DNA of 64,000 bases from the IMG/VR virus record IMGVR_UViG_3300029208_000007. One strand, given 5' to 3'. This DNA is from a virus. The notes below the pieces were generated by a model. The model searched no databases. It was not told the origin of the DNA and was given only the letters and a program-made list of their open reading frames with translations. The translations under genes and the position numbers were made by a program. Below, in pieces: positions 1 through 64,000 of this stretch; within the stretch, counting starts at the first letter, position 1, and each line of letters opens with the position of its first letter.

Positions 1-58
1 GAACTCATGGAGGGATAGTTGGAGCAGCTGACGCGAAAAAAAATAACGATAATTTACA

Positions 59-100
59 GCCAGATCAGACCGGATCAGATGCCGGAAGGTCTGGCTTTTT
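59..100 (+). terminator. terminator-like hairpin plus T-run
   Basis: Imperfect hairpin GCCAGA..CCGG / CCGG..TCTGGC (59-95) followed by TTTTT (96-100). Confidence 0.45.
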
Positions 101-322
101 GTGTGCCTAATAGAAATATATATATTATATATTAATGAATTACCAGTACACTACTGTATGTTAGTATCTTTTATATCCCTCCATAGATTCCCTAAGGTTA
201 GAGTTGATTAATAATAATTATTATATATAATTATATACAGTATATAGAAATATAGTATAATAATATACATAGATATAGTATATGCTGTTATATGAGATTG
301 ACTAAAAGTTTTAAATTAATAG
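101..322. repeat. AT-rich low-complexity (TATA/ATAT-type) tract upstream of terS-like gene
   Basis: Runs of tatatat / ataatat / atagtata motifs with no ORF. Its position before the packaging gene suggests a pac/cos or origin-like region. Confidence 0.55.
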
Positions 323-352
323 TTGACAGAATAACAACTTGTATGTTAATAC
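323..352 (+). promoter_or_regulatory. candidate sigma-A promoter
   Basis: TTGACA at 323-328. A TG-n-TAATAC element lies about 18 nt downstream. Confidence 0.3.
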
Positions 353-409
353 TGTTAATAGAGATACAGATACAGGCCGAAAGCGAGAACGAACCGCTGG
401 AGGACTGAA

Positions 410-454
410 CCGGTTAGCTACTGGACAACGAACCAGAGCCGACCGGCTTTTTTT
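410..454 (+). terminator. structured leader / terminator upstream of terS-like gene
   Basis: Nested stems CCGGT(410-414)/ACCGG(442-446) and CTGG/CCAG, followed by a T-run at 448-454. The leader carries three GAACC repeats. Confidence 0.4.
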
Positions 455-500
455 ATTTATAATGGTTTAATAGATTAACGTTATAAAGTGAGGTGATACA

Positions 501-1109
501 GTGAAAAATTCAAATACTATAACAACATCCCAAAATATAGAAGTATATGAAAACAAAATATGGTTATTGGTAGATGAATATATAAACGCTGTATTATGCA
601 TACATCAAGAAGATTACGACAGTATAGAAAAGTATAAAAAAGATATAGCTAATAATCGTATTGATATGTTTTTTTATATTGCTGATCATATTGAAAAACC
701 AAGTAATAATGATATAGAACTATTAGACAGTATATTTAATATATATATACGTGTATGTGGTAGATATGGTATATCACCTACTTTGCAAATGTTTGGAATA
801 TTAGTTGGAATTAATAACATGACGTTTAGCGATTGGGCGAACGGAGACTACAGAACCGCCTCAACGCATGGCATAACGGTGAAAAAATGGAAAGAAACAT
901 GTGGAGCCTTTGCGTTGGATAAGCTACACAACCAGGATGGCACGAATGCCAACTTGATATTTGCTTGTAAAGTAGCTTATGGCATGGCGGAAACGGCACC
1001 AATTCCAGCAGGACAGCAGCAGGGCATACCGCAACAGACAGCGCAACAGATCGCAGATAAATACAAAGACGTTCTAGAGCTTCCAGAGATGGAAAAGCCG
1101 GAGCTATAA
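501..1109 (+). CDS. terS: small terminase subunit-like (gp3-type DNA-packaging protein)
   Basis: GTG start after a GAGGTG RBS. An HTH-like segment ISPTLQMFGILVGINNMTFSDW and a later NANLIFACKVAYGM segment resemble gp3-type TerS proteins. Confidence 0.5.
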   Translation: MKNSNTITTSQNIEVYENKIWLLVDEYINAVLCIHQEDYDSIEKYKKDIANNRIDMFFYIADHIEKPSNNDIELLDSIFNIYIRVCGRYGISPTLQMFGILVGINNMTFSDWANGDYRTASTHGITVKKWKETCGAFALDKLHNQDGTNANLIFACKVAYGMAETAPIPAGQQQGIPQQTAQQIADKYKDVLELPEMEKPEL

Positions 1110-1239
1110 CAATATGTTGTACTTTCTGGGACTATCGCACAATATATAGTAACGTTCAATGTTCTTTTAGGGTGTACTCTAAGTATACATCGGCATAACA
1201 ACGATTTTTTGTGCAATATGACAATAAAACGCGAGTAAT

Positions 1240-1400
1240 ATTCCTTGATCGCTGCCGCAGACCGAACGAATAACAGCGTTAAGGCCAGAGCAGCGGGAAC
1301 CCATAGGGAAAAGGGCTACCCGGTCAGCGTTACCAGGAACAGACCCGGGAGGGGGTATATATACAGACCCACATCGGCCTAGTGAGTCCTCCGAGTTCCC
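1240..1400. other. GC-rich non-coding island with CAGACC(C) and CAGCGTTA repeats
   Basis: Composition is clearly GC-richer than the flanks. CAGACC occurs three times and CAGCGTTA twice. There are several short stems and no credible ORF. Confidence 0.3.
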
Positions 1401-1401
1401 G

Positions 1402-1435
1402 AAAAAATAAAAAAGCCCCGTCAATGTGACGGAGC
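1402..1435 (-). terminator. intrinsic terminator of the XRE gene
   Basis: Read on the minus strand: GCTCCGTCA-cat-TGACGGGGC followed by a T-run. Confidence 0.7.
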
Positions 1436-1456
1436 AAGTAAAAAAAAGAAGAGCCA

Positions 1457-1690
1457 TTACGACTCTTCTCTAACATCATCAATATTAAATTTGACGATTA
1501 CATCTGGTATGGCTTCAACCACTATTTGGCATCCGAGGAAATCCAGAATAGTAATCAACTCATTAGCAGAAAGCGTTCCTCTGGAAAACTTATTTGCCAA
1601 AGCTTGTGGAGAAGTTCCAAGATGTTCGGCAACTTGAACATTGGTTGCTTTTTTGAGTCTCATTATCTGTTTTACTTTTTGAGAAACCAT
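1457..1690 (-). CDS. XRE-family HTH transcriptional regulator
   Basis: The segment NVQVAEHLGTSPQALANKFSRG is a typical HTH_3 motif. The gene is divergent from the recombinase gene. Confidence 0.7.
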   Translation of the reverse strand: MVSQKVKQIMRLKKATNVQVAEHLGTSPQALANKFSRGTLSANELITILDFLGCQIVVEAIPDVIVKFNIDDVREES

Positions 1691-1770
1691 AACGATACCT
1701 CCTATAATTATATAATAAACGCAAACGTTTCAAAAATCAATAATAATTCACTTGAATGTGAACAATATAC

Positions 1771-1799
1771 TTGCAATCGCACACGCTAAGGTGTATAAT
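1771..1799 (+). promoter_or_regulatory. sigma-A type promoter for the recombinase operon
   Basis: TTGCAA, 17 nt spacer, TATAAT. The palindrome TTCAC-N6-GTGAA at 1747-1762 just upstream is a possible operator. Confidence 0.6.
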
Positions 1800-1829
1800 T
1801 TATTTATAAAGAAACAGGAGCGTGTATAT

Positions 1830-2420
1830 ATGAAGGTAGGATATGTAAGGGTTTCAACAGTTGACCAGAACGAAGCAAGACAGATTGAAGCCATGAAAGC
1901 AGATAGCGTTGAAAAAATATACGTGGACAAACAGTCAGGAAAAGATTTTAATCGTCCGCAATACCAGCAAATGATTTCGGAACTTAGAGAAGGTGACATG
2001 CTGGTTCTCCATTCTATCGATCGTCTCGGAAGAAATTATGAAGAGATTCTGGAACAATGGAGGATTATTACAAAAGAAATCAAAGCGGACATCATGGTTC
2101 AAGATATGCCACTTCTCAATACATCCATATCAAAAAATTTGGATGGTACGTTTGTAGCAGACTTGGTTCTCCAGATTCTTTCGTATGTATCGCAAAAAGA
2201 AAGAGAAAATATCAAACGCCGTCAAGCAGAGGGCATTGCCATTGCTAAGGCTCAGGGCAAATATAAAGGACGTGCAAAGAAAGAGATTGACAAAAAACTT
2301 TTTGAAGATACTAAAGCCAGATGGCAGAATGGTGAGATTACAAAAATTCAATTTGCTGAGATCATTGGAGTTTCCAGGGGAACATTATACAAAATCTTAG
2401 GGGAGGAAAAGGATGATTGA
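1830..2420 (+). CDS. small serine recombinase (resolvase/invertase family)
   Basis: The N-terminus MKVGYVRVSTVDQN carries the catalytic Ser motif. It also has LHSIDRLGRN and a C-terminal HTH (IAEIIGVSRGTLYK). ATG at 1830 follows an AGGAG RBS. Confidence 0.85.
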   Translation: MKVGYVRVSTVDQNEARQIEAMKADSVEKIYVDKQSGKDFNRPQYQQMISELREGDMLVLHSIDRLGRNYEEILEQWRIITKEIKADIMVQDMPLLNTSISKNLDGTFVADLVLQILSYVSQKERENIKRRQAEGIAIAKAQGKYKGRAKKEIDKKLFEDTKARWQNGEITKIQFAEIIGVSRGTLYKILGEEKDD

Positions 2421-2880
2421 TTTTACAAACAAGGCTATTACTACAAAAAGTGATTTAGAATCGGAACAGTTACTTAAAAAAGCTGTGGCACAAGGGTTTG
2501 GATTACCAAAAGGCGAAAAAGCTTTAATCGCTAACAGATTCTTTAGATTTATCGGAACTCCATATAAGCAGATTTTAATTCCAGCAACGATAAGCCATGC
2601 AGAATTTGACCAGGCTATTTCTTACACGGATTTGTTTGGTGATCCTGAAACGGAATTAAGAAAAATTGTTGATTCAGCTACAAGATGGTGCAGAGCTTAT
2701 GGATATGAGCATTTAAGCATATTTGCAAATGAGGGAATAGATAAATTTTCTGGCAAAGGACTTGCGAAAACTTCAGAAGGCATTATCAAGCGTGTTGATG
2801 CTGATGTGATGAAGCCAAGAAAGATTACTATTGCCGAGTTGGAAAAACAGCTTGGATGCCCGATTGAGATTGTTAGTTAA
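2413..2880 (+). CDS. hypothetical protein
   Basis: The ORF overlaps the recombinase stop, which suggests translational coupling. Confidence 0.5.
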   Translation: MIDFTNKAITTKSDLESEQLLKKAVAQGFGLPKGEKALIANRFFRFIGTPYKQILIPATISHAEFDQAISYTDLFGDPETELRKIVDSATRWCRAYGYEHLSIFANEGIDKFSGKGLAKTSEGIIKRVDADVMKPRKITIAELEKQLGCPIEIVS

Positions 2881-2891
2881 GGATGCTGCCT

Positions 2892-3041
2892 ATGAAAAAT
2901 AATAATCCTCAAGGCGAATCCATCCGCATCCGGTTACCGTACCAGCTAGAACGAAAACTCATAGCTGAGAAGAACCGAACCGGCAAAAGTATATCACAGA
3001 TCACAAGGGAAGCCCTGGCAGAATATTTTCGGAGAAGGTAG
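2892..3041 (+). CDS. ribbon-helix-helix (CopG/Arc-like) protein, 49 aa
   Basis: Hand translation gives MKNNNPQGESIRIRLPYQLERKLIAEKNRTGKSISQITREALAEYFRRR. This fits a beta-strand plus two-helix RHH pattern. The ORF is below the track cutoff. Confidence 0.6.
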   Translation: MKNNNPQGESIRIRLPYQLERKLIAEKNRTGKSISQITREALAEYFRRR

Positions 3042-3045
3042 ACGA

Positions 3046-3489
3046 ATGTCGATATTCAAAAATTTTTTAAAATATAAAAAAGGCTTTTCTGGAGAATTTG
3101 ACGTGCATCCGCTTGAAAAACCTTTAATGCATGACAAGGTATATGAATATCATCACAAGAAAGCTGTTCTTGAAAATGAAATGTTGTACGATACAGAAAC
3201 GGCAAAAAGGATTTTTGCGGACGAATCAAGCTTGGAATATATCTCGTTTGGAGTAAGCACGCAAAGGGTTTATTTCTTAACTCCGAATAGGCATTGGTTT
3301 TCAGCTGAAGAGAGAATCGAAACTGAAAGTGGAATAACTGATGTTGGCGAATGCCGCATACAGGTTACTAAAACAATTTTTGTGTATAGCAATCTTCGAA
3401 TAGAAAAAACACACAGGGTCAAAGATCTGATTGGCAAAAACAATTATGAATTGTACAAGAAATATTTTGGGGAGGTAGAAGAAGCATGA
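3046..3489 (+). CDS. hypothetical protein
   Basis: ORF starting 4 nt after the RHH gene. Confidence 0.5.
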   Translation: MSIFKNFLKYKKGFSGEFDVHPLEKPLMHDKVYEYHHKKAVLENEMLYDTETAKRIFADESSLEYISFGVSTQRVYFLTPNRHWFSAEERIETESGITDVGECRIQVTKTIFVYSNLRIEKTHRVKDLIGKNNYELYKKYFGEVEEA

Positions 3490-3932
3490 AAAGATATTAC
3501 ATTTTTTCCGAAACGCATGAAGATAATACATATCTTGAAATTTATGCCGGATCTGATGAGAAATTCGAAAAAAGAGAAAATATGATAAAAGTTCAGGGAG
3601 AAAATCTCTGGTGTACCAGAGATTTTGGCAATACTTGGGAAAAAATCGAATTAAAAGGAAATGATGTTGAAGCGGAAACAAAATCAGAAAAGAAAGAAGA
3701 TGCATCGCTTCCAGACGAACCAATTGACGTGGCATCCATGCTGATTAATGCAACGATAACTGTTGAAACTAGCAAATCCGGTACATTTTCACCATTGCAT
3801 GATAAAGAACCACAGACCTTTGCAAAGTACGACATAAATCAGCTTCAAGAGATTGCAGAACATCTTCTGGTGTACTGCGAAGCGCAGGAAAGGGGATTCA
3901 AAGATGCCTGTTGTGAAAATTGTGAACCCTAA
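3486..3932 (+). CDS. hypothetical protein
   Basis: ORF with an overlapping stop/start. Confidence 0.5.
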   Translation: MKRYYIFSETHEDNTYLEIYAGSDEKFEKRENMIKVQGENLWCTRDFGNTWEKIELKGNDVEAETKSEKKEDASLPDEPIDVASMLINATITVETSKSGTFSPLHDKEPQTFAKYDINQLQEIAEHLLVYCEAQERGFKDACCENCEP

Positions 3933-4287
3933 ACCGTATGATTGGAGAGGGACGCAGTGTTTTATTGATGGGAATAAAGTTCCAAGAGTAAAATCAGTGG
4001 ATTTTCATGTTGCAGTTGACGAGGTTCCGACATTTGTATTCGAGATGATGGCCGAGCCGGATATTGAAATGGAGTGCTTGGCACAAATCAGTTTCACTTC
4101 TCAATCAATTACTGATGCAATTTTAGTTTTAAGGCATGAACTGTTACAACACGGGGAAATTTACCACGGCTTCAAAGCAAGTCTAAAATCGGCCTTAGAG
4201 CATTACAATTACTGTGGATTACCATTTGAGCCGGAAGAAGAAATCGCAGAGAAGATACTTAATTTTATGATTGGAGAGGAACAATGA
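3904..4287 (+). CDS. hypothetical protein
   Basis: An internal ATG at 3904 is preceded by AGGGGA. The upstream part of the ORF overlaps the previous gene. Confidence 0.45.
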   Translation: MPVVKIVNPKPYDWRGTQCFIDGNKVPRVKSVDFHVAVDEVPTFVFEMMAEPDIEMECLAQISFTSQSITDAILVLRHELLQHGEIYHGFKASLKSALEHYNYCGLPFEPEEEIAEKILNFMIGEEQ

Positions 4288-4457
4288 GATTACCATTAAC
4301 CATTATCGCAGTAGCAATTAATATTCTGATATTTACTACATTAGCTGCATTTTTAATGAGCCGGAATTACAAAGGCAATCAATTTTCCACAGCATTTTTC
4401 TTGCTGATGGAAGCAGGAATGATACTTAATACAGTTTTGATTTGCACAGCGAGGTAA
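4284..4457 (+). CDS. small membrane protein, 57 aa
   Basis: ATGA overlap with the previous stop. Translation is MRLPLTIIAVAINILIFTTLAAFLM...FFLLMEAGMILNTVLICTAR, with two hydrophobic helices. Confidence 0.45.
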   Translation: MRLPLTIIAVAINILIFTTLAAFLMSRNYKGNQFSTAFFLLMEAGMILNTVLICTAR

Positions 4458-4754
4458 AAATATGCTTTTAGCATTTCCAATGCAGATTATCCTGTTCATT
4501 ATCGAAGAACGGGTTAATCATATAAGCAATGCGAAAGGATACGCTTGTCCCGTAGTGGAGCGGTACGCAAGCAAACGATCGAGACATCCGATTTAGCAAA
4601 CATGGCTCTACAAAAAAGAGAACAACTTAGTTATTTAAATGCTGAATTCTCCACATAAGTTGTGCTGCAATTGTAGAGCACATAATAAAAATATTATCAC
4701 ACACTCAATTCTTTCTCCTGCTTTTGTAATGGTGCGGAGTGGGAGAAAGATTTT

Positions 4755-4826
4755 AGGGCTATCACCAAAAGGTAAGGTAACGGACTTTGATTCCGTCATG
4801 TGTGGGTTCGAATCCCACTAGCCCAG
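4755..4826 (+). tRNA. tRNA-Gln (UUG)
   Basis: Cloverleaf folded by hand. Anticodon stem ACGGA/TCCGT with loop CTTTGAT. T-arm GTGGG-TTCGAAT-CCCAC. Six acceptor pairs plus an A1.A72 mismatch. Confidence 0.75.
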
Positions 4827-4886
4827 TTTGCCGGGTTGCGCATGTACCTGGCAATGGTTTATTTTACATAGACCCTCCGACGAAAA

Positions 4887-4938
4887 CCCATCTAGCTCAA
4901 CGGAGCTGATTAAAGGGGCTTCAAATGTCCCGGATGGG
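4887..4938 (+). ncRNA. two-armed mini tRNA-like element (acceptor + hairpin + T-arm, no anticodon arm)
   Basis: Acceptor CCCATCT/GGATGGG. Hairpin AGCTC-aacg-GAGCT. T-arm GGGGC-TTCAAAT-GTCCC. Confidence 0.45.
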
Positions 4939-5060
4939 AATCATCGTAAAAACGATGTACTCTATTTAGCCATGACCTTTGTTGCGGCTGGTGGCAAAGA
5001 ACCGCAACAGTAGAAGCAAATCAACTCAAAATCTGCAATCCGGGAGACTGCTTCTACTCA

Positions 5061-5133
5061 GGAAATTTAGTTCAGCGGTTAGAACGCCCGGCTCATAACC
5101 GGGAAGCCTTGAGTTCGAATCTCAGAATTTCCA
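5061..5133 (+). tRNA. tRNA-Met/Ile2 (CAU)
   Basis: Acceptor GGAAATT/AATTTCC. D-arm GTTC-AGCGGTTA-GAAC. Anticodon loop CTCATAA. T-arm TTGAG-TTCGAAT-CTCAG. Confidence 0.9.
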
Positions 5134-5422
5134 TTTCTTCCGTATGCTACCCATCCGTTTTATGGGCAGAAAAAACTTTCGGATGAGCGTATGTGAATCA
5201 GAATGAGCAAAGGTATGTAACGGCATAGGCTTGTGCTTGATCTGATTTCCCGTCCGATAAATGTTTCTTAGTTTCAATAAGCCATCACAAGCGCGCATTG
5301 ATGACAAGGGAGTTTTCAAGAAACATAAAGTCAAAAGGCATAATAATATCCGAAACAACTTCGTGGGGCTGGCACGGCATAAAACAGCCTAGTGGAACGC
5401 ATAACACGAAAAAATCATTGCT

Positions 5423-5441
5423 AACCCGGGGTGCCCGGGTT
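5423..5441 (+). other. GC hairpin immediately 5' of tRNA-Tyr
   Basis: AACCCGGG-gtg-CCCGGGTT. It could be a processing or terminator element. Confidence 0.4.
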
Positions 5442-5443
5442 TT

Positions 5444-5526
5444 GGGAGAATATTCCGTAGGGGTAGCGGTGCTGGCTGTAAACCAGTTGCTTAACGGCTC
5501 GGGTGGTTCGACTCCATCTTCTCCCA
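5444..5526 (+). tRNA. tRNA-Tyr (GUA), type II with long variable arm
   Basis: Acceptor GGGAGAA/TTCTCCC. Anticodon loop CTGTAAA. T-arm GGTGG-TTCGACT-CCATC. The D-arm is non-canonical (a CCG/CGG stem with extra nucleotides at positions 8-9). Confidence 0.7.
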
Positions 5527-5624
5527 TTATCTCATATTCAGATGAGATATGAGGATGCTGTCCGAGATGTAAGAAACAGTCGGCTAGTGGGTTGCCGGTA
5601 CAAATATGCTGAAAATCCACATAA

Positions 5625-5695
5625 AGCAGGATAGAGAAGTGGTTTCTTCCTGGTTTTCTTATCCAGAGACGGTGGTTCGAATCCGCCTCCTGCAA
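5625..5695 (+). tRNA. tRNA-Arg (UCU)-like
   Basis: D-arm GAGA/TCTT. T-arm GGTGG-TTCGAAT-CCGCC. The anticodon stem has only 4 bp (CTGG/CCAG) and the loop TTTCTTA has a pyrimidine at position 37. There is an A1.A72 mismatch. Confidence 0.6.
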
Positions 5696-5816
5696 TTAAT
5701 CCGTCTATCGTTCAGCGGATTAAAACAAATTCTCAATACACCTTCTTTCTATGAATGTGGAACTCAACCCAATTGCTCTTTCATTGGAGTGATTGACCGT
5801 TATAGGCGGTAAATAT

Positions 5817-5930
5817 GGCGAGGTAGCTCAATTGGTAGAGCAGTAAAAGATTGTAAGTCATGTTTGTGACTTCTACAGCAATTCTTCCATTACAAGGTAC
5901 GTGTTGATGGTTCGACTCCATCCCTTGCCA
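5817..5930 (+). ncRNA. tRNA-like RNA with a 51-nt extended hairpin replacing the anticodon arm
   Basis: Acceptor GGCGAGG/CCTTGCC. Canonical D-arm GCTC-AATTGGTA-GAGC and T-arm GATGG-TTCGACT-CCATC. Between them, 5843-5893 forms a long irregular hairpin (GTAA/TTAC, AGATTG/CAAT-TCT, AAGTCA/TGACTT, loop TGTTTG). Confidence 0.6.
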
Positions 5931-6085
5931 CTATGTGGTGCTTACAGCAATTATTCTGGATATGACTGTAAATCATAAAACCCGAAAGCATCATGAAAAT
6001 TAGGGGACACTTACAGCAACTTATTTATTAAATGGCGAATATTTTATAATTCATTTTATTTTTTGTGTCCTGAAAGGAGAAAAAC

Positions 6086-7543
6086 ATGGATTTCGCAAAC
6101 GCAATGAAAAAAGAAGGCAAATTCACAAGAACCGAAAATGGTGCAGTCGCACTGAACACCACAAGCGATGCAAGACTTGATTTGTTCGGAACTATTGGAG
6201 CATTAAGAGATGCTGATGAGAATAGAATCACTACATTGTTCTCAGAAGCGTATGCACAGGATAAACTCTTTGCAACAAAGATAATTTTCTATGCAAGAGA
6301 TATTCGTTGCGGACTTGGAGAAAGAAAAACTTTCCGAACCATTATTCGCTATATGGCAGAGCATCATCCAGAAGCACTCAGACCAAACCTTGATTTGATT
6401 GGAGTATTTGGAAGATACGATGATCTTTATGAATTGATTGGAACTCCATTGGAAGATGATATGTGGAAGACCATGAAAAATCAGTTCGAGGAAGATTTGA
6501 AGAATCTTAATGATGGAAAAGCAATTTCTCTGCTTGCTAAATGGATTAAAACTGCTGATGCAAGTAGCGCAGAGACTAGAAAATTAGGAATTCTGACTGC
6601 ACAGAAGTTAGACTATCCAGTTTACAACTTTAAGAGAATCGTTCGCAGTATGAGAAAACAGATAGGTGTTGTCGAAAGTCTCATGTCTGCCGGCAAGTGG
6701 AACGAGATTAAATATCCAGAAGTTCCAAGCCGTGCAATGATGATTTATCGTAGAGCCTTTGCAAAGCATGATCCTGATGGTTTTAGCGAGTTCGTCAATA
6801 AAGCTGATAAGGGAGAAGTTAAAATTAATGCTTCAACCTTGTATCCATACGATATCGTAGAGAAAATTCTTTACGGAAAAGAAAACAACAAAGTTCTTGA
6901 AGCACAATGGAAAGCACTTCCAGATTATATTGAACAGGGAACAAATGCACTGATAATGGCTGATGTATCTGGTTCAATGTATGGAAGACCAATGGCAACC
7001 TCAATTGGTCTGGCAATATATTTTGCTGAGAGAAATACAGACGCATATCATAATTTGTTTATGACATTCTCTAGTAATCCACAGATTGTCACATTAAAGG
7101 GCGAAACACTTCACCAGAAAATAATCAATGTTGCAAAAGCAAATTGGGGTTGCAGCACAAACCTTAAAGCAGCATTTGAGAAAGTACTCGATATTGCTGA
7201 AGAGAACAATGTCTCTCAAGAAGAAATGCCGAAAGCTATAGTTGTTATCTCTGATATGGAAATTGATTATAGTGGAAATAAGGACTGGTCTTTCTATGAC
7301 AAAATGGAAAAGAAATTCCAAAAAGCCGGATATATCATTCCGAACGTTATCTTCTGGAATGTATACAGCAGACATGATGTATTTCATGCTGATGCAAAAC
7401 GTAAAGGCGTACAGATTGCAAGTGGCCAGTCGGTAACAGTGTTCAAACAGGTTTTACAGAATCTTGGATATAATCCAGTTGAAGCTATGGAGAATACAAT
7501 CAATTCAGAAAGGTACGACTGCATTACAATTGAGAAAATATAA
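6086..7543 (+). CDS. DUF2828-like / TROVE(Ro60)-like alpha-helical + vWA domain protein
   Basis: The N-terminus TENGAVAL..ARLDLF..YARDIRCGLGERKTF..HHPEAL matches the DUF2828 pattern. The C-terminal vWA has the MIDAS-like segment ADVSGSM. Confidence 0.7.
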   Translation: MDFANAMKKEGKFTRTENGAVALNTTSDARLDLFGTIGALRDADENRITTLFSEAYAQDKLFATKIIFYARDIRCGLGERKTFRTIIRYMAEHHPEALRPNLDLIGVFGRYDDLYELIGTPLEDDMWKTMKNQFEEDLKNLNDGKAISLLAKWIKTADASSAETRKLGILTAQKLDYPVYNFKRIVRSMRKQIGVVESLMSAGKWNEIKYPEVPSRAMMIYRRAFAKHDPDGFSEFVNKADKGEVKINASTLYPYDIVEKILYGKENNKVLEAQWKALPDYIEQGTNALIMADVSGSMYGRPMATSIGLAIYFAERNTDAYHNLFMTFSSNPQIVTLKGETLHQKIINVAKANWGCSTNLKAAFEKVLDIAEENNVSQEEMPKAIVVISDMEIDYSGNKDWSFYDKMEKKFQKAGYIIPNVIFWNVYSRHDVFHADAKRKGVQIASGQSVTVFKQVLQNLGYNPVEAMENTINSERYDCITIEKI

Positions 7544-7549
7544 AACATA

Positions 7550-7638
7550 CGGAGCGAACTAGGTGTAGTGTAGTGGTTCGATTCCACTTGTGGGCGTAGC
7601 TCTTGCGAATAAGGTTCCCACCGTTTTTTTGGTTTTTT
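7550..7638 (+). ncRNA. T-arm-containing structured element / terminator downstream of the vWA gene
   Basis: The long-range stem CGGAGCGAAC/GTTCCCACCG pairs at 8 of 10 positions and has A.A and C.C mismatches. It encloses AGTGG-TTCGATT-CCACT and is followed by T7 and T6 runs. Confidence 0.4.
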
Positions 7639-7673
7639 GACGATATAATAAAATCAGCTTTGGTTAGTTAAGT

Positions 7674-7756
7674 GGTGCATTGCTGTAATGGTAACAGAGA
7701 GACTTGCTAAGTCTTCCAACAGAAATGTTGTCCGTGTTCGAATCACGGATGCACCG
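7674..7756 (+). tRNA. tRNA-Ser (GCU), type II
   Basis: Acceptor GGTGCAT/ATGCACC. D-arm CTGT-AATGGTAA-ACAG. Anticodon loop TTGCTAA. Variable arm CAACA-gaaa-TGTTG. T-arm CCGTG-TTCGAAT-CACGG. Confidence 0.9.
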
Positions 7757-7796
7757 TTCCAATGAACTGCAATCATTGGAAGGATTTCATTTTTAT
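7757..7796 (+). terminator. hairpin (9 bp) after tRNA-Ser
   Basis: TTCCAATGA-actgcaa-TCATTGGAA followed by T-rich sequence. Confidence 0.4.
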
Positions 7797-15879: not shown

Positions 15880-16521
15880 ATGACAAGAGAACAGGCAAAA
15901 CAGGTACTTATCGGTATGGGGATTGAGGAACCATCAGATGAACAGGTGACCAAATATCTTGATTCCGTCACAGGAGAAGTAAAAAAGGAAAAAGACAAAA
16001 ACGCTTCCCTTAAAGAAAAAGCTGATAAGGCAGAAACACTGCAAAAAGAACTTGATGAGCTGAAACAGCAAAACATGACTGATGCAGAAAAAGCAGAACT
16101 TGAACGTCAGAAAGAAAAGGCAGCAAACGAGAAAAGAATTTCTGATCTTGAATCTGCACTTGCAACTTCCCAGAAGGAAGCTCTGACAGGCAAAATTACT
16201 TCTATTTTTGCAAACGCAGGAATGAAAGGAGATGCCTATGCGGGAGCAATCAAAGCATTTTCAAATATGAATGCAAAGGATGCTCTTAAAGAAGCCCAGA
16301 CATTTGTCGATGGAATTTCCGTAGAAAATAAAAACGCTCTTGATACCGCAAAAGCAGCTTGGGAGAAAGAAGCACTTGAAAATACACCTAATCCCGGTGG
16401 CGGTAAATCTGGTGGAGAACCAGAAAAGAAAAGCGAAGCATCTGAATACGCAAAAGCGTACTCAGCAAGAATGAATCAAGAAGCCAAGGCGGCAGATGAT
16501 AATGCCCCGGTAAATATTTAA
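15880..16521 (+). CDS. scaffolding protein
   Basis: Coiled-coil, charged protein located between portal and capsid. ATG follows AAAGGAG. Confidence 0.65.
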   Translation: MTREQAKQVLIGMGIEEPSDEQVTKYLDSVTGEVKKEKDKNASLKEKADKAETLQKELDELKQQNMTDAEKAELERQKEKAANEKRISDLESALATSQKEALTGKITSIFANAGMKGDAYAGAIKAFSNMNAKDALKEAQTFVDGISVENKNALDTAKAAWEKEALENTPNPGGGKSGGEPEKKSEASEYAKAYSARMNQEAKAADDNAPVNI

Positions 16522-16543
16522 TTTTAGTAAAGGAGAAAAAGAC

Positions 16544-16888
16544 ATGGCTTTTATGAAAACTGAGCAGTATGAATCCAGACCTAACATCCTTGAATCTGAG
16601 GTTGGATTAGTACTCAAAACTTACACAGCAGATCAGACAAATGCTGAAACAGTTGGAACTAAGAAAATTATCAAAGCAGGTTCCGTGTATCCGACAAATG
16701 CAACAGGCGCAATCGGCATTGTGTTTGAAGATGTTGATATGACAGATGATACTAAGAGACCGATTTCTGTGATTGTTGCAGGGCGTGTTCTTGAAAAAAG
16801 ACTTCCAGTAACAGTTGATGAAACTGCAAAAACTGAACTTGAGAAATCAGGAATCGTTTTTGTAACTACAGAAGACCCAGTATTTTAA
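16544..16888 (+). CDS. putative head decoration / accessory capsid protein
   Basis: The call rests only on its position between the scaffold and capsid genes. Confidence 0.35.
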   Translation: MAFMKTEQYESRPNILESEVGLVLKTYTADQTNAETVGTKKIIKAGSVYPTNATGAIGIVFEDVDMTDDTKRPISVIVAGRVLEKRLPVTVDETAKTELEKSGIVFVTTEDPVF

Positions 16889-16900
16889 GGAGGTATAACA

Positions 16901-17935
16901 ATGCCATTTAATGTTTTAGAATCCATCACAGAGGAAGAGAGACTTAATTTCTCCCAGAGTTTTGATGTAAAAAGACCTGGTATCCTTGATACTATTTTTC
17001 CAGATATAAAAACACAATATCTGAAAGCCGAATATTACAGACTTATGGCCGGACAGAGACTTCCAGAAGTAGCGTTTGTTCATGCTCTTGATACTGAAGC
17101 AGAAATCGGTACAAGACCAGGATTCGAAAAAGTACTGACTGAAAAACTTTTCATTAAAAGAAAAATCAATCAGTCTGAAAGATTACGTCAGGCAATCGAA
17201 AATGGTGTGCCGGACAACGAAGCACTGAAAAACTTTGTATTTGATGATGCAGCTAACCTGTTTGAAGGCGTTGTTGCAAGAGCAAATGTTATGAAAGGAC
17301 AGTTCCTTTCTACTGGTGCTGTAACAGTCAAAGAAAACCATGTTGATATGGGAATCGACTATGGCGTTCCAACAACTGCAAAAGTAACACTTACCAACTG
17401 GGCTACACCAGAAGCAGATATCATGGGCGATATCCAGAAAATGGTAGCTGTAGCAGAAGACAATGGTTATGTAGTTAATAAAGCCCTTACTTCTCTCAAA
17501 ATGATTAACTACATGAGAAATAACACTGCTATGCAGACAGCAGTTCTGGGGGCATCCAATAAACGTCTTCTGACAAAACAGGAACTTGCAAATCTGCTTA
17601 TGCAGGAATACGGAATCACAATTGATCGTTGCGATGAGAAATTCCACTTCAGAAAAGCAGATGGTTCTCTTAAAACAGGCAGATACTTCAAAGAAGATGT
17701 ATTTACTCTGTATGAAGCAGATGCAAACGGTTCTTTCGGTACAGGACTCTGGGGCGTGACACCTGAGGAACTTGAATACAGACAGTTCATTCAGGAAGAA
17801 AACCGTTCTTTCGTAACACTGTCCATGTGGGCTACACAGGATCCGGTTGCAGTATGGACAAAAGCGTCCGGTATGTTTGTTCCGGTTGCTCCGAAAGCTA
17901 ATGGCGGTATCGTTATCGGTACAAAGGGGGAATAA
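16901..17935 (+). CDS. major capsid protein (protein E-like family)
   Basis: Size, position and an E-family-like sequence. Confidence 0.8.
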   Translation: MPFNVLESITEEERLNFSQSFDVKRPGILDTIFPDIKTQYLKAEYYRLMAGQRLPEVAFVHALDTEAEIGTRPGFEKVLTEKLFIKRKINQSERLRQAIENGVPDNEALKNFVFDDAANLFEGVVARANVMKGQFLSTGAVTVKENHVDMGIDYGVPTTAKVTLTNWATPEADIMGDIQKMVAVAEDNGYVVNKALTSLKMINYMRNNTAMQTAVLGASNKRLLTKQELANLLMQEYGITIDRCDEKFHFRKADGSLKTGRYFKEDVFTLYEADANGSFGTGLWGVTPEELEYRQFIQEENRSFVTLSMWATQDPVAVWTKASGMFVPVAPKANGGIVIGTKGE

Positions 17936-18135
17936 GCGGGCATAGTCTTGATGAAAACAGCCAGTCACCGGTTGTAGCAAGTGTTGAAGCTGAAGAACCA
18001 ACACATAAATACATAGAAAGCGAGCTGTCTAGCATGACTGTACCACAGTTAAGACAGCTTGCAAGTGATAATGGCTATGCCCTGACCTCAACAAATAAGG
18101 CTGGTATCATTTCTGAAATATTATCTCAGCAGTAA
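17923..18135 (+). other. putative -1 frameshift site (A AAG GGG) and 69-codon capsid extension
   Basis: An XXXYYYZ heptamer at 17923-17929 lies in the last codons of the capsid ORF. The -1 frame is open from 17902 to 18135 with no start codon before 18034. The extension ends in a HeH/Rho-N-like motif TVPQLRQLASDNGY..KAGIISEIL. Confidence 0.45.
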
Positions 18136-18158
18136 CGCAGAAAGAGGCGGTGAATTAA

Positions 18159-18485
18159 ATGAATGAAGAACTTATGGAAGAATTATCACTTTATTTAGCA
18201 GATAATCCAGAATCTGAGTCCATACTCACTCTTTCTGTAAACCGGGCAATTCGTTCATTTAAAAATAAGCGAAATTACCCCTCTAGTTACACTGATGATA
18301 AAATCAAAAACGACATGAAAAAATGCTATGATTGTATTTTTGACTTGGCGCTTTACTTTCTGGTTAAACAGGGGGCAGAGTTCCAAGGATCACATTCTGA
18401 ATCTTCTGTAAATAGAAGTTGGGAATCTGAAACCGAAATTTATATTAATCATGGTGTTTTTCCTTTTGCTGGAAGTTTCAATTAA
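18159..18485 (+). CDS. head-tail connector (gp6-like)
   Basis: N-terminal LSLYLADNP..LTLSVNRAIRSFKN pattern and position. Confidence 0.6.
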   Translation: MNEELMEELSLYLADNPESESILTLSVNRAIRSFKNKRNYPSSYTDDKIKNDMKKCYDCIFDLALYFLVKQGAEFQGSHSESSVNRSWESETEIYINHGVFPFAGSFN

Positions 18486-18595
18486 AAAAGATGGGATGGA
18501 ACGCAATGTGTTTTTCCTCCCGGCACATTGCAGGGTTGCTCGTTAAAGCAGGGAAAGAGCAAAAATCTTATAGGGAGTGAAAGAAAGGAAAAGCG

Positions 18596-18907
18596 ATGGG
18601 ATGTGAACATGAGTGCTTTAACAATCACCGCTTCGAAGAAATTGAAAAAAATATTCATGATATGCAGGAAAAGCAGTCTGAAAGACACAAGGAATTTTAT
18701 TCTAGAATTAATAAACTCGAACAGAAGACTGCCCTGTATAGCAATGACTTAGATCATATCAAAGAAACAGTCGATGAGATGAACAACAATTTAAAAATTC
18801 TCATGGCAGTCCCTGGCAAACGTTATGACACCATTATTGTATGCATTATAACAGCAGTCGTGGGAGCAGTTGTAGGATTTATGTTGAGCGGTGTATTTCC
18901 TATGTAA
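18596..18907 (+). CDS. XhlA-like coiled-coil protein with C-terminal TM helix
   Basis: Coiled coil plus the C-terminal helix IIVCIITAVVGAVVGFMLSGVF. Confidence 0.4.
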   Translation: MGCEHECFNNHRFEEIEKNIHDMQEKQSERHKEFYSRINKLEQKTALYSNDLDHIKETVDEMNNNLKILMAVPGKRYDTIIVCIITAVVGAVVGFMLSGVFPM

Positions 18908-18946
18908 CAAATCGATTCCACTTGTAAGGGAGGACGGTGGAGTTAT

Positions 18947-19201
18947 ATGAATTATGCGGATTTTTCAGAAGATGAAAGAAAATTTTACTTGCAAGAAGCA
19001 GGTTTTGATTCACGTGAAGAAAAATTATTTCGATTACGGGCTTATGGCGAAAAAACATTATGGGAAGCATCTGAATTAATGGGGTACAGTCCCAGAACCA
19101 TAGACCGAATCAATAGAAAAATAAAAAAGAAAATTACCAAAGTTGCCCCGATGTATATTCGGGGCTTTTCTTTGTATAATGGCGGAAATGTGGCGAAATA
19201 G
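18947..19201 (+). CDS. small HTH (sigma region-4-like) protein
   Basis: KTLWEASELMGYSPRTIDRINRKI. Confidence 0.45.
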   Translation: MNYADFSEDERKFYLQEAGFDSREEKLFRLRAYGEKTLWEASELMGYSPRTIDRINRKIKKKITKVAPMYIRGFSLYNGGNVAK

Positions 19202-19356
19202 TGACGTTCAAATACAGTGTTCCTTCCTATATAATATAATCATAGGAGAAAACGTAATGATTATATTAAGAAACCCTTACGAGGGTATATGGGAAAAGCA
19301 TCGTTCTATAGATGATATGGATATGATTCTTGAATCCCGGACAGGAGGAACAGATT

Positions 19357-19857
19357 ATGGCAGGTTATCCGTATTATCCGCAACAGCCAATGATGAGCAA
19401 CCCTTACGGACAAATACAGCCGTATCAAGACAGGTTGGCACAATTACAGAATAACTATCAACAGGCAATGCCATATGGACAAATGCAGATGCAGCAGCCT
19501 GTACAACAAATGCAGCAAATGCCGATGCTTCAAGGGCAGATGGTTGATGGCATTGATACTGTAAAAGCAAAAGATGTAGATATGTCTGGAAATCCTGTTT
19601 ATTATCCAAAAACAGATGGTACAGAAGTCTACAGGAAACAATTACAAGCAGACGGAAGAAGCAAAATTTTTGTTTACCGACTTGTCAATCCAGAAGCAGA
19701 GCAGCAACAGGAAGAACCAAAGCAGGTTGATCTAGTTGCTATGATTAATCAGCTTCGGAATGATGTTTGCTCTGAGATTTCTGAAATAAAAAACATGTTC
19801 CCGACACAAATGTCGGAGACATCGGTATCTAAGCAGAACGGAGGTAAGCAAAGATGA
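19357..19857 (+). CDS. Q/P/M-rich low-complexity protein
   Basis: ATG follows GGAGGA. The N-terminus is MAGYPYYPQQPMMSNPYGQIQPYQ...MQMQQPVQQMQQMPMLQGQ. Confidence 0.55.
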   Translation: MAGYPYYPQQPMMSNPYGQIQPYQDRLAQLQNNYQQAMPYGQMQMQQPVQQMQQMPMLQGQMVDGIDTVKAKDVDMSGNPVYYPKTDGTEVYRKQLQADGRSKIFVYRLVNPEAEQQQEEPKQVDLVAMINQLRNDVCSEISEIKNMFPTQMSETSVSKQNGGKQR

Positions 19858-20099
19858 GTTTCAATCCTAATGCCATGATGAAAAAGCAATTTGAGAAAAT
19901 GATTTCTCAGAGGTTCGGAAGTGTGGATAACATGATGAACGATATGAGTAAATTTGCAGGAAACAATCCGACATTGAAGAATGCGTTGGATTTATACAAA
20001 AAAGGTGATACAGATCAATTACATCAAATACAGCAAAATGTATTTAATGAAAAGCACTTATCACCAGACGGAATTATCCAGAAATTCCTTGGATTATAA
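19854..20099 (+). CDS. hypothetical protein
   Basis: ORF with an overlapping start. Confidence 0.5.
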   Translation: MSFNPNAMMKKQFEKMISQRFGSVDNMMNDMSKFAGNNPTLKNALDLYKKGDTDQLHQIQQNVFNEKHLSPDGIIQKFLGL

Positions 20100-20195
20100 C
20101 ATTTCCCCATAATTGGGTGATTAAAAATCGCTACAATTTGGGACGACAGCCGCGGATGTCTCCTATTGTAAATAATATTTAAGGAGACTAAAAAC

Positions 20196-20996
20196 ATGAT
20201 GAATGGTTCAAATTACAGCCTTAGTGACATTGCAGCTGCTACAGGCTCTAATAACCGTGCCAATGACATGTGGGGCGGTGATGGATTTTCACTTATCTGG
20301 CTTGTCTTGATCTTTGCTATCTTCGGATGGGGAGGTTTTGGCGGCTGGGGCGGCGGCTTCGGTGGCAATGGTGCAAATGGTGCTGGATTCCAAGGATGGG
20401 CCACACGTGCAGATATCAATGAGAGTTTTGCTCTTAACGATATTCAGAATGGTATCAGAGGTATTCAGCAGGGCATCTGTGACAGCACATATGCTCTCAA
20501 CAATACCATGCAGAGTGGTTTCAATGGTGTGAATGTTGGAATGCTTCAGGGCTTCAATGGTGTTCAACAGGCAATTAACGCTGATACAGTAGCTAATATG
20601 CAGAACACAAACGCATTGCAGTCTCAGTTAGCTCAGTGTTGCTGCGACAACAGGGAAGCTATCCAGGGTATCAACTACAACCTGGCAACCAACACTTGTG
20701 CTCTTCAAAACACAATGAACAACAATACCAGAGATATTCTGGACAATCAGAACAGCAATACAAGAGCAATCCTTGATTTCTTGACGAATGATAAGATTGC
20801 AACATTGCAGGCAGAGAACTCTGATCTGAAGCGTGCTGCATCTCAGGATCGCCAGTCCGCGCTGATTGTAACTGAAATGAATGCACAGACGCAGCGATTA
20901 ATCAATTCAATCAATCCATCCCCGATTCCTGCATTTCAGGTACCGGCTCCGTATGCATACGCAGGATGCAACGGATATGGAAACGGTTGCTGCTAA
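20196..20996 (+). CDS. Gly/Trp-rich membrane-anchored, N/Q-rich protein with CCC and C-terminal GCNGYGNGCC motifs
   Basis: TM helix LIWLVLIFAIF followed by GWGGFGGWGGGFGGNGANGAGFQGW. The rest is N/Q-rich with repeats. Confidence 0.6.
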   Translation: MMNGSNYSLSDIAAATGSNNRANDMWGGDGFSLIWLVLIFAIFGWGGFGGWGGGFGGNGANGAGFQGWATRADINESFALNDIQNGIRGIQQGICDSTYALNNTMQSGFNGVNVGMLQGFNGVQQAINADTVANMQNTNALQSQLAQCCCDNREAIQGINYNLATNTCALQNTMNNNTRDILDNQNSNTRAILDFLTNDKIATLQAENSDLKRAASQDRQSALIVTEMNAQTQRLINSINPSPIPAFQVPAPYAYAGCNGYGNGCC

Positions 20997-21073
20997 GTAA
21001 CTCGCCCTTAGAGGTTGACTAATTCTAAGAGGTGGGTTGCGGCTCACCTCTTATTTGATTGAGAGGTAGAAAT

Positions 21074-21499
21074 ATGAGTTGTAAAAATGTTTGTAAGCTC
21101 TGCAACCATCTTGTGATAAGCCAGTCTGTCGCATTCACTGGTGGGAATCTTGTGGTTACACTCCCGGCAGGCAGTTATTCCAATGGAGAAAAGTATTGCA
21201 TTGTTATCGCACAAAGCATACCAGAAGCCACTACGATTACTGCCCCGGTAATGATTCAAATAGGAACAGGAACAACTTTGTATCCGCTAGAGAATCGTTG
21301 CTGCGCACAGGTTACAGCTTGTGGCGTAAGAACCAGAACGAAGTACGCAACCAGAGTAGCTACAAGTGCAACTGGTGGAGTATTCAAGATGCTAGGAAAC
21401 CCGGCTTGTAGTCCGAGTAATAATTTAACTGCAATTAATGGTACAGCCCCAACAACAGACATACCTGTTACACAGGCTGTTAGAAAGGGGGCACTGTAA
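21074..21499 (+). CDS. Cys-rich protein of unknown function
   Basis: MSCKNVCKLCNHL ... RCCAQVTACG. ATG follows GAGAGG. Confidence 0.55.
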   Translation: MSCKNVCKLCNHLVISQSVAFTGGNLVVTLPAGSYSNGEKYCIVIAQSIPEATTITAPVMIQIGTGTTLYPLENRCCAQVTACGVRTRTKYATRVATSATGGVFKMLGNPACSPSNNLTAINGTAPTTDIPVTQAVRKGAL

Positions 21500-22125
21500 T
21501 GCATAAAGTTGCAATGGAAATGGGAAAATGGGCTATGGAAAAAGCCAAAACACATGGCTTCGACAATCTCAGCGCTCAAGACTGGGACGATTTGAAAGAC
21601 TGCATGGAAGCTGTAAAGTGTGCGATTTGTGCAGATAAAGATTACAGAATCGTAGAAGCTATGGACGAATGCGAACAGGAAGAGAAATATCTTGGTCGCA
21701 TGGGATATGACAGGTATCGTTACGCAAACGGCAGATTTGCCCCGAAAGGCAAAGGAAGTCGTATGGGATATAAACCATATCTGTACATGGAAGATGATGA
21801 CTGGATGGACGAGTATCTGAACAATCCAGAGTTCGAACGTAATATGTACCGCATGGGTTATCATCCAGACCGTAGTGATATGAGAATGGATGGAATGAAC
21901 CATAAGCAGTCCAGATATGGCGAAAGCTATGACAGATACAGCGAGAACCGCAGGCATTACCATGATTCCAATGATACAGAATCTAAGAGAAAAATGGATG
22001 ATTCCATGAAAGAGTATACATCTGACATTATCCGTAATCTTACAGAGATGTGGTCAGATGCAGATGCGACTCTTAGACAGTCGATGAAAACTGACTTAAC
22101 TCGCCTGATACAGCAGATGAATTAA
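21499..22125 (+). CDS. protein with RMGY repeats, unknown function
   Basis: GRMGYDRYRY, SRMGYKPYLY and YRMGYHPDRS. Confidence 0.55.
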   Translation: MHKVAMEMGKWAMEKAKTHGFDNLSAQDWDDLKDCMEAVKCAICADKDYRIVEAMDECEQEEKYLGRMGYDRYRYANGRFAPKGKGSRMGYKPYLYMEDDDWMDEYLNNPEFERNMYRMGYHPDRSDMRMDGMNHKQSRYGESYDRYSENRRHYHDSNDTESKRKMDDSMKEYTSDIIRNLTEMWSDADATLRQSMKTDLTRLIQQMN

Positions 22126-22191
22126 CAAATAAGAATTAAATTTAGTCCTTGTTACAGGAATGTAACAGGGGCTTTTTAATTAGGGAGATTG

Positions 22192-22521
22192 ATGATGGAA
22201 AAATGTGTAATAAATGTTCTTGGAACGAATTACAGAATTATTCCAAAAGAACTTAAAAATGCAGATATTGACGGCCTTACAGATAATACTGCAAAGGAAA
22301 TTGTTATCAGAACGGACAACGTAAATAACATTGGTGATTTTGACTTCTTACAGAAAAAGCAGTTGAGACACGAAATTATTCATGCATTCTTGTCGGAAAG
22401 TGGATTGCAGTGCAATTGGCAACATATGGAACAGTTCGGACATGATGAAACCACAGTTGATTGGTTTGCGATTCAATCTCCAAAGATTTTTGAAGTATTC
22501 AAAGGACTTGATTTAATATGA
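22192..22521 (+). CDS. mini HExxH metallopeptidase-like protein
   Basis: HEIIH motif preceded by TAKEIVIRTD, an ImmA/SprT-like layout. Confidence 0.5.
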   Translation: MMEKCVINVLGTNYRIIPKELKNADIDGLTDNTAKEIVIRTDNVNNIGDFDFLQKKQLRHEIIHAFLSESGLQCNWQHMEQFGHDETTVDWFAIQSPKIFEVFKGLDLI

Positions 22522-22539
22522 AAAGGATGGTAATAAACC

Positions 22540-22926
22540 ATGCTAAGACAATTTTATATGAACGGGGACTTGTGGAAAACTCGCTTTGTTTCGCCCTATG
22601 ATGATGTTCTGATTGATCGTACAGGCGAAAGAACTCTTGCGGTATCGGATTATTCAACAAAGATAATTTCAATCGTAAACAACCTGTATGGAGAACTTCT
22701 GAACCGTGTATTTATTCATGAGTTGGGACATTGCGTAATGTTCAGCTACGGTCTATTGCCAGAACTTCACCGTATGGTCAAGAAACAGTATTGGGTGGAT
22801 GCAGAGGAATTTGTGTGTAATATGCTTGCCGATTACGGATGCTTTGTAATTGGCGTTGCAAAAGATGTTTTAGGAAACCAATTTACTTATGTGTCCCCTG
22901 TTGGAGTAGAAAAAATGATTGCATAA
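22540..22926 (+). CDS. mini HExxH metallopeptidase-like protein
   Basis: HELGH motif preceded by STKIISIV. Confidence 0.5.
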   Translation: MLRQFYMNGDLWKTRFVSPYDDVLIDRTGERTLAVSDYSTKIISIVNNLYGELLNRVFIHELGHCVMFSYGLLPELHRMVKKQYWVDAEEFVCNMLADYGCFVIGVAKDVLGNQFTYVSPVGVEKMIA

Positions 22927-22989
22927 ATGAAAACCCTATTTTGCCAACTGTAAATGATGATGGTGTACTTATTTTTTAGGAGGTAGTTC

Positions 22990-24522
22990 ATGGCAGAATC
23001 AATTTTAAAAATCCATACTCAAAACGGAGATATTCCAGTTGGGTATCCAGGCTTAGCAAACAAGCCTATCGCAGATAAAACTTTGAGCGAAGAGGGAGCA
23101 TTTGCCGACTCCAAAGCCGTAGGGGATAAATTTAAAGAAGCAAAGGCAGAAACTGATTCACTAAAGGAAGATTTAGATAACTATATACATAAACCTAATT
23201 TAGAAGATGATGATAAATTTCCACGTGCTAAAAACGGAAGTGTTGAATGGGTTGAGCAAGGATTACCAACAGATGAGCAAACATCTAGTGCAATTAATAG
23301 CTGGTTGAATGCACATCCAGATGCTACGACTACTGTACAAGATGGTGCGATTACAGAAAATAAAATTAATGCGAATTTCTTACATTACATAAAAAATGGT
23401 TATTTTACACCAGAAATGTTTGGTGCAATTGGAAATGGTATTGCTGATGACACTGAATCTGTACAAAAATGTTTAGACTTTAAAAAAAATAACGGATATA
23501 ATGTATTTTTATCCGGAAAATACAAAATAACAAATCCATTAATTATTACTGGATATAGCATTAACATTTTTGGAAATGGACAAATCTTATATGACGGAAT
23601 TGATTTTGCCATAAAAATACATGGCTGTGTAAATTCAAATATAACTTTAAATAGAATTGACGCACCTAATGGTAGAGGTATTTATTTTTATGGAACAAGC
23701 AATAAAGATTTTAATCAATATATAAACCTATACATAAATAATATCCATGCAAAAGACATCTGCATAAAACATGATAAAAATCATTATTCATGGTCTAATG
23801 AAATAAGAATATATAATACAAGATTTTCGTCAACTAACTATACAGCTGGCAATAATTCTATAGCATTACAAATTAACAGTGATGGCACAGAACCAATTAA
23901 TGGCTGGCACTTAACTAATGTTGGGTTTGAGGGTATTGATATTGGTGTTGAATTAAAAAATACAGATATATCAAAAGATAGAAGTATCAGTATTGCATTA
24001 ATTAATCTTAGATTCGGAGAAAATATTAGGAAAATTATTAAAACAAGTGGATATTGCTATTTTGAGTTATTGACAGCTAACAAATATACACGTAAAAACT
24101 TTTTTGAACTTTCTAATCTTACATGGGGTGTTATATATGGAAATGTAACATCAGAGGATTATGGATACCTATCATCTACTTGTATAATTGATAAAGGTTT
24201 GTTTTGTCCTACAAATCTACAAAGTAATAACTTATCATTTACGGACAGCAGAGTTAAAATAGATTTAAATGAAATAAGTACATATCTAACTAATATTAAT
24301 ATTAGAACAAACAATGACTGCGAACTTATCTTGAATGAGTACTATAATTACAAAGGAGTTAGAGAATTTAAAATAAATGTATTTAATCAGGGTACTAATT
24401 TAACAATAAAAAATCGCAATAATGTTGTAATTGGTACATTAAATAATTTAAAATTAGCAGTTTACACGCTTTATTTTATATATGATAATAACACATTAAA
24501 TTCTTACTACTGTTCTAAATAG
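22990..24522 (+). CDS. tailspike / depolymerase-like protein (pectate-lyase-3 beta-helix)
   Basis: FGAIGNGIADDTESVQKCLD is the signature of pectate-lyase-superfamily tailspikes. The N-terminus is fibre-anchor-like. Confidence 0.65.
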   Translation: MAESILKIHTQNGDIPVGYPGLANKPIADKTLSEEGAFADSKAVGDKFKEAKAETDSLKEDLDNYIHKPNLEDDDKFPRAKNGSVEWVEQGLPTDEQTSSAINSWLNAHPDATTTVQDGAITENKINANFLHYIKNGYFTPEMFGAIGNGIADDTESVQKCLDFKKNNGYNVFLSGKYKITNPLIITGYSINIFGNGQILYDGIDFAIKIHGCVNSNITLNRIDAPNGRGIYFYGTSNKDFNQYINLYINNIHAKDICIKHDKNHYSWSNEIRIYNTRFSSTNYTAGNNSIALQINSDGTEPINGWHLTNVGFEGIDIGVELKNTDISKDRSISIALINLRFGENIRKIIKTSGYCYFELLTANKYTRKNFFELSNLTWGVIYGNVTSEDYGYLSSTCIIDKGLFCPTNLQSNNLSFTDSRVKIDLNEISTYLTNINIRTNNDCELILNEYYNYKGVREFKINVFNQGTNLTIKNRNNVVIGTLNNLKLAVYTLYFIYDNNTLNSYYCSK

Positions 24523-24653
24523 AAATAAACGAAACCTTATCTTATTCTATTTGAGGAACATGAATTTATGAACACATTCATTGAAGATTTTATTAGAAGT
24601 ATCTAGTTAACTAAAGAATAAGTCGAAAGAGATATGGAATAGGAGTGCGTTGT

Positions 24654-25085
24654 ATGAGCTACAAAGTATTAGATGTGTGTAAGTATGTGATTAATTATAG
24701 TAATCAAAAAGATTATGGTATATCTAATTTAAAACTACAAAAGATACTTTATTTCGTTCAGGCATATTTTTTAATAAGTGAACCGAGCAGATGTTGTTTT
24801 GAAGAAAAAATAGAGGCATGGGATTTTGGTCCGGTTGTTCCCAAAGCTTATAGAGAATATAAGCAATTTGGTAGTAGTGATATTCCTGATACAGGGGATA
24901 ATATCAATATTATATCTGATGAGGATCAAAAACTTATAAGGACAGTAATTGAAAAGTTTGCGGACTATTCAGCAACTGATCTAGTAAGTCTGACACATAA
25001 TCAGTCTCCGTGGATTGATGCATATATTCCTTGTATGAATAGAGAGATTACTCCGGAGGCAATAAGGGAGTATTTTAATGGCTGA
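24654..25085 (+). CDS. Panacea (DUF4065, SocA/GepA-like) domain antitoxin
   Basis: ISNLKLQKILYFVQAYFL...IEAWDFGPVVPKAYREYKQFG. Confidence 0.75.
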   Translation: MSYKVLDVCKYVINYSNQKDYGISNLKLQKILYFVQAYFLISEPSRCCFEEKIEAWDFGPVVPKAYREYKQFGSSDIPDTGDNINIISDEDQKLIRTVIEKFADYSATDLVSLTHNQSPWIDAYIPCMNREITPEAIREYFNG

Positions 25086-25812
25086 TGTAATTGGAAAGCT
25101 TTTGAAAACTGAAGATAATGATAAAAAAATCAGTCCTGCAGAATCAGAAAATGATTTGAGAGAATCAAAGAGAAGACTGGGAAGAATTTGTGGTGCGCTG
25201 TTAATTGAGCCGGATGATTATAAGCCAGCAAAAACGGTTAATAGTATTAATACATATATTTTAAAAACAAAAAATGTTGATAGAATTTTGTATTATATAA
25301 TAAGCGGATTTATTGTGGGGCTGGATGAAAAGGGAAGGGGCACTTTTTCAACAAATGTTGATAAACTTCTTCAATATGTTTTAGATGAAAAAAATTCTGT
25401 AGACGAAAATGTCAAAAAGATATGTATAAAATTATATGATCATTTCCAACTGAATCTTATTCAAATAGAAAGTGCGTCTATTATCACTAAGGATGCTATT
25501 GCTGAAGCAATGAAAAAAGAGATTGAGGAATCTCATAAAGAAATTAAAGGAATTCAAAAAGAATACATTACAATACTTGGGATTTTTGCAGCAATAATGT
25601 TGGCTTTTGTTGGAAGCTTTACATTTTCGACATCAGTTTTGAATAACGTTGGGAAGACAGATGTATTTGAGTTAGTGATAGTTGCCCTTGTCATAGGATT
25701 GGTTTTTATTCTTTTAATATCAATTTTAATAGATTTTTTGCGTGAGATAAATGATAAAGTTCTGATTAACCTCATACTTGCATCCACATTTGCAATTGAT
25801 TGTATCGTATAA
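25078..25812 (+). CDS. putative PanA-associated toxin, soluble N-domain + two C-terminal TM helices
   Basis: The start overlaps the antitoxin stop by 8 nt. C-terminal hydrophobic helices are ILGIFAAIMLAFVGSF and LVIVALVIGLVFILLISILI. Confidence 0.5.
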   Translation: MADVIGKLLKTEDNDKKISPAESENDLRESKRRLGRICGALLIEPDDYKPAKTVNSINTYILKTKNVDRILYYIISGFIVGLDEKGRGTFSTNVDKLLQYVLDEKNSVDENVKKICIKLYDHFQLNLIQIESASIITKDAIAEAMKKEIEESHKEIKGIQKEYITILGIFAAIMLAFVGSFTFSTSVLNNVGKTDVFELVIVALVIGLVFILLISILIDFLREINDKVLINLILASTFAIDCIV

Positions 25813-25874
25813 TTCCATATTTGCCCCTCCTTTAAAAAACATTGTATCACAATCATTGAAAGGAATAAACATAA

Positions 25875-26261
25875 ATGAGAGGATTAAAAAGACAGAAACA
25901 GACCGTGTACTGGTCAAGAGTAACCGAAACACTTGAGGGAATAGATACCGTACCGACATACAGTCAACCGCAAAGCTTTAAGTTTTCTGTATCATCTACC
26001 GCGGGAACACCAGAGGAAATATCGGCTGGTATTGTTCTGGATTACGACAGGTACATTACTTCCTTCAACCGTTCTTTCCATCCGCAAGAGGGAGATGTAT
26101 TTTGGATTGATACCGTGCCACAGGTTGACGCACTGGGAAATCTGGTTTTGGAAGATGGTATTCCTACAACACCGCCAGATTATCGTTTGAAGAAAATCCT
26201 TGATACGCAAAGAGGAAATCTGGCTAGATATGGAATTAAAAAGATAGGTGCAGAAGAATGA
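25875..26261 (+). CDS. head-tail joining protein (putative)
   Basis: Position and size. Confidence 0.4.
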   Translation: MRGLKRQKQTVYWSRVTETLEGIDTVPTYSQPQSFKFSVSSTAGTPEEISAGIVLDYDRYITSFNRSFHPQEGDVFWIDTVPQVDALGNLVLEDGIPTTPPDYRLKKILDTQRGNLARYGIKKIGAEE

Positions 26262-26776
26262 GCGGACGAGTAATCAAATGCAATCTGAGCCAAAAATCTA
26301 TTGGAAATGTAATCAAAGAATTGAAAGCATATCAAAACAGTCTTTGCGATAAAAATGAAGTATTTCTTAAAAGGCTTTGCGAATTGGGAATTCCTGTCAT
26401 AGACGAAAATATTATGTTGGCACAAGGAGATTCTGACAGGAACCACAATACCTACATCAAAATCAACAGGTTCGGAAATTACGCGCAGGCAACTCTTGTG
26501 TGCGAAGGCTCTGGACTTTTGTTCATAGAATTCGGTGCTGGTATTTCGTACAACACTCCGGCAGGAACAAGCCCCCATCCAAAAGGAGAAGAATTCGGAT
26601 ATACCATTGGTTCCTACGGACAGGGCAAAGGAAAAAACGAATCGTGGGTATATGTGGCAGATTCTGGCGAATGGGTGCGTTCTTACGGTACAGAGGCTAC
26701 AATGCCCGTTTACAAAGCGAGCGTAGAAATTATGCAGAATATCCGTAGAATCGCAAAAGAAGTGTTTTCTGCATAA
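26258..26776 (+). CDS. head-tail joining / tail completion protein (putative)
   Basis: Position and overlapping start. Confidence 0.4.
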   Translation: MSGRVIKCNLSQKSIGNVIKELKAYQNSLCDKNEVFLKRLCELGIPVIDENIMLAQGDSDRNHNTYIKINRFGNYAQATLVCEGSGLLFIEFGAGISYNTPAGTSPHPKGEEFGYTIGSYGQGKGKNESWVYVADSGEWVRSYGTEATMPVYKASVEIMQNIRRIAKEVFSA

Positions 26777-26782
26777 AAACAT

Positions 26783-26866
26783 AACACCTTTTCTTACTGA
26801 ATATAACGTCTGTTTTATGTATACTGTAAGATATAAAAACATCTACCGGAACGGTGGGTGCTTTTT
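26783..26866 (+). promoter_or_regulatory. late regulatory cassette copy 2
   Basis: A 25-nt box identical to copy 1 (26783-26807), TATGTATACT (26817-26826), and hairpin CATCTACCG..CGGTGGGTG (26840-26860) followed by CTTTTT. Confidence 0.6.
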
Positions 26867-26894
26867 CTATGCTCAAAATAAGGTGGTGACAGAG

Positions 26895-27296
26895 ATGCCA
26901 GATGTAGTAAAAAATCCAGTTTCGGATGTATTTGAACGATGGAAAGCAACTATTGAACCCGTTGTAGGAAAAGGGAACTTTTCTAATGACGAAAGTCAGA
27001 CGGTAGCTTCAAACAAAAGGGTTTACGCACGTTTGTTCTTACTTGGAAATCCAACATCACGTGGCAATCTTGAGGGAGATGAGTGCGCGACAACGCCATC
27101 TTTCCAATCAGAATCCTATGCGACTGGTTCAAAAGCTTCTTCAAAAGCATATGAAATTGACGATGCCAGTCACAAGGCTATGGTTGGCATGGGGTTCCGT
27201 AGGATATACGGGCCCGTAAGACAAAATAATGCTGATAACAGCATAAAACGTGTTGTTAGCAGATATAGCCGGATATATACTGGCACATTACTCTAG
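26895..27296 (+). CDS. tail completion protein (putative)
   Basis: ATG follows AAGGTGG. The upstream part of the ORF is the regulatory cassette. Confidence 0.4.
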   Translation: MPDVVKNPVSDVFERWKATIEPVVGKGNFSNDESQTVASNKRVYARLFLLGNPTSRGNLEGDECATTPSFQSESYATGSKASSKAYEIDDASHKAMVGMGFRRIYGPVRQNNADNSIKRVVSRYSRIYTGTLL

Positions 27297-27314
27297 GAAA
27301 GGAGTGAGAAAAAC

Positions 27315-27608
27315 ATGGAACAGATTATGAATTACGTGAAACCGGAACTTCTTATTGTCGCGGTTGTACTGTACTTTATCGGAATGGGAATCAAAAAATC
27401 CGAAGTCATACCGGACAAATATATTCCGGCAATCCTTGGTGCTTTAGGCATTCTGATTTGTGGAATTTATGTTATTGCTACATGCGCTATATCTGGCGCA
27501 CAGGAAATCGCAATGGCAATTTTTACCGCAATCACACAGGGAATCCTCGTTGCAGGACTTAGTAATTATGTAAATCAGATTGTAAAGCAGGCAAGCAAAG
27601 AAGACTAG
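27315..27608 (+). CDS. holin (Hol44 / phage_holin_5-like)
   Basis: KPELLIVAVVLYFIGMGIKKSEVIPDKYIPAILGALGI...GILVAGLSNYVNQIVKQ, with 2-3 TM helices. Confidence 0.65.
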   Translation: MEQIMNYVKPELLIVAVVLYFIGMGIKKSEVIPDKYIPAILGALGILICGIYVIATCAISGAQEIAMAIFTAITQGILVAGLSNYVNQIVKQASKED

Positions 27609-27647
27609 AAGGAGGTGATCCTTTTATCTCCCGGTACAGGGTTACGT

Positions 27648-27672
27648 ACTAGAACCAGAGCCGTTAAGGCTC
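27648..27672 (+). terminator. intrinsic terminator after holin gene
   Basis: AGAGCC-gttaa-GGCTCT followed by TTTTTT. Confidence 0.7.
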
Positions 27673-27718
27673 TTTTTTATTGCAACAAATTATAGCCGAA
27701 AGGCAGAAAGGAGCCAAA

Positions 27719-28198
27719 ATGGCACGATTAACTACACTTGGTGTGAAATTTTCATATGCCGTTGAAACCGTGAAAGACACAAAACCTGCCAAATTCACAC
27801 AGCTGGAAGAAGCCTCTTCCATCGGCGGTATTTCTCTTGACACAGAACAGATTGATGTTTCTGCACTGGAAGATTATCTGACTCAGTATGCAGCTGGTAG
27901 ACAGGATACAGGTGGTACTTGGGAGATTGAATTTATCATGGATCCAGACAAATCTGTTAAACAGATTAAAAAACTGTACGAAGATTCTAAGGCTGCAAAA
28001 ACTACAGGACTGGCAACTTGGTTCCAGGTATCATTCCCGGATATGTCAGACGCGTTCTTTGTTATTGCAGAATGCGGTCGCGAAATTCCAATGCCAGAAA
28101 TTGCACAGAACGAAGCAGCAACCATGTCTATTTCTCTTATCATCAATACATATAAGGGACTGGATGCCAAAATTGAGCCGACAGCGGCTACTGAATAA
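27719..28198 (+). CDS. major tail protein
   Basis: ATG follows GAAAGGAG. Position is upstream of the chaperone pair and tape measure. Confidence 0.7.
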   Translation: MARLTTLGVKFSYAVETVKDTKPAKFTQLEEASSIGGISLDTEQIDVSALEDYLTQYAAGRQDTGGTWEIEFIMDPDKSVKQIKKLYEDSKAAKTTGLATWFQVSFPDMSDAFFVIAECGREIPMPEIAQNEAATMSISLIINTYKGLDAKIEPTAATE

Positions 28199-28222
28199 GA
28201 TGTAAAGCAGGGAGGATAATTC

Positions 28223-28645
28223 ATGTTTAGTTTTTCAGCGAATGGCAAAACATACAAAGTAAAATTCGGATATGGCGTACTTACTCAGTCAGACATTCTT
28301 ACACAAGTGTCTTCTATGGGAGCAATCAACAATCCGAAAGATATGATTAAAATGCTTCCAGAACTGATTCTAGTAGGATTGCAAAAAAAGCACAAGGATG
28401 AATTCGGATATGAAACCGAAGAAGAAAAGAAAATTGCATACGATAAAGTGTGCGATCTTCTGGACGACTACGAAGATGAATCCACAGAGGAAAATCCTCA
28501 TAATGGATTTACTTTATTTGAAAAAGCAAGTCAGGAGCTTGAAAAGAACGGTTTTTTATCCGGAATGGTAAAAGCAATGGAGGAGAAATCGGAGGAAGAA
28601 AAGAAACTTCCGAAGACTCCGCAGGATCACAAGAAGAAGAGCTAA
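28223..28645 (+). CDS. tail assembly chaperone (G-like)
   Basis: Position immediately before the tape measure. It carries a slippery site. Confidence 0.75.
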   Translation: MFSFSANGKTYKVKFGYGVLTQSDILTQVSSMGAINNPKDMIKMLPELILVGLQKKHKDEFGYETEEEKKIAYDKVCDLLDDYEDESTEENPHNGFTLFEKASQELEKNGFLSGMVKAMEEKSEEEKKLPKTPQDHKKKS

Positions 28646-29049
28646 CTTTTCCAGAAGTAGTTCATAAAAAGTTACTTCCATTGTATTTATCAATCGGTGT
28701 TTCAGAAGAAAAGTTTATGGATTCTACACCATATGATTTAGAACCATATATGGAAGCCTACAAATTAAAACAAAAAATGGCTGATTCGCAAGCATGGCAG
28801 TTCAACATGTACACGATGTGTGCAGTTCAGACTGCGGTTGCAAATGTGCTTATTGGTAAAAAGTCAAAGGCTGAATACCTTAAAGAACCATTTTCACAAA
28901 CAGCCGAAAAGCAAAAGCAAGAGGATGAAGAAAATCTTTCTGAAACAGAAAAGAAACGGCAACGTGACAGGTTGCTCATGACATTGCAACTCATGCAAGC
29001 AAATTTTGAGCTGAATCATGGTAATAATGACGAGGGCAGGCAGGATTAA
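28552..29049 (+). other. -1 frameshift site T TTT TTA and T-like chaperone extension
   Basis: Heptamer at 28552-28558 in the zero frame (GGT TTT TTA). The -1 frame is open from 28504 to 29049. Confidence 0.7.
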
Positions 29050-29095
29050 AAGTCTTGTCTGCCCTTTATTTTTTTGATTAAAAGGAGGTGCTTTA

Positions 29096-32000
29096 ATGGC
29101 CGATAATACCATAGATACCCTCAATATACAAATAGAGAGTAGCACAACTCAGGCGGTGCGGTCTATTAATAACCTTGTAAAAAAATTAGATACATTAAAC
29201 ACTGCTTTTGGAAATCTTGACATAAGCCGGTTAAATAATTTTTCCAATTCTTTAAAAAGTTTAGGTAGCGTGAATTTCAAAGCAAATGGATTGAATGCGG
29301 CTATAAACGCTATCAATCGTCTTGGAAAATCTGATTTCAGTCAGTTTGATACAGGGAAATTAGGCAAAATTCTTACTGAGATGCAGAAACTTGATGCTAT
29401 TCCAGATGTTTCTCCGAGCGTTAGCCGGTTCACAACCGCTATAGCTAAGCTTTCCGGTACAGGACAGTATATCGGCAATGTATCAAAGGAACTTCCGAAT
29501 CTTGCGACAGGTTTAAATAATGCGGCTACTAAATTAGGCTCTATGAGTGAAGTATCAGCATCCACCAATGCCTTTATTACTTCTCTTGGAAAATTAGCTG
29601 GTGCAGGAGATAAAACTGGAAAGACTGCAAGTCAATTATCAACTCTCGCGCAAGAGGTTTTGAAGTTTTTTGACGTAATGAAAAGCGCACCAGATATCAG
29701 TTCGAGTACAATAAGAATGACAGAAGCTCTTGCAGTATTAGCATCGTCTGGAAGCAAAGTAGGGCGTGCCACAAATAGCGTTTCGAATTCATTTAACGCG
29801 CTTTCTTCGTTAGGTTCAAAAGCAAGTACTGTAATCAATGGGCTGACAAATGCTTTTCAAAAATTTGCTTCAAAAGCTATTTCTTTAGGCGGAAAAGCTG
29901 TATCTGCAATCGCAGGTATTGGAAATGCATCGTCTGAAACTGGTGAAAAAATAAGAAGATTGTCAAACCCTATGAGTTCAGTAACTGATAAGTTGAGTGC
30001 TCTTTACGCCAAAGGTTTCCTCGTAAAAAGAGCATTAGATGTTCTGACATCGCCAGTAGAATCCGCAATGAACTATGTAGAGACTCTGAACTATTTCAAC
30101 TCTGCGTTCAATCAGGTGGCAGAAGGAATCAACACTGACGAATGGAAAAAAAGTGGCATAAAATCCGCTGAAGCATATGCAAATTCATTCCAGGAAAGGG
30201 CAAAACAGCTTTCACAGAAACTGACAGGATTCGAAATTTCAGATACTGGTGAACTGGCTAGAACCAATACCGCTAGTCTTGGACTTGACCCAGAAAAAAC
30301 AATGCAGTATCAGGCAACATTTGCACAGATGGCATCATCTATGGGCGATACATCAGAGACTGCCTTAAGATTGTCTAATGCACTTACTATGATTGGTGCT
30401 GACCTTGCTTCTGTACGAAACATGGACTTCGAGGATGTATGGCAGGACATGGCATCTGGCTTGACTGGTATGAGCCGTGCAATGGACAAGTACGGCATCA
30501 ATATCCGTAATGCTAATATGCAACAAGAATTATACAATCTGGGAATCGACACCAGCATATCAAAGTTATCTCAGGCAGATAAAACGATTTTGAGAACGAT
30601 TATCTTGCTGAACAACTCTAAGTATGCATGGGCTGATTTATCAAACACGATCAATCAACCGGCAAATCAGATTCGTATGCTTCAATCTAACTTTGCATCC
30701 CTTGGTAGAACAATAGGTTCCTTATTCATTCCTATACTGCAAACAGTACTTCCATATATCAATGCAATAGTAATCGCAATACAAAGAATGTTCGCTTATA
30801 TTGCAAAACTTCTTGGAATCAAACTGTCTAACTTTGTATCATCTACTGGCGGTATTTCTGTAGATACAAGTAACATTGCGGATGATATGGATAATGCCAG
30901 TGATTCTATTGATACTGCAAATAAGAATGCCAAAAAGCTCAAAAAAACATTGTCAGTTCTTTCATTTGATGAACTGAATCAGCTTAATGACAATTCTGAT
31001 TCTGGTAGTACAAGTAATCCATCTTCTGGCTCTGGAAAAGGCGGTTTGGGGCATATCAAAGCACTTGATGCAGCTTTGAACGATGCTTTATCTGCATATC
31101 AAAAAGCATGGGACGAAGCATTCAAGAAAATGTCCAACAGGGCAAATGAAATGGCAGATGCCATTGTAAATGCCTTTAAGAGAAAAGACTGGAAAGGCCT
31201 TGGAAAAATCATGGCTGATGGCATCAACTGGGGAATGCAAAAGCTTTATGATTTCATTAACTGGAATAACGTAGGCCCGTACATCACTAAATTCACCAGT
31301 GCGTTCACCCAGACTTTCAACAGCCTTGTTGATAATATCAACTGGGATTTGATGGGACGTACCGTTGGAGCTGGTATGAATACTATTGTAAATACTGCAA
31401 ACCAACTTCTGGAAGGAATCGACTGGAAGAACCTTGGTGCTAAATTTGCCAATGGTATCACTGGCCTTGTTCGTGAAGTGAATTGGGAAAACTTCGGCAA
31501 TCTGCTTGGAAATTCCTTTATGCGTGGATGGGATATTTTCTCAGGCTTCGTAGAAAATCTCCAGTACGGAGAAATTGGAACAGCTGTCGCAGAAGGCTTG
31601 AACGGAATCTTTGAAAAGATTAATTTCGGTGAAATTGCTCATACACTTGCAACTGGATTGAATGGTGCTTTTGATACATTGGCTTCATTTACAGCAAGCT
31701 TTAATTGGGAAAATCTTGTTGATAACATTACAAATGGAATCACCACATTCATGCAAGAATTCAACTGGAAAGAGAATGGACAGAAGTTAGAAGAATTTAT
31801 TAACAAATTACTCACGTCACTTATCGAGATTGCAAGGGGTGTCGATTGGGAAGCGTTTGGACACAATGTAGGCGTATTCCTCAGTGAAATTGACTGGGGA
31901 AAACATCTTGCACAGTTACTTACGGTTATCGGAGACGTTCTTGGTGGAATCTGGGAAGGACTTGGAACAACATCTGCCGGCACATTTGTTCAGGCAATGG

Positions 32001-33745
32001 CTGTTTTTGCTATTGGTAATAAGCTCATGCCATTAGTTGATACAATTACTAAGTTTTTTACAGGTGATACTGTATTTGGAAATCTTTCTAAAGCTGTACA
32101 AGGTATGCTGAGTCCCGCAATCACAGAAGCAGTCTCAACAACTATTCCGGCTCTTGGGACATCGTTAGGCTCACTTGTTGCAACTGGTGGTGGAATTGCT
32201 CTTGCAGTAGATGGTGCAGTATTACTTACCAAGAAATTAGCAGGACTTTTTGAGACCATGCAAGGTGGTAATGGAATGACTACACAGTATGGTGGTTATC
32301 TCCATGATTACGCAACACAGCTTACTAATGTAGCGAATCTTACTAATGAGCAGTCAGAAGCATTATGGCAGCTGATTGAAAAGGACGAAGAACTTGGAAA
32401 AACTCATGACGAAATGTATGCTGATATGGTTGAAAAACTGAAAGAGTATGGTGTTTCATCCGATCAGGCTAGAACAGCTCTTGAGCAGTATGGCGCACAG
32501 GCAGGTGTATCGGCTGAATTTGTTGAAGGCATGACCAATCAAATTTCTGCTCTTGGAGAATGCGTGTCTGAAGCTGCAAGCAAGTTTGATACGTCAAAGA
32601 TCAGCGTTGATAATTTGAAAGATACTCTGTACGCATTGAGCCTTTCTTCCGCTGAATTTGGGGGAAATTATACGACTGCATGGAATATGATTAGTGAAGT
32701 CCCATACAGCAATACAACTGATGCACTAAATGCAGTTTATACTTCATTGAAAAACGCAGGTGTTCCGCTCGATGAATTGAACAGTAAATTATCGAAAGAT
32801 TTCCCGAACGCTACGTTAGCCACAAAATCAGCAGTAGACAAGAATATTGTTGGAGCACAGCAGACTATATCAACATCAGTTGGACAGGCATCAAGAGACA
32901 CTCAAACAGCCACAAATCAAATGGCAAAAAATGCCACAGATGATTTCTCGGAAATCCAGAAACAGGCTGATACTTACATGAAAGGCATGGAAACTACAAC
33001 TACTAGCTCATGGGGAAATTCTTCCAGAGAAGCGACATTAAAGGCAAGGGAGATGAAAAATGCCGTAAGTACAGAACTTGGAAATATGGACAAATCTGTA
33101 ACAAGCCATTTCCAAAGTCAGTACAACATTGCTTATAAGAAATGGGAGAATATCGGAAGAGATATCTCTTCTTATGTTTCTGGAAGTATGTCAAAGAGTA
33201 TGGATAGCTCTTTAAATAGCTTTATGAGAACTATTCGCAGCGCATTCAGTGATATGTACAGCATTGGCCATAATGCGGCTCAATCATTAAGAAATGGAAT
33301 GAAATCCGTGAGAATGCCTACGCTTTCGTATTATATTTCTCAGTGGAAAACACATAGCCTTGGGAACGGCGGTACCAGTTCAACCCCTGTCTATAGTCCG
33401 AACTGGTATGCAAAAGGTGGTTTGTTCAAAAATGCATCTGTCATTGGTGTAGGCGAAGCAGGACAGGAAGCTGTTCTTCCTTTGGAAAATCAAAAAGCCA
33501 TGAAATCCATTGCCGACAGTATCATGTCCGGCTATGACGGCAACATGGGACTTACGAAAGATGAGATCATGGAAGCTGTCGAGCGTGGCGTAGTTACCGC
33601 TTTGATGAACAATGGTGGCTTTGGCGGTTCTTCGCCGGAGTACATCATGAACAGCATCAAAGTGAACGAGCGTGAACTGGCACGAATTGTCACAAAGGCT
33701 CAGAACAACACAGATTACCGCATGAATCCGTCCCCGGCATATTGA
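29096..33745 (+). CDS. tape measure protein
   Basis: 1549 aa, helical and repetitive, located after the chaperone pair. Confidence 0.9.
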   Translation: MADNTIDTLNIQIESSTTQAVRSINNLVKKLDTLNTAFGNLDISRLNNFSNSLKSLGSVNFKANGLNAAINAINRLGKSDFSQFDTGKLGKILTEMQKLDAIPDVSPSVSRFTTAIAKLSGTGQYIGNVSKELPNLATGLNNAATKLGSMSEVSASTNAFITSLGKLAGAGDKTGKTASQLSTLAQEVLKFFDVMKSAPDISSSTIRMTEALAVLASSGSKVGRATNSVSNSFNALSSLGSKASTVINGLTNAFQKFASKAISLGGKAVSAIAGIGNASSETGEKIRRLSNPMSSVTDKLSALYAKGFLVKRALDVLTSPVESAMNYVETLNYFNSAFNQVAEGINTDEWKKSGIKSAEAYANSFQERAKQLSQKLTGFEISDTGELARTNTASLGLDPEKTMQYQATFAQMASSMGDTSETALRLSNALTMIGADLASVRNMDFEDVWQDMASGLTGMSRAMDKYGINIRNANMQQELYNLGIDTSISKLSQADKTILRTIILLNNSKYAWADLSNTINQPANQIRMLQSNFASLGRTIGSLFIPILQTVLPYINAIVIAIQRMFAYIAKLLGIKLSNFVSSTGGISVDTSNIADDMDNASDSIDTANKNAKKLKKTLSVLSFDELNQLNDNSDSGSTSNPSSGSGKGGLGHIKALDAALNDALSAYQKAWDEAFKKMSNRANEMADAIVNAFKRKDWKGLGKIMADGINWGMQKLYDFINWNNVGPYITKFTSAFTQTFNSLVDNINWDLMGRTVGAGMNTIVNTANQLLEGIDWKNLGAKFANGITGLVREVNWENFGNLLGNSFMRGWDIFSGFVENLQYGEIGTAVAEGLNGIFEKINFGEIAHTLATGLNGAFDTLASFTASFNWENLVDNITNGITTFMQEFNWKENGQKLEEFINKLLTSLIEIARGVDWEAFGHNVGVFLSEIDWGKHLAQLLTVIGDVLGGIWEGLGTTSAGTFVQAMAVFAIGNKLMPLVDTITKFFTGDTVFGNLSKAVQGMLSPAITEAVSTTIPALGTSLGSLVATGGGIALAVDGAVLLTKKLAGLFETMQGGNGMTTQYGGYLHDYATQLTNVANLTNEQSEALWQLIEKDEELGKTHDEMYADMVEKLKEYGVSSDQARTALEQYGAQAGVSAEFVEGMTNQISALGECVSEAASKFDTSKISVDNLKDTLYALSLSSAEFGGNYTTAWNMISEVPYSNTTDALNAVYTSLKNAGVPLDELNSKLSKDFPNATLATKSAVDKNIVGAQQTISTSVGQASRDTQTATNQMAKNATDDFSEIQKQADTYMKGMETTTTSSWGNSSREATLKAREMKNAVSTELGNMDKSVTSHFQSQYNIAYKKWENIGRDISSYVSGSMSKSMDSSLNSFMRTIRSAFSDMYSIGHNAAQSLRNGMKSVRMPTLSYYISQWKTHSLGNGGTSSTPVYSPNWYAKGGLFKNASVIGVGEAGQEAVLPLENQKAMKSIADSIMSGYDGNMGLTKDEIMEAVERGVVTALMNNGGFGGSSPEYIMNSIKVNERELARIVTKAQNNTDYRMNPSPAY

Positions 33746-33978
33746 TTTTTGCGGTAGAATTTGATATACTAAACGAGAAATAGTTATTACATTTGTTGAA
33801 GAGAGCACACTAAAGATGAAACGAGGGAAAAACCTCACGATTCTTTTGTGTGCTCTTTTTTTGTTTGGTAAAACCAACAGGCTAACCCGACGGGGGACAA
33901 GCGGAAATGCCTTGCCGCCTGCCTGTTGATTTACATACATTTCAAGGCATCTTATATACGAAAGGCAGGTATTTTTTT

Positions 33979-34344
33979 ATGGCAAAATCTTTTAACTACC
34001 GTAAATATTACAAAGACTATTATGGGATTGATTTCGACAGTAACTATGTAATCCACCATATTGACTTTGACAGAAGCAACAATGATATTAATAATTTAAT
34101 TCTATTACCTTCGAAGTTACATAGTCGATATCACTTTTTATTAACTGGATTTAATTCTGATAAAAACAATAAAGGGATTGCAAGTCTTGATTTTAAAATC
34201 GTCTCAGAATGTGGGAGCATCCCTATGTTCGGAATAAACATGATGAAAAATTTATGTGAAACAATGGCAGAAATTGATAAATGGGTAAGAATAAAATCCG
34301 ATATGGATAGAGCAAAATACAACAAAGAAGTGTATGGTATTTAA
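33979..34344 (+). CDS. HNH endonuclease
   Basis: HHIDFDRSNNDINNLILLPSKLHSRYH. Confidence 0.7.
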   Translation: MAKSFNYRKYYKDYYGIDFDSNYVIHHIDFDRSNNDINNLILLPSKLHSRYHFLLTGFNSDKNNKGIASLDFKIVSECGSIPMFGINMMKNLCETMAEIDKWVRIKSDMDRAKYNKEVYGI

Positions 34345-34435
34345 TATGTGGTAAATTCAGTAGGCTAGGGTAGCTCCCGAAAATCTCACCTCCAAGAGAT
34401 ATGCCTACTGTTTTTATAAATTTGGAGGATTGAAA

Positions 34436-35497
34436 ATGAATGGAGGTCATTTTATGGCAGTATTTAGAGTACACAAAACAAAGAATTATACGCTGATGAG
34501 TAATCATCATCTTAGAGATAAGGATTTGAGTTTAAAAGCAAAAGGGCTTTTATCTGTAATGTTTTCATTACCGGATTCTTGGAACTATTCTATTCCCGGG
34601 TTATGTGCAATTTTAAAGGAAAATGAAACGGCAGTGAAATCAACCATAAAAGAGTTAAAAGCAACAGGGTATCTTATTGTGGATAAGAAAAAGCCTTGCA
34701 AAGAAGAGGGACGATCTAAGTTTGAGTACATTTATAACATTTACGAAACTCCGCATGAGGTATCTGACAATAGCAATAATCAAGAGGCTTTTTTTCAAGG
34801 TATAGAAACCCTAGCCCTAGAAGTCCCAGAGGTAGAACATCACCCCCATAATAAAAGAACTGATATATCAACTACTGATAAATCAATTACTGATAAATCA
34901 ATTACTGATACAGATAAAGACTGTACTTTATCAAGTACAGAGGAAAAGACTTTACCATCGTCTGGTAAAGGAGTAAAGACTTCTGCTCCTAATAATATTA
35001 AAAATATAAATATAAATAATATACCACCTAGAACGAAAGAGCAGAAGCAGGAACGGTACGCACATGCGAAAAATAATCGCTCTGTCGATTACAAAGACGA
35101 AGAACTACCGACAATCCTGTACAATGGATTTAATTCTCTGTACGGGGACAAAGAAGATATTTTGGAAGACCACGACATCTGCCTGACTATGGCATTAGTC
35201 AGCAACTTCTTTGAAAAATTCAAACAGTATCGGGGAGAACGACACCCGATGGTTTATGCCAATGATCTTGACCAGTTTCTGAGTATGATTCGAAATGCTG
35301 ACTTGGATATGGTGAAAGACGGAATAGTCGAAGAAGACGAGGAGCCGCAATATTATCTGGACATGATGGACGAGTATTTCGGCTCTGACATTGGGAAAAA
35401 CAACAATATGGACTGCGATTATCATATCTGGCTGTTCTTCACGGAGAAGACACAGAACATTTTGTATAACCGCGTGAAACAGAAACGGGAGGAATGA
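34436..35497 (+). CDS. wHTH replication-organizer-like protein
   Basis: N-terminal pattern FRVHKTKNYTLMSNHHLRDKDLSLKAKGLLSVMFSLPDSWNYSIPGL. It also has the internal tandem repeat TDKSITDKSITD. The start could be 34454. Confidence 0.5.
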   Translation: MNGGHFMAVFRVHKTKNYTLMSNHHLRDKDLSLKAKGLLSVMFSLPDSWNYSIPGLCAILKENETAVKSTIKELKATGYLIVDKKKPCKEEGRSKFEYIYNIYETPHEVSDNSNNQEAFFQGIETLALEVPEVEHHPHNKRTDISTTDKSITDKSITDTDKDCTLSSTEEKTLPSSGKGVKTSAPNNIKNININNIPPRTKEQKQERYAHAKNNRSVDYKDEELPTILYNGFNSLYGDKEDILEDHDICLTMALVSNFFEKFKQYRGERHPMVYANDLDQFLSMIRNADLDMVKDGIVEEDEEPQYYLDMMDEYFGSDIGKNNNMDCDYHIWLFFTEKTQNILYNRVKQKREE

Positions 35498-35501
35498 AAA
35501 T

Positions 35502-35789
35502 ATGCCAATAGACAGACCATTGTTTGAACCGGGGGACATAGTAAAACATTTCAAGAGAGAAACCGTCAGTAATTTGCGGAGCAATGATTACCTGTATAAG
35601 ATTGTCGGCGAAGCAAAGCATACAGAGACAGACGAACCACTGATAATTTACCGTGCTTTGTATGGAGAAAGAAAACTATATGCCAGACCACAAAAAATGT
35701 TTTACAGTTTGGTTGATAAAGAAAAATATCCAGATATTTCACAGAAGTACAGATTTGAAAAATATGAAGGACAGATATTCATTGAATAA
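35502..35789 (+). CDS. DUF1653-like protein
   Basis: GDIVKHFKRE..YLYKIVGEAKHTETDEPLIIYRALYGERKLYARPQKMF. Confidence 0.55.
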   Translation: MPIDRPLFEPGDIVKHFKRETVSNLRSNDYLYKIVGEAKHTETDEPLIIYRALYGERKLYARPQKMFYSLVDKEKYPDISQKYRFEKYEGQIFIE

Positions 35790-35901
35790 AACAGCCTAAA
35801 ATCTATTTTAAATACAGAGGGCGATTATTTCCTCGCATAGATGCTTCAAATGGATTTTAGATGGAAAACGATACAGTAATTAATTAGAAAGTGAGAAAGA
35901 A

Positions 35902-36231
35902 ATGAGTAGACTTGGAAAAGAAATGCCAGCAGAGTATTCAGACAGATTTGACGAACTGAGACAAAATCGAGTAGAAGCCAGTTTTTACAAATACGGCACG
36001 GCAAAAGATAATTTTGGAGAACGTCTGGTAAATGCGATTGAATCACACGATATGTGCATTAAAAAATATAAAGAAACTGGTAACACGGAGTATCTTTGCG
36101 ATGCTGCGAATTATCTGATGTTCGAATTTATGTATCCACAAATCAAAGGTGCTTATTTCAAAGCAACCGACAGTGGGGAAAGTGCTGGAGTAGTTGGAAC
36201 ACCAATTAATCAGTTAAAGGAGAAATGGTAG
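35902..36231 (+). CDS. hypothetical protein
   Basis: ORF with an RBS. Confidence 0.45.
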   Translation: MSRLGKEMPAEYSDRFDELRQNRVEASFYKYGTAKDNFGERLVNAIESHDMCIKKYKETGNTEYLCDAANYLMFEFMYPQIKGAYFKATDSGESAGVVGTPINQLKEKW

Positions 36232-36336
36232 GATGAAAAAATCGGGCAATTCTTATGGGAAACACGGATTATGAATCATTTTGTAAAGAACACTTCGAAA
36301 GATTCATTTCTGATGTCCAAAAGAAACATTAATATA

Positions 36337-36457
36337 ACTTTTTCTTACTGAATCTCACCTTGTATATGTGATAGAATAAAGAATCATAAAGCGTCTATCA
36401 GAGCGATAGGCGCTATTTTCGTGTAATTAAGCATCTTCTTTCGGGAAGGTGCTTTTT
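36337..36457 (+). promoter_or_regulatory. late regulatory cassette copy 3 (diverged)
   Basis: Box AACTTTTTCTTACTGAATCTCAC (36337-36359), TGATAGAAT, and an extra hairpin AGCGTCTATC/GATAGGCGCT. A conserved hairpin GCATCTTC..GAAGGTGC (36431-36452) is followed by TTTTT. Confidence 0.55.
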
Positions 36458-36474
36458 CTTTTATGAGGTGTTAT

Positions 36475-36837
36475 ATGGCAGAAATATTTTTAAAAGTAAA
36501 TGGTGTCTCGATGCCTTGCCCGTCTTCCTACACATGGGGATTACAGGACGTATCAGCGGCAAAATCAGGAAGATCTGATGACTCTGTCATGCATAAAAAC
36601 AGGGTAGCGCAAAAAAGGAAATTAGCTTTGCAGTGGAAAGGTAAAGATTGGGCTACTACAGCTAAGATCCTTCAAGCGTTCAATCCCGAGTACATCCAAA
36701 TTACATATCCAGATATGATGTCTGGAAAATACGAAACCAGAACATTTTATGTTGGTGACAGGAGTGCGCCTGTTAAATGGTGGTGGCATGGAAACCAGAG
36801 AACAGAATCTATCAGTTTTGATGTGATTGAGAGGTAA
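36475..36837 (+). CDS. distal tail protein-like (small)
   Basis: Position upstream of the Tal-like gene. Confidence 0.35.
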   Translation: MAEIFLKVNGVSMPCPSSYTWGLQDVSAAKSGRSDDSVMHKNRVAQKRKLALQWKGKDWATTAKILQAFNPEYIQITYPDMMSGKYETRTFYVGDRSAPVKWWWHGNQRTESISFDVIER

Positions 36838-36840
36838 TGC

Positions 36841-39800
36841 ATGAGAAAATTATCTAACAGATGGAAAGAAAAAGTCAAGAACGGAATGGACGTGCAGTAC
36901 CTCAAGTATGCAGATATCACACTTACAGACGGAACTGTACTCAATCTGACCAGTGCCAATCTGTGGCAAAACGGAATGGAATTCGAAGATTCCGTATCTA
37001 ATGATAGTAGCTTTGACATCGGTTCTGCAATCATCAATGTATTGAATCTTAGCATTAATAATTTTGACGGTGAGTACTCCGATTACGATTTTGAGGGAGC
37101 AGAAGTCATATGTTATGTTGGATTACAGATTGAAAATGAGGATACAAGTGAACTGTTAGATTCAGCTGGAGAACAAATACTGGATTCAACCGGTGATACA
37201 ATCATAGTTCATAAAAATGCGGTTATTGAAAAAACACGTATTTGCACAGTGACAGTTATTGAACAGCCGGAAGACGAAACGGTGACCATAGACCTTACGT
37301 GCGAAGATAATATGCGGAAGTTTGACCGCAATTATTCCGACAGCAAATTGAAATATCCGGCAACAAGAGGGCAGATTGTACGAGATGCCTGCGAGGTATG
37401 TGGGGTTACTCTGCAAACTTTAAACTTCTATAGAGATGATTACATTGTGCAGAATCGTCCAAATGACGAAGCTTTAACATTTCGCCAGGTTCTACAGTGG
37501 GTTGCGCAGATTGGCTGTCAGTGGATGAGATGCGATGAATATGGCAGATTGTGCGTCAATTGGTACGGTTTTGTCAATGAAGAAGAACTTACAGTTGATG
37601 AACTTGGAGTATTAAAAACACAGGACGGAAGCAACGTTAATCTTAACTTCTCGAACTCAGATGGTGCGTTGTCGGCTGACAATGGTACGCTTCTTGAAAA
37701 TGATGGGATTCTGAGGCTTTTTGCAACTGACGAAAAAGGTAACATTTCTGAAATAGAAACCACCTATGGTTTTACTCCGCATCATACAGATGTAGTAATC
37801 ACAGGCGTGAAAGTAACTGAATACAGCGAATCCTCTTCTGATAATCCGCAAACTTACATGGTTGGTACAGAGGGATATGTACTTGGAATTTCTGGTAATA
37901 AATTAATTCGTGTTGGCGATGGCCAGACAATCGCTTCAATAATCTCCGAAAAATGCGTTGGCATGAGATTTAGACCATTTGAATCCGAGTGCCCTACAGA
38001 TGTGGCTCTGGAAGCCGGAGATTCACTGATTATTGTGGATAGAAATGGAAAAATATACACATCGCTACTTACCACAACTACATTGAAACCGGGATCTGGT
38101 CAGAAGATAGCTTGTAATGCCAAAAGCGCTGCTAAAAATAGTAGCACCCAATATTCCCAGGCGACGCAGGCATTTGTTGCTGCAAGAAATATGGTTAAGC
38201 AGGAAAAAACCGCCCGTGAAAAAGCACTTGAAGAATTCGGAAAGCGAATTGATTCAGCAACTGGTGTATATACCACCGTTGAGACACAGGAGGATGGAAG
38301 CCAGATTTTCTATCTGCATGACAAACCTACACTTGCTGAATCCAAAGCGGTATGGAAAATGACTTCTGAGGCATGGGGAGTTTCTACAGATGGTGGTCAA
38401 ACGTGGAATGGCGGTATGACTGTTGATGGCGATACGATTGTAAGAATCCTCACAGCCGTAGGATTAAATGCTGACTGGATTAACACAGGTGCGATTACCG
38501 TAAAGGATAAGAGTGGAAATATCATCTTCCAAGTCGATATGGACACCAAAACGGTTGTTATCGACCCAGATGTTTTGATTATCGGAAATATGACATTGTC
38601 CGAGAAATTGGAAAACATGGATGAGAATATTGCATCTGCCAAGAATATGACATTCCAGCTGTCAAACGATATGCAGACGATCACATCTGACGCAGACGGA
38701 AACATTCCGGTATTTCCAACAGTGGCAACTACAGCGAAAGTTATGTACGGCTCGTCAGATATCACAAATGATTGTAGCTATACCATTACAAAATCAGACA
38801 GTGTAACCGGCTCTTGGGATGTAGATACACATACTTACACTGTCACAGGCTTGAGTGCAGACAATGGATGGGTGGATATTAAGGCAACGTACCTGATTAA
38901 TCTTTCTATAACGAAGAGATTTACATTAGCGAAACAAAAGCAGGGACTTGAAGGTGACAAAGGACTTCCGGGAAAATCACCGACCATTCGTTATGCGTCT
39001 ATGCCGGATGGCACCGATATGTCGGATAATCCGAAGTATGTAAAATTACTTGACAGTGCCGGAAATATAATAAGCGATTCAACTGGTGACATTATTTATA
39101 CAAGTGGTGAAGCATTTTATGTCGGATTCCTAAAAGAAAGCGCAGAAGTAGACAGTACGAATCCAAGTGACTATGAATGGTCACGGTACAAAGGAACTGA
39201 CGGGCTGACTCAATACACTCATCTCGCTTATGCGAATAGTGCTGATGGAAAAACAGATTTCTCAGTCGATAATCCAAACCGTGAATATATCGGCATGTAC
39301 GTGGACTTCGAAGAACAGGATTCCACTAACCCGGAAAAGTACGCATGGACATTGGTTAAGGGCGCAAACGGAGCACAGGGCGTGCCGGGGAAACCTGGAA
39401 CCGATGGTAAAACACCTTATTTCCATATTGCCTATGCGAACAGTGCGGATGGAAAGACTGAATTCTCAGTAGATAACAGTGTCGATAAGCTGTATATCGG
39501 TCAGTACACAGATTACTTACCAGATGATAGCACTGACCCAGCTAAGTATAGTTGGACAAAGATTAAAGGTAACGACGGTACTCCGGGAAGAACGTATTAT
39601 CTGAGAGCCAACGCAGGAGTTCTGATGATGGGACAGGATAAGAAAATAACTCCTAATCCATTTAATGTTCATGCGTATTACAGAGATGGACAGGGTGACG
39701 AAGCAACTTTTAAAACCTGGTGGGTAGTAGAATACAGCAAAGATGCCGGAAAAACATGGACAAAAATGGCCTTTAATTCACAGACCAGTGGAATAACTAT

Positions 39801-40809
39801 TAATCCAGATAGCTATTCTCTTGGTGCTGACGGAATGATACGTGCAACAATTTATACGGATTCCGGAAGAACTAAAATCGCCGATCAGCAGACATGGCAG
39901 GTTGCTGTTGACGTTGGCATGCTTACGCAGGAGCAGATTGTTGAGATATTGTCTAATGACGGAGAATTTAAAGGTCTCTACTATCTGAATGGACATCTGT
40001 ACATCAGTTTAGACGCATTGATGGGAAACGCCGCAATTCTAGGTGGAGCCAAAAACGGCAACGGATACCTAAAGATTAAAGATAAAAAAGGCACCGTGAA
40101 GGAACTGATAGATTACTCAGGCTACACTGCATTTACAAGCTATGAAGAAAATTCTACGCGCATGAAATATACAGGAATTTGTTTTTCAGATACTGGAATA
40201 AATCCTGTTAGTGCCGAGAAATACTTTAGCAGCACTGCGGACATTGAATACGTTGAAACGGCGTGGGGAATCGACTGGACTGCCGAAGAGCTTAATATTA
40301 GTGCAACAGAAGTATCGGCTGATACCGGTACATTTGGAGATTTAACTGTTACTAATTCTGCATCTTTTACAAAATCGCCAAAGATAGAAGACATGGAGTA
40401 TACGACATCATCAAATACTATTTGTTGGGATGGACGTACAGGATACAAACAGCTGATGCTGAAATCTTCATCCTCGAAACGCTATAAAGATATTGGAAAC
40501 AATATTGCAGAACAAGAAATTGAAGAATGGTACAATATCGAACCAACATGGGCGAAATATAAAGAGGGATATCTAGTTAAAGGGGACGAGAATGAAGGAA
40601 GATATATCCCGATGTTTATTGCTGAGAATGTAGAAGCATTCTTTCCGGAAGCTACTCGGCATCAAAACGGACTTGTTGAGGACTGGAATGAGCGTATCAT
40701 GATTCCAGCAATGTTTGCAATGATAAAAAGCCAGAAAAAACAGCTTGACCGACAGAAAGAATTAATTAATCAGCTTTACGAAAAGCTCAATATAGAAAAG
40801 GAGAACTAA
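36841..40809 (+). CDS. tail-associated (Tal-like) structural protein with collagen-like triplets, three ~55-aa repeats and C-terminal S74 intramolecular chaperone
   Basis: N-terminal prophage-tail-endopeptidase-like region. Triplets GLEGDKGLPGKSP and GAQGVPGKPGTDGKTP. The repeated YxHxAYANSADGKT(D/E)FS module occurs about three times. The C-terminus SSSKRYKDI..NERIMIPAMFAMIKSQ is typical of S74 autoproteolytic chaperones. Confidence 0.8.
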   Translation: MRKLSNRWKEKVKNGMDVQYLKYADITLTDGTVLNLTSANLWQNGMEFEDSVSNDSSFDIGSAIINVLNLSINNFDGEYSDYDFEGAEVICYVGLQIENEDTSELLDSAGEQILDSTGDTIIVHKNAVIEKTRICTVTVIEQPEDETVTIDLTCEDNMRKFDRNYSDSKLKYPATRGQIVRDACEVCGVTLQTLNFYRDDYIVQNRPNDEALTFRQVLQWVAQIGCQWMRCDEYGRLCVNWYGFVNEEELTVDELGVLKTQDGSNVNLNFSNSDGALSADNGTLLENDGILRLFATDEKGNISEIETTYGFTPHHTDVVITGVKVTEYSESSSDNPQTYMVGTEGYVLGISGNKLIRVGDGQTIASIISEKCVGMRFRPFESECPTDVALEAGDSLIIVDRNGKIYTSLLTTTTLKPGSGQKIACNAKSAAKNSSTQYSQATQAFVAARNMVKQEKTAREKALEEFGKRIDSATGVYTTVETQEDGSQIFYLHDKPTLAESKAVWKMTSEAWGVSTDGGQTWNGGMTVDGDTIVRILTAVGLNADWINTGAITVKDKSGNIIFQVDMDTKTVVIDPDVLIIGNMTLSEKLENMDENIASAKNMTFQLSNDMQTITSDADGNIPVFPTVATTAKVMYGSSDITNDCSYTITKSDSVTGSWDVDTHTYTVTGLSADNGWVDIKATYLINLSITKRFTLAKQKQGLEGDKGLPGKSPTIRYASMPDGTDMSDNPKYVKLLDSAGNIISDSTGDIIYTSGEAFYVGFLKESAEVDSTNPSDYEWSRYKGTDGLTQYTHLAYANSADGKTDFSVDNPNREYIGMYVDFEEQDSTNPEKYAWTLVKGANGAQGVPGKPGTDGKTPYFHIAYANSADGKTEFSVDNSVDKLYIGQYTDYLPDDSTDPAKYSWTKIKGNDGTPGRTYYLRANAGVLMMGQDKKITPNPFNVHAYYRDGQGDEATFKTWWVVEYSKDAGKTWTKMAFNSQTSGITINPDSYSLGADGMIRATIYTDSGRTKIADQQTWQVAVDVGMLTQEQIVEILSNDGEFKGLYYLNGHLYISLDALMGNAAILGGAKNGNGYLKIKDKKGTVKELIDYSGYTAFTSYEENSTRMKYTGICFSDTGINPVSAEKYFSSTADIEYVETAWGIDWTAEELNISATEVSADTGTFGDLTVTNSASFTKSPKIEDMEYTTSSNTICWDGRTGYKQLMLKSSSSKRYKDIGNNIAEQEIEEWYNIEPTWAKYKEGYLVKGDENEGRYIPMFIAENVEAFFPEATRHQNGLVEDWNERIMIPAMFAMIKSQKKQLDRQKELINQLYEKLNIEKEN

Positions 40810-40810
40810 A

Positions 40811-41773
40811 ATGGCAAAATTTAACGAATATCCAGTAAAAACAAAGCCAGCGGACACGGATACCTTTTTAGCGTATGATACATCTGAAGAATCAAATAAG
40901 CAGGTCACAATGCAGTCTATAGCGGAAGCGATATTATCCAGAATGTCTCACAATATCCCACGCCTTGTGCCAAAAGACATCACTTCGTACTACAACGATG
41001 GCTCACTGTGGAAACGCCTTAATGGAACAGGCGGATATTCTCTCTTTGAAGATATCTACGTTGGCGACTACATCAAAATGAGCCGCGCAATCTCAGCGCC
41101 GAATCCAGATAGTACGTTACAGTTGACAGGCTCACAGTACGTTACGATTGCCGGAATTGATTCCCTGTGGGGTAACGGAGATAATATCTCAATGGATTAT
41201 CACCATCTCGTCATGGTTCCGGGACAGGGATTTGGTGGTACACAGCATTTTGGCAGAAGCCGAATGAATCCGACAAATACCACTGTTGGCGGATATAAAG
41301 GGTCAGAAATGAACACGAAAGTGATTGGGAATGTTGCAACAGCTGGTTCTACTTCCGCAGGAGCAACCATCAATCAACAGCTTTTCGCAGAATTTGGTTC
41401 TCATCTAAAAACCACCAGAGAACTGGTAAGCAAAGCTATCAATGCCAGCGGATACAACCGTTTTGGTACGTCTGGCGGCTGTTCAAATGATTGGGAATGG
41501 ATTTCTGCGCAAGCAATTCTACTGAGCGAAGTCGAGTTATATGGCTCAATTGTATGGAGTTCATCTGCTTATGATACAGGGAATGCGAATCATCAGCTTG
41601 AATTGTTTAGACACTCTAAACAGGCAGTGAATAAACGCAGTGCGTGGTTCTGGCTAAAAGATGTAGCCTCGGCGTCGCATTTCTGCTATTGCAACAACTA
41701 TGGCAATGCGGGCTACAGCTACGCGTCGCTTGCCGGCGCCTATGTGCGTCCACGCTTCGTAATCGCAGCGTAG
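40811..41773 (+). CDS. tail fibre / receptor-binding protein (putative)
   Basis: The N-terminus MAKFNEYPVKTKPADTDTFLAYD is typical of fibre proteins. The C-terminus ends in YVRPRFVI, a lectin-like motif. Confidence 0.5.
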   Translation: MAKFNEYPVKTKPADTDTFLAYDTSEESNKQVTMQSIAEAILSRMSHNIPRLVPKDITSYYNDGSLWKRLNGTGGYSLFEDIYVGDYIKMSRAISAPNPDSTLQLTGSQYVTIAGIDSLWGNGDNISMDYHHLVMVPGQGFGGTQHFGRSRMNPTNTTVGGYKGSEMNTKVIGNVATAGSTSAGATINQQLFAEFGSHLKTTRELVSKAINASGYNRFGTSGGCSNDWEWISAQAILLSEVELYGSIVWSSSAYDTGNANHQLELFRHSKQAVNKRSAWFWLKDVASASHFCYCNNYGNAGYSYASLAGAYVRPRFVIAA

Positions 41774-41789
41774 CGGAATCTGGAACTGG

Positions 41790-42074
41790 ATGGTCAATAA
41801 ATTGACAAATGCAGTAATCAATAACTTGCAGACTTCAAACAAGACTGTAGTGAGGGCTCTTAATGAATTAAATAGTAACGCTAAAAACACCTCATTCAAA
41901 GGAAATATTAAGAGAGTATCATTCAGATCTGGTGGCACTGGATTAAAAAATATTTACATTGATTTTTTTCAGGAAGACAATTCCAGATCGACTTTAGCAT
42001 TCTTTACCGACGGAGAAAACGCAATCGGATTTTATGAGGGCGACACCAACATTTGGAAGCTTACAGTGAAATAA
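41790..42074 (+). CDS. hypothetical tail-associated protein
   Basis: ORF and position. Confidence 0.4.
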   Translation: MVNKLTNAVINNLQTSNKTVVRALNELNSNAKNTSFKGNIKRVSFRSGGTGLKNIYIDFFQEDNSRSTLAFFTDGENAIGFYEGDTNIWKLTVK

Positions 42075-42143
42075 TTTTTTTAGTAACTTGCAGTTTAGTT
42101 AACTAAGGACTTTGAAAATTTCATAAATAAGTTTCATGATTTC

Positions 42144-43583
42144 ATGAAAGGAGCTGATAAATTGGAAATTAAAGGAATTGACGTATCATCGTGGCAAGGG
42201 AAACCGGATTGGGCAAAAGTATCGAATTCTGGAATTAAGTTTGCAATTTTGAGAATTCATCAGAAATCCGGCACAGATGCATCATTCGAACACAACTACA
42301 AGGGCTGTAAATCCAATGGAATTCTTATTGGTGGATATAAGTACAGCTATGCTTTAACATCGGCACAAGCTATCGAGGAAGCTGAGAACGTAATTTCTGT
42401 TCTTGGTGGACGTGGACTTGACTTTCCAGTATTCTACGATCTGGAATGGGCACAGCAAAGAAGTCTTGGGAAACAGGCTATTGAGAATATTGCAGTAGCA
42501 TTTCTGACCAGAATCAAGAAAGCCGGTTATAAGGTTGGAATTTATTGTAATCTCGACTGGTACAATAATGTTCTGACAGATGCTCTCAAGCAATATGATT
42601 GTTGGATTGCTCGTTATCCAGCGGATGATAACGGCACTGTCCAAACACGACTGAAGCCATCGGTCGGTGTAGGCTGGCAGTATTCCAGCAAAGGAAAAGT
42701 TCCAGGAATCAGCGGAAATGTTGATATGGATGTGTTCTACAAGGACTACAGAGATTCTAACCAGAAAGGAGAAACTAAAATGGTAAAAATCAGTAACTGC
42801 GGACATGATGAAAGAGGAAGATATGCAGGTGGGAAAGCAGGAGATCAGACTGGTACAGAATATCAGATCATGAACTGGTACAGCAGACCGTGGCTCTGTC
42901 TCCTAAGATTCAATGACGCCAAAATCGCAACCATGATCGCAGACATGGCGACAAAAGCGGCACAGAACAATCTCATCGGATACGATCAGGGTACTTCCGG
43001 AAACAGCAATGACCGGTATTCGTTCTGGCGGCACTTAAAGGCAAGTAACTACGATCCGGCGCAGATCACGGTAGCTTGTGAATCTGATTGCAGCGCAAGT
43101 ACAGCAGCTATTGTCAAAGGGGCTGGGTATCGCTTAAATAATGCAAGGCTCAAAGCGGTCAGCATCTATCTGACGACACGGAACATGAGAGCTGCAATGA
43201 AGATTGCCGGTGCGAAAGTACTGACGGATAGAAAGTATCTGACATCCGGTGACTATCTAAAGGCAGGAGATATCCTCCTGAATGATAACCACCACGTGGC
43301 TATCGCTGTTACCACTGGCGCAAAAGCAAGTACGCTTTCAACGCCAACTATTCTGTCTAAAACTCCGAAGTGGGTGGGAAAGGTGACTGCAAATACACTT
43401 AATGTCCGCACATGGGCAGGAACAGAGTATGCACAGCTTAAAAGCTATCCTGCACTTGCAAAAGGCAATTTAGTTGATGTATGCGATACCATTAAAGCCA
43501 AAGATGGAGCATCTTGGTACTATATCCGCATTGCCGGAAAGTATTTCGGATTTGTTTCCACGAAATATATTTGCAAAGTGTGA
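42144..43583 (+). CDS. endolysin: GH25 muramidase + central domain + SH3-like wall-binding domain
   Basis: IKGIDVSSWQGKPDW...FAILRI is a GH25 signature. The C-terminus KWVGKVTANTLNVRTWAG is SH3_3-like. Confidence 0.85.
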   Translation: MKGADKLEIKGIDVSSWQGKPDWAKVSNSGIKFAILRIHQKSGTDASFEHNYKGCKSNGILIGGYKYSYALTSAQAIEEAENVISVLGGRGLDFPVFYDLEWAQQRSLGKQAIENIAVAFLTRIKKAGYKVGIYCNLDWYNNVLTDALKQYDCWIARYPADDNGTVQTRLKPSVGVGWQYSSKGKVPGISGNVDMDVFYKDYRDSNQKGETKMVKISNCGHDERGRYAGGKAGDQTGTEYQIMNWYSRPWLCLLRFNDAKIATMIADMATKAAQNNLIGYDQGTSGNSNDRYSFWRHLKASNYDPAQITVACESDCSASTAAIVKGAGYRLNNARLKAVSIYLTTRNMRAAMKIAGAKVLTDRKYLTSGDYLKAGDILLNDNHHVAIAVTTGAKASTLSTPTILSKTPKWVGKVTANTLNVRTWAGTEYAQLKSYPALAKGNLVDVCDTIKAKDGASWYYIRIAGKYFGFVSTKYICKV

Positions 43584-43647
43584 TAAATGTGATATAATAA
43601 ATATACCATAATTCAACTCCTCCCCAGAGTTTGGATATGAACTCAAA

Positions 43648-43690
43648 AAAGAGATGATCTGTTTCTATTCCTTGACAGATCATCTCTTTT
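43648..43690. terminator. bidirectional terminator
   Basis: 13-bp stem AGAGATGATCTGT / ACAGATCATCTCT flanked by A- and T-runs. Confidence 0.75.
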
Positions 43691-43693
43691 ATT

Positions 43694-44392
43694 TTATTTA
43701 ATAATATATTCCCAATATTGATTTTTAATATCCGCATATCCGTTCTTACGAATCAGTACTTTATCACCAGAAAACATCGTAAAATCAGAATCCAGCTTTT
43801 GCACATAATCCATGTTTACAACAAATGACTTATGGCAACGCAAAAACCGTTTATCAAGGTAAGGCTCAACCGACTTTAAAGTTGCATACATACTGTGCAT
43901 AATCCCGTTCGTGCAATGAACAAAAACTTGCTTATCCCGTGCTTCGAGGTACTCGATTTTGTTCAATGGAATCCTTATAATGCAATCTCTGTGTCTGATT
44001 GTGAGCATCTTGTGTTTCATATCACTCAAGGTATTGTCAATCATAGAAAACATTCTTCCGTGTTCATTTCCCTTGATGATATAATGCGTAAATTCAACAT
44101 CCAACGCATCAAAAACAAAATCCTTGTGAGCTGTCCAGAAAGCAATTTTGCCCTTATATCCACACTCTCGGAGTTCTTTGGCAATATCCACGCCATTTTC
44201 GTTTTTAAGTATTACATCCAAGACAATCATATCAAACCATTTTCCGTCCTTAACATCATCTATCAAGGGTTCCCCACTGAAATAACCGTCTATCGTATAA
44301 TTCCGGTCACCGTTTTGCTTCAAAAACGGTTCAATCCGATGCTTAAAATACTCAACCTGTAGTTCACAATCGTCACAAATAGCAATTTTCAT
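43694..44392 (-). CDS. orphan LytTR-family response regulator
   Basis: Receiver domain MKIAICDD..MIVLDV and a C-terminal LytTR DNA-binding domain (IEYLEARDKQVFVHC..FLRCHKSFVVN). No kinase gene is adjacent. Confidence 0.8.
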   Translation of the reverse strand: MKIAICDDCELQVEYFKHRIEPFLKQNGDRNYTIDGYFSGEPLIDDVKDGKWFDMIVLDVILKNENGVDIAKELRECGYKGKIAFWTAHKDFVFDALDVEFTHYIIKGNEHGRMFSMIDNTLSDMKHKMLTIRHRDCIIRIPLNKIEYLEARDKQVFVHCTNGIMHSMYATLKSVEPYLDKRFLRCHKSFVVNMDYVQKLDSDFTMFSGDKVLIRKNGYADIKNQYWEYIIK

Positions 44393-44603
44393 AGTAATCA
44401 CCTTCCGTTTATCGCTTGCACTTCAACTTTCATCAGATTATCCTCATCTAAGTAATCAATTATGGTAATATAGTAGCACCGAAACGAAAATGTGTAAATA
44501 GTTCAGCGAAATTTCGAAAAAATTCGACATATTAATTCGTTGGTACAGCCTGCCAGATTGCTCTGGGGAGGAACGTGATCGTGAATGCAGGTTTTACCAT
44601 AAA

Positions 44604-44633
44604 AAGAGCCGGGGAGTAAAATCCTCGGCTCTT
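44604..44633 (-). terminator. intrinsic terminator of secreted-protein gene
   Basis: Minus-strand hairpin AGAGCCGAGG..CCCCGGCTCT followed by TTTTT. Confidence 0.65.
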
Positions 44634-44647
44634 TGCTTTACAATGAA

Positions 44648-45475
44648 TTATTTTTGATATGAAATTAAGTCCGTAGTATATTCGTTATCATATTCTGCTA
44701 ATGGACGAATCGTTAATGCGAAATCTACGTTTGACACATCGGAAATTCCGTTTGCTGCAAGAAAATCATCTGTAGGAGTTAGGGTCACAAGAGTTTTGCA
44801 ACCATCTAATAAATACTGATTGAATATTTCATAACTATCTGACATTGTAAAATCGTTATAAGTCTCAGAAGTTACATCGTATGCGAAATACTGTCCAGTA
44901 GTGTTTGTGATACAAAATGTGAAGCCGTTACCCTCTGAGGAAATGAAATCGACACTAATGCCGTTCTGGTTATACAAGTTCTGTGCACCGTCAAATACAG
45001 GAGAAGAAACTACAGTAGTTCCAGTTACGTCAGCGTGAATCTGACCGCTGTCAAAAGCCTTGAAGCTCTTTGCATTGTCGTAAGCCCACAAGAGAACGTC
45101 AAAGCTATCTACTTCGTTCATCTGGTAGTCTTTGAAGAAATCTTTATTTTCCCATGTATCTATCAGCTCTAAAGTAGAATTCGCTTTCTTTCCGGGTGCT
45201 ACATCAGAGGAGTTTATGCCATACTGATCGCCGCCTGCCATAATACCGTTTATGGCATAAGCATAAGGAGCTATGCCTAAATTCAAATTAGAATTGTTTT
45301 CGATATACAGTCCTATAGTGCCTGTGGACGGGGAATCGGTTAATCCTTTTGTTTCAACATGAATGCCGTTCTCTTCGTATAGCACAAAATCTTCCGCAAA
45401 AACATTGGATGGCATGGATGCAAGCAAAATGCTTGACAGCCCAATACTAGCTAGAAACTTTACTTTCTTTCTCAT
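44648..45475 (-). CDS. secreted protein of unknown function
   Basis: Signal peptide MRKKVKFLASIGLSSILLASMPSNVFA. Confidence 0.65.
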   Translation of the reverse strand: MRKKVKFLASIGLSSILLASMPSNVFAEDFVLYEENGIHVETKGLTDSPSTGTIGLYIENNSNLNLGIAPYAYAINGIMAGGDQYGINSSDVAPGKKANSTLELIDTWENKDFFKDYQMNEVDSFDVLLWAYDNAKSFKAFDSGQIHADVTGTTVVSSPVFDGAQNLYNQNGISVDFISSEGNGFTFCITNTTGQYFAYDVTSETYNDFTMSDSYEIFNQYLLDGCKTLVTLTPTDDFLAANGISDVSNVDFALTIRPLAEYDNEYTTDLISYQK

Positions 45476-45663
45476 AAAAATATTTCCTCCTTAGTAAAAT
45501 TTGCATATATTATACCGCAAGATTCAATAATAGCATAGTCAAAACAGAAATATTTTTCATATTTTTATCCATTAAAAATGCAGTTTTATCGTTTTGCCCG
45601 ATTAATTTGCACAAAAAGTGGTATAACTAAATACATAAATTATAGACTAAAGAGGTATATATT

Positions 45664-46005
45664 ATGAGGAAGATTGAGAAATTGCTGATCGCAGCAGGAG
45701 TAATTCTCTTTGCCAACTACATAATCCACTTGCCAATGTGCGTGAAAGACTATGCCAATAAGGATTTTGGTATATACTCAACCCAAACTATGCACAAGCA
45801 TTCAACGCTTACTATGAGCACGGTTTTGAAACCGGCGTCTAAATCTACGCTCAAATTCTACATTTCACCGCACAAATCAGATTTTATCTTTGACTACACA
45901 AATAATTTCTATGCGATCATAAATATTCCAGTCTATCTCTGGCAGTTTGCAAGGGCGAATATTAATCCATGTGTCCTGTTTTCATTGGACTTACGGAAAA
46001 TATGA
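45664..46005 (+). CDS. hypothetical membrane protein (doubtful)
   Basis: AAAGAGG RBS and an N-terminal TM helix. It is on the opposite strand to its neighbours. Confidence 0.3.
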   Translation: MRKIEKLLIAAGVILFANYIIHLPMCVKDYANKDFGIYSTQTMHKHSTLTMSTVLKPASKSTLKFYISPHKSDFIFDYTNNFYAIINIPVYLWQFARANINPCVLFSLDLRKI

Positions 46006-46235
46006 TAAAGATAAATGTTCGAATGCATATTTTTCACTGTCCAGACATATACTGTAGTAAAGTTTCAATTGGGAGGGTTATTTATGGATTATAAGAAAGA
46101 GATTATTGAATTATTAGATAAGGTAAAATTAGAAAGTACTTTAAAAAGAGTATACAAGTTGCTGGTATACTTATATTTAAGAGAAGAGTAGCCTAAAATG
46201 CCGCATCTACAGTTAAAGCAGATGCGGCATAATAA

Positions 46236-46877
46236 TTATTCTGTTTTTAAATCATCTGGCGATGCGGAGAAATAATATTCGAATTCGGAACTGTCATAAT
46301 CGCTGCCTAACATTGAATTTATTTTGTCCGCAATAGATGTTCCTAATTCCTCTCCGAATTCAGCGTCTTCAACTTTTGTTCTTTTATATTCTGTAAAAAT
46401 GTTTCCCCAGTCGTCTTGTGTGCCTGCATAGTAAATCTGGATGAGATCGCCGTCTTCTTTAGGATTTAAGTAAGATAAGGTTTTATCTGTTACGTTTATC
46501 ATACTTTTAGGAAAAAATACTTTTTGAACATCACAGGAATTAAAAGCAGCATCATATATTTCAGTAATTCCTTCTTGAAAAATAACTGATTCAACATGAG
46601 AACTTCCAATTCCGATCTGGAAATCTGATAAATCTGTTGCGTAGTCTGTTCCGTCAATATTGTATGATGGAAGAATTTCTAAAATTTTGCACTTGCCATC
46701 ATAACCGTGCAATTTCACAGAGTTTCCCTCTATATCATAATCAAAATCACCGATTACACCGTACTTTTCAGAATCATCCTTTTGAACTTCAACGCCAGTC
46801 ACGCCACCTGCATAAGTTGGAGTAGAAACTCCTAAAATTGCAAAAGTACAAAATGCAATTAATAGCTTTTTCTTCAT
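46236..46877 (-). CDS. secreted leucine-rich-repeat (BspA/LRR_5-like) protein
   Basis: Signal peptide MKKKLLIAFCTFAILGVSTPTYAGG. The repeat-like segments ESVIFQEGITEIYDAAFNSC and KVFFPKSM resemble LRR_5. Confidence 0.55.
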   Translation of the reverse strand: MKKKLLIAFCTFAILGVSTPTYAGGVTGVEVQKDDSEKYGVIGDFDYDIEGNSVKLHGYDGKCKILEILPSYNIDGTDYATDLSDFQIGIGSSHVESVIFQEGITEIYDAAFNSCDVQKVFFPKSMINVTDKTLSYLNPKEDGDLIQIYYAGTQDDWGNIFTEYKRTKVEDAEFGEELGTSIADKINSMLGSDYDSSEFEYYFSASPDDLKTE

Positions 46878-46985
46878 AGACATTTCCTCCTTGGTATTAG
46901 TTGATTTTATTATATCACTATAAATCAAAACAACAAAGCAGAATATAAAAAAGACCAGAGTTTTTTATTCTCTGGCCTTTCTTTT

Positions 46986-47348
46986 TTAATTGTTTTCCAA
47001 TTCTGTTAGGATTTCTTGGAGTTGCTTCCAATGTTCATCACTGAGCTTTGCGAACTTTACAAGAATTTTCTTAGCAAAGTCATTATCCCCGGTCATTACC
47101 GAATCAACGATAGCCTGCGCATCACTATCGTCGCTTTGGAACATATCTCCGATTCCGTTTACGAGCCAGTCATAATTGACTTTGTAGCTGGCACATATTA
47201 GTTTGATGTTCTTTTCGGATAGATCACGTTGACCGTTTTCAATCATGGACAATGCCGCTTGTTTAATTGCGAGTGTCTCTGCGAAGTCTTTCTGATTCTT
47301 TCCTAATTGTTTACGAAGAATCGAAACTCTTTCATTTATTGTTTCCAA
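46986..47348 (-). CDS. cI-like XRE-family repressor
   Basis: The HTH segment KNQKDFAETLAIKQAALSMIENGQRD. The gene is divergent from the early operon across three operators. Confidence 0.8.
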   Translation of the reverse strand: METINERVSILRKQLGKNQKDFAETLAIKQAALSMIENGQRDLSEKNIKLICASYKVNYDWLVNGIGDMFQSDDSDAQAIVDSVMTGDNDFAKKILVKFAKLSDEHWKQLQEILTELENN

Positions 47349-47368
47349 TGCTTGTCTCTCCTTTCAAT

Positions 47369-47465
47369 ATTATAATATCACTAGAGTGATAAAAAGTCAA
47401 CAAAAATGTAATATCATGCTTGACAAAATATTACTCTAGTGATATATTATAATCACACAAGTGAT
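47369..47465. promoter_or_regulatory. lysis-lysogeny switch: divergent promoters and three 14-bp operators
   Basis: Operators: O1 ATCACTAGAGTGAT (47377-47390), O2 ATTACTCTAGTGAT (47430-47443), O3 ATCACACAAGTGAT (47452-47465). The rightward promoter is TTGACA (47420), 17 nt, TATATT. The leftward promoter is TTGACT (complement of 47395-47400), 17 nt, TATTAT. Confidence 0.75.
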
Positions 47466-47484
47466 ACAGAAAGGAGTGAGAGGA

Positions 47485-47646
47485 ATGACAGGTGATAGAC
47501 GAGAAGCGTTTAGAAAAATGGTAGAACGTTTTAATAATCTGCCAGAGAAAAAGCAAGATCAAATGCTCTGGTATGGAAAAGCAATCATTGATATAGAGGA
47601 AAGCGAATCCAGTAAAAAAGAACCTGCAACAGTAAAAAGTGATTAA
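47485..47646 (+). CDS. small early protein (cro position)
   Basis: First gene after the rightward promoter. ATG is 8 nt after AAGGAG. Confidence 0.5.
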   Translation: MTGDRREAFRKMVERFNNLPEKKQDQMLWYGKAIIDIEESESSKKEPATVKSD

Positions 47647-48472
47647 GAAAGGAGTGATAAGCACGAACCAGTTAGTACATATTGGAAATTCAGACATTTC
47701 CATAAAAGAGTATAACGGTCAGCGAGTTGTAACGTTCAAAGATATTGACATGGTACACGGTAGACCAGACGGAACAGCAAGCAGAAATTTTAGAACCAAC
47801 AGAGAGCGTTTCATAGAGGGTGAAGATTTCTTCCGAGTAAGCGCCGACGAAATTCGTCGCACCAAAATTTTTGACATTCCAGACAAGGCAACTTCTGATT
47901 ACGCCCTTATGACAGAACAAGGATATCTGATGTTAGTAAAGTCTTTTACAGACAATTTAGCATGGGATGTTCAGAGACAGCTTGTGAATGGATATTTCAA
48001 AACCAGAGAAAAAGTAAAAAGGGCATTATCACCAGAACTTCAAATGTTGCAGGGACTACTTTCACAAATGGTAGAGAAAGAACTTGCTGATAAAGAAAGA
48101 GACCGGCAGATTTTGCTTGCCAAAGAAACAGCAGATAAAGCTGTTGCGACTACAGAGAATATCAAAGAAGCAGTTAAACCGGTGTTCGATAACTGGCGTT
48201 CAGAAATCAATTTGAAATTCAATCGCATACAAAAATGTGCAGGAGCAGAGTTCAGAATGCTGAGAACAGAAATGTATCAAGAATTGGAACGCAGAGCAGG
48301 ATGTGATTTGAGTACTAGGCTGAGGAACAAACGCAACCGTATGCAAGAAAAAGGGTGTACGAAGACAACGATTAATGCACTCAATAAAATGGATATCATT
48401 GACGATGATAAAAAGTTGCGTGAGATTTTCTCAAAGATCGTAACTGAATACGAAATTAAATATTGTGCGTAG
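47639..48472 (+). CDS. ORF6N/ORF6C-type antirepressor-like protein (start uncertain)
   Basis: YNGQRVVTFKDIDMVHGRPDGTASRNFRTNRERFIEGEDFF is an ORF6N pattern. Confidence 0.65.
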   Translation: MIKKGVISTNQLVHIGNSDISIKEYNGQRVVTFKDIDMVHGRPDGTASRNFRTNRERFIEGEDFFRVSADEIRRTKIFDIPDKATSDYALMTEQGYLMLVKSFTDNLAWDVQRQLVNGYFKTREKVKRALSPELQMLQGLLSQMVEKELADKERDRQILLAKETADKAVATTENIKEAVKPVFDNWRSEINLKFNRIQKCAGAEFRMLRTEMYQELERRAGCDLSTRLRNKRNRMQEKGCTKTTINALNKMDIIDDDKKLREIFSKIVTEYEIKYCA

Positions 48473-48651
48473 AAAGGAAGTGAACAATATGTCAGATTTT
48501 GACAAAGGCTACATCCTTGGAAAAGTAGAAAGCCTTTCTTCTGATAAGAAAGAAAGTTCTTAACTGGAAAGGAGGAAATTAAATGGATTTGTACGATGTA
48601 GCACTTTTGTTTTCGATTGCAGCAATTATTCTAAATATAATTACTTTTTTC

Positions 48652-49194
48652 CTAAATCGAAAGTAAGTCCTTGCTTTCTTTCGGTACTTGAAGTACACAG
48701 ATTTTATTTCTTTTGTTTGTAATGATTTTTAACGTAATAAAATCGTTACTTAATTTAACATTGGCAGGAATATCAAACAGGACAATTTCAAATATCCCTT
48801 GCGATGGTTGTAAAGAGATTGGAAAATCTGCACTAAATATTCTTTCGGTGATAGGAATATCTGTTTCATTGTACTTCGGGTGATAACGTTCAGCAACCCA
48901 TCTGTGAGTTAGAACACATGGATATGAAGTACGGCAATGACCTAAAAGCAAAGAAATTCTGGTAATGATTATGGCTGAAGATGAATTGTTCTGAAGAATT
49001 AAACCTAGTTTGATAGACTGTTCGTTTTCCACATTTAAAGTGCACAGTGTTTCCAATGAAACAGAAATATTTGTTCGTTTGCTCCAAAGCGAATGGATGA
49101 ATTGAAATAGAAAAAGAACAAATCCTGCGATTGCAATAACGGTTGTAAGCAAAGACTTATTTTCTGCAACAAATTTAACAATGGTGCTCAACAT
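48652..49194 (-). CDS. membrane-anchored protein of unknown function (moron)
   Basis: Opposite strand to the early operon. N-terminal TM helix LLTTVIAIAGFVLFLFQFI. ATG follows GGAGG. Confidence 0.55.
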   Translation of the reverse strand: MLSTIVKFVAENKSLLTTVIAIAGFVLFLFQFIHSLWSKRTNISVSLETLCTLNVENEQSIKLGLILQNNSSSAIIITRISLLLGHCRTSYPCVLTHRWVAERYHPKYNETDIPITERIFSADFPISLQPSQGIFEIVLFDIPANVKLSNDFITLKIITNKRNKICVLQVPKESKDLLSI

Positions 49195-49244
49195 AATTAA
49201 AACCTCCATTTTTTTAATTAGAGTATACCACAGAAAGGAATGAT

Positions 49245-49445
49245 ATGGTGGAAGAAACTAATGCATTACTCAAGCAGATTTTGGAAGAACTTAAAGCCAT
49301 TCGAGAAGAAGTTGCACCTACGAGAACGAAAAAAGTAACGCACACGGCAAATATTGACGGGAAGACAATTACCGAATGCGTTACCGATGGAATTCAAAAC
49401 GCTTTATACGGGAAACGAGCGTTTAATCCGAAAGATTCTGAATAG
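49245..49445 (+). CDS. hypothetical protein
   Basis: ORF preceded by the repeated element TATACCACAGAAAGGAA. Confidence 0.5.
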   Translation: MVEETNALLKQILEELKAIREEVAPTRTKKVTHTANIDGKTITECVTDGIQNALYGKRAFNPKDSE

Positions 49446-49599
49446 CAAAATCATATGCACATTTTAAATATTGAATTTCGTCATTTGACATAGAAGCATT
49501 TCCAGCCAATGGAGCTTCTCTTCTGTCAAGAACGTATTCATTTAATTTAGACTTTGCATAAGTAATTGCTAAATCATGAACTATTTGTTCTTTATCCAT
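49423..49599 (-). CDS. small hypothetical protein, 58 aa
   Basis: ATG follows GGGAGG on the minus strand. Its 3' end overlaps the convergent 49245..49445 ORF. Confidence 0.45.
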   Translation of the reverse strand: MDKEQIVHDLAITYAKSKLNEYVLDRREAPLAGNASMSNDEIQYLKCAYDFAIQNLSD

Positions 49600-49648
49600 A
49601 ATACACACCTCCCTTCGAGGGAGATTATACCACAGAAAGGAAGTCAGT

Positions 49649-49798
49649 ATGAAAAAAGAAGAAATAAATGAGTTTATGAATATGACATTACAGGAGAAAA
49701 AAGACAAAATTATTGAAATAATTCGCGAGATTCCAGAAGATTCTCCGATTCACAAGGAACTGTACGAAACACTGAAAAGAGAAATGGAGGAAAAATAG
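49649..49798 (+). CDS. small hypothetical protein, 49 aa
   Basis: Hand-translated as MKKEEINEFMNMTLQEKKDKIIEIIREIPEDSPIHKELYETLKREMEEK. It is preceded by the second copy of TATACCACAGAAAGGAA. Confidence 0.45.
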   Translation: MKKEEINEFMNMTLQEKKDKIIEIIREIPEDSPIHKELYETLKREMEEK

Positions 49799-49799
49799 A

Positions 49800-50081
49800 A
49801 TGATCAAATGTGAAGGCGGGAAAGTTGAATTAGAAGAAGATGCAAATAAGTTGCTTTCTGAATTAACCGCGATATGCAGGGGACTAAGAGTTTTCCTTGT
49901 GAAAGAAGGATATTCCAAGGAAAAAGCCGATGAACTTGTTTCTGAATCAGCTCAGATGGGGTTGTGGACAGACGAAAAAATACAAGAAGAACTTGACAGA
50001 TTAAGGACAGAAACGCTTAGAACGTTTGCGGAATTAATATTGGGGAGAAAGATTTTTGAAGGAGGAAAAGAGAATGATTAA
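49800..50081 (+). CDS. hypothetical protein (paralogue A)
   Basis: Shares the layout MIK..G.VE..G....L..L......L......E........L...S...G.WT.EK...EL with the next ORF. Confidence 0.55.
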   Translation: MIKCEGGKVELEEDANKLLSELTAICRGLRVFLVKEGYSKEKADELVSESAQMGLWTDEKIQEELDRLRTETLRTFAELILGRKIFEGGKEND

Positions 50082-50349
50082 AAGTAAAGATGGAGCAGTT
50101 GAGGTAAAGGGAAGTACAACAGTTTTAATGACTGATTTGTCAATGATTATTAAATTGTTGAGAGAGACTTTTGAGGAAGAAGATATTCCAAAGGAAACAG
50201 GAGATAAACTTATCAGAAAGGCTGTAGACGTTGGGTTCTGGACGGAAGATAAGCTTGACAAGGAACTTTCCAATATGCGAGCGGAAGTACTTGGAAAACT
50301 TATGGGATTAGCATTGTCGTCAATCTGGGGAGGGGCAAAGGATGAATAA
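50074..50349 (+). CDS. hypothetical protein (paralogue B)
   Basis: ATG is 8 nt after AGGAGG. It is a tandem paralogue of 49800..50081. Confidence 0.55.
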   Translation: MIKSKDGAVEVKGSTTVLMTDLSMIIKLLRETFEEEDIPKETGDKLIRKAVDVGFWTEDKLDKELSNMRAEVLGKLMGLALSSIWGGAKDE

Positions 50350-50524
50350 AAACACTTACGAAGCAGAAACTCTCGAAGAAGAATTTGCTTTACTAGCCGG
50401 CAGGCTTACAGCTTTGGAAGCGGTTTTAAATGCTAATGATAGCACATTCATTGATAAAAAGTATGTAGCTGCGATCATGGGGATTAAATATTTCGAAGGG
50501 GATTCCGATAAGAAAGAAGAGTGA
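50342..50524 (+). CDS. hypothetical protein
   Basis: ORF with an overlapping start. Confidence 0.45.
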   Translation: MNKNTYEAETLEEEFALLAGRLTALEAVLNANDSTFIDKKYVAAIMGIKYFEGDSDKKEE

Positions 50525-50654
50525 AACGCCCCGGAGGTGACGCAACACCTACCGGAGCACGTATCTAACTTAATTAGGGTAAGTTAAATACAGGATAAGT
50601 ATAGCACACCTTCCTGTATTTGAAAAGAAAATTTATACCAGGAGGGCATTTTTT

Positions 50655-50816
50655 ATGTCTAAAATCACAAAACACACCGAAAACGTAACTAAAAACCAGA
50701 GTCTTGCAAGCGAAATCATCGCAGATCAGGTGGCAAAAACAAAACGTCTGGAAGTCGCAGTTGTAGCACTATCAGTAGCTTTGCTTGCAACAGCAACAAC
50801 AAAAAGAAAGAAGTGA
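50655..50816 (+). CDS. small C-terminally anchored membrane protein, 53 aa
   Basis: Hand-translated as MSKITKHTENV...LEVAVVALSVALLATATTKRKK. Confidence 0.4.
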   Translation: MSKITKHTENVTKNQSLASEIIADQVAKTKRLEVAVVALSVALLATATTKRKK

Positions 50817-50821
50817 GGGAT

Positions 50822-51010
50822 ATGAGAAAAAGAATGTATTTTATCGGAGTGATGGCACAGGTTGGAACATTTGCCACGATTGCATTATTGCTCTGGTGGA
50901 TGACGAAAATGGATGTACTTAAGCTGTTCTGCATAAGTGCAATGGTATCTTCAATGGTATCCCTTCCTATTTTAATGCAGATAGAAAGGTGGGTAAACGG
51001 AATTGAATAA
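50822..51010 (+). CDS. small membrane protein
   Basis: Two hydrophobic helices (FIGVMAQVGTFATIALLLWW and FCISAMVSSMVSLPILM). Confidence 0.45.
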   Translation: MRKRMYFIGVMAQVGTFATIALLLWWMTKMDVLKLFCISAMVSSMVSLPILMQIERWVNGIE

Positions 51011-51620
51011 GCTTTTGGAAAACAATCAGGTAACACTGGTTGGAGAAATTAAAACAGAATTTGAATTTAGCCATGAAGTATATGGTGAAAAATTTTACCG
51101 ATTCGAACTTAGCGTAGAACGATTTAGCGGAACGAAAGATGTTCTTCCGGTTGTAGTTTCTGAGAGACTCATTGATGTGAAGCAGAACTATACAGGAGAA
51201 ATGATGGAAATTCAAGGGCAGTTCAGATCGTTCAATAAGCACGAAGAAAATCACAGTAGATTACTTCTTTTTGTGTTCGCAAGAGAAGCAAAATTCATGG
51301 ACAAAGACGCACTTCCAGTTAATCAGATTCTTCTGGATGGTTTTACTTGCAAGAAACCAGTATACAGAACAACGCCTAATGGAAGAGAGATTGCAGATGT
51401 ACTTCTGGCGGTAAATAGATCATACGGCATATCTGATTACATACCATGCATCTGCTGGGGCAGAAATGCAAGATACATGGGAACCTGCGGAACTGGCACA
51501 CATATTATTTTACAGGGAAGAATCCAGAGCAGAGAGTACAACAAAAAAGTCGGAAATCAGGTCGAGAAGAAAACAGCCTATGAAGTGTCGGCTTATTGGG
51601 TGGAGGATAAAACAGTATGA
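51003..51620 (+). CDS. OB-fold ssDNA-binding-like protein (tandem OB)
   Basis: TTG start. NQVTLVGEI..F....YGEKFYRF.L is repeated as NQILLDGF..KKPVYRTTPNGREIADVLLAV, an SSB/PriB-like pattern. Confidence 0.45.
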   Translation: MNKLLENNQVTLVGEIKTEFEFSHEVYGEKFYRFELSVERFSGTKDVLPVVVSERLIDVKQNYTGEMMEIQGQFRSFNKHEENHSRLLLFVFAREAKFMDKDALPVNQILLDGFTCKKPVYRTTPNGREIADVLLAVNRSYGISDYIPCICWGRNARYMGTCGTGTHIILQGRIQSREYNKKVGNQVEKKTAYEVSAYWVEDKTV

Positions 51621-53593
51621 AAACAGTAGAATTGAAACAGCTTAACATTGAAAACTACAAGAAGTTTGAGTCTGCGGAGTATCAGTTTGCACCACGAACG
51701 ATGGTGTCCGGTAGGAACCGTCAGGGTAAAACAACGTTGATGGACGCATATTTTGATACACTGACCGGAAAGCTTGCAGACGGTACATCTCCGAATAATG
51801 TCAGAAGAAAAGAAGACGGAGAAGAAGTTGAGGGTGTCGTATCAAGAGAACTCACACTTCTGATTGATGGAGAGGAAACCGTGATCCGTAAGGAAACGAA
51901 GAAAGGTAAATCTTCCAGTACCACAAAATATCAGGTTGATGGGTTTGATTACAACCAGACGAAGTATAAGGAATTTTTAAAAGGAATATCAGACTCAGAA
52001 ACCATTATGATGTGTAGTAATGCCAGAGTATTCCTTAATGAACTTCGAAAATCAACAGCAAGTGCCAGAGTAATGCTTGAAAAGATGGCAGGGTTCAATG
52101 CGGATAAAGTATTACAGGACAATCCAGAAGTTTCGGAAATCATCAAGAATCATTCTGTCGAGGAAGTTGTGAAAAAACTCAATAGAGACAAAAAAGACTT
52201 CCAGAAGAAAATTGATGCCAAAAAGGTTGAAATTGATACCGTAAAGAAACAGGGAACACCAGATTTTACCATTCTTGAAGAAAAGAAGAATGCCGTGCTG
52301 GATAAACTGAATGGTCTTCTTGAAAAAGAAAAGCTGCTAAATGAAACCAATAAAGCATATGACGAGCTCTGCTACGAGATTACAGGTCTCAAGAAATCCA
52401 GAGATGCGATCATTTCAAATGCAGCAGAAGCATTACAGGAAGAAAAGAGAAAAATCGTTTCCTTATTAAGTGACAGGCGATTCAAGCAGAAACATGAAGA
52501 AGAAAATCTCCGAATTCTGGGAAATTTCCTTGCGACCGCTGAGAAACCAGAACGAATTCAGCAGAGAATTACGGTTTTGCAGGAGAAATATAAACAGACG
52601 TATGCGTCCACATTTGATGAAACAGCTTTAAATGCAATACAGAATGAAAAATTTGATCCTGAATCAGCTATTTGCCCGACCTGCGGACAGGCACTTCCGG
52701 AGGAACAGGTTGAACGTCTTAAAACTGAATTTGAACAGAAGAAACAGGAAAGAATCCATGCAGAGTTTGCGAAAAAAGAGCAGTTTAAAGCAGACAAACA
52801 GCAGAAACTTAAAGACATTACAGAAGAAGGCAATTCCGAAGTAGCCAGAAGAAAAGAAGTTGAGGAAAAGCGCAAAGACATCGAATCGCAGATTGAGCAG
52901 ACAAAGAAAAATATTTCCACTCTGGCATCTGAGATTGCGCAGAAAAATCAGGAATTAGAGAAGCTTCCGTCAGAACCAGATATGTCTGGAAACGAAGAGT
53001 ATCAGGCAGTTGTAGCAGAAATCCAGAAGAAACAGGAACAGCTTGACGGACTGACTAATAATTCTGAGGAAAATGCAGCAGTTCAGGCAGAAAGAATGTC
53101 TGCTGAAAAGGAACTTACAGGAATCGAAACAAAAATTGAGATGGCAAAACAGGCAGTTCAGAAACAGACAGAAACACTTGAACAGCTGAACACAGAACAG
53201 AAAGAGTTAGGTCAGGAAGATTCCGATATTCAGCAGAAACTTGACATGTTGAAAGAATTTTCCATCAAAAAAAATCAGGCACTGGCAGAAGCTATCAATC
53301 CACTTTTCAAGCATTTTCAGTTTCAGTTTTTGGACTATACGCAGGACGGTGAGCCGGTGGAAGTTTGCAAGATGATTTGTGACGGAATCGGATATTTTGA
53401 TGGATTGAATCACTCTGATCAGATTCTATGCAATATTGACCTCGTGACTGGATTGCAGGAGCTGAACGGACTGAATCTTCCAATTTGGGTTGATGATGTT
53501 GAAAGTGTGAATGCTGACAGAATACCAGATACAGGCAGGCAGATGATTCTCCTTAAAGTTTCTGACAATGAATTAAAAGTGGAGGGGATTTGA
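51617..53593 (+). CDS. Rad50/SbcC-like AAA ATPase with coiled coil and CxxC hook
   Basis: Walker A GRNRQGKTT, a long coiled coil with CPTCGQ in the middle, and a C-terminal Walker B-like segment LPIWVDDVES. Confidence 0.7.
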   Translation: MKTVELKQLNIENYKKFESAEYQFAPRTMVSGRNRQGKTTLMDAYFDTLTGKLADGTSPNNVRRKEDGEEVEGVVSRELTLLIDGEETVIRKETKKGKSSSTTKYQVDGFDYNQTKYKEFLKGISDSETIMMCSNARVFLNELRKSTASARVMLEKMAGFNADKVLQDNPEVSEIIKNHSVEEVVKKLNRDKKDFQKKIDAKKVEIDTVKKQGTPDFTILEEKKNAVLDKLNGLLEKEKLLNETNKAYDELCYEITGLKKSRDAIISNAAEALQEEKRKIVSLLSDRRFKQKHEEENLRILGNFLATAEKPERIQQRITVLQEKYKQTYASTFDETALNAIQNEKFDPESAICPTCGQALPEEQVERLKTEFEQKKQERIHAEFAKKEQFKADKQQKLKDITEEGNSEVARRKEVEEKRKDIESQIEQTKKNISTLASEIAQKNQELEKLPSEPDMSGNEEYQAVVAEIQKKQEQLDGLTNNSEENAAVQAERMSAEKELTGIETKIEMAKQAVQKQTETLEQLNTEQKELGQEDSDIQQKLDMLKEFSIKKNQALAEAINPLFKHFQFQFLDYTQDGEPVEVCKMICDGIGYFDGLNHSDQILCNIDLVTGLQELNGLNLPIWVDDVESVNADRIPDTGRQMILLKVSDNELKVEGI

Positions 53594-53594
53594 T

Positions 53595-53834
53595 ATGGCA
53601 ACAACTACATACAACATCCCAGAAGCAATAAAAGCACAGGATTGGTATTGTAAAACAAAGATATTGCCACGTTTTGCACCGGGCAATGGTATCTGTTGGT
53701 CTTGCCACCAGAATATCTATTCCGAGAAAGGACGGACACGTACCGGATATGACACACAGGGCATCTCAGTAGAAAGTGCAGCAGGGCAGTTGATTACGAG
53801 TTGCCCGTTCTGTAATAGAAGTTATTGCGATTAA
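53595..53834 (+). CDS. zinc-finger protein
   Basis: CWSC ... CPFC. Confidence 0.5.
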   Translation: MATTTYNIPEAIKAQDWYCKTKILPRFAPGNGICWSCHQNIYSEKGRTRTGYDTQGISVESAAGQLITSCPFCNRSYCD

Positions 53835-53835
53835 A

Positions 53836-54229
53836 ACGCAATAGGATTAGCATAGTTAGCTTTGCAACGGCAAGGCGAAGCAATGAGAAGCGAAGCAAGG
53901 GATATGCATAGAACAGATATGAAATGCCACGGAATAGACAGGCACTGAACTGCAGCGTGAAGAAATGAAATGCAATGGAAACGTTGAGAATAGAATAGCC
54001 TAGTAAAGCAAAAGCATAGCTAAGCACTGATTTGAGATGCAACGGCATAGAAGCACACTTCTGAGAATCGTAAAGGAGAAGCGTAGAAGCACACAAAAAA
54101 GCCAAGGCGAGGTTGCGCGACGCAAGGTATGGAACGGCAAAGGAATAGCGTAGAATTGAATTGCAGCGGAGGAGCATGGCCTTGATAAGCAAAGCATTAA
54201 GCAAAATATAAAAATCGGAGGAATACGAG
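53836..54229 (+). repeat. purine-rich non-coding region with degenerate TGCA(A/G)CGG and GC(G/A)TAGAA repeats
   Basis: At least seven TGCAACGG-like units are present (TGCAACGG twice, plus TGCCACGG, TGCAATGG, TGCAGCGG, TGCAGCGT, GGAACGG). (G)C(A/G)TAGAAGCACAC occurs twice. Stops occur in all + frames. Confidence 0.6.
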
Positions 54230-54826
54230 ATGAAAGAATTAAAAGTCAGATTAACATTTTTAGAGGAAGTTCTGGGGACTGCAAATGCAGAAAAAGATAT
54301 TCACGAGAAATTTATAGCATCTAAAGCACCAGATGCACCTTCCAGAGAACAGGAAGTTGAAGCTTTAGGAATTGAAGAAGTTGTCGAAAAAGGTCGAACA
54401 GTATTTCCGAAAGATGATAACGGCAATCCGTTCCTTTGGGACTACCAGATCAGAGGATTCTTTAAGTCAGCTGCACAGGCCAGTTCCTATATCGGTGGAG
54501 CAAAGAAACTTGCAGCTTATAAGAAAAAAATTGACTTACTGGTATTTGTAAACGAACGCAAAATTCCGTTTGTTCTTCCAGAAGGTACAGAACTTTCTGA
54601 TTGTCAGAGACCACTGAGAGCGCAGACAGCACAGGGCGAAAGAATTTCTTTGGCAGACAGCGAAACTGTGCCGGCAGGATCAACAGTGGAATTTACAGTC
54701 AAGGTACTTGATGATTCACTTATGAAGTATGTAATTGACTGGCTTGATTATGGAGAGTTTAACGGCATTGGTCAGTGGCGAAACTCAGGCAAAGGCCGTT
54801 TCAAATGGACTGAAATCACAAAATAA
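54230..54826 (+). CDS. hypothetical protein with C-terminal glycine-rich loop GIGQWRNSGKGRF
   Basis: ORF with a GGAGG RBS, flanked on both sides by the degenerate repeats. Confidence 0.55.
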   Translation: MKELKVRLTFLEEVLGTANAEKDIHEKFIASKAPDAPSREQEVEALGIEEVVEKGRTVFPKDDNGNPFLWDYQIRGFFKSAAQASSYIGGAKKLAAYKKKIDLLVFVNERKIPFVLPEGTELSDCQRPLRAQTAQGERISLADSETVPAGSTVEFTVKVLDDSLMKYVIDWLDYGEFNGIGQWRNSGKGRFKWTEITK

Positions 54827-54829
54827 GCT

Positions 54830-54969
54830 ACGGCATGGCTGAATGTAGTTATGATAGGCAAAGCAAAGGCGCAGAATTGCTGGGTAATGATTTGCTTCGG
54901 CGAAGCGTAGAACTGAACAGAAATGCAAACAAAAAATAAGTTAATTAATATAAGAAAAGGAGAATTAAA
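54830..54969 (+). repeat. second patch of the same degenerate repeats
   Basis: GCTACGGCATGG, GCTTCGGCGAAGCGTAGAACTG. Confidence 0.45.
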
Positions 54970-55902
54970 ATGGCAAGCAAAACGCAGGTAACAACAGTAG
55001 GAGAACAGCAGGCAGCAGTTGTGATTAACAATCAGTTTATTGACGGATTGACAAAACAGCTTGAAGAAAAATGTAAATATGGTCTTTCTTTTCCAAAAGA
55101 CTACAATCTCAGCAATGCACTTATGGGGGCATATCTGGTTCTCAAGGAAACGAAAGACAGGAATAACAAACCAATTCTGGAATCTTGTAGTCAGATTAGC
55201 ATCGCAAATAGTCTTATGAACATGGCAACACTAGGGCTTTCAGTACAAAAAAAACAGGGGTATTTCATCGCTTACAGCGGTCAATGCCAGTTCCAGAGAT
55301 CATATTTCGGAAATATGACGATTGCCAGAAGATACGGAATGAAAGATATTCACGCAGAGATCATCTACCAAGGAGATAAATTTAAATATCATATTGAAGA
55401 CGGAAATAAGGTTCTGGATTCTCACGAACAGGATTTCATGAACATTGATAATGAAAAAATCCTTGGCGCATACGCAGTTGTGCTGATGGAAGATGGGGCG
55501 AAGCATTTGGAAGTAATGAACATCAAACAGATTAAGCAAGCTTGGTCACAGGGCTTCGGATACAAGGAAAATGGAAATGGCACACACCAGAAATTCACTG
55601 ATCAGATGGCAAAGAAAACCGTTATCAATCGCGCCTTAAAGCAGATCATCAACACTCATGGTGATGCTTTCGTACAGGAAGCGGACGATGATACAGAAAC
55701 AGTTTCAAGAGATGACGCTTTTGCAGCTGATGTTGCATATGAAATCGAACAGCACGCCAACAAAGAGGAATTTGTGCCAGTAATCGAGGAACAGCCTAAA
55801 CAGCCGACAGTTGCAGAAACCGTAAAAACTGCCGAGAAAGAGCCAGCTCCGGCAGCAGTTGTCGAGCCAGAGATTCCGGATTTTATGAAACAGGAGGAAT
55901 AA
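54970..55902 (+). CDS. recT: RecT-family single-strand annealing protein
   Basis: MNMATLGLS..KQGYFIAY....QFQRSYFG ... KKTVINRALK. Confidence 0.8.
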   Translation: MASKTQVTTVGEQQAAVVINNQFIDGLTKQLEEKCKYGLSFPKDYNLSNALMGAYLVLKETKDRNNKPILESCSQISIANSLMNMATLGLSVQKKQGYFIAYSGQCQFQRSYFGNMTIARRYGMKDIHAEIIYQGDKFKYHIEDGNKVLDSHEQDFMNIDNEKILGAYAVVLMEDGAKHLEVMNIKQIKQAWSQGFGYKENGNGTHQKFTDQMAKKTVINRALKQIINTHGDAFVQEADDDTETVSRDDAFAADVAYEIEQHANKEEFVPVIEEQPKQPTVAETVKTAEKEPAPAAVVEPEIPDFMKQEE

Positions 55903-55914
55903 CGAGGTGATAGC

Positions 55915-56307
55915 ATGATCGGGACGTTAGAAGAAGTCATGAAGGATATGAAATATGGCGTACTTGATTTCACAAAGGACGGTAAATGCAGTGGTTGTGG
56001 ACAATGTTGTAGCAACTACTTGCCAATATCCAGTAAAGAAATTAAACGTTACGTAAAGAAGCATCATATCACTGAACAGAAGCATAATTATCCTTCAGTT
56101 GTGGCATTTGACCTTACTTGCCCGTTCCTGGATGATTCCAAGGCAAAAGAAAAATGTCTTATATATCAAGTGAGACCTGAGATATGCAGAGATTTTGTCT
56201 GCAACAATCAGAACGGGGCAATCAAAAACAAGAAACTTATGCATAAGAAGTACGCAGCAGTAGATATGCGAGAAATATTTTTTGGAGGCAACGGGAATGA
56301 ACAATAA
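55915..56307 (+). CDS. YkgJ-family Cys-cluster (CxxCxxCC) protein
   Basis: CSGCGQCCSNYLP ... CPFLD ... CLIYQVRPEICRDFVC. Confidence 0.65.
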   Translation: MIGTLEEVMKDMKYGVLDFTKDGKCSGCGQCCSNYLPISSKEIKRYVKKHHITEQKHNYPSVVAFDLTCPFLDDSKAKEKCLIYQVRPEICRDFVCNNQNGAIKNKKLMHKKYAAVDMREIFFGGNGNEQ

Positions 56308-56902
56308 AGAAATTTTACAGAAAGCAAAGGAACTGGTTGAACTTCTGGAAAAGCAGGAAGAAGCTGGCAAGGTTGAGTTGTCAATGCTGAAACGAGGAGA
56401 TGTGTTCCAGACCACTGGGAAGCGTAAATACAAGGTTCTGGAACAGTATGGAGATACAACGAAAATTATTTCGTTTGATCTGGTGAAAGAAAATGTAGAG
56501 TTTGGTGATACCTCAGATTACAAAACATCAAAGGTAAAGAAACTGTGTGACATTGAAATTCTGAAGGACTTCGAAAAAGAATTCGGGGCAGAAAATATCG
56601 AAACACACACAGCAGATATTATCACTGCGGATGGACAGAAATTGGGGACTGTTGATTGTAAAATTCGACCGATTACGTTTGATGAAGCACGAGAATACAC
56701 AGATATTACACCGAACAATGACCTGAACGACTGGTATTGGACATTATCGCCATGGTCAACAAAAGAACGTGGATGGAAGAAAGCCTTGGCCGTTGTTTCC
56801 CCTTCGGGCTATATCAGCAACCGCCATTGCAGCAACGGAAATGGTGTTCGCCCAGTTTGTATCTTAAAATCTAATATCTTTGTATCTAAGGTGGAGGAAT
56901 GA
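56297..56902 (+). CDS. DGR target protein 1 (C-type-lectin/DUF1566-like C-terminus)
   Basis: C-terminus WYWTLSPWST...AVVSPSGYISNRHCSNGNGVRPVC contains VR1. Confidence 0.85.
   Translation: MNNKEILQKAKELVELLEKQEEAGKVELSMLKRGDVFQTTGKRKYKVLEQYGDTTKIISFDLVKENVEFGDTSDYKTSKVKKLCDIEILKDFEKEFGAENIETHTADIITADGQKLGTVDCKIRPITFDEAREYTDITPNNDLNDWYWTLSPWSTKERGWKKALAVVSPSGYISNRHCSNGNGVRPVCILKSNIFVSKVEE
56790..56854 (+). repeat. DGR variable repeat VR1
   Basis: A 65-nt match to TR with 6 mismatches. Five of them are at TR adenines. Confidence 0.9.
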
Positions 56903-56904
56903 TT

Positions 56905-57504
56905 ATGAAGAAAAATCTGAAATATTTTGAGGATGAATTATCCAGATTAAGTAAAGAGTTCACAGAATTCAAGAAAAAGCACATCGGAAAGCCGGAAATC
57001 GGAAAAGCTATTGAACTTGCTGGCATGGAATGGCTGATTCTGGATAATACAGAAAAAGGATATTTTGCCATTTTGAATGGATTTGATGGAAAAGAAAGAA
57101 CATTTGATTTAGCTTCAAATAACTGGATTTCGAGTAAACTGAGAAATGAGTTAAATACTCGTTTTCTTAAAAAAATTACTGACGAGTTTGGAGAAGATGC
57201 AGTTATTGAGTTTGATCGAGATTTGCTTTCTTTGGACGGTCAGACAGAATATGGACATTGTAAAGATAAGATTTCGATTTTGACGATGGACGAATACCGA
57301 AAATACAGAAAATTCCTTCCAAATATGGGTAAATGGTGGTGGTTGCTTACTCCATGGAGTACACCAGCAAATGATTACAGTACAACACTTGCCGTTGTTT
57401 CCCCTTCGGGCTGTGTCTACATCAACCTTTGCAGCGACGGAAGTGGTGTTCGCCCAGTTTGTATCTTTTCTTCTTCAATCTTTGAATCGGGGAATGATGA
57501 TTGA
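56905..57504 (+). CDS. DGR target protein 2 (paralogue of target 1)
   Basis: C-terminus WWWLLTPWST...AVVSPSGCVYINLCSDGSGVRPVC contains VR2. Confidence 0.85.
   Translation: MKKNLKYFEDELSRLSKEFTEFKKKHIGKPEIGKAIELAGMEWLILDNTEKGYFAILNGFDGKERTFDLASNNWISSKLRNELNTRFLKKITDEFGEDAVIEFDRDLLSLDGQTEYGHCKDKISILTMDEYRKYRKFLPNMGKWWWLLTPWSTPANDYSTTLAVVSPSGCVYINLCSDGSGVRPVCIFSSSIFESGNDD
57392..57456 (+). repeat. DGR variable repeat VR2
   Basis: A 65-nt match to TR with 12 mismatches. Eleven of them are at TR adenines. Confidence 0.9.
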
Positions 57505-57875
57505 TGGCAAATGAAGATTTAAAGGTAATAACAAAGGCCAAGCAGCTTGCAAAGCATACATTAATAGTTACGAGCAATGCCAGACGATACCCGAAAAAAT
57601 ATAGGTTTTCACTTGTAGATAAAATGCAAAATAAAGCATTGGAAATTTATGAGTCACTATTTGAAGCCAACCGAACTGATCTGAAAGATTATAAAGGAGA
57701 ACGATTAGAACTTCAAACAAAAGCCATTACTCATTGTGATGAGTTGATGTACTTTATAGAACTTTCATATGAATTGGGAATTATCAATTCCGGTGGAATG
57801 GAAGCATGGTCGCAAATGGTAAAAGATATAAAGTATATGACTATTTCATGGAGAACAAAAGACAGAAAAAGATAA
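57504..57875 (+). CDS. avd: DGR accessory variability determinant (Avd-like four-helix bundle)
   Basis: About 123 aa, basic and helical, located between target and TR. It has the Avd/S23-like pattern RYPKKYRFSLVDKM...ALEIYESLFEAN. Confidence 0.75.
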   Translation: MANEDLKVITKAKQLAKHTLIVTSNARRYPKKYRFSLVDKMQNKALEIYESLFEANRTDLKDYKGERLELQTKAITHCDELMYFIELSYELGIINSGGMEAWSQMVKDIKYMTISWRTKDRKR

Positions 57876-57901
57876 TTTTCACAGGTTATGCACTGCGAAT
57901 A

Positions 57902-57966
57902 CCGTTGTTTCCTCTTCGGGCTATATCAACAACAACCATTGCAACAACGAAAATGGTGTTCGCCCA
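57902..57966 (+). repeat. DGR template repeat (TR)
   Basis: Non-coding, between avd and the RT gene. It contains AAC AAC AAC ... AAC AAC codons in the VR reading frame. Confidence 0.9.
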
Positions 57967-58070
57967 ACATGGATCACATGCAGACAGAGTAAGCGTAAAG
58001 CTGAAATCAGAAAAGATACAAGCAAATGCATAACCTTTCCGCAATGGACAAACATAAAGGAACAAAATAA

Positions 58071-59090
58071 ATGGATAAAGAAATTGTTGCAAATTTTGAG
58101 AATTTATATCGTTCTTACAAAAAGGTTAAGAGCGGTAAAAAATTTAATTCAGGTACTGCAAGATTTTCTAATTTGTCTCTTGAAGGCATTCATCTCTTGA
58201 AGGAACAATTAGAAAGTCAAACGTATACCATAAATCCGTATAATAAATTTCAAATTCATGAGCCAAAAGAGCGAACGATAGAATCATGTGCATTTAAGGA
58301 CAAAGTAGTGCAGAGATGTTTTTCTGATTACATTCTGACACCGAAACTTGAAAATATCCTAATTAAATGGAACACTGCCGGACAGCAAGGAAAAGGGCAA
58401 CGCATGGCAATGGACGGGTTAAGAAATCAAATGTTGGATTTCTATAAAAGAAATGGAATGAATAGTTGGATTGTAAAATGTGATATTCACAAATACTTTT
58501 ATTGCATAGACCATGAAATCATGAAAGATGTTTTGGATTATTACTTTGATGATGATTTTACAGTCTGGTTGAACCATTTGTTTATTGACAGTACAGGTAA
58601 TCCCGGGCTTCCATTAGGAAATCAGGTAAATCAAAAGTACGCATTGTTGCTTTTACATTCACTGGATCAGATGATAACGATTGAATTTGGAAATCCATAT
58701 TACGGACGATACAACGATGATTTTTATGTGATTTGTAAAACGAAAGAAGATGCCAGAGAAATTCTTGAAGCAATCCGAATGATGATTGAAAGCCTTGGAT
58801 TGGAGCTAAACCCTAAATCACAAATTGTACCATTTCGCATGGGATTGTGTTATCTGGGCTTTCACCATTACGTGACTGATGAAGGAAAATATATCAGAAA
58901 ATTGCGTGGTGATAAGAAAAGAAAAACACAGAGAAAAATCCGAAGATGGGTACGGGTAGTGAATGACGGGAAGATGTCGATAGAAAAATTCCATGAAAAA
59001 TACGGAGCATGCCAAAATCATATGCTTCATGGAAATTGTATCAAATTATGCCATAGTATGGATTCGGAAATTAAAAGGAGGATAAAATGA
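58071..59090 (+). CDS. DGR reverse transcriptase
   Basis: PGLPLGNQVNQ is a DGR-type LGNxxxQ motif. The catalytic motif is YGRYNDDF. Size is about 340 aa. Confidence 0.9.
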   Translation: MDKEIVANFENLYRSYKKVKSGKKFNSGTARFSNLSLEGIHLLKEQLESQTYTINPYNKFQIHEPKERTIESCAFKDKVVQRCFSDYILTPKLENILIKWNTAGQQGKGQRMAMDGLRNQMLDFYKRNGMNSWIVKCDIHKYFYCIDHEIMKDVLDYYFDDDFTVWLNHLFIDSTGNPGLPLGNQVNQKYALLLLHSLDQMITIEFGNPYYGRYNDDFYVICKTKEDAREILEAIRMMIESLGLELNPKSQIVPFRMGLCYLGFHHYVTDEGKYIRKLRGDKKRKTQRKIRRWVRVVNDGKMSIEKFHEKYGACQNHMLHGNCIKLCHSMDSEIKRRIK

Positions 59091-59437
59091 GATTAATTAG
59101 TCAGAATGGAGAAATTGACGTTCCTTATGAAATCACTTCATTAAGTAGAACCGGAAATATCATAAGAGCATACGTGCCGATGGTAGGTGAAAAGGGAACA
59201 GTTATGGCTCGTTATTTGACAAAAGAAAAAGCCCAAAAAGCTATGAAAGCGTTGCATAAAGTGTATGCAGGAATGTTTCTTGCGCAAAACGTTGAAATGA
59301 GCGATGACGATTACGAGGAATGCATAAAAATGGCTGCAAGAGGTTTTGGAATCATCAAAATAATGGTTAACAGCCCAGATATGAAATTCGAACCGGCAAA
59401 CATTGTGTTTAGATTCCCGGAGGATGATGAAGTATGA
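59087..59437 (+). CDS. hypothetical protein
   Basis: ORF with an overlapping start. Its N-terminal layout is similar to the partial ORF at 63768. Confidence 0.5.
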   Translation: MRLISQNGEIDVPYEITSLSRTGNIIRAYVPMVGEKGTVMARYLTKEKAQKAMKALHKVYAGMFLAQNVEMSDDDYEECIKMAARGFGIIKIMVNSPDMKFEPANIVFRFPEDDEV

Positions 59438-59637
59438 AGAGAGTATACAGTAAAAAGGACTGGGAACAGATAATAACCATTGAACTTACGTTGAGGGAAC
59501 TCAAATTAATACGAGACAGCATGTGCAAAGTAAGTTATGCGGAGTTAGAGAGTCTAAATAGAGGGAAGGACATACCATATGCCTATTCCGATTTAGAGAA
59601 AACCATAGATGAAGTTGAAAATATCTTAGAAGCATAA
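59434..59637 (+). CDS. hypothetical protein
   Basis: ORF with an overlapping start. Confidence 0.5.
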   Translation: MKRVYSKKDWEQIITIELTLRELKLIRDSMCKVSYAELESLNRGKDIPYAYSDLEKTIDEVENILEA

Positions 59638-59668
59638 ATGCAATGTACAGAAAGCGAGGTGATGTCAT

Positions 59669-60437
59669 TTGTTCATGCGAGTAATTTCAACAGGTAGTAC
59701 CAAAGGAAATTGTTACGCTTTGCAGTCAAGTGCAGACGAGATTGTTCTTCTTGACTGCGGGTGCAACTACAAGAAAATCCTCAGAGGGATTGACTATTGG
59801 ATAAGCAATATTGATGCAGTACTTCTTTCTCATGAACACGGGTGACCATACAAAGTCATTCAAGGAAATAATGAATGCAGGCATTCAGATTTACACCAAT
59901 GACGAGACAGTTGAGAACATGAACATCCGAACAGGCGAATTAATGAAAGGTGTTCCAGAAAGGCATCCATTTAGAGTTGGTTCGTTTAACGTGATTCCAT
60001 TTGAATTGCCGCATACAACATACGATAAGGAAGCAAATCAGCTTGTACCTTGCTCGAACTACGGATATCTGGTGGAGCACAATGAAATGGGGAAGCTTCT
60101 GTATATTACTGATTTTGAGTACAGTAAATATAATTTCCAGAAAATGAACATACATCATCTGGTAATTGAATGCAACTACTGTGAAGAATTGGTGGACAAA
60201 ACAGAAGCTAACTACAGTCATAGATTAAAAGGACATTGCTCTTTGTCAACTTGCAAGCAATTCATTAAGCAAAATCGCACAGAATCGCTTCGGACGGTAA
60301 CACTGGTACATTTAAGTGGTCAGGCATCTGATGCCTGTAAAATACAGAAAGAAATACAGGAAGTCGCAGGAGACAATGTTCTGGTTCAGATTGGGCGGGC
60401 TGGACTGGAAGTTGACTTGAATTTATGCCCGTTTTGA
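59669..60437 (+). pseudogene. MBL-fold hydrolase interrupted by a 1-nt frameshift in the HxHxDH motif
   Basis: Frame A reads ..MRVISTGSTKGNCY..VLLSHEHG then stops at TGA (59843-59845). A second frame continues GDHTKSF... from 59841. The switch lies in the GGG run at 59840-59842. Confidence 0.6.
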
Positions 60438-60449
60438 AAGGAGAAAATC

Positions 60450-60578
60450 ATGGAAATGACTGATTGCGACAAATGCAAATACCGTAGAGGTTGCATACTG
60501 GCATGGGACTATGGTTCGCTTTATTGTAATGATTATGAGGAGGATGAGAATGAAAATCTTTTTGAAAGTGATTGATAA
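60450..60578 (+). CDS. small Cys-containing protein, 42 aa
   Basis: ATG follows AAGGAG. Translation starts MEMTDCDKCKYRRGCILAWDYGSLYCNDY. Confidence 0.4.
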
Positions 60579-60912
60579 GCTTAAAAAACAGACACAGTAC
60601 GGGGAAATAGCAGAGCCATATTTGAATTGCAAGTACAATAAAGGTTGGAATGATGCACTAGAAAAAGTTGAAGAACTGATTGCTTCTTACAACTTGAGTG
60701 AAAACTGGATTCCGGTAGATATGAAACTCCCGCCAGAACCAAAACCTAATCATATATTTAAAGGAGACATATATTTGATTACTGTCAAAAAAGGAACAAT
60801 ACCTTTCAGAGCAATGTGGAATGGTGAATATTTTACAGACGGTTTCGAAAAGTTAGAAGTAATTGCGTGGATGCCGTTGCCTGAACCGTATAAGGAGAAA
60901 AAACATGAATAA
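60550..60912 (+). CDS. DUF551-like protein
   Basis: WIPVDMKLPP ... VIAWMPLPEPY. Confidence 0.6.
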   Translation: MKIFLKVIDKLKKQTQYGEIAEPYLNCKYNKGWNDALEKVEELIASYNLSENWIPVDMKLPPEPKPNHIFKGDIYLITVKKGTIPFRAMWNGEYFTDGFEKLEVIAWMPLPEPYKEKKHE

Positions 60913-61327
60913 AGTAATTTTGATCGGACGGTTGATTAAAGATCCAGATGTCCGAATGGGAACGAACAACACAACAATTGCCAGATACACACTTGCAGTT
61001 GAGAGACAGTATCGCAAAAACAATGAACGCACATCAGACTTCATAAATTGTGTTGCGCTTGGAAAAAATGGTGAGTTTACCGAAAAGTACTTGCATAAAG
61101 GCATGAAAATTGCGATTGTCGGCTCATGGCAGACTGGAAATTACACTGACAAGGACGGAAAGAAAGTCTACACAAATGATTGCCTTGTGGAAACACATGA
61201 GTTTGCAGAAAGCAAGAAGAACCAGCCAGAAGAACAGTCGCAGCCACCAGTTCCAAGTCCAGAACAGGACACAAGTGGATTCATGGATATGCCGTCAATT
61301 ATGGATGACGAACTTCCGTTTAATTAA
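60905..61327 (+). CDS. ssb: single-stranded DNA-binding protein
   Basis: MNKVILIGRLIKDPDVR.. and the acidic tail DDELPF. Confidence 0.9.
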   Translation: MNKVILIGRLIKDPDVRMGTNNTTIARYTLAVERQYRKNNERTSDFINCVALGKNGEFTEKYLHKGMKIAIVGSWQTGNYTDKDGKKVYTNDCLVETHEFAESKKNQPEEQSQPPVPSPEQDTSGFMDMPSIMDDELPFN

Positions 61328-61340
61328 GGAGTGATGCCTA

Positions 61341-61931
61341 GTGGATTATAAAAAATTTCGTCAGGCCAAGGCTATCGAAGTGAGTAACAAGAAAAGGCTT
61401 TTAAAAGTTAATCCGGATTTAGATAACAAAAGCGGTATTTATTTCTTAACCAGAGTAGATGAAAACGGAATCCCATTCTTTTATATCGGGCAAGCAGTAC
61501 ATATAATTCAGAGGATGTGTTCACATCTCACTGGATATCAGCACATTGACTTGTCCATAAAGAAAAGAGGATTCTACAGTGAAGATAATCCTTTTGGATG
61601 GAAAATTAATTTCATTCATTATCCGGTAGAACAGCTTGATAAAATGGAGCAGTTCTGGATTCTGGAATATACAAAGAAAGGTTATCAATGCAGATACAAC
61701 AAGACATCTGGAAGCCAAGGCGAGGGGAAAGAAAAGATTAATGAATTCAAACCAGCAAAAGGTTACCGAGATGGGTTGAAGCAAGGCAAAATTGCCCTTG
61801 CAAGAGAATTAAAGCATATCATTGATACTCACTTAGATGTGTCGATCAAACCAGAAAAGTTAAACAACAAGGTGTCTATAAAGGCACTTGGGAAATTCAA
61901 TAATCTTCTTGATGAAGAATCTTACAAATGA
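61341..61931 (+). CDS. GIY-YIG nuclease
   Basis: GIYFLTRV...FFYIGQA. GTG start. Confidence 0.7.
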   Translation: MDYKKFRQAKAIEVSNKKRLLKVNPDLDNKSGIYFLTRVDENGIPFFYIGQAVHIIQRMCSHLTGYQHIDLSIKKRGFYSEDNPFGWKINFIHYPVEQLDKMEQFWILEYTKKGYQCRYNKTSGSQGEGKEKINEFKPAKGYRDGLKQGKIALARELKHIIDTHLDVSIKPEKLNNKVSIKALGKFNNLLDEESYK

Positions 61932-62255
61932 TAAAGCTGCCAGTTCTGGCAGACAAAATCCCAAATAATTACAACTAAATATGCGCACGCCCTCTGGGTT
62001 TGGACTGATTCATGCAACTTCCTTGGCATATGAGCGCGATCTGAACCCAGAGGTTAAAAGAAATGAGGTAACTATGGTAAGTAAATATAACGCCGAAAGA
62101 AAGTATCTCGAAGGGCAAGAGAACAGAACTGATCGAACGTGGAAAGAATATGTCCAGAAATAAATCAACTGATTATGAAGAAACGTCAGATTTCGATTCT
62201 GGTGATGATAACGAGGAAATGTTCACATTTTGATGAAAGGCGGTTTTAGATAAAA

Positions 62256-62483
62256 ATGAGCAAAGTAAAATCTTATGGTTTAAAAGCCTACGTATCCAAT
62301 GCATTTGACCTATGTGTTGGAAAAAGAATCAAATACGCAGAACGTGGTGAGGACGGAATAGAACATATCTATGAAGTAAAACAGATGTTTCCATTTTGCA
62401 TTTTGCTGGAAGATATTTACGATCACACAAGAATTTGCCCTTGTTATAGCAAATTAAGTTTGATGATAAGAGGAATTGAATAA
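62256..62483 (+). CDS. hypothetical protein
   Basis: ORF. Confidence 0.45.
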   Translation: MSKVKSYGLKAYVSNAFDLCVGKRIKYAERGEDGIEHIYEVKQMFPFCILLEDIYDHTRICPCYSKLSLMIRGIE

Positions 62484-62550
62484 AAAATTGGTTAAGAAGA
62501 TGGGAGCATAAAATCATGGTGGACTGCACAATAGCGTATCAGTTGCTTAC

Positions 62551-62934
62551 ATGAGCGAAAGGAGAAGGAGAATGAAGCAGAAAACACCGGAACAGGAATT
62601 AGAGTTGTTAAGAGAAGGCCTATTACATGAGCGTGCTATCTGGGAACACATCAACGAAAATGGCTGTAATGATCCGTTCTGGACAGATGGATGCAATATG
62701 AATCTAACCAGAAACCATATTCTTTCATACAGAAATGAGATTGCAAATTGTTGCGAGGAACATAATCTTCCACTTCAAGAAGAATACTTTCTAAAAGTAC
62801 CGCCAGAAGTTGACGATGATTATATGGCGAACTTTAACCAGAAAGCCCGTGTAGATAGATTGAAACAGCAGGGCGATACATTAAGCCGGAAGAAAAAGAA
62901 GTTTATTGATGATGGACAGATGGAGTTTTGTTGA
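62551..62934 (+). CDS. hypothetical protein (start may be 62572)
   Basis: The AAGGAGAAGGAGA RBS favours the second ATG. Confidence 0.5.
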   Translation: MSERRRRMKQKTPEQELELLREGLLHERAIWEHINENGCNDPFWTDGCNMNLTRNHILSYRNEIANCCEEHNLPLQEEYFLKVPPEVDDDYMANFNQKARVDRLKQQGDTLSRKKKKFIDDGQMEFC

Positions 62935-62974
62935 TTAACCATGTAGTTGCTTACATGGGGAAAGTGAGGATGTA

Positions 62975-63331
62975 GTGACAGAACAGGAAAAGAAAGAACT
63001 TTTGGACGAACTTGAAAAGCGCATTGACGAAAAATACAAAGGTTGCCTTACCAGAGAAGACGTTGCAACCACATTAAAGACACCAAGAGAAAAGTGGTTC
63101 AGAGATGAGAAAGGAAGCGGAAGAGGCTCTCTAATGACGGATGCTTTTGATTCTTCCATTATCTCATGGCAGGTCTGGGAAACAATCAGAAAGTTGGCTT
63201 GTGTTATCTGCGGTAAGCAGTATGTTAGACAGCTTGCAAATGTAGAAAACGCAGATGAGGTAGCAGAGAAACTTTGCCAGTTCGTTTATGATTTGAAGAT
63301 GGATTTTAAGAAACAGGAGGGTACGGAATGA
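62975..63331 (+). CDS. hypothetical protein
   Basis: GTG start after GTGAGGA. Confidence 0.45.
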   Translation: MTEQEKKELLDELEKRIDEKYKGCLTREDVATTLKTPREKWFRDEKGSGRGSLMTDAFDSSIISWQVWETIRKLACVICGKQYVRQLANVENADEVAEKLCQFVYDLKMDFKKQEGTE

Positions 63332-63774
63332 GAAAGTACACAATAAATCTTCCAAGAGGACTGGAAGTGGATATTTTCAATCTGCCAGAGGACTTCAAAG
63401 AGCAGGTTGAGCAGGCATTCAGAGAGTATACATCTGGAACAGCAAAAGCATATATGTACGTTGACAAGTTGGGATTCATTGACCGTTGCGTAGAATGCCT
63501 GAACGGTAATGAGGATTCAGATAAGGTTGTAAATTCACTGGTTGAAGAAGCGATGATTGCCGAATGGAGAAATAATGGTGAAATTATTAAGGAAGATGAT
63601 ATATACAGTTTTGAATTTATGGAAGATTGCTACAAGAAAGGCAAGGAAGATGCAAAACTGGACTCTCATTTCGGAACTGACAATCATCACATTTACGACC
63701 AGATTCAGAAAGTTCTGGTGCAGGTAATTACAATTGTAATGAATTATGAGGATAAGGAGGACGCAAAATGTTAA
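63328..63774 (+). CDS. hypothetical protein
   Basis: ORF with an overlapping start. Confidence 0.5.
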   Translation: MRKYTINLPRGLEVDIFNLPEDFKEQVEQAFREYTSGTAKAYMYVDKLGFIDRCVECLNGNEDSDKVVNSLVEEAMIAEWRNNGEIIKEDDIYSFEFMEDCYKKGKEDAKLDSHFGTDNHHIYDQIQKVLVQVITIVMNYEDKEDAKC

Positions 63775-64000
63775 TCAGAAGTCAGAATAAGATATCTCTG
63801 GTAAAGTTTGAGAATATTGTTATAAACATCAACAATATCAATGGCAAAGAAATCATTTGTTGGAGTCAGATGAATCCAGGAGAAGATGAATATATTTCAT
63901 TGGGTCATTATTCCGCCAAAGCAAAAGCCATGAAAGTACTGGATATGATTCAGGAAGCCTGCATAAACGGACATATTGATTTCCAGATGCCAGAAGATTC
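63768..64000 (+). CDS. hypothetical protein (3' partial, runs off window)
   Basis: ATG at 63768 follows AAGGAGG. The frame stays open to the window end. Confidence 0.45.
   Translation, partial: MLIRSQNKISLVKFENIVININNINGKEIICWSQMNPGEDEYISLGHYSAKAKAMKVLDMIQEACINGHIDFQMPED

What the first reader, a model, noticed from the sequence alone, without database searches (positions are those of the whole stretch)
5817..5930. tRNA-like gene with a 51-nt extended hairpin in place of the anticodon arm, 155 nt upstream of the vWA gene
The sequence has a good 7-bp acceptor stem (GGCGAGG/CCTTGCC), a textbook D-arm (GCTC-AATTGGTA-GAGC) and a textbook T-arm (GATGG-TTCGACT-CCATC).

The 63 nt between them cannot form a 5-bp/7-nt anticodon arm. 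Instead, 5843-5893 folds into one long irregular helix: GTAA/TTAC, AGATTG/CAAT(T)CT with a bulge, AAGTCA/TGACTT, and loop TGTTTG.

Two readings are possible:
- (a) A Y-RNA-like molecule, with a tRNA-like body plus a bulged helix that could be a protein-binding site. Its topology would be a circular permutation of bacterial YrlA, because here the ends lie in the acceptor stem.
- (b) A tRNA gene carrying a short non-group-I intervening sequence. Removing it would need an endonuclease plus the co-encoded RtcB, which would be archaeal/eukaryal-style splicing in a phage.

Either would be unusual.
Basis: partly seen in the sequence, partly recalled or inferred. Interest (0 to 1): 0.7.

Follow-up and report, generated by a model that had tools for sequence, protein, structure and literature searches.

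The report
tRNA-shaped partner RNA of phage Ro60-like protein
A gut-phage gene that looks like a tRNA with 41 extra bases is most likely a tRNA-mimicking small RNA that partners with the neighbouring gene, a hidden relative of the Ro60 RNA quality-control protein; it belongs to a large, undescribed family of phage RNAs.

Summary
The tRNA-like gene at 5817-5930 is real. It scores 46.4 bits on the Rfam tRNA model and its acceptor, T and upper anticodon stems covary in 40 distinct homologues.

The anticodon arm is split: GTA[41 nt]CC-AUUACAA-GG-UAC. The 41-nt insert (5846-5886) is a covarying hairpin followed by a near-invariant single-stranded ACAGCAA.

The same motif recurs twice just downstream, in two ~60-nt stem-closed RNAs (5936-5995 and 6005-6072).

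The adjacent "vWA gene" (DUF2828) models at pLDDT 96, and its eight best PDB matches are all Ro60, TROVE or Rsr.

In 55 unrelated DUF2828 phage loci the heptamer is about 30-fold enriched on the gene strand just upstream. It occurs in stand-alone RNAs, in T-arm-containing RNAs and inserted in many different tRNA-like genes.

Best reading (about 0.6): a Y-RNA-like, tRNA-mimicking ligand of a Ro60-like protein.

Splicing to tRNA-Val (option b) is less likely. There is no BHB, group I or ribozyme signature, the junction position varies, some relatives have non-decoding loops, and RtcB is not a conserved neighbour.

The stand-alone RNAs also resemble Dictyostelium Class I RNAs, but below the Rfam threshold.

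The parts
5817..5930 (+). tRNA-shaped non-coding RNA gene (114 nt; no encoded CCA) with a 41-nt insert in the 5' strand of the anticodon stem
   Evidence: Rfam tRNA model 46.4 bits. Own covariance model R1 scores 133.8 bits here, and full-length homologues score above 98 bits in 76 of 81 related loci. Covariation on 40 distinct sequences: 93.9% of cells paired against 87.6% in shuffles; 13 pairs changed on both sides, reached by 0 of 500 shuffles.
5817..5823 (+). Acceptor stem, 5' strand (pairs with 5923-5929; discriminator A at 5930)
   Evidence: 4 of 7 pairs show compensatory changes (GGCGAGG/CCTTGCC, GACGAGG/CCTCGTC, AGTGAGG/CCTCACT); 99.6% of cells paired.
5826..5841 (+). D-arm, GCTC-AATTGGTA-GAGC
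   Evidence: 98.8% of cells paired; nearly invariant.
5843..5845 (+). Upper anticodon stem, 5' strand (tRNA positions 27-29, GTA), pairing with TAC at 5898-5900
   Evidence: All three pairs show compensatory changes across clades: GTA/TAC, ATG/CAT, CG./.CG.
5846..5886 (+). 41-nt insert, the conserved 'module': A, then AAGA (base helix 5' strand), TTG-T, the apical hairpin, CT, ACAGCAA, T, then TCTT (base helix 3' strand)
   Evidence: Present at full length in every homologue, with no insert-free allele seen. The excision scan gives one unique solution that restores a canonical arm.
5855..5872 (+). Apical hairpin AAGTCA-TGTTTG-TGACTT, with the conserved top TCATG...GTGA
   Evidence: 99.2% of cells paired; 3 pairs with compensatory changes (AAGTCA/TGACTT, TAGTCA/TGACTA, GGATCA/TGATCC, AGATCA/TGGTCT).
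5875..5881 (+). Single-stranded ACAGCAA motif, two nucleotides 3' of the hairpin
   Evidence: Near-invariant in 40 homologues. Tolerated variants are GCAGCAA, TCAGCAA, ACCGCAA, ACAGCGA and ACAGCTA. Enriched about 30-fold upstream of DUF2828 genes in unrelated phages.
5887..5897 (+). Lower anticodon stem and loop: CC-ATTACAA-GG (positions 30-40; U33, UAC, A37)
   Evidence: The CC/GG pairs are 100% paired (invariant, or changed on one side only). The loop triplet differs between clades: UAC, AAC, GCU, ACU, UCC with A33, and a 9-nt loop.
5906..5922 (+). T-arm, GATGG-TTCGACT-CCATC
   Evidence: 99.5% of cells paired; GATGG/CCATC, GGTGG/CCACC, GGCGG/CCGCC.
5936..5995 (+). Stand-alone motif RNA 'copy 2': closing stem UGGUGC(UU)...GCAUCA, ACAGCAA at 5944-5950, internal hairpin AUGA-CUGUAAA-UCAU at 5962-5976 that resembles an anticodon stem-loop, and a UG tail
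   Evidence: Fold. Conserved in all relatives, including those that lack the tRNA-like gene. The closing stem covaries: TGATGC/GCATCA, TGACGC/GCGTCA, TGACCC/GGGTCA. The loop triplet varies between orthologues: GUA, GUU, GCU.
6005..6072 (+). Stand-alone motif RNA 'copy 3': GGACAC-UU-ACAGCAA...GUGUCC-UG, ending 3 nt before the ribosome-binding site of the Ro60-like gene
   Evidence: Fold z-score -2.1. Sub-threshold match to Rfam Dicty_Class_I_RNA: 27.3 bits against a gathering score of 41.5. The stem covaries: GGACAC/GTGTCC, GGACTC/GAGTCC.
6086..7543 (+). Ro60/Rsr-like protein (Pfam DUF2828 + DUF7788/vWA; 485 aa), the presumed protein partner
   Evidence: Pfam match. PHROG 850 'RNA-binding protein'. 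AlphaFold2 model with a 117-sequence alignment: pLDDT 95.9, pTM 0.94. The Foldseek top 8 PDB matches are all Ro60, TROVE or D. radiodurans Rsr: probability 1.0, E 4e-7 to 8e-5, TM up to 0.62, aligned over the full length.
4754..5695 (+). Upstream array of ordinary tRNA genes (Gln UUG, Met CAU, Tyr GUA, Arg UCU) on the same strand; tRNA-Ser GCU follows the Ro60-like gene at 7673-7757
   Evidence: ARAGORN and Rfam. No convincing promoter or terminator lies between the array and 7757; a terminator-like hairpin sits at 7757-7781.
9848..11944 (+). RNA-repair genes of this phage: an RNA ligase (9848-10441; PHROG 14301, RLIG1-like) and RtcB (10742-11944)
   Evidence: These are not conserved neighbours of DUF2828 outside this clade, so their membership in the system is uncertain.

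Best explanation
The locus encodes a ribonucleoprotein of the Ro60/Y-RNA type. The 'vWA gene' at 6086-7543 is a divergent Ro60-like ring protein with a vWA domain.

The element at 5817-5930 is one of its three adjacent partner RNAs. It has a complete tRNA body: acceptor stem, D-arm, T-arm and a split anticodon arm. A 41-nt module is grafted into the 5' strand of the anticodon stem. The module is a hairpin followed, two nucleotides later, by single-stranded ACAGCAA.

The inferred mechanism is as follows:
- The hairpin-plus-ACAGCAA module docks on the Ro60-like protein, as the conserved helix of a Y RNA docks on Ro60.
- The tRNA body, or in the stand-alone RNAs the small anticodon-stem-loop look-alike, acts as a tRNA mimic.
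- The mimic either tethers the protein to tRNA-recognising enzymes (processing, repair or modification) or presents a decoy or bait to host tRNA-cleaving defences during infection.
- The RNA is probably matured like a tRNA (RNase P, 3' trimming, CCA addition), because its ends lie in a standard 7-bp acceptor stem.

Shown here: the structure and its covariation, the Ro60-like fold, and the genomic association of motif and gene.

Inferred: physical binding, and the tRNA-mimic, tether or decoy role.
For: 1. The RNA is real and under selection. It scores 46.4 bits on the tRNA model, has 40 distinct homologues, and its acceptor, upper anticodon, apical-hairpin, insert-base and T stems covary.
2. 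The insert is the most conserved non-tRNA part: TCATG..GTGA and ACAGCAA are near-invariant.
3. The neighbouring protein has a Ro60/TROVE+vWA fold: pLDDT 95.9, and the top 8 PDB matches are Ro60, TROVE or Rsr. PHROGs calls the family 'RNA-binding protein'.
4. The motif is linked to the gene, not to this one phage. In 80 diverse DUF2828 loci, ACAGCAA on the gene strand occurs at 2.95 per kb within 700 nt upstream, against 0.16 per kb elsewhere. Excluding the window's own clade, 34 of 55 loci have it within 1 kb, at 1.85 per kb against 0.05 per kb on the opposite strand.
5. The same unit (helix, two nucleotides, ACAGCAA, then a spacer and an anticodon-like hairpin) occurs without any tRNA body. 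There are 193 distinct stem-closed RNAs, median 62 nt, and 46% carry such a hairpin against 5.8% of shuffled controls. Two of them lie in the window, at 5936-5995 and 6005-6072. It also occurs in RNAs that enclose only a T-arm.
6. The module is inserted in many different tRNA-like genes, at different positions.
7. The anticodon triplet is not held constant between close orthologues. Some relatives have A33 or G33, a 9-nt loop, a tetraloop-capped 7-bp stem, or no anticodon hairpin at all. This fits a mimic better than a decoder.
8. There is precedent. Bacterial and phage Y RNAs encoded next to Ro60 orthologues contain tRNA-like domains and can be cut by RNase P and receive CCA, and the orientation of the tRNA-like parts differs between Y RNA families (PMC4201824).
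Against: - No binding or expression data are available.
- Similarity to Ro60 is at fold level only. Pfam finds no TROVE domain by sequence, TM-scores are 0.44-0.62, and sequence identity is 12-16%.
- The RNA has neither the Ro-binding helix of metazoan Y RNAs nor the GNCGAAN0-1G motif of YrlA, so binding would have to use a different interface.
- The window's own element, and 15 of 26 elements in the first set, restore a perfectly canonical anticodon arm when the insert is removed, against 2.7% of shuffled controls. That is what an intron would leave behind.
- 21 of 55 distant DUF2828 loci have no exact heptamer within 1 kb upstream.
- Motif copies 2 and 3 could be 5'-UTR regulatory sites rather than stable RNAs.
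Confidence: 0.6

Rival explanations
1. Intron-containing tRNA-Val(UAC). The 41 nt at 5846-5886 are excised between positions 29 and 30 by a protein endonuclease that leaves 2',3'-cyclic phosphate and 5'-OH ends. The exons are joined by the phage RtcB at 10742-11944, or by a host RtcB, to give a working tRNA. The Ro60-like protein might recognise the intron.
For: - Excision gives a unique, perfect 5-bp stem GUACC/GGUAC and the loop AUUACAA, with U33 and A37.
- 15 of 26 elements in diverse phages give canonical arms, against 2.7% of shuffled controls.
- In some cases the discriminator fits the anticodon, for example U73 with the Gly anticodons UCC and CCC.
- RtcB and a second RNA ligase are encoded 4-5 kb downstream.
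- The anticodon is not redundant with the window's ordinary tRNAs.
Against: - No bulge-helix-bulge can be drawn at the junctions (inspection).
- 41 nt is far too short for a group I intron, and no ribozyme or intron family matches even at E <= 10.
- The inferred junction lies after position 26, 27, 28, 29, 30, 31 or 37 in different genes, at no fixed distance from the motif.
- In the Lachnospiraceae genome set only 10 of 41 elements give a canonical loop, and one clade has a 7-bp stem with a tetraloop.
- Clade B has a 9-nt loop on an unchanged Val-type body.
- The L005-type element has the module but no anticodon hairpin.
- The module also occurs in RNAs with no exons.
- RtcB lies within 5 kb in 0 of 55 loci outside the window's own clade.
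- No insert-free allele was seen among 81 related loci.
Confidence: 0.2
2. Cis-regulatory leader. The tRNA-like element and the two downstream motif elements are parts of one long 5' leader of the Ro60-like mRNA. The ACAGCAA sites serve for autoregulation or processing rather than as free-standing partner RNAs.
For: - No convincing promoter or terminator separates the tRNA array, the motif elements and the ORF.
- Copy 3 ends 3 nt before the ribosome-binding site.
- The three copies are spaced exactly 69 nt apart.
Against: - In other phages, motif RNAs lie kilobases from the DUF2828 gene, downstream of it, and in long tandem arrays among tRNA genes (for example 12 copies in L088 and 11 in L083).
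- Each unit has its own closing stem, which covaries.
- The tRNA-shaped ones have standard acceptor stems that RNase P would release.
Confidence: 0.1
3. Decaying tRNA pseudogene that suffered an insertion.
For: ARAGORN does not call it, and the anticodon triplet varies between relatives.
Against: - The cloverleaf stems are maintained by compensatory changes across sequences that are 70-100% identical.
- The insert is more conserved than the flanking stems.
- The same module recurs in many independent tRNA-like genes.
Confidence: 0.02

Closest known systems
Bacterial and phage Y RNAs of the YrlA type with their Ro60 orthologue Rsr (Rfam RF02553; Chen et al. 2014, PMC4201824)
   Same: - A ~100-130-nt non-coding RNA encoded next to a Ro60-type ring protein with a vWA domain.
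- The RNA combines a protein-binding module with a tRNA-like domain (D-arm, T-arm, acceptor-like stem).
- The locus in this phage also holds RtcB, as in the Salmonella rsr-yrlBA-rtcBA operon.
- Several RNAs per locus.
   Different: - The protein is DUF2828, not a TROVE-domain protein by sequence.
- The RNA has no GNCGAAN0-1G strand and does not reach the YrlA model's threshold.
- Its ends lie in a true 7-bp acceptor stem and the protein-binding module sits in the anticodon stem. That is the inverse topology of YrlA, where the ends lie in the Ro-binding stem and the acceptor stem is capped by a loop.
- It keeps an anticodon hairpin.
Dictyostelium Class I RNAs (Rfam RF01414; Kjellin et al. 2021, PMC7919456)
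   Same: This comparison applies to the two stand-alone RNAs (5936-5995, 6005-6072) and 193 relatives:
- a stem of about 6 bp joining the 5' and 3' ends;
- the motif placed directly after the 5' strand, (C)UUACAGCAA against the Class I motif CCUUACAGCAA;
- a median length of 62 nt against about 60 nt;
- a U-G-U/A tail after the 3' strand, against CUGU;
- a variable interior.

   Different: - Scores of 23-27 bits are below the gathering score of 41.5 and vanish in larger searches.
- The two nucleotides before ACAGCAA are variable in phages.
- The promoter element DUSE is eukaryotic.
- Class I RNAs are reported to bind the RRM protein CIBP, and no Ro-like partner is known for them.
- The tRNA-embedded form has no Dictyostelium counterpart.
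Archaeal and eukaryal protein-spliced tRNA introns (bulge-helix-bulge, EndA/TSEN plus RtcB)
   Same: - A short (tens of nucleotides) intervening sequence in the anticodon arm, at a non-canonical position such as 29/30, as occurs in archaea.
- Exon halves that restore a canonical arm.
- RtcB encoded nearby.
   Different: - No bulge-helix-bulge.
- No splicing endonuclease identified.
- The insert carries a conserved sequence motif that also exists in RNAs without exons.
- Many homologues would not give a decoding tRNA.
Natural and engineered tRNA scaffolds that carry a foreign hairpin in the anticodon stem (own knowledge: the Ponchon-Dardel tRNA scaffold; viral tRNA-linked small RNAs)
   Same: A functional hairpin displayed on an otherwise intact tRNA body, which would give RNase P/CCA maturation and stability.
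   Different: Here the anticodon hairpin is kept beside the insert, and the insert is tied to a specific neighbouring protein gene.

Membership tests
tRNA (Rfam RF00005) | Score at or above the curated gathering threshold (29 bits) | tested here: met
   46.4 bits at 5817-5930.
tRNA (Rfam RF00005) | 7-bp acceptor stem, D-arm and T-arm with conserved loop residues | tested here: met
   the stems covary.
tRNA (Rfam RF00005) | Contiguous 5-bp anticodon stem with a 7-nt loop, so that the RNA is able to decode | tested here: not met
   The stem is interrupted by 41 nt between positions 29 and 30. ARAGORN does not call the gene. The triplet is not conserved among orthologues.
YrlA / bacterial Y RNA (Rfam RF02553) | Score at or above the gathering threshold (69 bits) | tested here: not met
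   No hit in the window. The only hit is a 21.5-bit partial match over an ordinary T-arm in L079. No hits in 13 further loci.
YrlA / bacterial Y RNA (Rfam RF02553) | Ro60-binding strand motif GNCGAAN0-1G in the stem formed by the RNA ends (PMC4201824) | tested here: not met
   Reading the sequence: there is no GNCGAA in 5817-5930, and the ends form an acceptor stem.
YrlA / bacterial Y RNA (Rfam RF02553) | Encoded adjacent to a Ro60 orthologue | tested here: met
   Met at fold level only. The gene 155 nt downstream models as Ro60/Rsr-like, with no TROVE domain by sequence.
YrlA / bacterial Y RNA (Rfam RF02553) | Physically bound by the Ro60 orthologue | not testable with these tools
   Needs immunoprecipitation or a gel-shift assay.
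Ro60 / TROVE + vWA proteins (the neighbouring gene) | Ring of helical repeats followed by a vWA domain, as in 1YVP, 2I91 and 2NVO | tested here: met
   AlphaFold2 pLDDT 95.9. Foldseek top 8 matches are Ro60, TROVE or Rsr over 498-572 aligned columns, probability 1.0.
Ro60 / TROVE + vWA proteins (the neighbouring gene) | Pfam TROVE domain detectable by sequence | tested here: not met
   Only DUF2828, DUF7788 and VWA_2 at E <= 0.01. phmmer against PDB sequences finds only a vWA protein.
Dictyostelium Class I RNA (Rfam RF01414), for the stand-alone copies at 5936-5995 and 6005-6072 | Score at or above the gathering threshold (41.5 bits) | tested here: not met
   27.3 bits (window 6005-6072) and 23.6/23.7 bits (L079). 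No hits at the gathering threshold in 13 loci.
Dictyostelium Class I RNA (Rfam RF01414), for the stand-alone copies at 5936-5995 and 6005-6072 | Short stem joining the 5' and 3' ends, the 11-nt motif CCUUACAGCAA directly after the 5' strand, and a length of about 42-65 nt | tested here: inconclusive
   The architecture is present. Copy 3 matches 10 of the 11 motif positions (UUACAGCAA preceded by the stem's last C). Median length is 62 nt in 193 RNAs. The resemblance rests on a short motif, so chance or convergence is not excluded.
Protein-spliced tRNA intron (archaeal/eukaryal type) | Bulge-helix-bulge motif at the exon-intron junctions | tested here: not met
   By inspection and the folds: one unpaired nucleotide 5' of the insert helix and none 3' of it, with no 3-nt bulges separated by 4 bp.
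Protein-spliced tRNA intron (archaeal/eukaryal type) | A splicing endonuclease (EndA/TSEN family) encoded or available | not tested
   Only 20 window ORFs were scanned. No such domain was seen among them.
Group I intron or self-cleaving ribozyme | Match to a known catalytic RNA family | tested here: not met
   No such family matches at E <= 10 in 5780-6090. The insert is only 41 nt.

The most novel reading that the evidence does not exclude
The phage ACAGCAA RNAs and the Class I RNAs of Dictyostelium are one ancient RNA family whose cognate protein is the DUF2828 branch of the Ro60 superfamily. DUF2828 proteins are known in plants and in mimivirus-like viruses of amoebae.

If so, Class I RNAs would be the 'Y RNAs' of a second Ro-like lineage. 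Their function has been open since 2004, and one pulled-down partner, DDB_G0281243, is uncharacterised.

A second unexcluded reading, at about 0.1-0.2, is that the tRNA-embedded modules are true protein-spliced introns, which would be the first enzymatic tRNA splicing system in bacteriophages.
Probability: 0.15. Interest if true: 0.9.

Novelty: new variant of a known kind. Interest (0 to 1): 0.72.

Why it matters
- **A second Ro-like lineage.** Ro60/Y-RNA particles are an RNA quality-control system whose bacterial and viral roles are still poorly understood. This locus suggests that a second, sequence-unrecognisable Ro-like lineage (DUF2828, thousands of members) has its own large family of partner RNAs, defined by a hairpin or stem plus ACAGCAA. 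None of these RNAs is in Rfam 15.
- **Mis-annotated tRNA genes.** Many of these RNAs are grafted into otherwise intact tRNA bodies. That would explain a class of over-long "tRNA genes" in gut-phage genomes that tRNA finders miss or mis-annotate.
- **Possible role in phage-host conflict.** It would tie phage tRNA clusters to an RNA surveillance or repair particle, possibly a counter-measure to host anticodon nucleases.
- **A testable lead for Class I RNAs.** It offers a testable protein partner for the enigmatic Dictyostelium Class I RNAs.

Tried and rejected
- **Bulge-helix-bulge at the junctions:** it cannot be drawn.
- **Group I intron or small ribozyme** (hammerhead, twister, pistol, hatchet, HDV-like): no core motifs by eye and no Rfam hit at E <= 10.
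- **Intron-anticodon pairing:** UUGUAA (5851-5856) is perfectly complementary to UUACAA in the loop. The pairing is not kept in clade C, in L014 or in L012, so it is treated as chance.
- **ACAGCAA as a promoter or terminator element:** the flanks fit no sigma-70 hexamers, and the scan finds fewer promoter-like sites than in shuffles.
- **CRISPR-repeat mimic:** the only hit is 14 bits, on the wrong strand.
- **Pseudoknot between the hairpin loop and ACAGCAA:** no covariation between loop variants and motif variants.
- **Fixed distance from the motif to the junctions:** none. The spacing is 5-22 nt on the 3' side and 8-17 nt on the 5' side.
- **Single-sequence AlphaFold model:** useless at pLDDT 39.5; redone with an alignment.
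- **MAFFT alignment A2:** it misaligned the D-arm in clade C, so sequences were realigned with covariance model R1.
- **Attempts to test the Dictyostelium link all failed.** The 2011 pull-down paper is not held. DDB_G0281243 appears in only one paper, without domain information. Cluster look-ups gave no organism names. A search with a giant-virus DUF2828 fragment gave only unnamed metagenomic fragments. The giant-virus locus L082 holds no motif, but its gene is cut at the contig end.
Full report
**1. The observation**

The Rfam tRNA model matches window 5817-5930 (+) at 46.4 bits (gathering score 29, E 1e-6), with 52 nt inserted where the anticodon arm should be. ARAGORN finds the five ordinary tRNA genes around it but not this one. 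The next ORF starts 155 nt downstream.

**2. What the sequence family shows**

The neighbouring protein retrieved 80 closely related viral contigs and one GenBank phage fragment. 76 of these 81 loci carry a full-length homologue of the element, insert included, at 70-100% identity. That gives 40 distinct sequences.

I realigned them to a covariance model of my proposed structure. 93.9% of cells pair, against 87.6% in column shuffles and 42-49% when partners are slid. 13 pairs change on both sides, a value reached by 0 of 500 shuffles.

Supported helices:
- the acceptor stem (4 compensatory pairs);
- the T stem;
- the three pairs joining 5843-5845 (GTA) to 5898-5900 (TAC), all compensatory;
- the apical hairpin AAGTCA/TGACTT (3 compensatory pairs);
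- the base of the insert helix, AAGA/TCTT.

Read this way, the anticodon arm is split rather than missing: GTA [41 nt, 5846-5886] CC-AUUACAA-GG-UAC. Removing the insert would give a perfect 5-bp stem and a canonical loop with anticodon UAC.

Within the insert, the hairpin top TCATG..GTGA and a single-stranded ACAGCAA two nucleotides after the hairpin (5875-5881) are nearly invariant. Tolerated motif variants are GCAGCAA, TCAGCAA, ACCGCAA, ACAGCGA and ACAGCTA.

**3. The motif recurs outside the tRNA**

ACAGCAA occurs again at 5944 and 6013, each 69 nt from the last. Both copies sit directly after the 5' strand of a stem whose partner lies about 40-50 nt downstream: UGGUGC..GCAUCA for 5936-5995, and GGACAC..GUGUCC for 6005-6072. 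The folds are, and the stems covary among relatives.

These two elements are conserved even in the five relatives that lack the 5817-5930 homologue. Where the upstream sequence is held (L005, L009, L010, L011), those relatives carry a different tRNA-like RNA at the same place. It has an acceptor stem, a T-arm and the module (hairpin + ACTGCAA), but no anticodon hairpin at all.

**4. The neighbouring gene is Ro60-like**

Pfam sees DUF2828 + DUF7788/vWA, and PHROGs labels the family "RNA-binding protein". A single-sequence model failed. With 116 diverse homologues, AlphaFold2 gives pLDDT 95.9 and pTM 0.94.

The eight best PDB matches are Xenopus/human Ro60, a TROVE domain and Deinococcus Rsr. 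They align over the full length, at probability 1.0, E 4e-7 to 8e-5 and TM up to 0.62. Isolated vWA domains follow far behind. Sequence methods do not see this relationship.

Ro60 orthologues are the proteins that partner with Y RNAs, and bacterial and phage Y RNAs encoded beside them contain tRNA-like domains (PMC4201824; PMC7824862).

**5. The association is general**

An alignment headed by a distant family member retrieved 80 DUF2828 loci from many environments, at about 38-47% identity to that member.
- ACAGCAA on the gene's strand occurs at 2.95 per kb in the 700 nt upstream, against 0.16 per kb elsewhere.
- Excluding the 25 loci of the window's own clade, 34 of 55 loci have the heptamer within 1 kb upstream.
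- In those 55 loci the density is 1.85 per kb, against 0.05 per kb on the opposite strand. The random expectation is 0.06 per kb.

Three contexts recur:
1. **Stem-closed RNAs.** There are 193 distinct examples, median 62 nt. 46% hold a hairpin of at least 4 bp with a 7-nt Y-U-NNN-R-N loop, against 5.8% of shuffled interiors. About 14 of the 89 are really T-arms. A U-G-A/U tail follows the stem.
2. **Stem-closed RNAs that enclose a T-arm.** This is the YrlA-like layout.
3. **Over-long tRNA hits of 101-134 nt with the module in the 5' side of the anticodon arm.** I found 17 in 13 unrelated loci, three or four in tandem in L071-L080, and about 40 in Lachnospiraceae genomes.

The common unit is a helix, two or three nucleotides, ACAGCAA, a spacer of 5-12 nt, and then a hairpin shaped like an anticodon stem-loop. 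In the window element that hairpin continues into a whole tRNA.

**6. Spliced or not?**

In favour of splicing:
- 15 of 26 elements give a fully canonical anticodon arm on excision, against 2.7% of shuffled controls. The window's own element is one of them.
- This phage encodes RtcB and a second RNA ligase.

Against splicing:
- The junction falls after position 26, 27, 28, 29, 30, 31 or 37 in different genes, at no fixed distance from the motif.
- There is no bulge-helix-bulge, group I or ribozyme signature.
- Only 10 of 41 elements in the Lachnospiraceae set give a canonical loop. Many have A33 or G33, and one clade replaces the loop with a tetraloop on a 7-bp stem.
- Clade B has a 9-nt loop on an unchanged Val-type body.
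- Orthologues differ in the triplet: UAC, AAC, GCU, ACU and UCC in the tRNA form, and GUA, GUU and GCU in copy 2.
- The module also exists without exons.
- RtcB is within 5 kb of DUF2828 in 0 of 55 loci outside this clade.
- No insert-free allele was found.

I therefore rank "tRNA-mimicking partner RNA" (0.6) above "intron-containing tRNA" (0.2). The two are not mutually exclusive.

**7. Mechanism proposed**

Shown:
- a tRNA-shaped RNA with a conserved, structured insert;
- a Ro60-fold protein gene next to it;
- a strong, strand-specific, lineage-independent link between the motif and that gene family.

Inferred:
- The hairpin-plus-ACAGCAA module is the protein's docking site.
- The tRNA body gives RNase P/CCA maturation and mimics tRNA.
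- The mimic tethers the Ro-like ring to tRNA-handling enzymes or acts as bait for tRNA-cleaving host defences.

The rapid turnover of the "anticodon" would fit an arms race, but it is equally compatible with relaxed constraint. No promoter or terminator separates the tRNA array, the three RNAs, the ORF and tRNA-Ser. A terminator-like hairpin follows at 7757-7781, so they may be made from one precursor. Hosts are Lachnospiraceae.

**8. Comparison with known families**

- **YrlA-type Y RNAs.** The system works like a Ro60/Y-RNA pair. It is not YrlA: it fails the Rfam threshold, lacks the GNCGAAN0-1G strand, and has the opposite topology.
- **tRNA.** By score it is a tRNA, but its anticodon arm is interrupted.
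- **Dictyostelium Class I RNAs.** A permissive Rfam scan unexpectedly matched the stand-alone copies to this family: 27.3 bits at 6005-6072 and two hits in L079. Stem, motif position, motif sequence (CCUUACAGCAA against C-UUACAGCAA), length and tail all agree. However, the scores are below the gathering score of 41.5 and disappear in larger searches, so membership is not established.

On the Class I lead: DUF2828 proteins occur in plants and in mimivirus-like viruses. One of four proteins pulled down with a Class I RNA, DDB_G0281243, is uncharacterised. I could not determine its domains. This remains a lead, at a probability of about 0.15.

**9. Verdict**

The finding is real and its better reading is (a). 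It is a new variant of a known kind: a Ro60-like protein family unrecognised by sequence, with its own large, undescribed family of partner RNAs, some of them grafted into tRNA bodies. Interest 0.72.

Noticed in passing
L005:3744-3841 (also L009, L010, L011): In relatives that lack the 5817-5930 homologue, a different tRNA-like RNA directly abuts tRNA-Tyr. It has an acceptor stem TGCCCCA/TGGGGCA, a 6-bp hairpin in place of the D-arm, the module (GAACA-TGTCTG-TGTTC + ACTGCAA) in the anticodon-arm position, and a T-arm, but no anticodon hairpin.
   Followed up: partly
window 5875, 5944, 6013: The three ACAGCAA copies are spaced exactly 69 nt apart. I have no explanation for this; it could be a relic of tandem duplication or a constraint on processing.
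   Followed up: no
L091:1706-2083: One of the distant DUF2828 phage contigs encodes a full-length class B bacterial RNase P RNA (238 bits, gathering score 97), inside its tRNA and motif-RNA cluster.
   Followed up: no
L079:1110-1183 and L076:1254-1327: ARAGORN reports a tRNA with a four-base anticodon (acca), that is, an 8-nt anticodon loop. It could be a frameshift-suppressor-type tRNA in these phages.
   Followed up: no
window 33875-33947 (+): Rfam int-alpA RNA at 49 bits (gathering score 35.8), a phage-associated small-RNA motif.
   Followed up: no
window 1752-2420 (+) and 12010-13704 (+): A serine recombinase (Resolvase + HTH_7) lies upstream of the tRNA cluster, and the 564-aa ORF after RtcB is a terminase large subunit (PHROG 38). 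The RNA/repair cassette therefore sits just before the packaging genes of a temperate Lachnospiraceae phage.
   Followed up: partly
L158:7943-8107: Sub-threshold match to HEARO RNA (51.7 bits, gathering score 83) in a DUF2828 phage locus. The contig also has repeated 'ttttggatatctgttaattttaagt' units near its motif copies.
   Followed up: no
window 5851-5856 versus 5890-5895: UUGUAA in the insert is perfectly complementary to UUACAA in the anticodon loop. Other clades do not conserve this, so it is probably chance, but it would compete with the anticodon hairpin in this particular RNA.
   Followed up: yes
L088:4767, L091:4854, L085:4809, L151:4872: Stem-closed motif RNAs whose interior holds a T-arm-like GGTTCRAnnCC hairpin, giving the same overall layout as YrlA (ends in the closing stem, tRNA-like part inside).
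   Followed up: partly

Follow-up and report, generated by a model that had tools for sequence, protein, structure and literature searches.

A DGR with two tandem paralogous targets in the early gene block of a human-gut phage

Does the gene cluster that follows recT in this viral genome constitute a working DGR and, if so, what might its diversified proteins do so far from the tail genes? The window analysed (that is, the whole 64-kb stretch of viral DNA) carries two target genes, avd, a TR and a reverse transcriptase (RT) in close succession (Table 1). We conclude that this is very probably an intact DGR of a common human-gut phage, which uses mutagenic retrohoming to rewrite the C-terminal segments of its targets, T1 and T2. 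This reading builds on the parts and their order, on the adenine-specific pattern of differences between the TR and the variable repeats (VRs), and on the independent, recent diversification of both VRs within the phage family. The genes are tightly packed: the T1 start lies within an 11-nt overlap with the CxxCxxCC gene (found in only some relatives), the T1 stop codon is overlapped by the T2 start, the T2 stop codon has one base in common with the avd ATG, and the RT stop overlaps the start of a 116-aa open reading frame that lies directly 3′ of T2 in RT-less relatives. For T2, a start at 56905 (199 aa), the choice of most gene callers, is likelier than the one tabulated.

Table 1. Components and neighbours of the cassette in the 64-kb window
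Feature	Position	Strand	Basis or remark
target1-target2-avd-TR-RT order	56297-59090	+	all parts located as in an earlier note
RecT single-strand annealing protein	54970..55902	+	Pfam RecT E 1e-38; same gene block and strand as cassette
CxxCxxCC (YkgJ-like) Cys-cluster gene	55915..56307	+	Pfam PF03692 E 1e-11
Target gene 1 (T1), 201 aa	56297..56902	+	ORF, GGAGG ribosome-binding site 8 nt upstream
VR1, 66 nt, in T1	56789..56854	+	ungapped alignment to TR 57901-57966
IMH-like 3′ flank of VR1, GTTTGTATCTT	56855..56865	+	
Target gene 2 (T2), T1 paralog, 201 aa	56899..57504	+	
VR2, 66 nt, in T2	57391..57456	+	alignment to TR
IMH-like 3′ flank of VR2, GTTTGTATCTT	57457..57467	+	
avd, accessory variability determinant, 123 aa	57504..57875	+	phrog_3206
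TR, 66 nt, 19 adenines, non-coding, between avd and RT	57901..57966	+	
IMH*-like TR flank ACATGGATC and 104-nt spacer ahead of RT	57967..58070	+	
Reverse transcriptase (RT), 339 aa	58071..59090	+	Pfam RVT_1, phrog_1423
116-aa ORF, function not assigned	59087..59437	+	phrog_25456; downstream cassette edge

The repeat occurs in only three copies in the window: a search with a 21-nt 5′ anchor (at most 3 mismatches) hit the window 3 times where 0 hits were expected, one with a 12-nt 3′ anchor likewise recovered 3, and neither search found a structural-protein target of the DGR in the window. Over 65 nt (57902–57966), VR1 differs from the TR at the 6 positions that the earlier note, made from the sequence of this DNA, had counted (5 adenines and a T-to-C difference at 57913), whereas VR2 differs at 10 (9 adenines and the same T-to-C difference) rather than 12. 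The total is accordingly 16 mismatches instead of 18, with 14 instead of 16 at TR adenines (binomial P = 1.0e-6 for at least 14 of 16, given 18 adenines in 65 nt; Fisher's test of adenine versus other sites, 1.4e-7). The earlier totals are reproduced only if the repeat is extended by one base, to 57901, where the TR has A and both VRs have G; over 66 nt, VR1 shows 7 differences (6 at TR adenines) and VR2 shows 11 (10 at adenines). As the position equivalent to 57901 is mutated in 10–80% of the relatives' VRs, depending on the TR group, we take the TR to span 66 nt (57901–57966). Read in the VR frame, the TR gives GYINNNHCNNENGVRP, and both VR peptides likewise agree with the previous reading. 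The TR contains six AAY codons, cannot yield a stop codon through changes at its adenines, and has a coding capacity of about 1.5e10 peptides per VR; each VR ends 16 codons ahead of the stop codon of its target.

The 3′ flanks set the recipients apart from the TR. Both VRs are followed by GTTTGTATCTT and the TR by ACATGGATCAC; the VR flank is identical for VR1 and VR2 in the window, shows only rare single-base variants in the VRs of relatives, and differs from the TR flank at 4 of the first 9 positions. With GTTTGTATC 3′ of both VRs and ACATGGATC or ACCTGKATC 3′ of TRs, the sequences show an IMH/IMH* pattern, with a putative 3′ element (IMH) that only recipients carry and that the TR lacks (IMH*). 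The spacer between TR and RT, almost invariant across 39 distinct relatives, contains a small hairpin (arms 57968–57971 and 57977–57980), the pairing of which is kept through a double change from CATG..CATG to CCTG..CAGG (15 versus 23 sequences). Unlike in BPP-1, a GC-rich hairpin is absent downstream of either VR, and the VR 3′ ends with their downstream flanks (63 nt each) do not fold better than their shuffled versions (z = +1.25 and −0.05). As not all DGRs carry a hairpin or cruciform at this place, we see no bar to membership in this absence. At 57913, the one non-adenine difference, both VRs have C and the TR has T, and the TR of one relative (L016) is the same except for a C there; this reflects either a TR mutation that postdates the most recent homing or a transfer that stops short in the 5′ direction.

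The protein components are in keeping with this assignment. The RT matches Pfam RVT_1 (E 6e-12) and phrog_1423 (E 2e-84), and its closest solved relative is PDB 8ub7 (E 6e-25), which we take to be the BPP-1 enzyme bRT; an arginine aligned between the two is presumably R74. Other matches include group II intron RTs (best 1.4e-13) and 'retron-type' RTs (5e-12), and NCBIfam gave no DGR-specific RT match. The motifs GLPLGNQVNQ and YGRYNDDFYV conform to an LGxxxNQ plus YNDD pattern, and YNDD is present in 81 of the 81 RT copies recovered. By its matches and motifs, the RT adjoining the repeats probably belongs to the DGR clade. Avd matches phrog_3206 ('Avd protein of DGR') over its full length (E 5e-24); it reaches 40 bits against NCBIfam DivGenRetAVD (cutoff 80) and scores under the cutoffs of Pfam 23S_rRNA_IVP and bAvd, consistent with a DGR accessory protein. 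The earlier reading of the locus as a complete DGR is thus borne out by the phrog_3206 match, the kinship of the RT with 8ub7, the adenine-restricted TR/VR set and the distinct flanks.

T1 and T2 are paralogs, as previously proposed (34% identical, E 1e-30), and appear to be C-type-lectin-like DUF6273 proteins. Both exceed the Pfam DUF6273 cutoff of 23.5 bits (T1, 25.0; T2, 26.6), in each case over only the C-terminal third of the model (PF19789), and both match phrog_9958 (T1, E 5e-26, nearly full length; T2, E 2e-47). Fold matches in BFVD are led by DUF6273 proteins (about 210–220 aligned columns, E 3e-3, TM 0.55); the predicted-structure search gave no PDB match, and the VR segment has pLDDT <50. 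T1 has its variable region at the C-terminus and a charged N-terminal helix, and a predicted helix of about 28 residues (2–28) is all that precedes the globular part of the targets. A signal peptide or transmembrane segment was found in neither target (maximum Kyte-Doolittle(19) values of 0.6 and 1.1, with highly charged N-termini), and neither has the N-terminal fibre-attachment domain and tail-module gene of an Mtd-like protein.

Whether the adenine pattern reflects retroelement activity can be judged from the phage family, for which 62 related phage contigs and the window provided 63 genomes and 126 TR/VR comparisons. VRs differ at 1,314 of 2,506 TR-adenine sites (52%; A>G 719, A>T 522, A>C 73) as against 21 of 2,424 C, 19 of 1,310 G and 49 of 1,950 T sites (0.9–2.5%); differences are 20–60 times commoner at TR adenines than at other bases, the restriction that the earlier note had made a test of its reading. 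In the 63 genomes, TRs come in 22 versions and VRs in 60 and 61, and VR1 is unique in 60 and VR2 in 61 of them. Five pairs of cassettes show 0 differences over 2,662 flanking nt, yet 1–15 per 66-nt VR, and such cassettes can be 9–15 bases apart in each VR; in one pair with an identical background (L034 and L036), 1 base changed in VR1 and 9 in VR2. As flank-identical cassettes differ in their VRs, this family of elements is active and its two VRs are independently diversified, in line with an identity between VR1 and VR2 at TR-adenine sites of 0.40 when both are from one genome and 0.39 when they are from different genomes that share a TR. The three repeats could in principle be ordinary paralogous or recombining sequence with a coincidental or compositional adenine bias, given that the paralogy of T1 and T2 alone provides a common conserved C-terminal coding segment and that the copies do recombine (L061 has a TR equal to its own VR2, and the TR of L027, the one TR with a VR-type flank, carries A>G changes too). 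However, the third copy is non-coding and directly precedes the RT, and both the family adenine counts and the cassettes with up to 15 of 66 VR bases changed beside zero flank differences contradict this explanation, to which we give almost no credence; a chance origin of the adenine bias is excluded, and diversification is ongoing at the level of the family.

By analogy with the paradigm of Bordetella phage BPP-1, from which we infer the cDNA route and the roles of Avd and of the flanks, homing would begin with transcription of the 66-nt TR together with the conserved spacer. RT and Avd would then copy the TR RNA into cDNA with misincorporation opposite template adenines, and this cDNA would take the place of its 66-nt homologue at the 3′ end of T1 or T2, recipients being marked by the flank GTTTGTATC and the TR, with ACATGGATC, being spared. 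Each event would re-randomise up to 11 codons (6 of them AAY), and stop codons would never arise.

Activity in the strain of the window is a separate matter. VR1, VR2 and the TR are identical in four further assemblies from four sample accessions (L087–L089 and L091), the first of which alone represents 17 more similar places, and there is no sign of ongoing activity over the window and these four assemblies (at least five in all), in which the VRs are invariant; contigs listed with exactly these proteins number 39 for T1 and 87 for T2. The DGR of this strain could therefore be a silent or rarely firing relic with effectively frozen VRs, heading to an RT-less state. Its TR has 18 adenines in the 65-nt core, fewer than most relatives (18–22), VR1 and VR2 are mutated at 5 and 9 sites where the family averages about 10, and the T/C mismatch at 57913 was left uncorrected. 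Loss is also documented: one assembly of this very strain (L090, 99.35% identity) has window positions 57530–59047 deleted, and about 30% of relatives have kept the targets without avd-TR-RT (avd and RT are gone from about 24 of 80 T2-anchored relatives). We nevertheless consider a relic unlikely. All open reading frames are full length, the catalytic motifs are intact and the stop-free AAY design of the TR is retained; moreover, the lineage-specific non-adenine bases of the TR (CAT TGC) are also present in the VRs, which therefore underwent homing later than the origin of those bases. The identical sequences may stem from repeated sequencing of one clonal lysogen or laboratory strain, and consensus assemblies hide minority variants.

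What, then, do T1 and T2 bind? The location that the earlier note had assigned to an early/recombination module holds: all tail genes lie at 22990–40809, and the cassette follows about 16 kb further on, past the lysis and repressor genes, in an early block with the order SSB-like, SbcC-like, RecT, CxxCxxCC, T1, T2, avd, TR, RT, in which neighbours overlap and which lacks a terminator-like site on the + strand between 49000 and 62500. RecT is next to the cassette in most relatives. The distant loci L092, again with RecT alongside, and L094 have the same neighbourhood, and the early-region position recurs in four phage groups; the small-target homologs of FP_Toutatis and nd4 also have early or replication genes around them. 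The only host clue is to Blautia. Judging from gene position, we tentatively suggest that T1 and T2 might be made early, as soluble ligand-binding proteins in phage–host conflict and not as tail-fibre tips.

They could instead be virion-associated receptor-binding or adhesin modules (that is, small Mtd-like or decoration proteins docked by their helix on tail or capsid), in which case their place outside the structural module would be incidental and the DGR would serve host-range or adhesion switching. Those phage DGR targets that are understood from experiments are all virion proteins (BPP-1 Mtd), homologous small DUF6273 targets are regarded as Mtd-like receptor binders by the authors of PMC10743442 and bioRxiv 10.1101/2024.10.15.618418, and DUF6273 also occurs in Hoc-like/tentaclin virion proteins, with phrog_10993 as a weak match; furthermore, helix 2–28 might be an oligomerisation or docking element, and virion proteins need no signal peptide. 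Against this stand the distance from the last tail gene, the codon overlaps within the RecT/SbcC-like/SSB block and the recurrence of the early placement. In addition, the phage's own 1,322-aa tail protein already matches host-range and adsorption families, and a Blautia obeum prophage has the same pair beside methyltransferases, a Sequestin-family gene and a Tad4-family gene. We regard a virion role as conceivable and somewhat doubtful.

How ordinary is this DGR? It resembles that of BPP-1 (mtd-avd-TR-brt) in the order of target, avd, TR and RT, in adenine-specific TR-to-VR differences, in the VR at the target C-terminus and in distinct VR and TR 3′ flanks (IMH versus IMH*). It differs in having two recipients instead of one, targets of about 200 aa with DUF6273 instead of the 381-aa Mtd with its fibre-binding N-terminal domains, a TR of 66 instead of 134 nt, a cassette in the early recombination block instead of at the end of the tail genes, and the RT motif LGxxxNQ with YNDD. 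The earlier note had stressed the unusual nature of the targets, which we find overstated, given that small DUF6273-only targets, two-target phage DGRs and a non-structural phage target have all been published.

In the phages nd4, nd12, Lelie and Toutatis, T1 and T2 have homologs (29–32%) among small DUF6273 proteins that have been reported as DGR targets of these phages. In the two-target DGRs of the gut phages nd4 and nd12, each of the two targets is a DUF6273 protein (Baykov et al. 2023, PMC10743442), and the records of these phages each encode a small T2 homolog (29–32% identity over 87–89% of the length) that we equate with the 'tgt2' of that study; its partner, unlike the small tandem paralogs with C-terminal VRs here, is a large 'tentaclin' whose N-terminal DUF6273 domain holds the VR and precedes Ig domains, and an RT or Avd was not detectable within 7 kb of the nd4 homolog, whereas the present cassette is contiguous. 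The DGR of Toutatisvirus and phage Lelie pairs a large with a small DUF6273 target (PMC11792537; bioRxiv 10.1101/2024.10.15.618418). Toutatis gp24, which is homologous to T2 and lies among methyltransferase, replication-initiation and antiterminator genes, we take as the small one. There, too, some relatives keep targets without the DGR, but about 17 kb separate the TR from the small target, a Hoc-like decoration protein serves as the other target, and the host is Faecalibacterium. The Quimbyvirus DGR has a target outside the structural module, beside methyltransferase and RNA-repair genes, that was interpreted as a player in phage–host conflict (Benler et al. 2021, PMC8008677); it differs in that the phage is one of Bacteroides, the RT is frameshifted, one of the two targets is structural and the other is not, and a DUF6273 assignment is not reported. 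Multi-target cellular DGRs (Treponema denticola, Legionella, Stenotrophomonas) likewise serve several paralogous recipients from one TR, but these are bacterial surface lipoproteins or secreted proteins with signal sequences and other C-lectin subtypes. About 13% of DGR cassettes carry two targets (quoted in PMC10743442).

The DGR is well supported and otherwise fairly ordinary, its one notable feature being its location in the early block rather than among tail genes. Modestly new are the two tandem small paralogs as the only detected targets, the position in an SbcC-like/RecT/SSB early block (repeated in two distantly related phages), and the share of relatives that have lost avd-TR-RT and kept the targets. 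A more speculative proposal, which we consider improbable, would tie the DGR functionally to this block: RecT, SSB and the SbcC-like protein would anneal the mutagenised cDNA into the VRs, and T1 and T2 would be cytoplasmic binders. If the former were true, the system would be a natural counterpart of retron-plus-RecT recombineering at the replication fork and would address the unsolved cDNA-integration step of DGR homing; if the latter were true, T1 and T2 would be early, antibody-like proteins that are re-tuned against variable host defence or takeover targets.

The diversity-generating retroelement (DGR) cassette at 56297–59090 consists of five closely packed features, all on the plus strand: two target genes (T1 and T2), avd, a non-coding template repeat (TR) and a reverse transcriptase (RT). 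Both target proteins score above the gathering score of the Pfam family DUF6273 (25.0 bits for T1 and 26.6 bits for T2; gathering score, 23.5), are matched across nearly their full length by phrog_9958 and are paralogs with 34% identity; no hydrophobic segment and no signal-like N-terminus was found in either. For T2, most gene callers choose the ATG at 56905, which also has the better position behind a GGAGGA site. The avd product matches PHROG 3206 ('Avd protein of DGR'; E = 5e-24) and scores under the curated NCBIfam and Pfam cutoffs. The nearest solved relative of the RT is PDB 8ub7 (E = 6e-25), with group II intron RTs and 'retron-type' RTs scoring far worse; we take this structure to be the Bordetella phage RT (bRT), and an aligned arginine presumably corresponds to bRT R74. 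The [ILV]GxxxSQ motif reads LGNQVNQ in the window RT, GLPLGNQVN[Q/L] is present in 84 of 84 matched RT copies and YNDD in 81 of 81, and the RT motifs had been read correctly in the earlier note.

Features of the DGR cassette and of the surrounding phage genome (window positions; single numbers as reported)
Feature	Position	Strand	Remarks
RtcB ligase	10742
Terminase	12010
Portal	14242
Major head protein	16901
Tape measure protein	29096-33745
Tail protein	36841-40809		1,322 aa; host-range and adsorption matches
Endolysin	42144
LytTR-type response regulator	43694-44401	-	receiver + LytTR DNA-binding domain; between endolysin and repressor-like gene
HTH repressor-like gene		-
ORF6N antirepressor-like gene
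SSB-like gene	51003	+	early block
SbcC-like gene	51617	+	early block
RecT	54970	+	early block
CxxCxxCC gene	55915	+	early block; followed by T1, T2, avd, TR and RT
T1	56297-56902	+	201 aa
T2	56899-57504	+	alternative start ATG 56905, giving 199 aa
avd	57504-57875	+
TR (non-coding repeat)	between avd and RT	+
RT	58071-59090	+
116-aa ORF	after RT	+	early block
Metallo-beta-lactamase-fold hydrolase	after 116-aa ORF	+	early block
SSB	60863	+	early block
GIY-YIG gene	61341	+	early block

A repeat search returned one three-copy family, with copies at 56790 and 57392 (the variable repeats VR1 in T1 and VR2 in T2) and at 57902 (TR); within the 64-kb window we found no further copies of the conserved 5′ and 3′ repeat anchors and no remote third VR, about 14 kb of the phage genome lying outside this window. 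Over 65 nt, VR1 differs from TR at 6 positions (5 adenines plus a T>C at 57913) and VR2 at 10 (9 adenines plus the same T>C), and the concentration of 14 of these 16 differences on adenines is highly significant (binomial, 1.0e-6; Fisher test of A versus non-A sites, 1.4e-7). The true repeat start lies one base earlier, at 57901, a base that is A in TR but G in both VRs and that is mutated in 10–80% of the VRs of relatives, varying with TR group. The count of 12 mismatches for VR2 in the earlier note thus does not hold over 65 nt, although its totals (18 differences, 16 on adenines) are recovered once the repeat is extended to 57901; its in-frame TR peptide, its two VR peptides and the flank difference it had pointed out (GTTTGTATCTT versus ACATGGATCAC) are as described. 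We write the recipient-type flank as GTTTGTATC and the contrasted flank as ACATGGATC. Non-adenine mutagenesis was considered for the shared T>C and rejected: all other related TRs recovered carry C or G at 57913 (the TR of one related locus, L016, is the window TR except for C at this position), indicating that the T is a private point mutation of the window TR, which was not copied into VR1 or VR2. The TR is suited to safe mutagenesis in its design, with 17 of 19 adenines at codon positions 1 and 2, six AAY codons, no reachable stop codon and about 1.5e10 possible peptides per VR.

Scanning IMG/VR with the RT yielded 80 related loci (RTs 80–99% identical), and the TR/VR statistics cover the 63 genomes with the three-copy arrangement. 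Across these genomes, the VR base differs at 1,314 of 2,506 TR-adenine sites (52%), compared with 0.9%, 1.5% and 2.5% of sites at which TR has C, G and T, respectively; the changes at adenines comprise 719 A>G, 522 A>T and 73 A>C. The TR cores fall into 22 distinct sequences, the VRs into 60 (VR1) and 61 (VR2). Change in the VRs of this phage family is recent and targeted: among 34 cassettes with identical spacing, compared over 2,662 nt (start of T1 to stop of RT, VRs left out), five pairs have no differences over this length, yet differ at 1–15 of 66 bases per VR (for example, at 9 bases in VR1 and 11 in VR2 for L003/L004, and at 13 and 15 for L019/L020). VR1 and VR2 also diversify independently, their identity at TR-adenine sites being 0.40 within genomes and 0.39 between genomes with a common TR, and single pairs having changed almost exclusively in one recipient (1 base in VR1 and 9 in VR2 for L034/L036; 0 and 12 for L014/L042). 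As a separate observation, the substitution spectrum at TR adenines (L003–L082, VR1 and VR2 together) is heavily skewed, with 55% A>G, 40% A>T and just 6% A>C.

In the window's own strain, the exact T1 protein is recorded on 39 contigs and the exact T2 protein on 87, and VR1, VR2 and TR are the same as in the window in four other assemblies from different sample accessions (L087–L089 and L091). The lineage-specific CAT TGC codons of the TR are also present in both VRs, so homing postdates the appearance of those bases in the TR. Possibly the strain is a clonal lysogen sequenced many times over, or else it carries a rarely firing element; consensus assemblies fit both.

Directly observed are the cassette parts in their order, two recipients with recent, mutually independent and adenine-restricted diversification, a stop-free TR and a recipient-specific flank. 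Beyond this, the mechanism can be envisioned by analogy with phage BPP-1: the RT, together with Avd, would reverse-transcribe a TR-spacer RNA while misincorporating opposite adenines, and the resulting cDNA would replace the VR, guided by a flank resembling the BPP-1 IMH. Whereas BPP-1 has a GC-rich hairpin downstream of its VR, the window VRs are without one. The TR–RT spacer, for which no Rfam family match was found, is nearly invariant and thus too conserved to inform on covariation, with one pair showing a compensatory change; a 4-bp hairpin at the 3′ edge of the TR has kept its pairing through a double change (CATG/CATG to CCTG/CAGG). That RecT and SSB help to integrate the cDNA is a speculative and rather improbable addition.

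The family further documents loss and REARRANGEMENT: about 24 of 80 T2-anchored loci, all close relatives, retain T1–T2 without avd and RT. One RT-less relative (L090) is the window strain (99.35% identity) minus window 57530–59047, and another (L084, a Blautia obeum prophage) has only window 56284–57531 in common with it (92.6% identity) in an unrelated neighbourhood, where the target pair lies near methyltransferases, a SNF2 helicase, and Sequestin-family and Tad4-family Pfam matches. Both keep the first ~29 nt of avd (window 57504–57531) 3′ of the T2 stop (at 5200–5290 in L090 and 11200–11290 in L084) and hence descend from DGR-bearing ancestors, and, as they break at one and the same position, the T2/avd junction may be a hot spot of recombination. 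In L083–L086, Sequestin- and Tad4-family matches and two N6/N4 methyltransferases are found within a few kilobases of the RT-less pair (4328–4579 and 12106–12414), surroundings that, in these Blautia obeum-type phages, look to us like an anti-defence neighbourhood. Other variants include a single-target cassette with one T1-like target (L065, 4800–5450), a T1-like gene directly 5′ of the RT with no recognisable avd (L078, 5400–5900) and the order T2-avd-T2-avd-RT (L008, 1–3400), explained either by duplication or by misassembly at the end of the contig. The TR of L027 (5832–5906) carries the recipient-type flank plus A>G changes (AACGGCGAA), as would be expected if a TR bearing an IMH mutagenises itself, and that of L061 (core 5832–5897) is an exact copy of its own VR2 core with only 10 adenines remaining; gene conversion seems to have overwritten it.

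The window derives from a tailed phage, and the assignment of the cassette to the early or recombination module in the earlier note stands, the last tail gene being 16 kb away. Overlaps join CxxCxxCC/T1, T1/T2, T2/avd and RT/116-aa ORF, among others. No plus-strand terminator-like site was found in 49000–62500, where scans performed no better than on shuffled sequence, and promoter and terminator scans near the cassette, whose hits were no more numerous than in shuffled sequence, do not fix the timing of transcription. Within the early block, an extra G in CACGGGTGACCAT (HxHxDH would require CACGGTGACCAT) breaks the metallo-beta-lactamase-fold hydrolase gene (59669–60437) into two ORFs of 58 and 208 aa; the same G is present in at least 14 related loci, which makes the gene either a lineage-wide pseudogene or a case of programmed frameshifting. 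In two distantly related phages, the corresponding genes match the anti-Pycsar protein Apyc1 in Pfam, though faintly or weakly. Elsewhere in the window, 4754–5930, 6086–7543, 7673–7757 and 10742–11944 hold an RNA-repair-like module of five tRNA genes (Gln, Met, Tyr, Arg and Ser), the RtcB ligase and a possibly Ro-like DUF2828/DUF7788/vWA protein (phrog_850, 'RNA-binding protein'); a 114-nt Rfam tRNA match at 5817–5930, without an ARAGORN call, may represent a Y RNA resembling a tRNA, or else an insertion-bearing tRNA. Just 3′ of the tape-measure gene, 33875–33947 matches the Rfam int-alpA sRNA (49 bits; gathering score, 35.8).

Members of the phage family abound in human-gut data, with T1 and T2 searches returning 3,800–4,350 clusters at 90% identity, and a profile search of 1.84 billion cluster representatives for the wider small-protein family found 1,423 clusters (50% identity) at E ≤ 1e-3 and 853 at E ≤ 1e-10, mostly of ~200 aa and matched end to end. 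Among distant members (L092–L094, 29–52% identical to T2), L092 has the order HTH, Bro-N, SSB, AAA_23, one small gene, T1, T2, avd, RT, RecT, metallo-beta-lactamase/Apyc1-like, SSB; L094 resembles it, with just one neighbouring gene annotated DUF6273, and L093 has a target pair without any RT. Homologs with 29–32% identity in annotated phages are small proteins of nd4, nd12, Lelie, FP_Toutatis (gp24) and FP_Brigit; we take the nd4, nd12, Lelie and Toutatis proteins to be the small targets that have been described for the DGRs of these phages. In Toutatis, gp24 sits among methyltransferase, replication-initiation and Q-antiterminator genes, and in nd4 the small homolog sits among SSB and DnaC-type genes, with no RT or Avd detected by tblastn within 7 kb. 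Given the contexts in L092/L094, Toutatis and nd4, a small DUF6273 protein in the early region is a recurring arrangement across four phage groups rather than a peculiarity of the window. As for the host, the RT query had no match among GTDB species representatives, and the only clue is a 90%-identical T1 homolog in a 763-kb Blautia obeum contig.

Modelling of T2 with AF2 failed with a shallow alignment (78 sequences, all close T1/T2 relatives; pLDDT 41). When the alignment of 50%-identity representatives served as the query for another homolog search, the resulting 138 sequences gave a pLDDT of 69 and a pTM of 0.62, the gain in alignment diversity being limited as 114 of the 120 added sequences fall into one 60%-identity cluster. 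The model has an N-terminal helix (residues 2–28), a confident core (~30–140) and a low-confidence VR segment (149–183), and is usable for residues 1–140. Foldseek found no PDB match for it, and the lectin fold of T2 is a prediction; a profile search of PDB sequences likewise gave no match, and the top BFVD matches are DUF6273 proteins of gut phages (E = 3e-3, TM 0.55).

Phage DGRs are nearly always interpreted as host-range devices on tail fibres. We tentatively favour T1 and T2 being soluble binders that are made early and act in phage–host conflict, on the basis of their gene position, the overlapping start and stop codons, and neighbourhoods in the family that contain Sequestin-family, Tad4-family and Apyc1-like matches and methyltransferases, which we read as anti-defence genes. 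The authors of the papers on the homologs assume virion-associated adhesins, which for T1 and T2 is possible, if somewhat doubtful, in light of the same gene context; other roles take up the remaining probability. The sole literature precedent backing a conflict role for such targets is Quimbyvirus (PMC8008677).

As a discovery, the cassette offers little that is conceptually new: the literature already describes DGRs in Firmicutes phages of the gut, DUF6273 targets (small DUF6273-only ones among them), cassettes with two targets, loss of the DGR with retention of its targets, and a non-structural phage target. New are the restriction of the detected targets to two small paralogs in tandem, the contiguity of the cassette with a RecT/SbcC-like/SSB block, an arrangement that recurs in two distantly related phages, and the quantitative demonstration of recent, independent diversification. 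DGRs are the only known natural systems that hypermutate proteins of prokaryotes in a targeted manner. The cassette presents a clean case, in which the proteins found to be diversified are just two minimal, predicted lectin-like domains among early recombination genes, and comes with natural controls (that is, RT-less relatives, a single-target variant, a TR overwritten by a VR and a TR with a recipient flank); it is therefore a convenient system for asking what non-structural DGR targets do and whether phage annealing proteins join in cDNA integration.
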